From the NCBI GenBank assembly GCA_031279835.1, contig JAITHV010000051.1, positions 1-23,272 on the forward strand: 23,272 nt of DNA, written 5' to 3'. Origin of the DNA: Coriobacteriales bacterium (GTDB lineage Bacteria > Actinomycetota > Coriobacteriia > Coriobacteriales > UBA8131). A program made the position numbers and the translations under genes. The notes beneath the pieces were generated by a model, which saw only the letters and a list, made by a program, of their open reading frames with translations, was not told where the DNA came from and did no database searches. Below, in pieces: positions 1-23,272 of the stretch. Numbering within the stretch: the stretch's first letter is position 1; the number at the start of each line of letters is the position of its first letter.

Positions 1-184
1 GTAGAATTATACTAGAATTGGAAGGCGACGTCAAGTCTCTGCTGGGAGTTTTAGCAGCTAAATCGGGGCTTCTTGGCTCGATCGGGGTTAGTTAGTAGAA
101 AGAGGAACAAAACTCACGTTGTAGCAGTGCCATCGCTCGTCTCTCACTTTGCGTCGGCCTGCATTGCCTTGGCAGCCGCACCGT

Positions 185-769
185 TTACAGCCACCTTCCC
201 TTGTCGCGCGCCGTCACAAGGTGCTCGTGGCGTTGCTGCTCCCACGCACGGCCGCTCAGCGCCTCTGAGCCACCGAGCACGATGAACTCCTTGGCCTTGG
301 CGCGGTCGTAGATGCGATCAGTCAGCATGACCGTCTCCATAGCCTGATAGCAGCCGGTCTCCCTCAGATGTTCGACGGTGTGCCCTGCAGTGCATATGAC
401 AATCGCCTTCTTGGCCTGCTCGACGGTTTGAGGATGGTAGGCAAAGCCGACTGTCCACACGCGGTCAAACCAGCCCTTGAGCTTGGCAGGGCAGTCCGTC
501 CACCACACGGGGTAGATAAACGCCCATACATCTGCCGCATTGAGTTTGTCCTGCTCTGCGACCACGTCGTCAGGGACCGGTGCAGCGTTATGGTAGTTGT
601 GCTCGCGCTCGTACTCGGCGAGGCCAAGCTCAGGGTTGAAGCTCATCGCGTACAAATCTGAGACCGTGTGAGAATGACGTGCCTCAAACAGGCCGCGCAT
701 AAAAGCGACCAAGACCGCATGGGTAAAGCTTTCGGTGGACGGGTGAGCGTAGACTATATGGACGTACAT
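185..769 (-). CDS. Flavodoxin-fold NAD(P)H:quinone oxidoreductase-like protein (NQO1/MdaB/KefF 'Flavodoxin_2' family), ~194 aa
   Basis: The translation MYVHIVYAHPSTESFTHAV... is the typical N-terminus of FMN-dependent NAD(P)H dehydrogenase (quinone) proteins. I prefer the internal ATG at 769, which has AAAGG 9-13 nt upstream, over the track start at 799, which has no RBS. Confidence 0.7.
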   Translation of the reverse strand: MYVHIVYAHPSTESFTHAVLVAFMRGLFEARHSHTVSDLYAMSFNPELGLAEYEREHNYHNAAPVPDDVVAEQDKLNAADVWAFIYPVWWTDCPAKLKGWFDRVWTVGFAYHPQTVEQAKKAIVICTAGHTVEHLRETGCYQAMETVMLTDRIYDRAKAKEFIVLGGSEALSGRAWEQQRHEHLVTARDKGRWL

Positions 770-914
770 AGCAGCACAACCTTTCACTAGCATAAGCATG
801 CATGATGTACCAATTTCACGCCATAAGCGTGTGCATCCTTATTTTACCAGTGGGCATGCGCCTGTCATAGCAACGCAACAGTTGCCGCGCCTCGCGTTCA
901 TCCACGCACACGTG

Positions 915-2012
915 TCACGACCCCTTCAAGACCTGCGTCAGCTGGGTCAGGAGGTCGGTGCCGCCCGAGACCGAAATCGTGCCGACATTCTCGCAGATCT
1001 TCTCAAGGTACTCGAGCTCCTTGAGCTTGTACAGTGTCTGGTTTTCGTCCATCAGCTTTGCCGTGTTCAGGAGGCTCCTTGTTGACGCTACCTCCTCGCG
1101 CCGCGTGATGACATTGGCCTGGGCCTTTTTCTCCGCAAGCAAAACGGTGTTCATAATGCTCCTAATATCACCCGGGAGGATAATATCCTTGACTCCTGCC
1201 TCTATGAAGGTCACATAATACTCGGCCTCCTTCTCTTTGAGCTGCGCGAGCACAGCCTGTGAGAGGCGCTCCTTGTTTTCAAGGATCTCGTCGAGGCGGT
1301 AGGCCCCAACATAATCACGCAGGGCAAGCTGGAGCAGCACATGAACCTGCCTCTCGTAATCGTCGATCTCGGAGTGGACCTTTACGCAGTCGGTGATCTT
1401 GTAGGTGCACACAAAGTTAATGCGGAGCGACACCTTGTCGAGGGTCATTATTTCTTGGCCGGTGATGTCCATCTGCAGCAAGCGCGTGTCTACGAGCACT
1501 GCGGTCACCTTCGTACCGTTGTCCCAGAAGTAGTGGGTGCCCGGCTCAAGCAGCCTGACGAACTCACCGTCGAAGCACAGTCGTGCCTTTTGGTAGTCTG
1601 CGACCTCGATTTTAGTAAACCACGTGCGTGGTATGCGCTCAAACAGGTAGCGAGGCATGTTGGTGGGCACTTCAGGAGTGGTCGTGCTGACTGCCCTGAA
1701 CTCGTGCGCGACGTGAATCTTGAAAAAAACATGGCGGCCGCTCTTCAGTGCGCTTACGAAGTTGCCGTTCGCATAATGAAGCACGAGCGTCTCGTCGGCA
1801 ACGTCTACAACATCGACTTCGCTTACGAATTGCGCGTTCCCGAGGAATACCGCAAGGTCAAAGCCGGAAACCTGGAACTCGGTTTCGGTTTGCACAGTCA
1901 CGACGCTATAGCCATGCCCATGTCTGACATGCTTGCCAGGCCGCAGGTACTTGACGAAGGCGCCGTTCTTGAACAGAAGGCCTCGCTGGTTTTCGTTGAT
2001 GATCACTTTCAC
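915..2012 (-). CDS. SPFH/band-7 (slipin/stomatin-like) family protein, 365 aa, GTG start
   Basis: Long minus-strand ORF. The N-terminus MKVIINENQRGLLFKNGAF and the overall pattern resemble bacterial slipin-family proteins. A GGAGAGGAG RBS sits 7 nt upstream of the GTG at 2012. Confidence 0.65.
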   Translation of the reverse strand: MKVIINENQRGLLFKNGAFVKYLRPGKHVRHGHGYSVVTVQTETEFQVSGFDLAVFLGNAQFVSEVDVVDVADETLVLHYANGNFVSALKSGRHVFFKIHVAHEFRAVSTTTPEVPTNMPRYLFERIPRTWFTKIEVADYQKARLCFDGEFVRLLEPGTHYFWDNGTKVTAVLVDTRLLQMDITGQEIMTLDKVSLRINFVCTYKITDCVKVHSEIDDYERQVHVLLQLALRDYVGAYRLDEILENKERLSQAVLAQLKEKEAEYYVTFIEAGVKDIILPGDIRSIMNTVLLAEKKAQANVITRREEVASTRSLLNTAKLMDENQTLYKLKELEYLEKICENVGTISVSGGTDLLTQLTQVLKGS

Positions 2013-2021
2013 GGTGCCGCT

Positions 2022-2165
2022 CCTCTCCGCGCTCGTGCCTCGTTAATGCCTCGCTCGTGACTCGCTCGTGTCTCGCTCGTGACTCGTGCCTCTCCGCGCT
2101 CGTGCCTCGTCGCTCGCGTGGCGCGTGGCGCACGGCGCGTGGCACGTGGTCGCGGATTGCCCTCT
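2022..2165. repeat. GC-rich low-complexity tract of imperfect short tandem repeats (CGCTCGTGACT-like units, then GCGTGGCGC-like units)
   Basis: Read directly: ctcgtgcctcg...cgctcgtgactcgctcgtgtctcgctcgtgactcgtgcc...gcgtggcgcgtggcgcacggcgcgtggcacgtgg. It lies in the upstream/promoter region of the slipin gene. Confidence 0.6.
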
Positions 2166-2404
2166 GCCTGCCGTTGCGGCGGACGCCTTGAGCTTCGCAT
2201 AGGCAAGCGCGGGGACCGACAGGTCTTGGCGCTAGTCATGCCAAAACGGTATCCGGCGTCCGACAGGGCAGCGGTGGCAGTGCGGCGGCTCCCCGAGGGC
2301 GCCGTTCGCACAGGGCAATCCATGACGCACAGCTTGTGGTGCGTTTGCACGCACTTTTGACGCAGAGCCTCGTTAGAGGCTAACTCCAAACCTTTGGTGG
2401 GCAC

Positions 2405-2433
2405 GGTGGCCTGGCGGGAATCGAACCCGCGTA
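2405..2433 (-). other. tRNA-derived 3' fragment (T-arm GCGGG-TTCGATT-CCCGC plus 3' acceptor strand); no complete cloverleaf could be built
   Basis: The minus strand reads gcgggttcgattcccgccaggccacc, a canonical T-stem/T-loop (GGTTCGATTCC) followed by 8 nt of acceptor-like sequence. I could not find a matching 5' acceptor strand, D-arm or anticodon arm in the 50-70 nt upstream, so I call it a fragment or remnant. Confidence 0.35.
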
Positions 2434-2577
2434 CTGGTGCGCGTCCGCTTGGCATACCACAAAGGCAAAGCCTTCGGCACCGCTGGAATGACTGACGACA
2501 TCCGGGCAAAAAGCGGAGTTGCATCATTTATAATACACTCCCAATCTACGCCTGTCATAGAAAAAAGCCGTGAGGCA

Positions 2578-2802
2578 TCAATCCATGTCCTTGGACTTTG
2601 TCTCGCGCGCAGTCGCCTGGCTTACGCCGAGCAACACGCCAAAGAGCACGCCAAGAGCCGCGCAGGTACGGAGAACCTCGGTTCCGAACGGCAGCCCCCA
2701 CACGCCCGCGAGCGTGCTGTAGAAAGTGCCGAGCGCAGGCAGCGCGATAAGCCCCGCCCACTTGAGTATCTGGTAGACCTTGTCGGGCAAGAAGTAGCTC
2801 AT
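2578..2802 (-). CDS. Small hypothetical membrane protein (74 aa, two predicted TM helices, charged C-terminus ETKSKDMD)
   Basis: The ORF has a GAGG-type RBS about 9 nt upstream of the ATG. It has two hydrophobic segments (LKWAGLIALPALGTFYSTLAGVWGL and LRTCAALGVLFGVLLGV). It sits alone inside a ~1.4 kb mostly non-coding stretch. Confidence 0.4.
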   Translation of the reverse strand: MSYFLPDKVYQILKWAGLIALPALGTFYSTLAGVWGLPFGTEVLRTCAALGVLFGVLLGVSQATARETKSKDMD

Positions 2803-3146
2803 CTCAGATCCTCTCTCTTATTAAAGCAAACCGTCAGCAGTATGTCGCAGGTGCCTGCAGAGTACCTGCGGACCAAAAAAAGCGCCTGCATGAGAAGAAG
2901 GGCCTACCTGCCAAGATCAATCTTAGAACTCTTGCGCTAGTACGATGGCAATAACAACGTCATATGGCGCGTGAACACCCCTTGTTTCTCCGTCCCATTG
3001 TATCTCAGACTGCCCCTGGTGTTTTTTGCGATCATTTGTATACATAGCCCGTGCGTCACGAGGTTTTTGCAGAGGCAAACCGGTGATACCCAGGCGGCAT
3101 TAGTCCGGAGTCGGCGCTATTGACGACGCTGATGGCGAGCAAGCTT

Positions 3147-3221
3147 CCCACGCGCACGATCCCCACGCGCACGATCCCAACACGCACGATCCCAACACGC
3201 ACGAACACCATGTGCACGAAC
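3147..3221. repeat. Tandem direct repeat with a 15-bp unit (CCCACGCGCACGATC), about 5 copies degenerating toward the 3' side
   Basis: Read directly: cccacgcgcacgatc / cccacgcgcacgatc / ccaacacgcacgatc / ccaacacgcacgaac / accatgtgcacgaac. Confidence 0.85.
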
Positions 3222-3320
3222 CTCTTGCGCTTCGCAGGTTCTTCGACAGTCCCTCGGTCGACGCAGGTCCACGAGACGTACATGCAGCGCCTCGTGTGCT
3301 AGAGTAGTTGTGCACAGGCG

Positions 3321-3413
3321 CTGCCCCCCAACTCTGATCCCGCCCTGCCCCCAACTCCAATCCCGCCCTGCCCTCGACTCCAATCCCGCCCTGCCCCACG
3401 CCAATCCAGTCTG
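3321..3413. repeat. Tandem direct repeat with a 23-24 bp unit (CTGCCCCCAACTC(C/T)(A/G)ATCCCGCC), about 4 copies, strongly C-rich on + and G-rich on -
   Basis: Read directly: ctgccccccaactctgatcccgcc / ctgcccccaactccaatcccgcc / ctgccctcgactccaatcccgcc / ctgccccacgccaatccagt. It ends about 45 bp upstream of the MBL-hydrolase start codon. Confidence 0.85.
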
Positions 3414-3457
3414 TGCCCCCGCTCCAAGCCTTCCCGCCCACTGTTCCGGAGAAGCCC

Positions 3458-4180
3458 ATGAGAGCCAGACAATTTGGACGTATCCACCAGCTGACGCTGT
3501 TTTGGCCGCTGTTCCCCATCAGCTGCTACCTCGTCGAGGATGACGACGGCCTGACGCTTGTAGACACTGGCTTGCCGCAGTCCGTGAAAGGCATTGTTGC
3601 CTATGCCCGTCGGCTCGGCAAGCCGATTGTGCGCATCGCCCTGACCCATTGTCATGGCGACCATGTTGGCGGGCTTGACGGCGTGAAGGCCACGTTCCCC
3701 CTGGCCGAGGTGGCGATTTCAGCACGTGAGGCGCGGATCCTCGCAGGCGACACAAGCTTAGACCCACACGAGCCACAAACGCCCTTAAAAGGCGGGTTTG
3801 TCTCCGTGACCACCAAGCCCGACCGGCTCCTCAGCAGCGGGGACACGTTCGGCACCCTTACTGCAATGTGTTGTCCGGGGCACACTCCGGGCCATATGGT
3901 CTATTACATCGAGCAAGACCGGGCAGTCATTGTGGGCGACGCAGTGCAGACAGTAGGCGGCCTGACCATAGCTGGGCAGCCAAACGGGTGGTTTCCTTGG
4001 GTGTATCGGGCAACCTGGGACGCTGCGATGGCGCTCAGGTGCGCCCGCATGCTTCTCGACCTCGACCTCTCCCTACTGCTGTGCGCCCATGGCCCGGCGC
4101 TGCACGAGCCGCTGCCTATGCTGCGGCGTGCGTTGCAGGGCGGCGGCCGCAGTAAAGACAAAGACAGGAGCGACACATGA
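3458..4180 (+). CDS. Metallo-beta-lactamase-fold hydrolase (HxHxDH motif THCHGDHVGG), ~240 aa
   Basis: The MBL signature ALTHCHGDHVGG and the later CCPGHTPGH are present. I prefer the internal ATG at 3458, which has GGAG 7 nt upstream, over the track start at 3413, which lies inside the tandem repeat. Confidence 0.8.
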   Translation: MRARQFGRIHQLTLFWPLFPISCYLVEDDDGLTLVDTGLPQSVKGIVAYARRLGKPIVRIALTHCHGDHVGGLDGVKATFPLAEVAISAREARILAGDTSLDPHEPQTPLKGGFVSVTTKPDRLLSSGDTFGTLTAMCCPGHTPGHMVYYIEQDRAVIVGDAVQTVGGLTIAGQPNGWFPWVYRATWDAAMALRCARMLLDLDLSLLLCAHGPALHEPLPMLRRALQGGGRSKDKDRSDT

Positions 4181-4851
4181 ACATTCACGAGGCAATGCAG
4201 CAGAGGCATTCTGTGCGTCAGTACACCGACGCGCCTCTAAGCGCTGATGCCGCGCAACAGCTTGTCGGCTATGTGGGCGAGTGCAACCAGCTCAGCGGCA
4301 TGCACCTGCAGCTGGTGCTCGGCGACACCAAGGCGTTTGGCGGCTTTCGGCGCCTGATCATCAAAAACGCTGCCAACTACCTCGCCGTCGTAGGTCCAGA
4401 CGACAGCGCCTTGGATTACAGCAGTGGCTACTGGGGAGAGAAGGTCGTGCTCAGGGCAAAGCAGCTCGGCGTGGACTCTTGCTGGTTTTCTATGGGTGCA
4501 AAAAAGGGCAGCGTTGAGATACTGCCTGGTGAGAAGATGCGCATCGTCGTGGTGCTCGGCTACGGTGCCGTGCCAGGCACGCCGCACCAGTCAAAGCCGA
4601 GTACTGAGCTATGTGCCAACGAGTCGGGTGACGAGTTGCCTGAGTGGTTTGTCCAAGGAATAGAGGCCGCGCTTTTGGCGCCAACGGCCAGAAACCAGCA
4701 AAAGTTCTGCTTCACCCTGTTGCCTCATCGCACCGTGCGCGCAGAGTCGCTCGGGGGGCCATTCTCGGATATAGACTTAGGAATCGCCTGCTGTCATTTC
4801 GAGATCGGCGCGGGCAAAGAGAACTTCAGCTGGGCTGACCGGATTGATTGA
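4177..4851 (+). CDS. Nitroreductase-family (FMN-dependent NAD(P)H oxidoreductase) protein, 224 aa
   Basis: The N-terminus MNIHEAMQQRHSVRQYTD is the classic nitroreductase opening. Its start overlaps the MBL stop as ATGA, indicating translational coupling. Confidence 0.8.
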   Translation: MNIHEAMQQRHSVRQYTDAPLSADAAQQLVGYVGECNQLSGMHLQLVLGDTKAFGGFRRLIIKNAANYLAVVGPDDSALDYSSGYWGEKVVLRAKQLGVDSCWFSMGAKKGSVEILPGEKMRIVVVLGYGAVPGTPHQSKPSTELCANESGDELPEWFVQGIEAALLAPTARNQQKFCFTLLPHRTVRAESLGGPFSDIDLGIACCHFEIGAGKENFSWADRID

Positions 4852-4891
4852 CGACCGCGCGACGAGAGCCAAGCAGCCACCTGTGTCTAAA

Positions 4892-4930
4892 AAGCGACCA
4901 CCTGTAACCAAACGGTCGCTTTTATTGTTG
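4892..4930 (+). terminator. Rho-independent terminator (stem AAGCGACC/GGTCGCTT followed by TTTATTGTTG)
   Basis: The hairpin plus T-tract lies 40 nt after the nitroreductase stop. Confidence 0.7.
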
Positions 4931-4965
4931 CGGTGGTCATACTGGTACTTTGAGGAGGTGATCAG

Positions 4966-5400
4966 ATGAAAATTGAAGTCAAGCTCGACGAGACATGCGA
5001 GGAAACCAGCGTGACCATTGTGGCCAAAAAGATGACAGATGAAGTAAACGAGCTGGTCAGCCGGCTGTCCAACCACTGTCAAGACCTCATAGTTGGGTTT
5101 TGCGATGGAATTGTGATAATGATAGATAAAAATATCATAATACGAATATATACAGCAAACCAAAAGGTCTTTATTGTCACCGCCAGCAACGAGTACTCGG
5201 CCCGACTGCGACTGTACCAGCTTGAAGAGCGGCTCAATGGCAGCGAGTTCGTCCGTATTTCTCATTCAGAAATCATCAACCTAAAAATGGTGAGAGACTT
5301 CGACTTGAGCTTTGCCGGGAGCATCTGTGTGCGGTTTCACAATGGAAGCACAACTTATGTCTCAAGGCGCTATGTCTCAAAAATAAAGACTATCTTATGA
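4966..5400 (+). CDS. LytTR-family DNA-binding domain protein (stand-alone, no receiver domain), 144 aa
   Basis: The C-terminal motif FVRISHSEIINLKMV...YVSRRYVSKIK is typical of LytTR domains. A GAGGAGG RBS sits 7 nt upstream. GC content is visibly lower than in neighbouring genes. Confidence 0.75.
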   Translation: MKIEVKLDETCEETSVTIVAKKMTDEVNELVSRLSNHCQDLIVGFCDGIVIMIDKNIIIRIYTANQKVFIVTASNEYSARLRLYQLEERLNGSEFVRISHSEIINLKMVRDFDLSFAGSICVRFHNGSTTYVSRRYVSKIKTIL

Positions 5401-5416
5401 ATGTGAGGTAATTGTC

Positions 5417-5872
5417 ATGGCAATTAAGGCAATTTGTCGCGGTGCCTTGGGATTCCCGCTCGGCATCTGCATCGGGTACGTCATCACCATAGGCGTGTCA
5501 CTCGCATGGGGCGACGGCACATATCAGCCCTGCGTTTATGCCCTCGTGGAAGAGTTTGGAAGCGAGCTGGCGGCCGTGGTGTTCCAGGCGGCGCTCTGTG
5601 GGGCTCTAGGGGCGACGTTTGCAGCATCGTCAGTAATATGGGAGATGGAGAAGTGGAGCCTGGCCAGGCAGACCGGTGTGCACTTTCTTGTCGCCTCTCT
5701 TGTCATGTTGCCCATCGCGTACTTCGCGCGCTGGATGGAGCGCTCGCTGGGCGGGCTTTTGGTCTACTTCGGCATTTTTATCGCTTTGTTCGCCATCATG
5801 TGGCTTGTCCAGTATTTGATCTGGAGAAACCTGATCAACCGCATCAACCAGCGAGTCGGCATGAGCGAGTAG
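5417..5872 (+). CDS. DUF3021-type integral membrane protein, the usual partner of stand-alone LytTR regulators, 151 aa
   Basis: It has four hydrophobic segments. It is coupled directly downstream of the LytTR gene (17-nt gap, GTGAGG RBS). Confidence 0.65.
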   Translation: MAIKAICRGALGFPLGICIGYVITIGVSLAWGDGTYQPCVYALVEEFGSELAAVVFQAALCGALGATFAASSVIWEMEKWSLARQTGVHFLVASLVMLPIAYFARWMERSLGGLLVYFGIFIALFAIMWLVQYLIWRNLINRINQRVGMSE

Positions 5873-5878
5873 GCCTGC

Positions 5879-6538
5879 ATGACAGTCAACATGGCATCAG
5901 CGTGCGGCTGCGGCACACCGGTTCCCTACGCTTGCCTGCAGCGGGGGGAGCGCGTGCTTGATCTAGGCTGTGGCACTGGCGACGACGTGGCGCAGGCAGC
6001 AGCGCTGGTGGGGGAGGCCGGCCATGTCTTTGGACTTGACAAGAGCCTCGAAATGCTTCAGAGAGCAGTCGAGAACGCCGCCGTGCGCGAGTTGGCAAAC
6101 GTGAGTTTCTTGGAAGGGGCGATCGAGTCCATCCCGCTTGCCGATGGCTCGATTGACGTGGTGATCTCAAACTGTGTGATTAACCTCAGTCACAGCAGGC
6201 CGGCCGCGCTGCGCGAGGCCCGTCGCGTCCTGGCTCCTGGCGGGCGTTTTTTGGCAGCCGACTTGCTGGTCGCCAAGGCCGGCCTGCCGTCTGAGATGGC
6301 AACAAACGCAGCCCTTGTGCTCGGCTGTTCGAACGAGCTCTGGACGGCTGAGCACTACGCGCAGGAGCTTGAAGACGCTGGTTTCAACATGGTCAGTGTC
6401 GAGGTTTTCGCACGGGTGCCTTGGCGACAGCTCGAGGCACAGGCGCACAAAACGGGGCATGCGGGGCTGCTTGGCACGCTTGACCCCTTTGTTGTGCATG
6501 ACGCTCTCGCCTCTGCCCTGGTGCGCGGGTGCGCGTAG
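5879..6538 (+). CDS. Class I SAM-dependent methyltransferase, ArsM/UbiE-like (arsenite methyltransferase-like), 219 aa
   Basis: SAM motif I VLDLGCGTGDD is present. VVISNCVINLS is the characteristic ArsM/UbiE-type motif with a conserved Cys. An N-terminal Cys cluster ASACGCG...YAC is also present. Start may be 5879 or 5891. Confidence 0.75.
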   Translation: MTVNMASACGCGTPVPYACLQRGERVLDLGCGTGDDVAQAAALVGEAGHVFGLDKSLEMLQRAVENAAVRELANVSFLEGAIESIPLADGSIDVVISNCVINLSHSRPAALREARRVLAPGGRFLAADLLVAKAGLPSEMATNAALVLGCSNELWTAEHYAQELEDAGFNMVSVEVFARVPWRQLEAQAHKTGHAGLLGTLDPFVVHDALASALVRGCA

Positions 6539-6731
6539 CAAGCTCCACAATCTGCCGTGGTCGCAGCCCGTTACTGTCATCCCGGCCTTGAGCCGGGATC
6601 TCGACGTTGCTTCTCGACGAGCAGGGCACGCTCAGTGCCTGGCCAGCTTGACCTGTTCACGATATACTGTCCAGCATGCCACAACAGACAAGCGGCGCTA
6701 AGGCGGGTCCATCACAGGCGAGGCGGTGTTG

Positions 6732-9700
6732 ATGTACGTGCAAGATGTCGTCAGAGCGGTTTTCAGGGCTATCCACGAAGGCAAATGGCTCGATGTCGTC
6801 TATTGCAACCGCTTTGGCGAACGGACGCACTTCTGGGCAGAGATCACGGCGGTCGATCCCGCCCAGATGACCTTTAGGGCAAGCGGACTGCACCTATCGA
6901 CGCACTCGCTAACCGAGGGCATGACCCTTCACGCCCACAAGATCGCTGCTGCGACGGTCATCGAGGGCACCTGGTGCACGGTCAACGACGAGCTGGTGGC
7001 AGACATGGCCCGTGACGCGCCGCGCTACGAGCCGCTGTTCGGCCAAGTGGCCAACATGCGGGTCCTCAACTACTATGAAGACTGCCACCGGCTCGATGCC
7101 GACCCATACTGCATGGCATACGAGCTGTTGCGTGGACTTGACGCTGACAGCTTCTCAGACCGGCGCTGTGCGCTCACGAATGAGCAGTTTTCCGGGCTTA
7201 TGGGCGACTTGCTCAGGGAGGTCCCTGGTCGACCGATGCATGAGGGAACTCCCCTGCGACTTAGAAGCCTTGCCATGAACGCGCTAAGTGTCAACACGGA
7301 CAAAGGCCTCTATGTTCTGGCATACCGGCGGCTGCAGCTCGACGTAAAGTCGCGCGAGTTGGTAATGGAAGAGTCGCCCACCATCTGTTGGAAGTTTATT
7401 CTCGAAAAGAACACCGCCGATAAAACCCATAAGCCCGTGCGGCTGGTGCGGGGCATAGACCTGTTCCTCGACCATGACGAGCAGTCATTGTTGCTGGATT
7501 TTAACGCGAACGCCGAGTTAATCAAAGACTGCATCACTGCTGCCTCCCGTCGCCTGTCCTCGAGGTCGCACACCGCTCGGCCACCCGAAATGATAGGGCC
7601 ATACAAAGTGGACGACTTGCCGTATGTCATGGTAGTCGGCAGAGACTCGTCGGTGAACTTGGCACATGAATACTCGGGAATATTACAACAATATAACACT
7701 GCTGTCAGCGCCACGCCGAGCGCCCCAACTCCCGCCGCACAGGGCGCCCCTGCCACCCCGATTCGTGCGTTCTTCGGCGAGTTGCTCAAGCAGCCGCCTG
7801 CCCAGCGGGACCCGCTGCCGCTCGTCGTGCTCGACAACCAGGCGGGACTCGACCAGCTCCGGGCAATCCACAGCGCGCTCAACAACCCACTGACGTATGT
7901 TCAAGGCCCGCCAGGCACCGGCAAGACGAAGACCATCGTGAACACCGTTATCTCAGCATTTTGCAACAACTTGAGCGTCTTGGTCTCGTCGTACAACAAC
8001 CTCCCCGTCAAAAACGTCACCGACGCGCTGCTCAGCCGCGTGTTCCAGTCGCAGCCGATCCACTTTCCCGTGCTGCGGATCGGCAACCCTCACGTCCTCG
8101 CGGAGTCTCTTGACCGGGTTGCAAAAAGCCTCAAGGCGGTGCGACTTGCTGACGCCAGCCCCGCTCCCCAAGGCCCCGCGCCCCTCAGTCCAAGCAGCAT
8201 GCCGCTTGAGCCAAACAGCTCCTTGCTCGAGCTCCTAAGGCGCCACGAAGAGCTTGTCGACCTTCTAGAAAGACGTGATGCCGTCATGCAGATGCTTGAC
8301 TCCATCAGCGACTTCAAGCTCCATATGGACCTTCAGGCCCTACAGCTCAACGACATCAACGCGCGCATAGCAGCCATCGGCGCCATCGAGGACGCAGACG
8401 CAGCGGCCTTTCTCGGCACAAGCTCGGGGCCGCTTGAGGAATACCTCTTCCATGAGTCGCTCAGGCGCTATCGGTTGCTCGACGAGCCACCATTCCAAGA
8501 GTTTGCTGCAATATTCTTGCAGGAGAATAGTAATAATCGCAACCGGGCATTCAACCGTTGGATAAGCGACGACGACAACCTCGCCTTGTCGCTCAAAGTG
8601 TTCCCGGTTGTGGCAAGCACCTGTCTTTCCGCCAGCCGCCTTGCGTCCCCGCGCCCGTGCTTCGACCTTGCGATCATCGACGAGGCAAGCCAATGCAAGG
8701 CTGCCGAGTCGCTCATCCCGGTCGTCCGCGCCCATCGGCTCATGCTCGTCGGCGACCCCCAGCAACTCAGCCCCATCACCCAGCTCAACGAGTCCGACAA
8801 CGCGGCACTGCGCATGAAGTACGCCGTGCCCAAGGAGTACGACTACGCGCGCAACTCGGTTTACCAGGTCTTTCTCGCCTGTGACTCGGTGAGCGACGAG
8901 ATACTGCTCAAAGACCACTACCGCTGTGACGCCGACATCATCGGGTTCAGCAACAAGAAGTATTACGGCGGGCGGCTGGTTGTGAAGACGCCGCCTTCAA
9001 CAGGCACGTCGCTGCACTTCATCGACGTGCGCGATAACGAGACCGTCGGCAAGAACACTGCCCCCGCCGAGGTCAACGCCGTCATCAGCTACGCGCAGAA
9101 AAACCCTCATAAGAACATCGGCGTCATCACTCCTTTCAAGAATCAGCGGCTGCTCCTCGATGCGGCAATAACAAACCATAGGCTGACAAATGTCTCCTGC
9201 GGCACCGTTCATTCCTTTCAAGGGGACGAGAAGGACGTGGTGCTCTTGTCGCTCGCACTCACGCGGCAGACGCACAAGGCGACCTACGAGTGGCTCTGCA
9301 ACAACCGCGAGCTGATTAACGTCGCCACCACCAGGGCCCGTCGCGAGTTGGTGCTCGTCGCAAGCAGGGCCGATATCGAGCGCCTGCATGAGCACCGAAG
9401 CGACGACGACCTGCTTGAGCTCATGCACTACGTGACGCAGCGCGGGAACACCGAGGTCACAAGCCGCACCGCACGATCGCGAGCGCTGGGCATCAAGCCC
9501 TACAGCACAGCAACCGAAGAGGCCTTTCTCACCAGTATCGGTCACGCAATAAGCACCCTCAGCAGCTCAGGAAGGCGCCATTCGGTCAAGCGGGAGGTGC
9601 CCATCTCGCACGTCTTCACCAGCAATTCGGGCACATCCGCCGACGCAGAGACGCACCGCGGCCTGTTCTACAGCGGCAGGTTCGACTTCGTCGTCTACGA

Positions 9701-9911
9701 GCGCCACCCGGGGTCTGCCGAGATGCCCGTGCTGGCATTTGAGCTCGACGGGCGCGAGCACTTCGACGAGGCGACTGTCAAACAACGGGATGAGGAGAAA
9801 AACGCCCTCTGCCGTGCCTATGGGCTTAAGCTTGTCCGCGTCGACAACACCTATGCCCGCCGTTACGCGTACCTCAAAGACCTGCTGCTTGCATGGCTTG
9901 ACGTCTCATAG
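6732..9911 (+). CDS. Large orphan protein: unknown ~380-aa N-terminal domain + SF1B Upf1-like helicase (AAA_11/AAA_12) + C-terminal DUF2726/PD-(D/E)xK-like endonuclease-fold domain, ~1060 aa
   Basis: Helicase motifs: Walker A VQGPPGTGKTKT; motif II IIDEASQC; motif III LVGDPQQLSPI; motif IV YRCDADII; motif V HSFQGDEKDVVLLSL; motif VI INVATTRARRELVLV. The C-terminus GRFDFVVYERHPGSAEMPVLAFELDGREHFDEATVKQRDEEKNALCRAYGLKLVRV matches the DUF2726 pattern (rvDFvl...iElDG..H...RD...G..lvRv). I prefer the ATG at 6732, which has GAGG 9 nt upstream; GTG 6726 is an alternative. Confidence 0.8.
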   Translation: MYVQDVVRAVFRAIHEGKWLDVVYCNRFGERTHFWAEITAVDPAQMTFRASGLHLSTHSLTEGMTLHAHKIAAATVIEGTWCTVNDELVADMARDAPRYEPLFGQVANMRVLNYYEDCHRLDADPYCMAYELLRGLDADSFSDRRCALTNEQFSGLMGDLLREVPGRPMHEGTPLRLRSLAMNALSVNTDKGLYVLAYRRLQLDVKSRELVMEESPTICWKFILEKNTADKTHKPVRLVRGIDLFLDHDEQSLLLDFNANAELIKDCITAASRRLSSRSHTARPPEMIGPYKVDDLPYVMVVGRDSSVNLAHEYSGILQQYNTAVSATPSAPTPAAQGAPATPIRAFFGELLKQPPAQRDPLPLVVLDNQAGLDQLRAIHSALNNPLTYVQGPPGTGKTKTIVNTVISAFCNNLSVLVSSYNNLPVKNVTDALLSRVFQSQPIHFPVLRIGNPHVLAESLDRVAKSLKAVRLADASPAPQGPAPLSPSSMPLEPNSSLLELLRRHEELVDLLERRDAVMQMLDSISDFKLHMDLQALQLNDINARIAAIGAIEDADAAAFLGTSSGPLEEYLFHESLRRYRLLDEPPFQEFAAIFLQENSNNRNRAFNRWISDDDNLALSLKVFPVVASTCLSASRLASPRPCFDLAIIDEASQCKAAESLIPVVRAHRLMLVGDPQQLSPITQLNESDNAALRMKYAVPKEYDYARNSVYQVFLACDSVSDEILLKDHYRCDADIIGFSNKKYYGGRLVVKTPPSTGTSLHFIDVRDNETVGKNTAPAEVNAVISYAQKNPHKNIGVITPFKNQRLLLDAAITNHRLTNVSCGTVHSFQGDEKDVVLLSLALTRQTHKATYEWLCNNRELINVATTRARRELVLVASRADIERLHEHRSDDDLLELMHYVTQRGNTEVTSRTARSRALGIKPYSTATEEAFLTSIGHAISTLSSSGRRHSVKREVPISHVFTSNSGTSADAETHRGLFYSGRFDFVVYERHPGSAEMPVLAFELDGREHFDEATVKQRDEEKNALCRAYGLKLVRVDNTYARRYAYLKDLLLAWLDVS

Positions 9912-9946
9912 GCGGCGCGTCAACCGGTCCTGCTTTGGGATCTTTG

Positions 9947-10729
9947 TCACTGTGGGCCGTTGACCCGCACCAGGTCAGCGACGCTGACCGTCGCGTTACG
10001 GTAGCGCTCGCTGTTCTTCTCGCCTTTCACATGGATGGCGCGCGACGGGCAGGTGTGCGCACAAGAAAGACACGCGGCACAGGAGCTGCCAAAGTAGGGC
10101 CGTCCCTCGTGGCGCACTATGTTGCGCATGGGGCAGACAAGCTCGCATGTGCCGCACTCGTTGCAGCGACCGTCCACCGTGAGGTGCCGTTCAAAACCGC
10201 TGAGTTGCCGCGTTGCGACTCGCCACATGACTCCACGAAGGGGCGCTAGCCCGGCCGTCTTTCCGACGTTTTGCGTGCTTGCCTCAACTTCCGAGGCAAC
10301 AAGGGCGACGTCAGCGGCAAGCTTAGCCTCGGTGAAACGCTGGCGCTGCCGGGCCATGTCAAAAAGGGGCAGGTAATTGTCCGGCATGGTCAAGGTCGCG
10401 AAGTAGGAGAGACAAAAACCACCCTTTCGCGCAAAGTATAGCATTTGGGCCTTGACGGCAAGAGACAGGTTGCCGCGTGTGCTGATAACGAAGACATACG
10501 GGCTTTTTAGGCGCGTTCTCGCAAAGAACTCGGCGATGAGCGGCGGGGTAGTGAACCAATAGGTCGGGAACACGATTCCTATCTTGCTGTCGCTGACCTC
10601 GATCTCTCTGAAGCCTTTCGCGGAGTTCTCTCGTAAGAAGACCGGGATAGACACCAGCTCCCCGCCAGTACCGACCGCCCGTGCCACCTGCAGGCAGTTT
10701 CCCGTCCCCGTAAAATAGAAAGTCCTCAT
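9947..10729 (-). CDS. EFR1-type flavodoxin-like domain fused to 2x[4Fe-4S] ferredoxin domain protein, ~260 aa
   Basis: The N-terminus MRTFYFTGTGNCLQVA is a flavodoxin-like start. The C-terminus carries two CxxCxxCxxxCP motifs (CNECGTCELVCP and CAACLSCAHTCP). I prefer the internal ATG at 10729 with an AAGGG RBS. Confidence 0.7.
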   Translation of the reverse strand: MRTFYFTGTGNCLQVARAVGTGGELVSIPVFLRENSAKGFREIEVSDSKIGIVFPTYWFTTPPLIAEFFARTRLKSPYVFVISTRGNLSLAVKAQMLYFARKGGFCLSYFATLTMPDNYLPLFDMARQRQRFTEAKLAADVALVASEVEASTQNVGKTAGLAPLRGVMWRVATRQLSGFERHLTVDGRCNECGTCELVCPMRNIVRHEGRPYFGSSCAACLSCAHTCPSRAIHVKGEKNSERYRNATVSVADLVRVNGPQ

Positions 10730-10990
10730 AAAACACCCTTTCTGCGCGGCAAGAACCTCACCGTGGGCAGGCAGCAGACCTGCTAAAGGCAATGATAGTC
10801 TAGCCACCCAAGAGGCACAAGTGCAGGCTGTCGCAGGGTGTGGCCAGCCACATTCTGCAGTAGAGGCACCCAGGCGCGCAGCACAGTAATTAGCGTAAGA
10901 AAGTTCTAAAACAGTGCGGTAATTTGCAAGATTCTTCCCTAGGATTGCCTTAAAGTTAGCATCAAGAGGCTAGCGGTATGGGCGAAGCAG

Positions 10991-11006
10991 GTTGAGTGCG
11001 CTCAAC
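10991..11006. promoter_or_regulatory. 16-bp palindrome GTTGAGTGCGCTCAAC (6-bp arms), a candidate operator ~90 bp upstream of the AcsE-like gene
   Basis: Read directly. It lies in the 290-bp divergent intergenic region between the EFR1-like and AcsE-like genes. Confidence 0.3.
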
Positions 11007-11096
11007 AGTCGGTTTGCCTGGCGGTCTAGCTTTGGGCGCAGGAAAACGACCAAAAAAGGCACACAAGGTGTCAGGTCAGTCTAAGAAGGAGCGAAC

Positions 11097-11900
11097 ATGA
11101 TTATCATCGGTGAAAAAATCAACGGCTTTATCCCCAAGACGTTGGCGGCAATCGAGGCTCGCGATGATGCGTACATCATCGAGATCACCAAGGGCCAGGC
11201 TGCAGGCGGCGCGACCTACATCGACATCTGTGCCGGCACGGCGCCTGATGTTGAGCGCGAGACCATGGAGTGGCTCATCGACCTCGTGCAGAGCAACACC
11301 GACACCCCTATTTCTCTGGACAGCTCTGACCCGCAGGTCATCATCGACATGATGCCCCGCGTCAAGAAGCCCGGTCTTATCAACTCGATCTCTCTTGAGG
11401 CCGGCAAGTGCGAGACGGTTCTTCCTGCCATCGCCAACACCGACTGGAAAGTCGTTGCGCTGACTTGCGACAGCAACGGTATTCCCGATGACCCCAAAGT
11501 GAAGTTCGATATCGCCAAGAAGATCATCGAGCAGGCCAATGAGCTCGGGATCAAGAACGACCGGCTCTTTATCGACCCACTGGTCACCACGCTTGCCACC
11601 AAGCAGGACTCCCTGATCAGCTTCAACGAGGCGATCCGCCTCATCAAGGCCGCGTATCCTGATGTGAACATCACCTCGGGACTCTCGAACATATCCTTTG
11701 GCATGCCGTTCCGCAAGGCGATCAACATGCAGTTCCTCGCCCTGACGATGGCTGCCGGCATGAACAGCGCTATCATGGACCCGATGTCGCAGGACATGCA
11801 GGCGACGATGCATGCGGTCAACGCCCTGCTGGGCAACGACGAGTACTGCGTCGAGTATCTCGGTGCCTTCCGCGAGGGACTGTTCGGCGCCACAAAATAA
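11097..11900 (+). CDS. Pterin-binding methyltransferase of the AcsE/MtrH family (methyl-corrinoid:tetrahydrofolate methyltransferase, MT-II), 267 aa
   Basis: [11 protein letters not shown]...GLSNISFG...[20 protein letters not shown]...[15 protein letters not shown] aligns closely with the AcsE pattern (IIGERING..., GLSNVS..., LINRTFLAMAMA.GLD.AI.D, LLN...YC). An AAGGAG RBS sits 6 nt upstream of the ATG. Confidence 0.85.
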
Positions 11901-11910
11901 ACGACCTCTT

Positions 11911-11952
11911 GACCGGCACACGCTTGAAGCGTGTGCCGGTCATTCTTATTGT
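11911..11952 (+). terminator. Strong intrinsic terminator (13-bp perfect stem GACCGGCACACGC/GCGTGTGCCGGTC, 5-nt loop, T-rich tail ATTCTTATTGT)
   Basis: Read directly, 11 nt after the AcsE-like stop codon. It lies inside the track ORF 11909..12544, so the folE start must be downstream of it. Confidence 0.75.
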
Positions 11953-11974
11953 CAACAGACGACCGGGGCGGGCA

Positions 11975-12544
11975 ATGAATCGCGAGAAGATTGAACAGGG
12001 TGTACGACTCATTCTTGAAGGCGTTGGCGAGGATCCTTCTCGTGAAGGGCTGCTCGACACGCCATCACGTGTCGCCTCTATGTACGAAGAGGTCTTGGCG
12101 GGCATGGAGCAAGATCCTGCGCCGCTGTTCAGCAAGAGCTTTGACGAAGGTCATGGCGAGCTGGTTTTGGTCAAAGACATCCCGCTCTACTCGATTTGCG
12201 AGCACCATATGGTGCCGTTCCTTGGAGTGGCGCACGTAGGGTATATCCCTGGTAAAGACGGTCGCGTGTGCGGCCTTTCAAAGATCATCCGCCTGGTTGA
12301 GGTGTACTCGAGGCGCCTGCAAGTACAAGAGCGCCTGACTTCTCAGATCGCTGAGACCTTAGTTAACGAGCTTGCCCCGAGGGGCGTCATAGTGGTCATT
12401 GAAGCCGAGCACCTCTGCATTTCGATGCGAGGCGTTCGCAAGCCTGGCACAAAAACGGTCACTTCTGCCGTTAGGGGGGTTTTCGGCGCCTCTGAGCGCT
12501 CGCGTGCAGAGGCACTCTCGTTGGTCTATGGTAAAAGCAAATAA
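11975..12544 (+). CDS. folE: GTP cyclohydrolase I (FolE), ~189 aa
   Basis: Motifs [33 protein letters not shown] and [10 protein letters not shown] are diagnostic of type I GTP cyclohydrolase. The start is placed after the terminator hairpin at the first in-frame ATG (MNREKIEQG...). Confidence 0.88.
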
Positions 12545-12692
12545 GCCCACACATTCTCGTTGATTGTCGGTATACTAGAGCTGTTGGGACACGAGCTCTA
12601 CCTAAAGTGTTTACTATACGAGACGGCATCTATCCAGTATGTCGACGAAGCCACGAGTCACTGCCGATCATCCGCTATTAGGAGGTTGATGA

Positions 12693-13943
12693 GTGAGGTT
12701 CGACACGCTCAACGACTATTCTCTGATTACTGGTATGGGAATCAGGGTGGTGGACGCTGATGGAGCTGAGCTTTTTGCCACGTCCCAGTTCGAGATTGTC
12801 CGCAAGGCGCTGAGCTATCTCGACGGGGTTTTCGGCTCACAAGAGAGCAGTCTTGAAGTCGAGGCAAGAAGCCGTGACCTTGCGCTCGTCATGGGTGGAG
12901 GCTTTTACGTCTACTTGTGTCCACGTGGCCTCATGTTTGGGATTGTGCCGTTCGCACGCAGCGGCAGGTGTCAGCGCTTCGTCATAGGCGGTCCGCTTAT
13001 ACTGTCGAATATTTATGACTATGTAGATTTTGAGATCATTCCACAGGCAGCCTCTGGCATTGACCGATACGAGGCATTGCGTTGGGTATCATGTATTCCT
13101 GTCAAAGACCCCCGAATAGCCTCAGCGGTGTTTGAGCACCTTTTTGTGAGTACGGCGTTTATCAACGGCACGAACACGCAGCTTGTCTCGCTTCTCGACG
13201 GCGAGGACATTTACAGTGACGATGACCCGTATGACAAGGCGGCAGGCATCGAGAAGCTGAGGTTTGAGACCCACTTGTACGACAACGAGAGCGAGGTCGT
13301 TGCGCAAAAGACCTTGCTTGAGACGCTTTGGGTCTCTGAAGACATACAGATCCGCTCGCTTTTTAATGAGATAAAGGGCCAGATACTCTTCCATCCCCGC
13401 AACAACCTCGACCTGCTCAAGGCCAAGTCGATGGACCTTATCTCTGTGCTCGCAGAATCAGCTATGCATAACGGGGCAGAGACGAAGATCCTCCTTCAGA
13501 TGCGCAACCGCGCCTTATTGGAGATCGACGAGCTTGAAAGCCTTGACGAGATCGTCGTGTGGCTCAATAAAATATACGAGTTGTTCACCTCGCATGTCTT
13601 CAACAATCCCAACTCACGCTACACTGAGGCAATCCGGAAGTCCCTCGCGTTTATGATGGACCATTATCAAGACAAGATCACGCTCAACGACGTTGCGGCA
13701 CACGTCTCGTTCTCTCCGACGTACCTGTCTAGCCTGTTCAAAAACGAGGTCGGCCAGACCTTTAAGAGTTGTCTCAACCGCATACGCATCGAGCAAAGCA
13801 AGCTGCTTATATCCGACTGGAACCTCACGATAGCCGAGGTCAGCTGTCAGGTCGGGTTCACTGACCAGAGTTATTTTGCCAAGGTCTTCAAGCAGTATGA
13901 AGGCGTGACACCGTATTTATACCGTCTCACCTGCAAGCAATGA
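12693..13943 (+). CDS. AraC/XylS-family transcriptional regulator with a ~300-aa N-terminal sensor region, 416 aa, GTG start
   Basis: The C-terminal dual HTH LNDVAAHVSFSPTYLSSLFKNEVGQTFKSCLNRIRIEQSKLL...IAEVSCQVGFTDQSYFAKVFKQYEGVTPYLYR is the AraC signature. An AGGAGG RBS sits 11 nt upstream of the GTG. Confidence 0.8.
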   Translation: MRFDTLNDYSLITGMGIRVVDADGAELFATSQFEIVRKALSYLDGVFGSQESSLEVEARSRDLALVMGGGFYVYLCPRGLMFGIVPFARSGRCQRFVIGGPLILSNIYDYVDFEIIPQAASGIDRYEALRWVSCIPVKDPRIASAVFEHLFVSTAFINGTNTQLVSLLDGEDIYSDDDPYDKAAGIEKLRFETHLYDNESEVVAQKTLLETLWVSEDIQIRSLFNEIKGQILFHPRNNLDLLKAKSMDLISVLAESAMHNGAETKILLQMRNRALLEIDELESLDEIVVWLNKIYELFTSHVFNNPNSRYTEAIRKSLAFMMDHYQDKITLNDVAAHVSFSPTYLSSLFKNEVGQTFKSCLNRIRIEQSKLLISDWNLTIAEVSCQVGFTDQSYFAKVFKQYEGVTPYLYRLTCKQ

Positions 13944-14096
13944 CGCCTCCTCTTTCGTAGCATAGCCGCATTGATTTGCAGCTCTTTTTACCAATTCACC
14001 CTGAATAAGTACAAGAAATGCCGCATCGGCTTGACGTACAATCAGCGTAATGCTTGGGCGCATGATGTCGTTTCAATACAAAGGAGATGGCAAACT

Positions 14097-15488
14097 ATGG
14101 TAAAGAAGAGCTTTACAGAAACTGCTTACAAGAATGTAGACGATTTTGTTTATGGTAAGTCAATCTACCCCGTCACGACCAAGCGTGGTCTTGTGGTCGG
14201 CGGCGGCACCCTGTATCCCGAGGTCAACTTCACCCTCCCCACCATGCTCATTACCGATGAGACCATGCCCGAGGTCCTGAGCATCTACAAGGAGATCATC
14301 ACCGGTATAGCCCAGCGTGCCGTCGAGCTTGAGGTCGAAGGCTTCTCCGCTGAGTGCGAGTGGCTGCCCGGCATGACGTTCGAGCCCGAGCGCGGCATCC
14401 AGGTCATGCGCATCCTCGAGGATGTTGTTGAGGAGTACTATCAGAAGTATGGCATCAAGGGTGCCGTACGCTCCACGCCTGTTGACATCCGTGAAGGCAA
14501 GGGTGTCGATCACATGTGGCATGGCGCCGCGTGGGACAAAGTAGTCAGGTCCTTCGAGGGCAGCGCCGAAATCGGCAACGACTTCCTGTCAATCGAGTCC
14601 ATCGGTGGCAAGGACGTCCACGACGAAGGGCTCATGTACTGCGATATCGAGAAGGTCATCTTCGGTGTTGGCGTTCTCGGCGCAAAGGACATGGAAGTGC
14701 TGTGGGAAATGATCGCCAAGGTCGCCGGCAAGTATCCTGGCGTTACCGCCGCTGGCGACACTGCATGCGGTTTTGCGAACACCGCCATGGTTCTTGCTGA
14801 GCAGGGCTACATCCCGCGTGTTCTTGGCGCGACTGCCCGCGTAATCGCTGCGGTGCGCACGATGGTTGCCAACGAGCAGGGCGCAACCGGTCCCGACAAG
14901 GACTGCGGCTATGAAGGTGTCATCATCAAGGCCATCACGGGTATGCCTGTCACGATGGAAGGCCGCATGGCTGCCGTCGCACACCTCTCGCGGGTGGGCA
15001 ACATCGCTCTGTGCTGCGCCGACCTCTGGAGCAACGAGTCCATTCAGCACATCAAGCTCCTCGGTGGCTATGCTGAGGTTGTTTCGGTCGAGCAGCTCGC
15101 TTATGACTGCCGCCTGCTGAATTGTGCGCGTGAGCGTGACGAGAAGACTGCGTTGCTTATGCGTGACCTGCTTGCAAACAGCGACAGCTGGCGTGACCCG
15201 CACGCATACATTCTGCGTCCGGATGTCGCTCTCAAGATCGCGACTGCTATCGTCTCTGAGAAGGACGATCACTATCTGCGTTCGGTCAAGGCTGCCGCGA
15301 CTGCTCTTGCAGTCATCCGCGAGGGCTATGATAAAAAAGAGCTCAAGCTTGAAGACCGCGAGCTCAGCTACCTTGACTCTCTCTCTGAGACTGTTGCTGC
15401 AATGCCGAAAGACGAGGGTTCCTTCATTGAGCAGCAGGTCGCTGCCAACACGAATCCGAAGTTCGATCCCAAGATGTACGACCTGTAG
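14097..15488 (+). CDS. MtaB-family substrate:corrinoid methyltransferase (MT-I; methanol:corrinoid methyltransferase-like), ~463 aa
   Basis: The N-terminus MVKKSFTETAYKNVDDFVYGKSIYPVTTKRGLVVGGGTLYPEVNFTLP resembles the MtaB N-terminus (…YTSMAY…FG.S.YPV…G…IPEINF…). Its size and its position next to the corrinoid protein and activator fit. An AAAGGAG RBS sits 10 nt upstream of the ATG at 14097; the track ORF starts earlier at 13971. Confidence 0.7.
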   Translation: MVKKSFTETAYKNVDDFVYGKSIYPVTTKRGLVVGGGTLYPEVNFTLPTMLITDETMPEVLSIYKEIITGIAQRAVELEVEGFSAECEWLPGMTFEPERGIQVMRILEDVVEEYYQKYGIKGAVRSTPVDIREGKGVDHMWHGAAWDKVVRSFEGSAEIGNDFLSIESIGGKDVHDEGLMYCDIEKVIFGVGVLGAKDMEVLWEMIAKVAGKYPGVTAAGDTACGFANTAMVLAEQGYIPRVLGATARVIAAVRTMVANEQGATGPDKDCGYEGVIIKAITGMPVTMEGRMAAVAHLSRVGNIALCCADLWSNESIQHIKLLGGYAEVVSVEQLAYDCRLLNCARERDEKTALLMRDLLANSDSWRDPHAYILRPDVALKIATAIVSEKDDHYLRSVKAAATALAVIREGYDKKELKLEDRELSYLDSLSETVAAMPKDEGSFIEQQVAANTNPKFDPKMYDL

Positions 15489-15519
15489 GTCGCGTCTTGC
15501 CATTAGTCCATACGGGGAC

Positions 15520-15581
15520 GCTTCGTTCAAGTTGTCCAGCACCTTGCAAGAGGTGCTGGACAACAGCACGTTAAACGAAGC
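15520..15581 (+). other. Long U-less RNA hairpin (13-bp perfect stem GTTGTCCAGCACC/GGTGCTGGACAAC, 8-nt loop, plus an outer 8-bp stem GCTTCGTT/AACGAAGC) 32 nt after the MT-I stop
   Basis: Read directly. There is no T-tract, so it is an I-shaped terminator, processing site or stability element. Confidence 0.55.
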
Positions 15582-15634
15582 TCTGTCAACTGGCGATGAA
15601 TGCAAGACAGCTTCTTGTAGAGGTCGGGAAGCTG

Positions 15635-15713
15635 CCTAAAACAACTAAAGAAAACCCTAAAACAACGTAAGAATTCACAAGATTTTGTGACACCCAAACC
15701 TTAAGATTAATTA
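15635..15713 (+). promoter_or_regulatory. Candidate promoter/operator block upstream of the corrinoid-protein gene: an 11-bp direct repeat CCTAAAACAAC x2 spaced 21 bp, the palindrome TCACAAGATTTTGTGA, -35 TTGTGA and -10 TAATTA 17 bp apart
   Basis: Read directly. The region is AT-rich, unlike the rest of the window. The direct repeats with 21-bp phasing lie immediately upstream of the putative -35. Confidence 0.3.
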
Positions 15714-15892
15714 GGTTCGAGACGAAGGTCTATGTTCCACACAGACTTTTGCTGACAGACTTCAGCTCAGCGACGCCCAAGCATTAGAGACGAATCTGTT
15801 AGCTTGTCAAGGGACCTCCGTATGGCTCGCGCTAATGTCTATAGTGCGAAAAAATTCCATGAACCGCATCAAACAGTTACATAGAGAGGAGC

Positions 15893-16534
15893 ATGGTCGT
15901 GAGTATTTTTGATGAGATTTCCGAACTAGTGCAAAAAGGTAAGGTAAAGGATATCGCCGGCGCGGTAAAGGGTGCGCTCGACGGGGGCGCCTCTGCACAG
16001 CAGATCCTCGACGATGGCCTGTTGGCCGGTATGGCGATCCTTGGTGAGAAGTTCAAGAACAACGAAGTGTTCGTTCCTGAGGTTCTTCTTGCCGCCAAGG
16101 CCCTTAACGAAGGCACTGCGCTCTTGAAGGAGAAGCTGGTCGCCGAGGATGTCAAGCCTCTCGGCAAGGTCGTTATCGGTACGGTTGAGGGCGACCTGCA
16201 CGATATCGGCAAGAACCTGGTCAAGCTGATGATGGAGGGTATCGGCTTTGAGGTATTTGACCTGGGCGCCGATGTGTCTGCTGATGAGATTGTTGCTGCT
16301 GTTAAGGAGAACAACGCAGACATCGTTGCTCTCTCTGCCCTTTTGACCACCACGATGGGTCAGCAGGGTGTTGTCGTCAAGGCGCTTGAGGCTGCCGGTC
16401 TGCGCGATCAGGTCAAGGTTATGGTCGGTGGCGCGCCCATCACGGAGAAGTTCTGCAAGGACATCGGTGCAGACTGCTACACGGTCGACGCTGCTGCTGC
16501 AGCTGAGGCGGCAAAGTCGTTGGTCGGAGCGTAG
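15893..16534 (+). CDS. Cobalamin-binding corrinoid protein (MtaC/MtbC-like; B12-binding-2 helical cap + Rossmann B12-binding domain), 213 aa
   Basis: The DxHxxG B12 motif GDLHDIGKN is present, followed by the canonical VALSALLTTTM and MVGGAPIT segments. A GAGGAG RBS sits 5 nt upstream of the ATG. Confidence 0.88.
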   Translation: MVVSIFDEISELVQKGKVKDIAGAVKGALDGGASAQQILDDGLLAGMAILGEKFKNNEVFVPEVLLAAKALNEGTALLKEKLVAEDVKPLGKVVIGTVEGDLHDIGKNLVKLMMEGIGFEVFDLGADVSADEIVAAVKENNADIVALSALLTTTMGQQGVVVKALEAAGLRDQVKVMVGGAPITEKFCKDIGADCYTVDAAAAAEAAKSLVGA

Positions 16535-16575
16535 TCTGTAACTAAGCACCAGCATATCCAAACACGACTTTATAT

Positions 16576-16614
16576 GATGCAGCTCCAAATCTAGAATTGG
16601 TTTGGAGCTGCATC
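16576..16614 (+). other. U-less perfect 14-bp hairpin (GATGCAGCTCCAAA / TTTGGAGCTGCATC, 11-nt loop) between the corrinoid-protein gene and the activator gene
   Basis: Read directly, 42 nt after the corrinoid-protein stop. The track ORF start at 16597 (TTG) lies inside the hairpin arm and is rejected. Confidence 0.55.
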
Positions 16615-16632
16615 GTTCAGAAAGGCGGCAAC

Positions 16633-18561
16633 ATGCCTAGTGACGTCACTGTCGCATTCACCATGACGGGCAGCAAGGAGGTGAAGAGCACTGTTCCTGT
16701 CGGCTCTTCACTGCTTGATATAGCCAAAGACCTCGGTATTCCTCTCGACGCGCCTTGTTCCGGAAACATGACCTGCGGAAAATGCAAGGTAAAAGTCATT
16801 TCGGGGAAAACCGAAGGGAAGCGTACCCGCTATGTTTCTGAAGAGGCATATGAGCAGGGGTGGCGTCTGGCATGTGCAGTTGATGTGTCAGCCGATCTGG
16901 TTGTTGAAGTTCCTGATTCAGCATCGGCATATCGGACGGGCATTAAGGTCGACGAACTAGGCGATACTGCTCGCGGCATGTCGTTCGCAAAATTGAAGAC
17001 AGATCTTCTTGAACGAGGGTTTAGCGTGGGCGGCACCGTGATCACAACCGTATTGGAACTTGTTGCGCCAACGAACGATGACCCTGAAGCAGACAAAGAG
17101 CGCTTGGTGCGCGCCCTCGCAAAGGCTCGGGGTGTCAATGAGCGCGATGTGAGGCTGAGCCTTGGCGCTATGCGAGCGCTGCCGCATGCGATACGAGAGT
17201 CGGAGTACCGACCGTTTCTGGTTATTGAGCAGACTGACAATGGCGGTCTGCTCGTCATTGACATCTGTGCGCAGCCTCAACAGCCCCTGGGACTGGCTAT
17301 AGACATTGGAACCACAACGGTTTCGGCATTGCTCTCGGATCTCGATACCGGCGATGTGCTCGCAGCTGGCACGGCGGGAAATGGGCAGATTCGATTTGGT
17401 GCTGATGTCATCAACCGTTTGGTTGAGTCGGACCGTCCTGGTGGACTTGTGCGCTTAAGAAAGGCAATCGTTGATGAGTGCATCGCGCCTTTGGTCAAGT
17501 CGCTATGCGATGCTATTTCCAAAGACGGTGAGTCAATTTACCGGGTAACCGTAGCGGGCAATACGACTATGGCACACCTGTTCATCGGTGTATATGGCAA
17601 TTATTTACGGTTGGACCCGTATATTCCTGCCTTTTTTGAGCTAGATGGGCTGCGAGGTGCGGACCTTGCTATTGGCGTCAACCCCGCTGCCGCTACGATC
17701 ATAGCCCCTGCTGTCGGAAGCTATGTGGGCGGCGACATCACTGCGGGCATATTGGCGTCAGGAATCGCCAAAGGCGACGAGTGGTCTATGCTTATCGACC
17801 TCGGCACGAACGGCGAGATTGTCCTAGGCAGTTCTGAATTCCTCATGGCATGTGCCTGCAGTGCCGGCCCAGCATTTGAAGGCGGCGACATCAGCTGCGG
17901 CATGCGCGCGACTGACGGCGCTATTGAGGCGATCACTATTGACGAGCAGACTATGGAGCCTAAGTGTCTTGTCATTGGAGCTGATGGGCAGCGACCGATA
18001 GGTGTTTGTGGCTCAGGAATCATTGACGCAATCAGCGAGCTTTTCCGCACGGGCATCATCGATGCGCGCGGACGTTTTTTGCGCGAGGGTCCTCGAGTGC
18101 ATGTTGATGAATGGGGAACTACCTCATATACTTTGGCATGGGGCGAGGAGACCGATAGCGGCGAGAAGATTGCTTTGACCGATTCGGACATAGACAACTT
18201 CATCCGCGCAAAAGGATCGGTGTTCTCTGCTATTCGCACCCTGCTGGATGTAGCTGGTTTTTCAATAGATGACATCAGCCATATCAATATTGCAGGCGGG
18301 ATCGGAAACGCCATTGACATCGAACATGCGATTGGAGCTGGCATGCTTCCCTGTCTTCCGCTTGACAGGTACTCATATGTGGGCAACACTTCTTTGGCGG
18401 GCGCGTATTCACTTCTTGTCTCACCAGAGACCAGAAGTGAGCTCTCGGCCTTGACTAGGAGCATAACCTACATCGAACTAAGCACGATAGCAGGCTATAT
18501 GGACGAGTTTATTGCTGCATGCTTTATTCCGCATACCGATGGATCATTGTTTAGTCTATAA
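16633..18561 (+). CDS. RACE-type reductive activator of corrinoid enzymes (N-terminal plant-type [2Fe-2S] ferredoxin + DUF4445/ASKHA ATPase domain, COG3894), ~642 aa
   Basis: The N-terminal Cys pattern CSGNMTCGKCKV...LAC is plant-type 2Fe-2S. The size and the Gly-rich ASKHA-like segments (LAIDIGTTT, LIDLGTNGE, GVCGSGIID) fit. I prefer the ATG at 16633 (MPSDVTVAF). Confidence 0.8.
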   Translation: MPSDVTVAFTMTGSKEVKSTVPVGSSLLDIAKDLGIPLDAPCSGNMTCGKCKVKVISGKTEGKRTRYVSEEAYEQGWRLACAVDVSADLVVEVPDSASAYRTGIKVDELGDTARGMSFAKLKTDLLERGFSVGGTVITTVLELVAPTNDDPEADKERLVRALAKARGVNERDVRLSLGAMRALPHAIRESEYRPFLVIEQTDNGGLLVIDICAQPQQPLGLAIDIGTTTVSALLSDLDTGDVLAAGTAGNGQIRFGADVINRLVESDRPGGLVRLRKAIVDECIAPLVKSLCDAISKDGESIYRVTVAGNTTMAHLFIGVYGNYLRLDPYIPAFFELDGLRGADLAIGVNPAAATIIAPAVGSYVGGDITAGILASGIAKGDEWSMLIDLGTNGEIVLGSSEFLMACACSAGPAFEGGDISCGMRATDGAIEAITIDEQTMEPKCLVIGADGQRPIGVCGSGIIDAISELFRTGIIDARGRFLREGPRVHVDEWGTTSYTLAWGEETDSGEKIALTDSDIDNFIRAKGSVFSAIRTLLDVAGFSIDDISHINIAGGIGNAIDIEHAIGAGMLPCLPLDRYSYVGNTSLAGAYSLLVSPETRSELSALTRSITYIELSTIAGYMDEFIAACFIPHTDGSLFSL

Positions 18562-18655
18562 GGTCTCTCATGTTCCCTCGACGTGCACTGGCGTGGCGCT
18601 TGGCACAAGTCCGTGCAAAGCCACAGCGCAAAGAGTCATAGGATAGGAAGAAGCA

Positions 18656-19312
18656 ATGTCACAGGCACAAATCGGTTTATCAACCAACAACCTTACGCAA
18701 CGCCCACTCGACCATTATGGGAGCTGCTACCGCAAGCTTGATCCAGAGGAAGTGGCGGCGCGTACGGGATTGCAGTTTAATCGGGAAGGCTCTTCGTTCG
18801 GACTGGTTCTCATGGGCTCGCCATGCCACGCTGCTTATCCGGACTACTCGCTCAGTGATGAGTCCGGAGAGCCAGTTGCCTCGGCCTACGAGTCGATACT
18901 TATACTGCGGTTTCTCTGTGAGGGGCGCTTTGTTTCTGCCACAGGAACTGAGCTGACATACAAAGAACTTCCCTGGGGCATCACTTATGACACAAATTTC
19001 GAGCATCGCGTCAAGCGGCGTCTTCTGCGCGAGTTTGCAAAAGACCTTGCGTTGTTCGCGCAGCTCATGGAGACAAACAAGGGGTTAAAGGCACAGCCGC
19101 TCGAAAAATGCGACTGTGGGTATCGTTTTGAGTTCATGGGTGGGCTTCCAGTCAGCATTAGGTTTTGGGCGGCAGATGAGGAGTTTCCCGCATCGGTCCA
19201 GGTTCTTTTTGATGAGAGCTTCCAGTTTGCCTTTTCTGCAGAAGACGTTGCTGTTGTAGGTGACACAATCATAAACAGACTGATAGGCATGCGTGCCCAA
19301 GCTTTACCGTGA
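18656..19312 (+). CDS. DUF3786-family protein (uncharacterised protein associated with corrinoid methyltransferase operons), 218 aa
   Basis: A 218-aa soluble protein with Cys residues (CYRKL, CHAAY, CDCGYRFEF). I place it in DUF3786 from memory of that family's size and context. It lies between the activator and the regulator. Confidence 0.55.
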   Translation: MSQAQIGLSTNNLTQRPLDHYGSCYRKLDPEEVAARTGLQFNREGSSFGLVLMGSPCHAAYPDYSLSDESGEPVASAYESILILRFLCEGRFVSATGTELTYKELPWGITYDTNFEHRVKRRLLREFAKDLALFAQLMETNKGLKAQPLEKCDCGYRFEFMGGLPVSIRFWAADEEFPASVQVLFDESFQFAFSAEDVAVVGDTIINRLIGMRAQALP

Positions 19313-19339
19313 CGCTCGTTAACAGACAGGCAGGCAACC

Positions 19340-20860
19340 ATGAAGATTAGCGCAGAGATGCTTGCTGAAGGATTAAGTAAGTCGTTTACTATCAACGTCG
19401 TTGGACCGTTGAGCATGCTTCCGACCATTGGGAGTCTCTTGCTTGTTGGCCCCGACACAGTTTGGCAGGACGGAAAAACCTACTTGGTCGAAAGCCCTGG
19501 AGTAGACCAAGTACCAGCGACGCATATCGATTCGGTGGTTCTCATCGTGGGCGCATTTCCTGAGGTCTTGCCAGGGCGGTTTCAGTCTGCCTTGATTTTT
19601 GATGAAGAGACAACTCTCTTCGAGGTACATAACCGCATCCAAGACATTTTCGCCGAATACAATATGTGGGAGGCTGAGATCCACCGCATGCTCAGCGGCG
19701 GCTCTGATGTCCAGTCCATGCTCGACATCAGCGCCGGTCATTTTGGCAACCCGCTCATACTGTTCGACAGTAACTACAAAGTGATAGCCAGCTCAAAAGG
19801 ATACAGCGCCGATGAGCGCATGGCACCGGTCTTTGACTGCCTGCGTCTGCCTTTTTTGATGCGATCAAATCAAGATGACGCCTATCGGGGCGGTCATCGA
19901 GGCAGTAACCAGGCAGGTCATGCCAGAGCATTGTATATCAACGACATGCGTGCTTATTCTGTCAGTTATATGCAACAAGCCTTTACCTATCAGCTCGTAT
20001 TGGTCGAACTCGATAAGGGGCTGAGTGCCTCTGATGTTTTTCTGCTTGAGCACCTTGCTGAGTTTGTCTACCTTGCCATCGGCTTTGTCCCAGGCTATAT
20101 TCAGGCTGAATCAGGGCTTCAGAGCACACTCAAGCTTTGTGTCAGCGGTGAGTTGACAAGCACGACTTCTATCACAAAGCGGCTTGCGCGCTATGGATGG
20201 CTTCCAACCCACCAATACGTGTGCCTGAAGTTTGCTTTCGAGATACATGAGCAGCGAAACCGCACATTACGCTTCAAAGAGGAACGTTTCACCGAGACCC
20301 TCGGAGAGCACAGTGTGTTTGAGCACGGCGATAGCATTGTTGCGTTCGTTAACCTCGACCTTCATGACGGTGGCGACAATGGGTTCGAAGGTATTCTCAT
20401 GAGCTACCTGCAGGACAACCTCGCCAAAGCGGGGATGAGCAATCGCTTTACCGGATTTGAGGACTTGGACCTGTATTACAGGCAGGCTGAATTGGCGTTG
20501 TCATACGGGCAGCGACTCAACCCCTATCTAGACCTGTTCCGTTTTGCGGGGATAGTCAAGCCGCATCTTCTGGCATGCTGCACGAACAAGCTTCCTGCCC
20601 ATATGGTATGCTCGCCCGGACTAATCGCACTCCAGCGCCATGACGCTGAACACGGTACATGCCTCTATCGCACACTTCAAGTGTTTATTAAATGCCGCTT
20701 CAGTTATGCTAACTCAGCAAAAGAGCTTTTTATACATCGCAGCACGTTCATGCATCGACTCCAAAGGATAAAAAAAGTCAGCGGCATTGATGTTATGAAC
20801 ACCGACGAGCTCTGGCATATACTTCTTTCCTTCGAGCTGCTCGAATACGAGCTTCCTTGA
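19340..20860 (+). CDS. PucR/CdaR-family transcriptional regulator (C-terminal PucR HTH), 506 aa
   Basis: The C-terminus LYRTLQVFIKCRFSYANSAKELFIHRSTFMHRLQRIKKVSGIDVMNTDE is a PucR-type HTH (HTH_30). The N-terminal ~350 aa is a putative ligand-binding region. Confidence 0.75.
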   Translation: MKISAEMLAEGLSKSFTINVVGPLSMLPTIGSLLLVGPDTVWQDGKTYLVESPGVDQVPATHIDSVVLIVGAFPEVLPGRFQSALIFDEETTLFEVHNRIQDIFAEYNMWEAEIHRMLSGGSDVQSMLDISAGHFGNPLILFDSNYKVIASSKGYSADERMAPVFDCLRLPFLMRSNQDDAYRGGHRGSNQAGHARALYINDMRAYSVSYMQQAFTYQLVLVELDKGLSASDVFLLEHLAEFVYLAIGFVPGYIQAESGLQSTLKLCVSGELTSTTSITKRLARYGWLPTHQYVCLKFAFEIHEQRNRTLRFKEERFTETLGEHSVFEHGDSIVAFVNLDLHDGGDNGFEGILMSYLQDNLAKAGMSNRFTGFEDLDLYYRQAELALSYGQRLNPYLDLFRFAGIVKPHLLACCTNKLPAHMVCSPGLIALQRHDAEHGTCLYRTLQVFIKCRFSYANSAKELFIHRSTFMHRLQRIKKVSGIDVMNTDELWHILLSFELLEYELP

Positions 20861-20889
20861 GCTTGCGAAAAAACGCCGAAGCACTGCCA

Positions 20890-21081
20890 CTAAGCGGTTT
20901 TTATCACTAGGCTGTTTTTGATGAAATCGACCCGCTTGATTTTACCAATGACTTCAGTCTTCTCCCCAAGCAGGTCATAGAGGACGACACTGTCGCCCTC
21001 TATGCTCACCGAAGTGACATTCTTGGTTATCAGGGCATCTTGCTTGCCGTCGACAGTCACATAAGCGCTCGAGAGGCACAT
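20890..21081 (-). CDS. cooT: CooT-family small nickel-binding CODH accessory protein, 63 aa
   Basis: The 63-aa size and the N-terminal Met-Cys (Cys2 is the Ni ligand in CooT) fit. The C-terminal RVDFIKNSLVIK resembles R. rubrum CooT RVDLRSGVISLIE. An AAGGAGG RBS is embedded in the upstream gene and the gap is 3 nt. Confidence 0.65.
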   Translation of the reverse strand: MCLSSAYVTVDGKQDALITKNVTSVSIEGDSVVLYDLLGEKTEVIGKIKRVDFIKNSLVIKTA

Positions 21082-21084
21082 CGA

Positions 21085-21408
21085 TTATCCCTCCTTTGCA
21101 GACTTAAGGGCTGCCGCAAGGAGCTCGTTTCCTGCGTTGAAACGCTCTGCCCCCTCGCGGATAAGACGTGCTGTCTCGGTCAGTCCAGCATGCTCCAAGT
21201 CATGGGCCACATCGTACAATTCGCTGGTATGCTGCGCATTGTGGTCGACCATATAGCCAAGGAGAGCGATGGCGCTTTGTGGCTGAGTGCCACCATGCAA
21301 GTGCGCATGGGTATGGCTTATGCCATCACCATGGCTATGCTCATGAGAATGAATATGACCCTCATGGGCTGTGGCGTCATGAGCGCTGTTATCGAGGTTA
21401 TCGTGCAT
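21085..21408 (-). CDS. Histidine-rich putative nickel metallochaperone (CooJ-like function; 16 His in 107 aa, 12 in the first 38 residues) with a helical C-terminal domain
   Basis: The translation begins MHDNLDNSAHDATAHEGHIHSHEHSHGDGISHTHAHLHGG... and is followed by a helical C-terminal region. It is directly coupled to cooT and divergent from cooC-cooS. I prefer the ATG at 21408 over the TTG at 21426. Confidence 0.6.
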   Translation of the reverse strand: MHDNLDNSAHDATAHEGHIHSHEHSHGDGISHTHAHLHGGTQPQSAIALLGYMVDHNAQHTSELYDVAHDLEHAGLTETARLIREGAERFNAGNELLAAALKSAKEG

Positions 21409-21565
21409 AATTATCCTGCCTTTCAAGGAAAATGAGCAAAACTAACACTCGATTGCCGACGGCGTGCCAACCATTTTCAAGACCGCCGTACAGGCAATCG
21501 TCTACATAGAGTTTATTATCCCTTAGCGTCGCTGTTTCTGTCTAGCTGCGTCTATTAAGATAGGG

Positions 21566-21582
21566 TCCTACAAAATGTAGGA
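21566..21582. promoter_or_regulatory. Perfect 7-3-7 palindrome TCCTACA-AAA-TGTAGGA, a candidate operator in the divergent cooT/cooC control region
   Basis: Read directly. Confidence 0.35.
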
Positions 21583-21668
21583 AGCATGTATGAGAACATC
21601 CATAATTTGGTCGTATTGAGCAGAAGAAATCAAGCCTATAGGATAAATAGTGACGATATTTCATTTCT

Positions 21669-21709
21669 CATTGTCTGGGCAGGTCATATCCAAGTCAGTG
21701 TCTGGGCAA
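21669..21709. promoter_or_regulatory. Direct repeat CA(T/G)TGTCTGGGCA x2 spaced 27 bp, 40-75 bp upstream of the preferred cooC GTG start
   Basis: Read directly (cattgtctgggcagg ... cagtgtctgggcaac). The surrounding 160 bp is AT-richer than coding DNA. Confidence 0.3.
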
Positions 21710-21744
21710 CCGAAAGTATTGAAATTCTATTCCGGGAGGCGTTT

Positions 21745-22515
21745 GTGGCGTACACTATTGCCATAGCGGGAAAGGGCGGCACAGGGAAAACTACCCTTGC
21801 TGGACTTCTGGTCGACTATCTAGTCAAGCAAAAAGCTACACCCATCCTCGTTGTAGATGCCGACGCCAACTCTAACCTCAATGAGGTGCTGGGCGTCAAA
21901 GTAGACATGACATTAGGGGACCTACGCGAGACGATAGTCGGCTCAGAGTTTCAGGACGTCAATCCGATACCTGCTAGCATGTCCAAGCAAGATTACGTGT
22001 CTGCGCATTTCAGCAGGACTCTCATTGAAGAAAGCGGCTACGACCTGATAGTCATGGGGCGCACACAGGGCAAGGGCTGCTATTGTTTTGTCAATGACCT
22101 GCTCACTAATCAGATAAACCGCTACGCTGGCAGCTATCGCTACCTTGTGGTGGACAACGAGGCGGGAATGGAGCACATCAGCCGAGGGACTCTGCCATCA
22201 GTTGACTTGGTCTTACTCGTCTCTGACAGCTCTCGGCGGGGCATTCAGGCTGCAGCTCGCATAAAGGACCTCGTCAACGAACTTGCCCTTGCGCCTCGTG
22301 CTATGAAGCTCATCGTAAACAGGGCACCTGGCGACGAACTCGATCCTGGCACCGTTGAAGAGATCGAGGCGCATGATTTTGATGTCGCTGGCATCGTGCC
22401 CAATGACTCGCTTATTTACGAATACGACTGTCAAGGCAGACCGACAGTGCAGCTCCCCGAAGACTCAAAAGCGCGGATTGCTTTTGAGTCTATTATGTCG
22501 GGCATTATTACGTGA
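21745..22515 (+). CDS. cooC: CooC/AcsF-type nickel-insertion ATPase (MinD/ParA superfamily) for CODH maturation, ~256 aa, GTG start
   Basis: A deviant Walker A IAIAGKGGTGKTT is present. The CxC nickel-binding motif of CooC appears as GKGCYCF. A GGGAGG RBS sits 5 nt before the GTG at 21745. The track ATG at 21586 would add a 53-aa AT-rich extension absent from CooC proteins. Confidence 0.8.
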   Translation: MAYTIAIAGKGGTGKTTLAGLLVDYLVKQKATPILVVDADANSNLNEVLGVKVDMTLGDLRETIVGSEFQDVNPIPASMSKQDYVSAHFSRTLIEESGYDLIVMGRTQGKGCYCFVNDLLTNQINRYAGSYRYLVVDNEAGMEHISRGTLPSVDLVLLVSDSSRRGIQAAARIKDLVNELALAPRAMKLIVNRAPGDELDPGTVEEIEAHDFDVAGIVPNDSLIYEYDCQGRPTVQLPEDSKARIAFESIMSGIIT

Positions 22516-22583
22516 TTGACCGGAAACGCCGATAACAATACCGAAACGACAGTCTCAGACAGTCAAAGGCAGAAAGGAGAGGC

Positions 22584-23272
22584 ATGAAACCGGAATTGAA
22601 TTTCACGACAGTCGAGCAGATGGAGGCAGACGCAACTAAGCTCCACAGCCTCGGGTGTGAGAGCTGTGGTGCAGAAACCTGGGCAGACCGCGAGGTCAAG
22701 CAGCGGCCTCACTGCAAGTTTGGCGAGGACGGAATATGCTGTAGGGTCTGTTCTATGGGTCCCTGTCGTATTACCGCAAAGGCTGATCGAGGCATATGCG
22801 GTGCCGACGCGCACACCATTGCCGGGCGCCATTACCTAAGAATGGCTGCTGCAGGATCTGCGGCACACTCCGATCATGCGCGAGAGATTGCGCATACCTT
22901 GCTTGCCACCAAGCCAGAAGGACCGTATGTCGTTCGTGACGTGGAGAAGCTGAAGAAGCTTGCCGAGGAGTGGGGAGTGGAGTTCGAGGGGCGCGACGTT
23001 TACGATGTGGCGCATGATGTGGCGCTCATCGGTCTTGAGGAGTTCGGTAAGCCATTCGGCACTCTTCGCTACCTCTCGCGCGCCACTGCCGAGCGTCAAA
23101 AGCTTTGGGCTGACGAGGAGCTCGCACCACGTTCAATTGACAGGGAGATATCAACCGCGCTGCACATGACGCACATGGGCAACACTGCTGACGCCGAGGT
23201 TCTTGTGCGTCACAGCATGCGTGTTGGGTTGGCCGATGGTTGGGGCGGCTCGATGATCGGCACCGAATTCAC
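22584..23272 (+). CDS. cooS: Anaerobic Ni,Fe carbon-monoxide dehydrogenase catalytic subunit CooS/AcsA (N-terminal part; truncated by window end)
   Basis: Translated by hand: MKPELNFTTVEQMEADATKLHSLGCESCGAETWADREVKQRPHCKFGEDGICCRVCSMGPCRITAKADRGICGADAHTIAGRHYLRMAAAGSAAHSDHAREIAHTLL... The CxFGxxGxCCRxCxxGPCRI block (the D- and B-cluster cysteines) is diagnostic of CooS. An AAAGGAGAGG RBS ends 2 nt upstream of the ATG. Confidence 0.9.
   Translation, partial: MKPELNFTTVEQMEADATKLHSLGCESCGAETWADREVKQRPHCKFGEDGICCRVCSMGPCRITAKADRGICGADAHTIAGRHYLRMAAAGSAAHSDHAREIAHTLLATKPEGPYVVRDVEKLKKLAEEWGVEFEGRDVYDVAHDVALIGLEEFGKPFGTLRYLSRATAERQKLWADEELAPRSIDREISTALHMTHMGNTADAEVLVRHSMRVGLADGWGGSMIGTEF

What the first reader, a model, noticed from the sequence alone, without database searches (positions are those of the whole stretch)
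6732..9911. Orphan 1060-aa protein fusing an unknown N-terminal domain, an Upf1-like SF1B helicase and a C-terminal DUF2726 nuclease fold: candidate single-gene defence system
All seven SF1 helicase motifs are intact, so the protein is probably an active translocase.
- The C-terminal ~110 aa match the DUF2726 pattern (RFDFVV...PVLAFELDGREH...RDEEK...GLKLVRV), a PD-(D/E)xK / restriction-endonuclease-like fold.
- The first ~380 aa match no family I recognise.
- Helicase plus nuclease in one polypeptide is the logic of the single-gene antiphage systems Hhe (Gao 2020), Nhi (nuclease-helicase immunity) and type II Mokosh. It is also seen in eukaryotic Upf1/ZNFX1-type RNA surveillance.
- The gene sits among detox/accessory genes: a LytTR pair, an ArsM-like methyltransferase, an MBL-hydrolase and a nitroreductase.
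- It has its own RBS and no obvious operon partners.
- This is my best candidate for the undescribed system in this window, possibly a new domain architecture with a novel sensor domain.
Basis: partly seen in the sequence, partly recalled or inferred. Interest (0 to 1): 0.78.

Follow-up and report, generated by a model that had tools for sequence, protein, structure and literature searches.

The report
WYL–helicase–nuclease protein of unnamed family
This gene encodes one large protein with a predicted single-stranded nucleic-acid sensor (WYL domain), an Upf1-type helicase motor and a DNA-cutting domain; it belongs to a sizeable unnamed family of gut anaerobes and may be a one-gene anti-phage/anti-plasmid system, but the genomic evidence for defence is only modest.

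Summary
The ORF (6732-9911, +, 1059 aa) is real. Two of its claims fail.

1. It is not an orphan. Full-length homologues (42-48% identity, ~1000 aa) occur in at least 583 species genomes, mostly Lachnospiraceae and other Clostridia. The N-terminal module defines 578 representative clusters, with no sign of any other architecture.

No named defence model fits. Mokosh, Hhe, ProA and PLuB match only the helicase core, far below their cut-offs.

The gene stands alone, with no conserved partner in 81 loci. Contexts vary and are mostly metabolic. Strong defence-model hits are no commoner next to the gene than 7 or more genes away.

Best reading: an ssDNA-sensing helicase-nuclease, most likely for defence (~0.45). 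Genome maintenance is a serious rival (~0.3). This is a new variant of a known kind, of moderate interest.

The parts
6640..6668 (+). Promoter-like site (TGGCCA-17-TATACT) in the 193-bp intergenic region upstream of the gene
   Evidence: Consensus scan. This is a consensus match only, not evidence of function.
6717..6724 (+). Purine-rich Shine-Dalgarno-like stretch (AGGCGAGG), 7 nt before the ATG at 6732
   Evidence: Read from the sequence.
6732..9911 (+). Coding sequence of the 1059-aa WYL-helicase-DUF2726 protein (NCBI MDR2492479.1); the end coordinate includes the stop codon
   Evidence: The ATG at 6732 agrees with the N-termini of the homologues.
6732..7031 (+). Residues 1-100: divergent WYL domain (a helix followed by a five-stranded Sm-like barrel). 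Invariant or near-invariant residues: F11, A13, H15, E16, G17, K18, W19, Y24, N26, Y34, W35, G52, H54, L55
7032..7766 (+). Residues 101-345: family-specific alpha/beta module with no assigned fold, conserved across the family
7848..9401 (+). Residues 373-890: Upf1-like SF1B helicase core (RecA1 with a variable helical insert at ~461-620, then RecA2)
   Evidence: Pfam AAA_11 and AAA_12. PDB sequence hits to IGHMBP2, DNA2, Upf1 and Sen1. PADLOC MkoA and MkoC match the helicase part only.
7905..7928 (+). Walker A motif GPPGTGKT (residues 392-399)
   Evidence: G392 to K398 invariant and T399 at least 90% conserved in 22 diverse homologues.
8679..8693 (+). Walker B / motif II DEASQ (residues 650-654)
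   Evidence: Invariant D650, E651, A652 and Q654.
9507..9872 (+). Residues 926-1047: DUF2726 domain (PD-(D/E)xK superfamily, Vsr/DUF559-like group)
   Evidence: Pfam PF10881, 33.6 bits against a cut-off of 24.7. Classification from Steczkiewicz et al. 2012, PMC3424549.
9684..9800 (+). Putative nuclease active-site segment: D985 (RFDFVV), E1004-L-D1006-G, E1009-H1010, R1019-D1020, K1023
   Evidence: All invariant in the family. The catalytic role is inferred, not tested.

Best explanation
The gene encodes a stand-alone, three-module nucleic-acid surveillance enzyme.

Inferred mechanism:
1. The N-terminal WYL barrel, probably helped by the adjacent family-specific module, binds single-stranded nucleic acid. 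By analogy with DriD, PafBC, CapW and PIF1-WYL, this is most likely ssDNA exposed on replicating or damaged foreign DNA.
2. Binding recruits or licenses the Upf1-like SF1B motor, which translocates 5'->3' using ATP.
3. The C-terminal DUF2726 (Vsr/DUF559-like) endonuclease then nicks or cuts the tracked nucleic acid.

Most likely biological role: a single-gene defence against phages or plasmids, working like Nhi, Hhe, type II Mokosh and Hachiman, but with the sensor wired in cis to the effector.

What is shown: the domain architecture, the intact motifs, the size of the family, and the stand-alone organisation.
What is inferred: the ligand, the polarity, the cleavage and the defence role.

The confidence of 0.45 is for the defence role. 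The molecular architecture itself I put at about 0.85.
For: - Architecture: WYL, Upf1-like helicase and DUF2726, all conserved over the full length in more than 100 clusters.
- The best matches in a defence-specific library are the Mokosh helicases MkoA (E 2.9e-52) and MkoC (7.3e-45), then PDC-S37 and Hhe.
- WYL domains in solved structures bind ssDNA (DriD 7tzv, CapW 9c5g) and control the defence systems BREX (BrxR) and CBASS (CapW). WYL fusions to SF1 helicases and nucleases were already noted in a defence context (PMC4012209).
- ssDNA or SSB-DNA complexes trigger the helicase-nuclease systems Nhi, Hna, Hachiman and AbpAB (PMC10732053).
- There is no conserved partner gene, and the gene sits in a different neighbourhood in every species. 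It is accessory rather than universal: at least 583 of 185,579 species genomes.
- Some copies lie next to bona fide defence genes: type IV REase, type I MTase, PDC-S01/S06/S07/S57, HEC-02, Menshen NsnA, PD-T4-2 and a DRT-type RT-helicase.
- A conflict-system cassette (CTD6/MC2/AAA_23) and MGE insertions occur a few kb away in some strains.
- DUF2726 is described as an REase-fold DNase fused to Abi-type N-terminal domains (PMC3710099).
Against: - Most annotated contexts are metabolic or housekeeping. Examples: inside a sugar ABC operon, and beside fba/HPr/WhiA/MurB/UvrC.
- Strong defence-model hits are no more frequent beside the gene than 7 or more genes away. Several of those models also catch housekeeping proteins.
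- Within a species the gene has a fixed position and seems widely retained.
- No module is hypervariable: mean pairwise identity is 0.44-0.71 in every segment.
- The family is absent from the phage and plasmid collections, and only 1 full-length copy was found in 2.9 million viral contigs.
- No curated anti-phage model reaches its cut-off.
- No member has been tested experimentally, as far as the searched literature shows.
Confidence: 0.45

Rival explanations
1. Genome-maintenance enzyme. An accessory DNA-repair or replication-stress helicase-nuclease of Clostridia, functionally like DNA2, or like PIF1-WYL plus a nuclease. It would use the WYL domain to find ssDNA gaps, flaps or R-loops in the cell's own chromosome and process them.
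For: - The top WYL structural matches are the DNA-damage-response regulators PafBC and DriD.
- The PIF1-WYL domain is an accessory ssDNA-binding module of a genome-stability helicase (bioRxiv 10.1101/163188).
- DNA2 and IGHMBP2 are among the closest solved helicases.
- The gene sits in a stable chromosomal position among housekeeping genes within a species.
- All domains are under uniform purifying selection.
- The gene is not on plasmids or phages.
Against: - The distribution is patchy and there is no synteny across species.
- There is no recurrent linkage to repair genes: OGG, Ogt and a PafC-like regulator each appear in only 1 of 80 loci.
- The helicase is closest to the defence helicases MkoA and MkoC in the PADLOC library.
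- The literature links DUF2726 to mobile elements and conflict systems.
Confidence: 0.3
2. RNA-targeting surveillance. The WYL domain binds ssRNA, as WYL1 does, and the Upf1-like motor tracks RNA or RNA-DNA hybrids. This is as hypothesised for Mokosh and CoCoNuT CnuH. The protein would degrade aberrant or foreign transcripts, or resolve and cut R-loops.
For: - The helicase core is homologous to the RNA helicases Upf1, Sen1 and IGHMBP2, and to the Mokosh helicase.
- WYL1 (6oaw) appears among the structural matches, and the fold is Sm/Hfq-like.
- The Upf1-like clade acts on both RNA and ssDNA (PMC11090510).
Against: - The effector is a Vsr/DUF559-group PD-(D/E)xK domain, and the characterised relatives listed there act on DNA.
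- There is no RNA-processing gene linkage in the neighbourhoods.
Confidence: 0.12
3. A mobile-element function. The protein would serve a phage or integrative element, for example in replication, packaging or superinfection exclusion, rather than the host.
For: One full-length copy lies directly after a contractile-tail structural module in an IMG/VR contig. Integrase, IS110 and TnpV/MobC genes lie 2-5 kb upstream in some Gemmiger strains.
Against: - Only 1 of 2.9 million viral contigs carries a full-length copy. In that contig the gene (44% GC) clashes with its 67%-GC flank, which suggests a chimera or a host flank.
- There are no hits in 50,697 phage records and no full-length hit in 72,556 plasmids.
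- The window has no tRNA, flanking repeats or integrase near the gene.
- In Gemmiger the mobile elements vary while the gene stays put.
Confidence: 0.05

Closest known systems
Type II Mokosh (MkoC) and the type I Mokosh helicase MkoA
   Same: Upf1-like (COG1112) helicase joined to a nuclease, in a single polypeptide for type II. These are the best PADLOC hits: MkoA E 2.9e-52 and MkoC E 7.3e-45 over the helicase core. In Mokosh, defence needs both the ATP-binding site and the nuclease site.
   Different: The Mokosh nuclease is PLD-family; here it is DUF2726 (PD-(D/E)xK) and no PLD domain is detected. Mokosh has no WYL N-terminus, and MkoA carries a kinase-containing N-terminal region instead. 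The matches cover only profile positions 621-1099 of MkoA and 636-981 of MkoC.
Hhe (Gao 2020; NCBIfam NF042953, DUF4011-containing anti-phage protein)
   Same: A single large protein with an Upf1-like SF1 helicase followed by a Vsr/REase-like endonuclease domain. Some homologues of the window protein also hit PF18741 (REase_MTES_1575), the Hhe-type nuclease family.
   Different: No DUF4011 N-terminal domain, and about 1060 aa rather than about 1800-1900 aa. The NCBIfam score is 70 bits against a cut-off of 2000. The PADLOC Hhe hit (E 1.7e-15) covers only part of the helicase. The WYL N-terminus is not a feature of Hhe.
Nhi (nuclease-helicase immunity, Staphylococcus)
   Same: A one-protein nuclease plus SF1 helicase defence, proposed to act on phage replication complexes containing SSB and ssDNA (PMC10732053). 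This is the same functional logic as proposed here.
   Different: No PADLOC model named Nhi appears among the 22 hits at E<=1. From my own memory, not tested here, the nuclease of Nhi is N-terminal to the helicase, the reverse order. Nhi has no WYL domain.
WYL-domain regulators BrxR, CapW, DriD and PafBC
   Different: Those are HTH-WYL-WCX transcription factors. Here there is no HTH and no WCX, and the WYL domain sits at the N-terminus of an enzyme. The Pfam WYL model does not detect it.
Bacterial PIF1 helicases with a WYL domain
   Same: An SF1B helicase fused to a WYL domain that acts as an accessory ssDNA-binding module (bioRxiv 10.1101/163188).
   Different: A different SF1B clade (Pif1/RecD2, not Upf1-like). 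The paper describes the WYL domain as fused to the C-terminus of the helicase domain. There is no nuclease domain, and the role is genome maintenance.
Hachiman (HamAB)
   Same: A helicase sensor plus a PD-(D/E)xK-type nuclease effector that responds to DNA damage or ssDNA intermediates (PMC12278908, abstract).
   Different: A two-gene system with an SF2 (Ski2-like) helicase and a DUF1837 nuclease. No sequence relationship was detected.

Membership tests
Upf1-like SF1B helicases (Pfam AAA_11 + AAA_12 / COG1112) | Both RecA-like halves match AAA_11 and AAA_12 above the curated cut-offs | tested here: met
   AAA_11 at 101 bits and AAA_12 at 78.6 bits, each against a cut-off of 27. PDB hits to IGHMBP2, DNA2, Upf1 and Sen1.
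Upf1-like SF1B helicases (Pfam AAA_11 + AAA_12 / COG1112) | Intact ATPase/helicase motifs Q, I, II, III, IV, V and VI | tested here: met
   Q375, GPPGTGKT, DEASQ, VGDPQQL, HYRC, GTVHxFQGD and NVAxxRA are invariant or nearly so in the family.
DUF2726 (PF10881; PD-(D/E)xK superfamily) | Match above the Pfam gathering score | tested here: met
   33.6 bits against a cut-off of 24.7, residues 926-1047, profile positions 6-118 of 126. The same domain is precomputed in all listed homologues.
DUF2726 (PF10881; PD-(D/E)xK superfamily) | Conserved acidic and basic active-site residues | tested here: met
   D985, E1004, D1006, H1010, D1020 and K1023 are invariant. The position of the canonical (D/E)xK lysine is D1006; an invariant K1023 follows. 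Catalysis was not tested.
Vsr / DUF559 endonuclease group | Detectable homology to Vsr | tested here: inconclusive
   hhalign of the family C-terminal profile against E. coli Vsr aligns only 12 columns (GRFDFVV with GRPDFVV), probability 2%. No PDB sequence hit. The grouping rests on PMC3424549.
WYL domain | Sm-like SH3 beta-barrel with WYL proteins as the closest structural relatives | tested here: met
WYL domain | Match to the Pfam WYL model (PF13280) | tested here: not met
   No WYL hit even at E<=1. This is a sequence-divergent WYL-like domain, assigned by predicted structure only.
WYL domain | Binds a nucleic-acid or nucleotide ligand | not testable with these tools
   Needs EMSA or ITC with ssDNA, ssRNA or nucleotides.
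Mokosh (type II, MkoC) | COG1112 / Upf1-like helicase | tested here: met
   MkoC E 7.3e-45 and MkoA E 2.9e-52 over the helicase core.
Mokosh (type II, MkoC) | PLD-family nuclease domain (definition in Millman et al. preprint) | tested here: not met
   No PLD-type Pfam hit at E<=1. The MkoC alignment stops at profile position 981 of 1136. The C-terminus here is DUF2726.
Hhe | DUF4011 N-terminal domain and a score above the NCBIfam equivalog cut-off | tested here: not met
   No DUF4011 hit. NF042953 scores 70.1 bits against a cut-off of 2000.
Other named anti-phage helicase proteins (ProA, PLuB, PDC-S37, DpdJ, GajB) | A full-length match or a score above the cut-off | tested here: not met
   ProA scores 108 bits against a cut-off of 1500 and PLuB 101 against 999. 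The PDC-S37, DpdJ and GajB matches are confined to helicase segments.
Defence genes in general (guilt by association) | Enrichment of known defence genes in the neighbourhood | tested here: inconclusive
   Strong PADLOC hits (E<=1e-25): about 8-10 of 147 proteins at +-1, about 12-14 of 132 at +-2, and about 5-8 of 140 in the control 7 or more genes away. These counts are approximate, read from aggregated tables over crude ORF calls. No genome-wide background was available.

The most novel reading that the evidence does not exclude
This family is a previously unnamed single-gene anti-phage/anti-plasmid system that is widespread in human- and animal-gut Clostridia (Lachnospiraceae, Gemmiger and others). 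In it, a WYL sensor is wired in cis to a Upf1-like helicase and a Vsr-like nuclease, rather than acting through transcription as in BrxR or CapW. Exposed ssDNA on an invader would then directly license its own unwinding and cleavage. The fold-unassigned module at residues 101-345 would be a new specificity or autoinhibition element.
Probability: 0.35. Interest if true: 0.6.

Novelty: new variant of a known kind. Interest (0 to 1): 0.45.

Why it matters
If this is a defence system, it would add a compact one-gene system. It is common in abundant gut commensals such as Gemmiger formicilis, where one 90%-identity cluster holds 14,526 sequences. It would also be a clear case of a WYL domain acting as a direct allosteric or recruiting sensor on an effector enzyme, instead of as a transcription-factor ligand domain.

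That would link the ssDNA-sensing theme of DriD, PafBC and CapW with the helicase-nuclease effectors Nhi, Hhe, Mokosh and Hachiman.

If it is instead a repair enzyme, it would be a bacterial DNA2-like activity with an unusual sensor.

Either way, the family is well defined, has cultured hosts, and offers clear point mutants to test. The architecture is a recombination of known parts, so a specialist would be interested but not astonished.

Tried and rejected
1. Sequence searches of the N-terminal 370 aa and of the C-terminal profile against PDB sequences found nothing useful.
2. A profile comparison with genuine E. coli Vsr gave only a 12-column local match, probability 2%. I therefore do not claim Vsr homology from my own test.
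3. The afdb50 fold library was not available. The middle module got no significant PDB match.
4. I tried a synteny/insertion test in the window's own lineage. The nearest homologue of the flanking EFR1 ferredoxin is only 50% identical, so there are no close genomes to compare.
5. A possible link to DNA-repair genes (Ogt, AlkD-like, OGG, PafC-like regulator) was rejected: OGG, Ogt and the PafC-like regulator each occur in only 1 of 80 loci, and the AlkD-like probe found none.
6. A 284-aa 'truncated member' in a family cluster turned out to be an unrelated AraC regulator encoded 19 bp upstream, which is a clustering artefact.
7. Cross-phylum transfer could not be claimed. Copies labelled Bacteroides, Lentisphaera or Thermoguttaceae are 70-87% identical to Clostridia copies and sit in 31-42% GC flanks, so mis-binning is possible.
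8. There are no tRNA genes, Rfam matches or meaningful flanking repeats around the gene in the window.
9. The phage and plasmid collections hold no full-length member.
10. The exhaustive profile search showed no sign of other architectures carrying the N-terminal module; the shorter hits look like contig-end fragments.
Full report
**Observation**

The window has a single long ORF at 6726/6732-9911 on the + strand. Translated from the ATG at 6732 it gives 1059 aa.

Pfam places three domains, all above their curated cut-offs:
- AAA_11 at residues 374-683 (E 1.3e-28).
- AAA_12 at residues 721-878 (E 6.1e-22).
- DUF2726 at residues 926-1047 (33.6 bits against a cut-off of 24.7).

The closest solved proteins by sequence are IGHMBP2, DNA2, Upf1 and Sen1, so the motor is an Upf1-like SF1B helicase.

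Upstream there is a 193-bp intergenic region with a promoter-like site at 6640-6668 and a purine-rich RBS (AGGCGAGG) 7 nt before the ATG. The next gene downstream, an EFR1-type ferredoxin, is convergent. The gene is therefore monocistronic here.

The neighbours are metabolic:
- Upstream: a flavodoxin-like protein, an SPFH protein, an MBL hydrolase, a TM1586-type nitroreductase, LytTR plus a DUF3021 membrane protein, and a SAM methyltransferase.
- Downstream: a pterin-binding protein, GTP cyclohydrolase I, and a methanol/corrinoid methyltransferase cluster.

No tRNA gene, Rfam family or flanking repeat marks an insertion. Gene GC (~0.60) matches the local sequence.

**It is not an orphan**

- The full-length search returned 1729 proteins at E<=1e-5. 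The best 120 are nearly all 1000-1030 aa, 42-48% identical over 98-100% of the query (one covers 83%), with the same AAA_11/AAA_12/DUF2726 set.
- Sources name them only 'AAA domain-containing protein' or 'DUF2726 domain-containing protein'.
- The window protein is NCBI MDR2492479.1 from a Coriobacteriales MAG.
Nearly all are Lachnospiraceae and other Clostridia: Roseburia, Acetatifactor, Gemmiger, Hungatella, Anaerovoracaceae, Sedimentibacter and Acetivibrio.
- Copies labelled Bacteroides, Lentisphaera or Thermoguttaceae are 70-87% identical to Clostridia copies and lie in 31-42% GC flanks. I do not treat them as proof of cross-phylum transfer.
- The window's copy is the outlier of the family, at most 48% identical to any other member.

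**Conservation**

The whole length is conserved.
- Invariant helicase positions include Q375, G392-K398 (Walker A), D650-E651-A652-Q654, V673-L679, H729-C732, G824-D832 and N863-A869.
- Invariant positions in the C-terminal domain are D985, E1004, D1006, G1007, E1009, H1010, R1019, D1020 and K1023.
- Mean pairwise identity per segment is 0.44-0.71. The N-terminal modules (0.51-0.54) and a helical insert in RecA1 (0.44) are the most variable, but nothing is hypervariable.

**The N-terminal third**

Sequence methods find nothing in residues 1-370.

An AlphaFold model of residues 1-372, built with 22 truncated homologues, has pLDDT around 90 over residues 1-100 and most of 125-330. It begins with a helix followed by a five-stranded small barrel.
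- Foldseek independently ranks BrxR, CapW and PafBC on top, with probability ~1.0 but modest E-values of 2e-3 to 2e-2.

Residues ~1-100 are therefore a sequence-divergent WYL domain. This is an assignment from a predicted structure, not from an HMM.

An exhaustive profile search with the N-terminal alignment found 578 representative clusters (193 at E<=1e-30). The module always starts at residue ~1, and complete proteins are ~990-1130 aa; the shorter hits look like contig-end fragments. I saw no sign of the module in any other architecture.

**The C-terminal domain**

DUF2726 is classed in the PD-(D/E)xK superfamily and listed with Vsr and DUF559 by Steczkiewicz et al. 2012 (PMC3424549). Anantharaman et al. 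2013 describe it as an REase-fold DNase fused to Abi-type N-terminal domains (PMC3710099).

My own tests add little. The family profile finds no PDB sequence. An hhalign comparison with genuine E. coli Vsr aligns only GRFDFVV with GRPDFVV, at probability 2%.

The invariant D...ExDG..H...RD..K pattern supports an active metal-dependent nuclease, but that is inference.

**Relation to named defence systems**

- In PADLOC the best hits are the Mokosh helicases MkoA (E 2.9e-52, profile 621-1099 of 1112) and MkoC (7.3e-45), then PDC-S37 and Hhe. All are confined to the helicase.
- In NCBIfam (June 2026) nothing approaches its cut-off: ProA 108 against 1500, PLuB 101 against 999, Hhe 70 against 2000.
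- Mokosh is defined by a COG1112 helicase plus a PLD nuclease, and there is no PLD domain here.
- Hhe requires DUF4011, which is also absent.

The protein is therefore not a member of any named system. It shares their logic.

**Genomic context**

I called ORFs in 81 loci with a crude greedy longest-ORF caller and clustered all the neighbours. The only cluster shared by all loci is the helicase itself. The next most common cluster is in 20 loci at scattered positions. So there is no conserved partner and no synteny.

The 147 immediate neighbours hit 160 different Pfam families, none in more than 4 loci.

Nine species contexts with Pfam annotation are mostly metabolic or housekeeping:
- Between a sugar ABC permease and its regulator.
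- Beside fba, HPr, WhiA, RapZ, MurB and UvrC.
- Beside TRAP or ABC transporters.
- After PfkB and an AraC regulator in Gemmiger formicilis.

Within a species the position is fixed. In one Lachnospiraceae strain a CTD6/MC2/AAA_23 conflict cassette replaces ABC genes ~8 kb upstream. In Gemmiger, integrase, IS110 and TnpV/MobC elements come and go 2-5 kb upstream.

PADLOC at E<=1e-25 gave these approximate counts, which I read from aggregated tables:

| Set | Proteins scanned | Strong hits | Families hit |
|---|---|---|---|
| +-1 neighbours | 147 | ~8-10 | type IV REase, PDC-S01/S06/S07/S57, HKD+Snf2, HEC-02B, DpdF, PsyrT, PbeA |
| +-2 neighbours | 132 | ~12-14 | type I and II MTases, type IV REase, NsnA, PD-T4-2_A, RT-helicase, HEC-02A/B, PDC-S01/S07, DpdF, PsyrT, ZorB/MotB |
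| Control, 7 or more genes away | 140 | ~5-8 | HamB, PDC-S01, a retron-type RT, SspA/DndA, mad3 |

Several of these models also catch housekeeping helicases, MotB and cysteine desulfurases. Defence genes are therefore present in a minority of these regions, but they are not concentrated at the gene. Without a genome-wide background the association is modest and undecided.

A suspected link to DNA-repair genes did not hold: OGG, Ogt and a PafC-like regulator each occur in only 1 of 80 loci.

The family has no full-length member in 72,556 plasmids and no hit in 50,697 phage records. One IMG/VR contig carries a copy right after head, sheath and baseplate genes. In that contig the gene is 44% GC and the flank 67% GC, so the contig may be chimeric or the gene may lie in a host flank.

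**Mechanism**

What is shown:
- A WYL-like barrel, a family-specific module, an intact SF1B motor and a conserved PD-(D/E)xK-type domain in one polypeptide.
- Stand-alone organisation.

What is inferred:
1. The WYL domain binds single-stranded nucleic acid, most likely ssDNA. It does so in DriD and CapW (structures), in PafBC, and in PIF1-WYL.
2. Binding recruits or licenses the motor, which moves 5'->3' as SF1B/Upf1-like helicases do (established knowledge of the family).
3. The DUF2726 domain cuts the tracked nucleic acid.

ssDNA and SSB complexes trigger Nhi, Hna, Hachiman and AbpAB. WYL fusions to SF1 helicases and nucleases were flagged in a defence context by Makarova et al. 2014.

I put a defence role at about 0.45, a genome-maintenance role (DNA2-like or PIF1-WYL-like) at about 0.30, RNA or R-loop surveillance at about 0.12, and a mobile-element function at about 0.05. 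The remainder is unassigned.

**Novelty and verdict**

'Orphan' is wrong, and the 'novel sensor' is mostly a WYL domain.

The thing itself is a real, well-conserved, unnamed family. Its architecture (WYL in cis, an Upf1-like helicase, a Vsr-group nuclease) is a new combination of known parts, so I rate it a new variant of a known kind.

I searched the held literature for DUF2726, for WYL-helicase fusions and for Upf1-like anti-phage nucleases, and found no description of this family.

Interest is moderate. The family is testable and common in gut commensals, but it is not conceptually surprising, and the defence claim lacks strong contextual support.

Noticed in passing
window 12693-20860: A methanol/methyl-corrinoid methyltransferase cluster in a contig attributed to Coriobacteriales. 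It comprises an AraC/PocR regulator (12693-13943), MtaB (13971-15488), a B12-binding corrinoid protein (15893-16534), a RACo reductive activase (16597-18561), a DUF3786 protein (18656-19312) and a PucR-type regulator (19340-20860). Methylotrophic corrinoid metabolism may be worth a look in this lineage.
   Followed up: partly
window 11076-12544: Two long ORFs overlap on opposite strands at 11076-11921 (-) and 11097-11900 (+). Only the + strand ORF has a family match (Pterin_bind), so the - strand ORF is probably spurious. GTP cyclohydrolase I follows at 11909-12544.
   Followed up: partly
   Followed up: yes
L081 1-13009 (IMGVR_UViG_3300023687_000154): The only full-length family member in the viral collection sits directly after major-head, tail-sheath and baseplate genes. 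The gene is 44% GC while the flank is 67% GC. This sharp discontinuity suggests a chimeric contig, a very recent acquisition, or a host flank.
   Followed up: partly
L085 1-2870 compared with L084 and L086 1-2610: In one strain of the same Lachnospiraceae species, genes with CTD6, MC2 and AAA_23 domains (NTP-dependent conflict-system domains) replace ABC-transporter genes ~8 kb upstream of the family member. This looks like a variable slot near the gene.
   Followed up: no
L102, L103 and L104, positions 1-4800: In Gemmiger formicilis the PfkB-AraC-helicase block is constant. The region 2-5 kb upstream differs between strains: ABC transporter and pectate-lyase-like genes, or integrase fragments plus an IS110 transposase, or integrase plus TnpV/MobC. 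This is a mobile-element insertion hotspot.
   Followed up: partly
protein cluster of P0017 (member P0313): A 284-aa AraC-type regulator with no sequence similarity to the helicase is filed in the same 90%-identity cluster as the 1010-aa Gemmiger helicase. It is encoded 19 bp upstream of it. This is a clustering artefact, perhaps caused by a fused gene call.
   Followed up: yes
L044, L048, L052, L057, L079: Contigs attributed to Lentisphaera, Thermoguttaceae, Bacteroidales and Bacteroides carry family members 70-87% identical to Clostridia copies, within 31-42% GC flanks. This may be mis-binning or contamination rather than cross-phylum transfer.
   Followed up: partly
L095 1519-4613 (Anaerovorax odorimutans): An HNH_4 protein, a methyltransferase, an unannotated 334-aa protein and a NUDIX hydrolase form a tight co-directional block 3-6 kb upstream of the family member. 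It could be a small conflict-type or nucleotide-modification cassette.
   Followed up: no

Follow-up and report, generated by a model that had tools for sequence, protein, structure and literature searches.

Putative methanol:tetrahydrofolate methyltransferase genes of an uncultured termite-gut Coriobacteriales bacterium lie beside the predicted start of a CODH/ACS cluster

Genes for corrinoid-dependent methyl transfer lie next to CODH genes in the MAG of an uncultured termite-gut Coriobacteriales bacterium (Actinomycetota), which raises the question of whether they form one self-contained module and which methyl donor it would use. The window analyzed here is a stretch of 23,272 nucleotides (contig JAITHV010000051.1). 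The original prediction had described a complete four-component substrate:tetrahydrofolate (THF) methyltransferase module at 11097-20860. Using ORFs, Pfam and NCBIfam, we found all nine of its gene calls present and intact, in the predicted order, at the predicted coordinates and on the + strand (Table 1). The predicted methyl transfer with MT-I, a corrinoid protein, MT-II and an ATP-dependent reductive activator was borne out, as were the interleaved folE and two regulators, and CODH genes do lie immediately downstream (CooT, a His-rich protein, CooC and the N-terminus of a Ni-CODH). The genome had also been described as high-GC; at 55.7% in the window, GC content is moderately, but not very, high.

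Table 1. Annotated genes, hairpins and intergenic elements of the window
Feature	Size	Position	Strand	Evidence and properties
MT-II, methylcorrinoid:THF methyltransferase, MtaA-type (bacterial), pterin-binding TIM barrel	267 aa	11097..11900	+	PF00809, PRK07535
Hairpin with U-rich tail after MT-II gene		11910..11942	+	15-bp stem, 10 GC pairs, 3-nt loop
folE, GTP cyclohydrolase I	189 aa	11975..12544	+	PF01227 245 bits; NF006826 279 bits (cut-off 162)
mtaR-like regulator	416 aa	12693..13943	+	GTG start; N-terminal PocR PF10114, C-terminal AraC HTH PF00165 and PF12833
mtaR-mtaB intergenic region		13944..14096	+	Conserved promoter-like elements
mtaB, MT-I, methanol:corrinoid methyltransferase	463 aa	14097..15488	+	PF12176, 2I2X_A, Zn ligands
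Very stable hairpin within 404-nt mtaB-mtaC spacer		15520..15581	+	Folding
mtaC, corrinoid protein	213 aa	15893..16534	+	PF02607 (B12-binding_2), PF02310 (B12-binding)
acsV/RACo, long-form ATP-dependent reductive activator for corrinoid proteins, containing a [2Fe-2S] domain	642 aa	16633..18561	+	
DUF3786 protein	218 aa	18656..19312	+	151 bits; conserved downstream partner of AcsV
PucR-family regulator	506 aa	19340..20860	+	GGDEF_2 and HTH_30 (Pfam)
cooT, Ni-binding CODH accessory protein	63 aa	20890..21081	-	PF10133 64.6 bits
His-rich protein, DUF8180-like	107 aa	21085..21408	-	13 His within residues 9-38
cooC, CODH Ni-insertion ATPase	256 aa	21745..22515	+	CbiA/AAA_31 P-loop
Ni-CODH catalytic subunit (cooS/acsA), N-terminal part	229 aa	22584..23272	+	PF03063 Prismane 149 bits; cut by contig end

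We consider it likely that the window joins a methanol module (MT-II / folE-mtaR-mtaB / mtaC) to the head of an acs cluster, and that together these would carry methanol carbon into the Wood-Ljungdahl pathway. The first block (11097-16534) would be a bacterial methanol:THF methyltransferase system of the MtaABC kind, and the second (16633 to the contig end) would open a CODH/ACS cluster, as its family score and conserved gene order indicate.

The MT-I product matches PF12176 with 542 bits over profile positions 2-460 of 460, and the 463-aa protein from the ATG at 14097, its real start, is identical to the database protein P0001. Its match to Methanosarcina barkeri MtaB (2I2X_A, E 7e-89, 38% identity over 437 aa) indicates the same fold and family as the MtaBC complex, whose corrinoid partner likewise has DxHxxG, and the M. 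barkeri Zn ligands E164/C220/C269 align with E167/C224/C270. All three of these Glu/Cys/Cys ligands are invariant in 19 homologues, and about 100 further positions are invariant in the MtaB family sample. A neighbor-joining tree placed the protein in a Coriobacteriia clade nested within bacterial MtaB, so that the predicted MtaB-family membership of MT-I was upheld. Because it scores 440 against the cut-off of 720 in the NCBI methanogen-specific equivalog model, the assignment is one to the family and not to the orthologue of a tested enzyme.

The original prediction had held that the methyl donor could not be read from sequence; the evidence, however, points to methanol, as inferred from a full-length MtaB with its Zn ligands kept and an MtaR-type regulator upstream. 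The protein is 56-60% identical to other bacterial MtaB, about the range between proven methanol enzymes of acetogens, which are 56-57% identical to one another (PMC13391211), and we therefore count this value in favor of methanol. The distance of its clade from other bacterial MtaB (56-62% identity), with all members uncharacterised, would also suit an MT-I that demethylates another donor (a small alcohol, methyl halide or methoxylated compound) by a new specificity within the MtaB fold; many genomes have several mtaB paralogues, and PocR domains sense various small alcohols and diols (PMC13602510). Against this, the Zn ligands and the other invariant positions are kept across the family sample, and every characterised MtaB-family enzyme that we know of is methanol-specific. 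Other MT-I families belong to the MttB and UroD superfamilies. Enzymes for methylamines, betaines, thiols and methoxy-aromatics fall in such other families (PMC13222342), whereas the window MT-I matches the MtaB family only, and a different donor thus seems quite improbable.

The regulator gene upstream of mtaB resembles mtaR of Eubacterium limosum in the architecture of its product (PocR sensor/AraC) and in position, and E. limosum MtaR activates the mta promoter in experimental tests (PMC13602510). Orthologues of 49% identity lie directly upstream of mtaB in the related loci L081-L086, and 35 of 80 GTDB loci have a homologue no more than 10 kb from mtaB. From an alignment with the orthologous regulator-mtaB spacers of L081, L083 and L085, conserved elements were recognized in the spacer at 14010 (TACAAGAAA), 14037 (TACAAT) and 14051 (TGCTTGGGC), followed by a ribosome binding site at 14081 (AAGGAGATG); the conserved elements may act as a promoter or operator. 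GTP cyclohydrolase I catalyzes the first step of folate synthesis. Its gene, folE, starts at ATG 11975 and encodes 189 aa as in relatives, where the order folE - AraC regulator - mtaB is kept in L081/L082 and L174 and the order folE - PocR/AraC - AcsV in L087/L172.

MT-II had been predicted to be AcsE-type and not MtaA-type, a description that the models contradict. The protein matches PF00809 (67.8 bits), carries the motif GLSNISFG at residue 195 and passes PRK07535 (328 bits, cut-off 259), whereas it fails the AcsE model NF040758 (127 bits, cut-off 370). Methyltransferase II of Desulfitobacterium hafniense DCB-2 (4O0Q/4O1E/4O1F) is its best solved relative, with 296 bits over residues 1-265 for 4O0Q/4O1E, compared to 131 and 125 bits for the AcsE structures 2YCI and 1F6Y. 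Both it and the window protein are pterin-binding TIM barrels that produce methyl-THF from a methylcorrinoid protein; the D. hafniense enzyme has been assigned to an O-demethylase system, while the adjacent MT-I here is MtaB.

Could the 11097-11900 product nevertheless be the AcsE of the adjacent CODH/ACS, working from methyl-THF to CFeSP and only incidentally near mtaB? In relatives, orthologues with 69-76% identity do belong to clusters of the THF methyl branch or of acs genes: those of L087, L172 and L099 directly precede CooC-CODH-ACS, and those of L083-L086, L173 and L174 adjoin MTHFR. One MT-II can, moreover, serve more than one system (PMC13391211). This reading is nonetheless very unlikely, as the failed model and the far closer match to D. 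hafniense MT-II are joined by the arrangement in L172, where the orthologue (76% identity) also fails the AcsE model (105 bits) and another pterin protein, located behind AcsC, is accepted by that model (430.5 bits, cut-off 370). From these comparisons, MT-II appears not to be an AcsE orthologue, and in L172 its counterpart coexists with a true AcsE. The pairing with MtaB had been presented as unusual, but the MtaA proteins of bacteria are methyl-THF:cobalamin methyltransferases that bind pterin, and in bacteria MtaB is normally combined with an MT-II of this pterin type.

The hairpin after the MT-II gene is probably an intrinsic terminator: folding of 11901-11974 gave a dG of -38.6 kcal/mol (z -5.8 relative to shuffles), and L081 has a GC-rich hairpin and U-run of different sequence at the same place. 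The second hairpin (fold of 15489-15610, -54 kcal/mol, z -5.2) lies in a spacer that contained no ORF and no Rfam match. Together they suggest at least three transcription units and not one operon, with mtaC and the directly following acsV probably in one unit.

The MtaABC systems of the acetogens Acetobacterium woodii, E. limosum/callanderi, Moorella thermoacetica and Sporomusa ovata have the same combination of MtaB MT-I, MtaC and an MT-II of about 29 kDa leading to methyl-THF, likewise with an adjoining PocR/AraC regulator and a product that enters the Wood-Ljungdahl pathway (PMC13602510, PMC13391211). Those acetogens are Bacillota, unlike the host here, and their order is mtaR...mtaB-mtaC2-mtaA, compared to MT-II / hairpin / folE-mtaR-mtaB / hairpin / mtaC. 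The window further differs in the embedded folE, in having no mtaW/X/Y auxiliary genes and in running straight into the head of the acs cluster. In relatives, mtaB is embedded among the THF methyl-branch genes MTHFR, FTHFS, FchA, FolD and FocA. Archaeal systems use a UroD-type MtaA and coenzyme M as the methyl acceptor, whereas MT-II here is pterin-binding with THF as acceptor.

MtaC has the canonical B12-binding motif (DxHxxG at 101-106, SxL at 148, GG at 179). Homologues occur in 45 of the 80 GTDB loci, in many of which a protein 55-66% identical adjoins mtaB, and the mtaB-adjacent MtaC of L087 is 63% identical. The activator gene that follows starts at ATG 16633, and its product comprises Fer2, RACo_linker, Raco_middle and RACo_C_ter (Pfam) with Cys at 42, 48, 51 and 81. 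These are the four domains of Carboxydothermus hydrogenoformans RACo/AcsV (3ZYY, 4C1N), including the N-terminal [2Fe-2S] domain, and 3ZYY matches over the full length (E 1.5e-126). The protein scores just above the cut-off of the AcsV model NF040756 (804.5 bits, cut-off 800).

The activator, DUF3786 and PucR had been counted as components of the methyl-transfer module; their conserved synteny and the family score instead make them the probable conserved head of the acs cluster. The activator shares 46-59% identity with acs-cluster RACo proteins preceding DUF3786, compared to only some 30-35% with the RACo-type proteins that adjoin mtaB elsewhere. Of 48 informative metagenome loci, 45 have DUF3786 immediately behind an AcsV-type activator. 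PucR-type regulators (36-49% identity) lie downstream of RACo-DUF3786 on the same strand in L087, L172, L099, L101 and L104, and upstream and divergent in L088. The block is found repeatedly in termite-gut relatives. In L087, L172, L099 and L104 it takes the form AcsV-DUF3786-PucR-CooT-His-rich-(MT-II)-CooC-CODH-CooC-AcsB-AcsD-AcsC, and the available sequence of L099 and L104 contains no mta gene. A self-contained four-component operon, with RACo, DUF3786 and PucR dedicated to methyl transfer and the CODH genes mere neighbors, would fit the contiguous, co-directional genes from mtaC to pucR, the lack of a second activator on the contig and the divergent DUF3786 paralogue beside mtaC-mtaB in L087 and beside mtaB in L034. 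We regard it as unlikely, however, because in addition to the AcsV score, identities and synteny above, tblastn with the window proteins found neither DUF3786 nor PucR in any of the 80 GTDB mtaB loci, and HMM searches found a distant DUF3786 in only two of them.

Assignment of AcsV to the acs cluster bears on how MtaC would be kept active. As the only activator on the contig, AcsV most likely re-reduces Co(II)-MtaC too. In all close relatives with mtaB, a separate, short activator of the RACo type (~505 aa) lies no more than 2 kb from that gene; none was found in the window, and so MtaC may in truth be served by an activator encoded elsewhere in the genome. In A. woodii, acsV is followed by Orf1 and Orf2 (~215-220 aa), to which the ~218-aa protein after AcsV is likened by size and position (PMC3315566, PMC6925170). 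Unlike in acetogen acs clusters, AcsV here directly follows the MtaC-type corrinoid protein gene.

CooT occupies the same position in L087, L088, L104 and L172. The His-rich protein, without a match in the local Pfam copy, is 43% identical to an L172 protein carrying the precomputed annotation PF26551 and is a probable Ni-handling accessory. The cooC ORF extends at most from 21586, with a likely GTG start at 21745 preceded by the ribosome binding site GGGAGG, and its product is 73% identical to CooC of L087. The CODH fragment shares 80% identity with its L087 counterpart, which belongs to an acs cluster and is followed there by CooC-AcsB-AcsD-AcsC. Since the contig ends inside this gene, ACS, CFeSP and AcsE are not seen, and we infer that ACS follows beyond it. 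The coo genes of Rhodospirillum rubrum (CooC/CooT/CooJ) likewise place CooT (PF10133), a small His-rich protein and the CooC ATPase beside a Ni-CODH gene. The His-rich protein may be comparable to CooJ, although its His-rich stretch is N-terminal and it is DUF8180-like and not a recognised CooJ; unlike in the R. rubrum operon, cooT and the gene for the His-rich protein are here encoded on the other strand.

In the proposed pathway, the MtaR-like regulator would respond to methanol by activating mtaB, the Glu/Cys/Cys-bound zinc of MtaB would activate methanol and the Co(I) of the His-on corrinoid protein MtaC would be methylated, after which MT-II would pass the methyl group to THF, with folE supporting folate supply. 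The second block would provide the AcsV-type ATP-dependent activator with its constant partner DUF3786, the PucR-type regulator, and a Ni-insertion set of CooT, His-rich protein and CooC ahead of the CODH gene. The gene set is ordinary for bacteria and belongs to a known kind of methanol-to-THF system. It offers modest leads in the uncharacterised AcsV-DUF3786 pairing, in the missing short mta-type activator of relatives and in possible methylotrophic acetogenesis in termite-gut Actinomycetota.

All nine genes noted between positions 11097 and 20860 were found intact and in the same direction by ORF, Pfam and NCBIfam analysis, with the start codons of three of them revised (see table). The original prediction had read this region as a complete four-component corrinoid methyl-transfer module. 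The three catalytic components, namely a substrate:corrinoid methyltransferase (MT-I, MtaB), a corrinoid protein (MtaC) and a methylcorrinoid:THF methyltransferase (MT-II), held up together with their regulator as a methanol module, but family scores and synteny place the activator, DUF3786 and PucR genes at the head of an acs cluster. By descent and context, the fourth component, the activator, is predicted to be the activator that serves CFeSP in the neighbouring CODH/ACS cluster. Hairpins after the MT-II gene and in the mtaB-mtaC spacer suggest that the region comprises several transcription units, predicted as MT-II, folE, mtaR-mtaB and mtaC-acsV-DUF3786-pucR. The nearest relatives of the window proteins came mostly from termite-gut metagenomes and MAGs. 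The system is of a known type and mechanistically unsurprising; its host lineage and habitat are unusual.

Positions of features in the window and in related loci (L numbers, database loci)
Sequence	Feature	Position	Strand	Remark
Window	Low-complexity region	2013-3412		~1.4 kb, ~60% GC
Window	LytTR protein, then DUF3021 protein	4966-5872	+	LytTR protein 144 aa
Window	Superfamily-1 helicase	6726-9911	+	1,061 aa
Window	EFR1-family ferredoxin	9947-10807	-	divergent from MT-II gene
Window	MT-II	11097-11900		
Window	folE	from 11975		revised start, ATG
Window	Regulator-mtaB spacer	13944-14096		aligned
Window	mtaB	14097-15488		revised start, ATG; 463 aa, identical to database protein P0001
Window	mtaB-mtaC spacer	15489-15892		404 nt
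Window	Spacer hairpin	15520-15581		z -5.2
Window	mtaC	15893-16534		
Window	AcsV (RACo)	16633-18561		revised start, ATG
Window	CooT	20890-21081	-	
Window	His-rich protein	21085-21408	-	107 aa
Window	CooC	21745-22515	+	
Window	Ni-CODH, partial	from 22584		229 residues to contig end
L081	Regulator-mtaB spacer	8167-8442		aligned
L083	Regulator-mtaB spacer	9752-10000		aligned
L085	Regulator-mtaB spacer	9751-10000		aligned
L083-L086	CobW/COG0523-type gene	start of locus		
L087	CobW/COG0523-type gene	5429-6055		
L172	CobW/COG0523-type gene	2493-3119		
L173	CobW/COG0523-type gene	6488-7132		

The MT-I matched Pfam PF12176 at 542 bits (cut-off 25), covering positions 2-460 of the 460-position profile, matched no other methyltransferase family in Pfam, and had 38% identity to MtaB of M. 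barkeri (solved structure 2I2X_A). The zinc ligands of that enzyme, reported as Glu164, Cys220 and Cys269 (Hagemeier et al. 2006; residues 164, 220 and 269 of 2I2X_A are E, C and C), align with E167, C224 and C270 of the window protein and do not vary in a sample of 19 homologues. A neighbour-joining tree with the archaeal enzyme as root placed the window protein inside MtaB, in a coherent clade of Coriobacteriia and Actinomycetia MAGs nested in bacterial MtaB, which upholds its earlier assignment to this family. It scored 439.7 bits against the methanogen equivalog NF040651 (MtaB_Meth), under the curated cut-off of 720. As would be anticipated of a bacterial MtaB, it is predicted not to be orthologous to its archaeal counterparts. 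Identity was 66-82% inside its own clade and 56-62% to other bacterial MtaB. This distance is no warning sign, because Moorella, Acetobacterium and Eubacterium have proven methanol enzymes that are equally divergent, with a mutual identity of just 56-57% (PMC13391211).

The corrinoid protein contains a B12-binding_2 cap (PF02607) and a Rossmann B12-binding domain (PF02310), and carries the motif DxHxxG-x41-SxL-GG as DLHDIG at residue 101, SAL at 148 (41-residue spacing) and GG at 179. None of the substrate-specific NCBIfam corrinoid-protein models reached its cut-off with the window MtaC. An MtaC homologue was present in 45 of the 80 mtaB loci retrieved from GTDB, and in many relatives it lies beside mtaB (55-66% identical). 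A very stable hairpin without a U-tract lies in the mtaB-mtaC spacer; it may mark the junction of an mta block and an mtaC-acsV block, or may be an mRNA processing or stabilising element. A hidden small gene in this spacer was ruled out, as we found no credible ORF there; the spacer gave no Rfam match either.

The gene directly upstream of mtaB encodes a regulator with an N-terminal PocR domain (PF10114) and a C-terminal AraC HTH (PF00165, PF12833). It resembles MtaR of E. limosum, with which we compared it by architecture and by its position adjacent to mta genes. Work from 2026 showed that MtaR activates the E. limosum mta promoter; it is also reported to be conserved at the head of the mta operon in methylotrophic acetogens (PMC13602510). 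Orthologues of the window regulator (49% identity) lie upstream of mtaB in all close relatives. An alignment of the regulator-mtaB spacers of four Coriobacteriia loci (the window, L081, L083 and L085) revealed TACAAGAAA, a TACAAT-like -10 hexamer, and TGCTTGGGC with a ribosome-binding site in common, and an inverted repeat ATTTCTT...AAGAAAT lies just upstream of these motifs in L081, L083 and L085. We propose these elements as a candidate MtaR operator and promoter.

The original prediction had considered that the native methyl donor could not be inferred. The alternative donors it named are served by MT-I enzymes from other families (the MttB and UroD superfamilies). Among these is CdmB, a recently described enzyme for chloromethane from the UroD superfamily (PMC13222342). 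Taken together, the MtaB family match, the Zn ligands, the MtaR-type regulator and the corrinoid protein motif make methanol the likely and well-supported donor.

The matches from a scan of the genome collection with the window MtaB were mostly MAGs. Many of the best were termite-gut MAGs of Treponema/Spirochaetaceae, Synergistaceae, Oscillospiraceae and Propionibacteriaceae (among L001-L080, the 80 GTDB loci). These matches span quite different phyla and suggest that bacterial methanol methyltransferases are widespread in termite guts; we found no report of such enzymes from this habitat in the literature library that we searched.

The MT-II, previously called AcsE-type, passed PRK07535 (328.3 bits, cut-off 259) but failed the AcsE model NF040758 (127.1 bits, cut-off 370). 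Its best solved relative was methyltransferase II of Desulfitobacterium hafniense (4O0Q/4O1E; 296 bits), against 125-131 bits for the AcsE/MeTr structures of Carboxydothermus and Moorella. Both paralogues occur together in a single cluster of L172 (GCA_031290175.1), a contig of a termite-gut Coriobacteriales MAG: an MT-II orthologue 76% identical to that of the window, which fails the AcsE model (105 bits), and a second pterin protein after AcsC, which passes it (430.5 bits). We therefore dropped the AcsE label, and the window enzyme is predicted to be a normal bacterial MtaA-type enzyme. The pairing of MtaB with an MT-II not of MtaA type had also seemed an oddity. However, acetogen MtaA is itself described as a methyl-THF:cobalamin methyltransferase of ~29.7 kDa (PMC13602510, PMC13391211), and of the 79 GTDB loci that fall outside the window clade, 12, Desulfosporosinus included, have pterin-type homologues (29-38% identity to the window MT-II) no more than 10 kb from mtaB. 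The pairing of MtaB with a pterin-type MT-II is thus the bacterial norm.

A possible electron donor, an EFR1-family ferredoxin with a flavodoxin-like domain and two [4Fe-4S] motifs (161 bits, cut-off 75), is encoded divergently from the MT-II gene. We rejected it as a member of the module because it is not conserved near the mta genes of any relative. Further upstream is a helicase of superfamily 1 (AAA_11/AAA_12) that carries DUF2726 at its C terminus; it has no relation to the C1 genes and may be a defence or mobile-element protein. A LytTR DNA-binding protein is followed by a DUF3021 membrane protein, and the other upstream genes are ordinary housekeeping genes (flavodoxin-like reductase, SPFH/band-7, metallo-beta-lactamase fold, TM1586-type nitroreductase, SAM methyltransferase). 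The region at 2013-3412 contains just low-complexity ORFs, with no Pfam, tRNA or Rfam match, and is possibly a degraded gene or a non-coding region. A tRNA search found no tRNA genes.

The order of genes in close relatives accounts for the position of folE. In L174 (MtaB 71% identical) the order is MTHFR/DUF5981, MT-II, FTHFS, ADH, FchA, FolD, FocA, folE, PocR/AraC and mtaB, and L083-L086 have the same order from MTHFR/DUF5981 to mtaB without folE. In L081 and L082 (MtaB 82% identical) the order is mtaC, MT-II, folE, AraC and mtaB, with the cobamide lower-ligand genes cobT/U/S/C ahead of them. These orders indicate that folE-mtaR-mtaB is a conserved trio in the clade and that the MT-II gene is part of the THF methyl-branch set. 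The window and L081 lack the genes of this branch that separate MT-II from folE in L174, and have a terminator-like hairpin at the junction. Given the conserved trio, folE is no random insertion but travels with the C1/folate genes of the window lineage. With the window proteins as tblastn queries, folE, DUF3786 and PucR were absent from all 80 GTDB mtaB loci. The terminator proposed after the MT-II gene was recovered as a 15-bp GC-rich hairpin with a U-rich tail (z -5.8), and its perfect 15-bp stem is not riboswitch-like. An Rfam search of the whole window gave nothing at gathering scores, and between 10700 and 22700 just a chance miRNA match (E 0.33). A riboswitch (THF-II/folE motif, cobalamin) or other known RNA in the spacers was rejected for lack of an Rfam match.

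CobW/COG0523-type GTPase genes recur near the C1/folate clusters of relatives and lie directly before folE in L087 and L172; the window has none. FolE (type I) and MtaB are both zinc enzymes, so a role of CobW in zinc delivery is conceivable.

The activator contains all four RACo domains in Pfam (Fer2, linker, middle and ASKHA C-terminal), with the plant-type set of [2Fe-2S] cysteines at residues 42, 48, 51 and 81. It passed the AcsV model NF040756 marginally (804.5 bits, cut-off 800) and matched Carboxydothermus RACo (3ZYY) over its full length (E 1.5e-126). RACo-type proteins linked to mtaB in other genomes are only about 30-35% identical to it. The syntenic relatives L087 and L172 read PocR/AraC, AcsV (641 aa), DUF3786, PucR, CooT (-), DUF8180 (-), MT-II, CooC, CODH, CooC, AcsB, AcsD and AcsC (and AcsE), with identities to the window of 59% for AcsV, 50% for DUF3786, 49% for PucR, 42-43% for DUF8180, 76% for MT-II, 73% for CooC and 80% for CODH. 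The same type of block occurs in L104 and in L099, a 410-kb contig labelled Clostridiales (its MT-II is database protein P0247), and parts of it in L088, L091 and L101.

The neighbourhoods of DUF3786 homologues likewise assign the activator/DUF3786/PucR segment to the head of the acs cluster. A DUF3786 alignment retrieved 80 metagenome loci, of which 48 had at least 2 kb upstream; in 45 of these a long RACo encoded on the same strand ends within 400 nt upstream of DUF3786 (median gap 99 nt), and 25 of the 32 shorter loci have a RACo fragment upstream. In the human gut the usual context is CODH-CooC-AcsB-AcsD-(AcsC)-AcsE-AcsV-DUF3786-FTHFS/FolD, the canonical acetogen cluster.

Close relatives (L081-L087, L172 and L175) have a short activator (~505 aa) with a weak Fer2 domain, failing the AcsV model, within 2 kb of mtaB on the opposite strand and often accompanied by a DUF2284 gene. 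In L172 it is a 504-aa protein beside the mta genes, which scores 277 bits with the AcsV model. The window contains neither a short RACo-type activator nor DUF2284. Because the acsV gene lies directly after mtaC and is the sole activator gene on the contig, the most economical reading is that AcsV serves MtaC too, and we infer that it is shared between CFeSP and MtaC. Alternatively, a short mta-type activator may be encoded elsewhere in the genome of this organism.

DUF3786, encoded at 18656-19312 of the window, is a large family: a profile search retrieved 2,458 representative clusters with the threshold at E <= 1e-3, and 1,313 with it at 1e-10. Its members are almost all stand-alone proteins of 200-230 aa, with no conserved Cys or His. 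The structural model was confident and had no fold relative in the PDB, with weak resemblance to helix-grip/TBP-like domains. A search with the family HMM found distant members in just 2 of the 80 GTDB mtaB loci. The rare fusions (P0326 and P0278) join a LacI HTH and a periplasmic-binding-like domain to two DUF3786 copies, and DUF3786 to an ACT domain; in L087 and L172 the end of the DUF3786 gene shares 4 nt with the beginning of the PucR gene. These fusions, the overlap and the weak fold resemblances hint, speculatively, at a ligand-binding or regulatory/sensing role. We found essentially no literature on DUF3786, the search having yielded one unrelated paper. In the acs cluster of A. woodii, hypothetical Orf1 and Orf2 follow acsV and resemble DUF3786 in size and position (PMC3315566, PMC6925170). 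A bolder proposal, which we consider rather improbable, is that DUF3786 is an uncharacterised, widely conserved partner of AcsV, and that here a single AcsV/DUF3786 pair serves both CFeSP and MtaC, replacing the short mta-specific activator present in all close relatives. DUF3786 might act as an adaptor, or as a subunit that senses small molecules and also communicates with the adjacent PucR regulator.

The CODH genes expected downstream are present. CooT and a His-rich protein are followed by CooC and by a Ni-CODH gene that the contig end cuts after 229 residues; this fragment is 80% identical to the L087 CODH. The His-rich protein has an N-terminal His-rich stretch and is 43% identical to the DUF8180 protein of L172. 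Together with CooT and CooC it resembles a nickel-insertion set of the CooC/CooT/CooJ type, which would serve the adjacent CODH, and the trio recurs in L087, L104 and L172. The syntenic L087 and L172 continue after CODH with CooC-AcsB-AcsD-AcsC(-AcsE).

From these features a pathway can be proposed. Judging by its architecture and the spacer motifs, the MtaR-like regulator would bind upstream of mtaB and activate that gene with methanol. Zn-MtaB, with its motifs in place, would activate methanol and methylate Co(I)-MtaC, and the MT-II, recognised by family, would pass the methyl group on to THF. AcsV has the domains to use ATP and its [2Fe-2S] cluster, and would re-reduce the Co(II) that arises by adventitious oxidation on CFeSP, and probably that on MtaC too. 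Part of the methyl-THF would be oxidised via a reverse methyl branch, and part condensed with CO by CODH/ACS to acetyl-CoA, a step suggested by the CODH fragment and by synteny in relatives, with ACS presumably encoded in this genome. From their families, CooT, the His-rich protein and CooC would mature the Ni site of CODH.

For annotation, the analysis tells an MT-II paralogue apart from AcsE and an AcsV-type activator from the short mta-type activator, and flags DUF3786 (~2,400 representative clusters) as a constant neighbour of AcsV. Discussions of methanol released in the termite gut from pectin and lignin methoxyl groups usually treat it as a substrate for methyl-reducing methanogens. The genes of the window recur on several related termite-gut MAG contigs, and this Coriobacteriales bacterium is a termite-gut actinobacterial addition to the organisms that probably funnel methanol into the Wood-Ljungdahl pathway.

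Follow-up and report, generated by a model that had tools for sequence, protein, structure and literature searches.

Corrinoid proteins play a central part in acetogenesis and in gas-fermentation biotechnology, as well as in methylotrophy on methanol, methylamines and methoxylated aromatics. Oxidation inactivates them, and they rely on activators of the RACo type, which return the oxidised Co(II) corrinoid protein to its active Co(I) state. The closest described systems have two components: RACo and CoFeSP in C. hydrogenoformans, and the activating enzyme and the corrinoid protein in O-demethylases. In vitro, ATP and an artificial reductant are all that RACE-type activators require to reduce corrinoid proteins (PMC6739815; PMC7317905), and the donor to these activators is given only as 'e.g., ferredoxin or flavodoxin' (PMC6739815). 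Here, we analysed a stretch of 23,272 nucleotides from a Coriobacteriales bacterium (contig JAITHV010000051.1), which is called the window throughout. It resembles the two-component systems in that a RACo homologue, a corrinoid protein and methyltransferases are encoded in one cluster. Directly behind the activator gene lies a gene of the family DUF3786 (PF12654), and the same arrangement is found in most related species. Based on this synteny, we propose, with a probability of about 0.5, that the DUF3786 protein is an accessory protein without redox function, working alongside the ATP-dependent activator RACo/AcsV.

The DUF3786 gene and its neighbours in the window

The genes and the site discussed below are the following.

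11097-11900, forward strand: pterin-binding methyl-THF:corrinoid methyltransferase, AcsE/MeTr-like (PRK07535, 328 bits)
11909-12544, forward strand: GTP cyclohydrolase I (domain profiles; the same gene is in the block of the related locus L168)
12693-13943, forward strand: regulator with a PocR sensory domain and an AraC HTH (domain profiles; the same gene precedes RACo in L168)
13971-15488, forward strand: MtaB-family methanol:corrinoid methyltransferase (PF12176, 542 bits)
15893-16534, forward strand: MtaC-type corrinoid protein, B12-binding_2 and B12-binding (domain profiles)
16597-18561, forward strand: RACo/AcsV-type ATP-dependent reductive activator of corrinoid proteins (four Pfam domains, NF040756, PDB)
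18640-18653, forward strand: purine-rich Shine-Dalgarno-like sequence AGGAUAGGAAGAAG (sequence reading), ending 2 nt 5' of the DUF3786 ATG
18656-19312, forward strand: DUF3786 (PF12654) gene (ORF, Pfam, database protein, AF2 model, composition)
19340-20860, forward strand: PucR-family regulator, GGDEF_2 and HTH_30 (Pfam), starting 27 nt after the DUF3786 stop
20890-21081, reverse strand: CooT nickel-binding CODH accessory protein of 63 aa, which starts MC (PF10133, 64.6 bits)
21085-21426, reverse strand: His-rich protein of 113 aa, homologous to the DUF8180 gene beside CooT in L168
21586-22515, forward strand: CooC-like/MinD-type P-loop ATPase (CbiA, AAA_31)

The ORF at 18656-19312 begins with ATG and encodes 218 amino acids, with a computed mass of 24.4 kDa and pI of 4.98. 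The PF12654 profile matches the product with 151.4 bits (cutoff 27; E = 2.4e-44), which is far beyond chance, and the match covers the whole profile (positions 1-176 of 176; protein residues 29-208). The highest Kyte-Doolittle value over a window of 19 residues is 0.98. The soluble DUF3786 protein of 218 residues given in the preliminary description is thus borne out; the gene is real and belongs to the family. An identical protein is present in the database under the name 'DUF3786 domain-containing protein [Coriobacteriales bacterium]'. The protein has no NCBIfam name, and literature searches with DUF3786, PF12654 and IPR024264 returned nothing relevant.

The upstream gene encodes a full-length RACo/AcsV with a Fer2 ([2Fe-2S]) domain, a RACo_linker, a Raco_middle and a RACo_C_ter (ASKHA) domain. 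Its score against NF040756 is 804 bits, and among PDB entries it matches 3ZYY at E = 1.6e-126, as well as 4C1N. A likely substrate of the activator is the MtaC-type protein encoded just before it. A spacer of 94 nt separates the end of RACo from the DUF3786 ATG, and this gap, like the putative ribosome-binding site, agrees with the earlier description. The spacer has no unusual structure (z = 0.11) and contains no regulatory RNA or terminator. DUF3786 is probably co-transcribed with RACo, as we infer from the lack of a terminator-like site between the RACo, DUF3786 and PucR genes of the window and from the frequent overlap of the genes in relatives.

The cluster is larger than an operon of five genes, and comprises the genes of MeTr, GTP cyclohydrolase I, the PocR/AraC regulator, MtaB, MtaC, RACo, DUF3786 and PucR. 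Beyond PucR there are CooT and the His-rich gene, both on the reverse strand, and the CooC-like ATPase. The His-rich protein is 43% identical (E = 7e-19) to the product of positions 12363-12683 of L168, and its relatives match Pfam DUF8180. The ATPase is 29% identical to the CooC-like protein of locus L086, and its actual start codon probably lies 3' of the first ATG. The window also encodes an EFR1-type ferredoxin, at 9947-10807.

Genomic association of DUF3786 with the activator

The locus was compared with the 80 closest species genomes, which were picked by similarity to the window protein and represent one subfamily; ORF calling at these loci was seeded with homology-supported ORFs. RACo is directly upstream of DUF3786, on the same strand, in 66 of the 74 loci that were assessable, i.e. 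that had at least 2 kb of upstream sequence, and in 69 of 80 overall. In these 69 genomes RACo scores 440-680 bits and ends less than 800 nt upstream, and it is gene -1 in 67 of the 80 loci. The RACo-linked loci span Spirochaetota and Bacillota, and the window itself is from Actinomycetota; the synteny thus crosses phyla. RACo is missing upstream in eight of the 74 loci, including L001, the best genome match, in which a DUF1638 gene precedes DUF3786 instead.

The other neighbours vary between loci. Gene -2 is an AcsE-type gene (19 loci), AcsB (12) or another gene, while gene +1 encodes a FolT-family ECF S component (22), PucR (5), FchA (4) or another protein. It is therefore the RACo-DUF3786 pair itself that forms the conserved unit. 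MtaB was found near DUF3786 in none of the 80 close loci; DUF3786 is thus linked to the activator rather than to the methanol system. In Treponema primitia, an acetogen in culture, the genes of RACo and DUF3786 overlap by 14 nt and the pair heads the operon acsA-cooC-acsB-acsD-acsC-acsE. The window shares the block RACo-DUF3786-PucR-CooT-DUF8180 with its closest relatives, L168 and L169.

The subfamily is tight and a small part of DUF3786, as 116 of 2,426 clusters at 50% identity score 1e-30 or better. Distant loci were examined as well, including by a metagenome scan with a tighter alignment of distant members, and RACo was upstream in 0 of 50 distant loci overall, against 66 of 74 close loci (Fisher p = 1.3e-26). 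This count, like that of 0 of 7 among the Pfam-annotated distant contexts, rules out a linkage that holds for the whole family. The connection between DUF3786 and RACE genes suggested by the preliminary description consequently stands for the close subfamily and fails for DUF3786 as a whole; within PF12654, coupling to RACo was seen only in the subfamily of the window protein.

Of 70 distant loci, 14 have MTHFR as gene -1 and 6 have an AcsE-type Pterin_bind protein there; of 69, 12 have a NuoE-like [2Fe-2S] protein as gene +1. This MetF/AcsE-linked subfamily, from Wood-Ljungdahl operons of the sediment and subsurface, shares the fold family, the core motifs and the C1-operon setting with the window. 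Its members are about 30% identical to the window protein (29.9% for that of locus L083), but they follow MTHFR or AcsE, often before the NuoE-like protein, and have RACo beside them in none of the 50 loci. Since the other subfamilies are not linked to RACo, the family may originally have had some other role in C1 or folate metabolism. Some distant neighbourhoods are unrelated and contain an MGDG-synthase-like glycosyltransferase, FtsW, NUDIX or PurE. A nickel-pincer (LarB/LarC) theme, prompted by LarC upstream in locus L026 and by 'AIRC' neighbours, was dropped because the AIRC genes are PurE (1e-60) and not LarB.

Conserved residues, fold and alternative explanations

The family-wide motifs W..D[DE]EFP, [IV]LFD and [AT]ED.A are carried by the window protein as WAADEEFPASVQVLFD and SAEDVAV, and their columns are invariant or near-invariant in alignments A1, A4, A5 and A6. 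Among 119 close sequences, 15 positions are invariant and 30 are near-invariant. The window protein also has the residues typical of its subfamily, i.e. the D-x-G-Y-R-F-E-F strand, R85, W107, N114 and R122, which are invariant or conserved at 90% or more in the 119 sequences and missing from the distant alignments. The RACo-coupled subfamily thus differs from the rest of PF12654 by a GYRFEF strand motif of its own and by Arg85, which replaces the His of LHYL. The AlphaFold (AF2) model of the window protein is confident (pLDDT 94.7) and predicts a two-lobed alpha+beta protein. Sequence and profile searches of the PDB gave no matches, and Foldseek of the model against the PDB gave nothing below E = 0.1. 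An internal duplication of two alpha/beta halves is unsupported at the sequence level (hhalign probability 0.2). The protein has neither a B12-binding Pfam domain nor a D-x-H-x-x-G motif, and its only three His (20, 58 and 117) are outside such a context; corrinoid binding of a non-canonical kind is possible.

It had been suggested that four Cys of the protein form a metal or Fe-S site, through which it would donate electrons to the activator. The protein actually has five (C24, C57, C88, C152 and C154), including a CxC at 152-154, and its gene is beside that of a [2Fe-2S] protein. Moreover, the close subfamily has three semi-conserved Cys columns, at positions 37, 88 and 119, and all three Cys are present in 65% of its members. 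However, the five Cys are conserved in 3%, 5%, 82%, 8% and 8% of 119 close homologues, respectively, i.e. at 3-8% for all except C88. The three columns have been lost independently and in all combinations, with T/S, I/T/N/D/A and V/S as the respective replacements; the window protein itself has T37, C88 and V119. Members of the distant subfamily have a median of 0.5 Cys per protein and no conserved Cys. The alignments show neither a conserved set of Cys or His ligands nor a conserved His cluster, and the model does not match a ferredoxin, flavodoxin, rubredoxin, thioredoxin or B12-binding fold. Without a Cys-ligated metal or Fe-S site, a role as electron donor is not supported, and the reading of the window protein as an Fe-S electron carrier is effectively refuted. 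It is also improbable that DUF3786 is a conserved hitchhiker that takes no part in corrinoid or C1 metabolism. Several distant members do lie in unrelated neighbourhoods, but the pairing with RACo, on the same strand and nearly contiguous, has persisted in 66 of 74 species from different phyla despite varying flanks, and the strong conservation of residues also argues against a mere passenger.

A broader explanation is that DUF3786 is a general accessory of the Wood-Ljungdahl methyl branch, possibly a folate- or methyl-THF-binding factor or one associated with MetF or AcsE, and that its place behind RACo reflects operon history. The MTHFR, AcsE-type and NuoE-like neighbours of distant members agree with this, as does the order AcsB...AcsE-MetF-DUF3786, which was found repeatedly. 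In the close loci, the folate-family ECF S component at +1 (22 of 74) points the same way, together with FchA, Fhs and FolC; GTP cyclohydrolase I, the first step of folate biosynthesis, or FolE2 is encoded near DUF3786 in the window and in loci L168, L086, L087 and L092. These associations may be bystander effects, because Wood-Ljungdahl operons are full of folate enzymes. Furthermore, RACo is the sole pathway probe detected in the flank of 19 of the 69 RACo-linked loci, its junction with DUF3786 is far tighter and steadier than any adjacency to a folate gene, and no likeness to a known pterin-binding fold was found, so that we regard this explanation as unlikely. DUF3786 could instead sense a small molecule or serve as a regulatory module, passing a signal to the adjacent PucR or tuning the expression of the corrinoid system, and not act on the activator. 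PucR is directly downstream in the window, in L168 (with a 4-nt overlap), in L169 and in five Family XIII loci, and the fold bears a weak resemblance to modules with regulatory or binding functions (KA1, AMPK C-terminal domain). Two rare fusions fit as well: P0192, which joins a LacI-HTH and a periplasmic-binding-like domain to two DUF3786 domains, and P0140, which joins DUF3786 to ACT. Each fusion, though, is represented by one sequence only, whose assembly is unverified, and PucR is at +1 in only 5 of 74 genome loci, against RACo at -1 in 67 of 80. No regulator adjoins DUF3786 in acs operons such as that of Treponema primitia, and we give a regulatory role little chance.

Proposed role and comparison with known systems

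The partnership of DUF3786 with RACo rests on synteny, from which we infer a physical association, a mechanism and a role as adaptor or chaperone. The two genes would be inherited as a two-gene module, which either heads acs (CODH/ACS) operons or is set within substrate-methyltransferase clusters; the operon around the pair may be of either kind. Here, RACo would act on the MtaC methanol corrinoid protein and probably on a CoFeSP encoded nearby. Since DUF3786 lacks both a conserved set of Cys or His ligands and a known cofactor fold, it is proposed to act by binding. The binding surface would be a conserved acidic/aromatic face, deduced from sequence and secondary structure, to which the family-wide motif W-x-x-D-[DE]-E-F-P...[IV]-L-F-D...[AT]-E-D-x-A and the subfamily-specific strand would both contribute. 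A role as adaptor or corrinoid chaperone in the cycle of the activator and the corrinoid protein is possible; candidate tasks are the docking of RACo to its physiological reductant or to its corrinoid client, and help with release or loading.

A more specific form of this proposal, which we put forward only tentatively and consider doubtful, is that DUF3786 is the missing third component of RACE-type corrinoid reactivation in vivo, binding RACo without redox chemistry of its own. It could couple the [2Fe-2S] domain to the reductant, act on the ASKHA ATPase as a release factor or as one resembling a nucleotide-exchange factor, or deliver or load the corrinoid client. If true, this would explain why organisms from termite-gut spirochaetes to Lachnospiraceae of the gut and Coriobacteriales have retained the RACo-DUF3786 module. 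As RACE activators work in vitro without DUF3786, the protein is dispensable for the core chemistry.

Because it is nearly always directly behind the activator gene, DUF3786 is a good candidate for a helper of corrinoid repair. Its presence beside RACo in about 90% of related species makes it a concrete missing-factor candidate that can be tested cheaply, and acetogens in culture have it, namely Treponema primitia, several Blautia and Lachnospiraceae, and probably Acetobacterium woodii. If DUF3786 improves reactivation, it should be co-expressed when methyltransferase or CODH/ACS systems are moved to other hosts. Should it have no effect, some other explanation is needed for a 'hypothetical' that is widely conserved in Wood-Ljungdahl clusters.

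Small uncharacterised genes attached to a C1-fixing cluster have been described before. In C. autoethanogenum, deletion of hp (CAETHG_1604, His-rich) and nbp (CAETHG_1605, CooT) causes growth defects (PMC10230548). DUF3786, with its three His, is not the His-rich hp, and the counterpart of hp and nbp in the window is the separate pair of the DUF8180-like and CooT genes at 20890-21426 on the reverse strand. In A. woodii, cluster III of the WLP contains 'orf1' (Awo_c10690), a hypothetical gene of 647 nt located 16 nt after acsV (PMC3315566, PMC6925170). Judging by its size (~215 aa) and position only, orf1 would be a DUF3786 gene, placed in an acs operon where that of the window is in a methanol cluster. 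In two conditions, transcript counts were 1356 and 2178 for orf1, 4126 and 7952 for acsV, 16,808 and 36,479 for acsD, and 28,276 and 63,571 for acsC (PMC10472528). The level of orf1, which is nearer to that of acsV than to those of acsD and acsC, fits an accessory factor. The RACE and RACo systems have been described without a third protein, whereas the window and 66 of 74 related species have DUF3786 after the activator.

Gene neighbourhood of DUF3786

The DUF3786 gene has the start, strand, length and coordinates that the preliminary description gave it. Its protein matches PF12654 over the whole model (Pfam, 151.4 bits, E = 2.4e-44), and an identical protein has already been deposited from a Coriobacteriales MAG. 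The family is catalogued and uncharacterised, and the window protein is an ordinary member. On the plus strand, the order from 11097 is MeTr, GTP cyclohydrolase I, PocR/AraC, MtaB, MtaC, RACo, DUF3786 and PucR. The features from the activator onwards are:

16597-18561, plus strand: RACo/AcsV activator, complete, with Fer2, RACo_linker, Raco_middle and RACo_C_ter domains
18640-18653, plus strand: purine-rich, Shine-Dalgarno-like stretch within the 94-nt RACo/DUF3786 gap
18656-19312, plus strand: DUF3786 gene, ATG start, 218 aa, PF12654
Starting 27 nt past the DUF3786 stop, plus strand: PucR-type regulator
20890-21081, minus strand: CooT, 63 aa, starting MC
21085-21426, minus strand: His-rich DUF8180-like gene
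21586-22515, plus strand: CooC-like ATPase

The gene is wedged between the activator and the PucR regulator, as had been described. No terminator-like site was found between RACo, DUF3786 and PucR, nor any unusual folding of the 94-nt spacer. The proposed five-gene operon was drawn too small, as the cluster runs from MeTr through PucR and continues with the CooT, DUF8180-like and CooC-like genes. The activator scores 804 bits against NF040756. Its match to the crystal structure of C. hydrogenoformans RACo (3ZYY) has E = 1.6e-126, and it also matches the RACo:CoFeSP complex 4C1N.

The segment 11097-16534 (+) of this Coriobacteriales (Actinomycetota) MAG holds a methanol methyltransferase set of the bacterial type, MtaB and MtaC, in which a pterin-binding MeTr takes the place of an MtaA-type MT2 and GTP cyclohydrolase I and the PocR/AraC regulator are embedded. 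At the MeTr/GTP-cyclohydrolase junction, a perfect 15-bp GC-rich hairpin with a T-rich tail (11910-11942, +) overlaps the TTG 'start' of the ORF at 11909. The hairpin may serve to terminate or attenuate transcription after MeTr; the true start of GTP cyclohydrolase I probably lies downstream of this TTG. Just upstream of the cluster, and divergent from it, is an EFR1-family ferredoxin (9947-10807, −; 161 bits to NF038196, 4Fe-4S dicluster motif). It is a candidate for the physiological source of the activator's electrons. A superfamily-1 helicase (AAA_11/AAA_12) with a C-terminal DUF2726 (6726-9911, +, 1061 aa), also upstream, appears unrelated to DUF3786; it may be associated with defence or with a mobile element.

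The nearest metagenome relatives share much of this layout. L169 (protein 66% identical) has DUF3786-PucR-CooT(−)-DUF8180(−) in common with the window, and L168 (52% identical) reads GCH1-PocR/AraC-RACo-DUF3786-PucR-CooT(−)-DUF8180(−), followed by a full acs operon. Given this common block, the window can be described as a variant with mtaB-mtaC inserted ahead of RACo. The CooT/DUF8180-like/CooC-like layout after PucR matches both loci, where the full acs (CODH/ACS) operon comes next; by analogy, the window's organism may encode the carbonyl branch of the Wood-Ljungdahl pathway immediately outside the window. L168 also holds an mtaC-mtaB pair (870-2926) beside a second, very divergent DUF3786 (1-622, −), which lacks the AED motif and, in the C-terminal half, is 22% identical to the window protein. 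The same contig carries a shorter RACo (504 aa, without the linker domain) adjoining a DUF2284 gene.

Linkage to the activator in close and distant relatives

A profile of close homologues, compared with a one-genome-per-species collection, gave 499 confirmed relatives, of which the best 80 were taken with 10-kb flanks. About 18 belong to Spirochaetota (mostly termite-gut Treponema) and about 60 to Bacillota (Family XIII, Lachnospiraceae/Blautia, Oscillospiraceae and Christensenellaceae). In a tblastn search with the window's own proteins as probes, a RACo homologue (440-680 bits) lies on the same strand less than 800 nt upstream in 69 of these 80 close loci, and it is gene −1 in 67. The RACo and DUF3786 alignments are separated by a median of 63 nt, counted from the end of the first to the start of the second. 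For 74 loci the available upstream sequence reaches 2 kb or more; in 66 of them RACo lies immediately upstream, and in eight it is absent upstream. MtaB was found in none of the 80 loci by tblastn with the window protein. An MtaC-like gene is present in four or five, the number varying with the score cutoff; the linkage is therefore to the activator and not to the methanol system. Gene −2 varies (AcsE-type pterin-binding methyltransferase in 19 loci, AcsB in 12, many others), as does gene +1 (folate-family ECF S component in 22/74, PucR in 5, FchA in 4, others). A RACo-DUF3786 pairing kept under changing flanks in three phyla, of which the window's Actinomycetota is one, is a classical signature of functional coupling. 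In the cultured acetogen Treponema primitia, the two genes share a 14-nt overlap and stand at the head of the operon acsA-cooC-acsB-acsD-acsC-acsE-DUF8180-CooT.

A RACo-DUF3786-FolT trio, with a TIGR04518 S component (e.g. L042:10907-11479), is recurrent in Lachnospiraceae-type acs clusters. The best genome hit (L001, Gracilibacteraceae MAG, 52% identity) has a DUF1638 gene upstream (663-1412, +) instead of RACo. DUF1638, also uncharacterised, is associated with corrinoid methyltransferase clusters.

An exhaustive HMMER search returned 2,426 clusters (50% identity) at E ≤ 1e-3, only 116 of them at ≤ 1e-30. Distant loci were sampled from seven Pfam-annotated contexts in named organisms (Thermincola, Desulfofundulus, Phosphitispora, Metallumcola, a Thermodesulfobacteriota MAG and others) and from eighty metagenome loci. 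RACo is directly upstream in none of the 50 assessable distant loci (close versus distant adjacency, Fisher's exact p = 1.3e-26), and only 2 of 87 have a RACo-like match at any position in their flanks. The suspected linkage of DUF3786 to activator genes thus holds for the window's subfamily, to which RACo coupling is limited, and fails for the family as a whole.

Distant members have MTHFR (14/70) or an AcsE-type protein (6/70) as gene −1, and a NuoE-like [2Fe-2S] protein (12/69), PurE (7) or a CooC-like ATPase (4) as gene +1. Some lie in unrelated neighbourhoods; with flanks of at least 5 kb, a Wood-Ljungdahl marker is present in 17/50 distant versus 45/75 close loci. From these markers and the MTHFR and AcsE neighbours, the family as a whole leans to Wood-Ljungdahl/C1 operons. 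The order AcsB...AcsE-MetF-DUF3786 is repeated among distant loci, and suggests that the distant subfamily is part of a methylene-THF reductase or electron-input module. It is found in the sediment metagenomes L101, L112, L122, L124, L126, L142 and L143 (e.g. L112:4427-10612), with MetF being MTHFR and the NuoE-like gene often next.

Conserved residues and predicted structure

A metal or Fe-S site had been proposed from four cysteines. The protein carries five, and their conservation among 119 close homologues is 3% (C24), 5% (C57), 82% (C88), 8% (C152) and 8% (C154). The close subfamily has three semi-conserved Cys columns (81-86%), at window positions 37, 88 and 119, where the window protein has T, C and V. 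Every combination of losses occurs (CCC 77, C-C 15, -CC 10, --- 7, -C- 6, CC- 4), with replacement by T/S at 37, I/T/N/D/A at 88 and V/S at 119. Such loss is the behaviour of buried residues and not of obligate ligands. In distant members the median number of Cys is 0.5, and no Cys column is conserved. Conserved residues are Arg, Tyr, Phe, Trp, Asp and Glu; the family-wide motifs are W-x-x-D-[DE]-E-F-P, [IV]-L-F-D and [AT]-E-D-x-A, to which the RACo-linked subfamily adds D-x-G-Y-R-F-E-F, R85, W107, N114 and R122.

The confident AlphaFold2 model (119-sequence alignment; pLDDT 94.7, pTM 0.90) is composed of two alpha/beta lobes, with disorder only in residues 1-8 and no duplication between the lobes detectable at the sequence level. 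Foldseek gave no PDB match below E = 0.1, and PDB chains searched by sequence and by profile gave none. Nothing in the predicted fold points to an enzyme, redox cofactor site or B12-binding domain, and it is compatible with a protein- or ligand-binding role.

Two single sequences from the representative-sequence search are fusions: P0192 (763 aa) joins a LacI HTH and a periplasmic-binding-like domain to two tandem DUF3786 domains, and P0140 (320 aa) joins DUF3786 to an ACT domain. These small-molecule-sensing partners hint at ligand sensing, and the tandem arrangement hints at a possible dimer.

Possible role and comparison with known systems

Gene order leads us to give a probability of about one half to this DUF3786 subfamily being a functional partner of RACo/AcsV. 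On this best-supported reading, DUF3786 would be a non-redox accessory partner, inherited with RACo as a two-gene module that would serve whichever corrinoid protein is local, in the window MtaC. CoFeSP would be a probable second client, because of the CooT, DUF8180-like and CooC-like genes at the window's end. An adaptor or chaperone function in the activator-client cycle is the favoured role, any specific step being far less certain than the partnership. Against the partnership stand the eight close loci without RACo upstream and the fact that corrinoid reactivation proceeds in vitro without DUF3786.

A general accessory of the methyl branch or of folate metabolism, with RACo adjacency being historical, would suit the MTHFR and AcsE neighbours of distant members and the folate-family S components of close ones; set beside the tight pairing in the close loci, it is rather unlikely. 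Improbable to a greater degree are a ligand-sensing or regulatory module tied to PucR, which the fusions would favour while PucR follows in few close loci, and, on a par with it, a conserved hitchhiker, which the unrelated neighbourhoods of several distant members would favour and which would not be expected to keep the pairing under changing flanks. The Fe-S electron donor of the preliminary description, placed suitably beside the activator, is very improbable given the cysteine pattern.

No relevant literature was found for DUF3786, PF12654 or IPR024264, and the tight, subfamily-specific coupling to RACo appears to be without prior discussion in the literature searched. In A. woodii cluster III, a 647-nt 'orf1' is located 16 nt after acsV (PMC3315566, PMC6925170); in 2023 it still carried a hypothetical annotation, and its transcript counts are nearer to those of acsV than of acsC or acsD (PMC10472528). 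From size and position, we infer that 'orf1' is DUF3786, and 'orf2' would fit a folate-family ECF S component. The 'hp/nbp' genes deleted in a C. autoethanogenum study encode a His-rich protein and CooT (PMC10230548); their counterparts in the window appear to be 21085-21426(−) and 20890-21081(−), respectively. DUF3786 was considered as 'hp' and rejected, 'hp' being His-rich and corresponding to the DUF8180-like gene.

The RACo-linked DUF3786 is a directly testable candidate accessory factor in corrinoid reactivation. Ferredoxin or flavodoxin are named only as plausible physiological donors for RACE-type activators (PMC6739815, PMC7317905). The described RACE systems are two-component and function in vitro when supplied with ATP and an artificial reductant, without DUF3786 (PMC6739815, PMC7317905), whereas in the window and most of its close relatives DUF3786 stands beside the activator.
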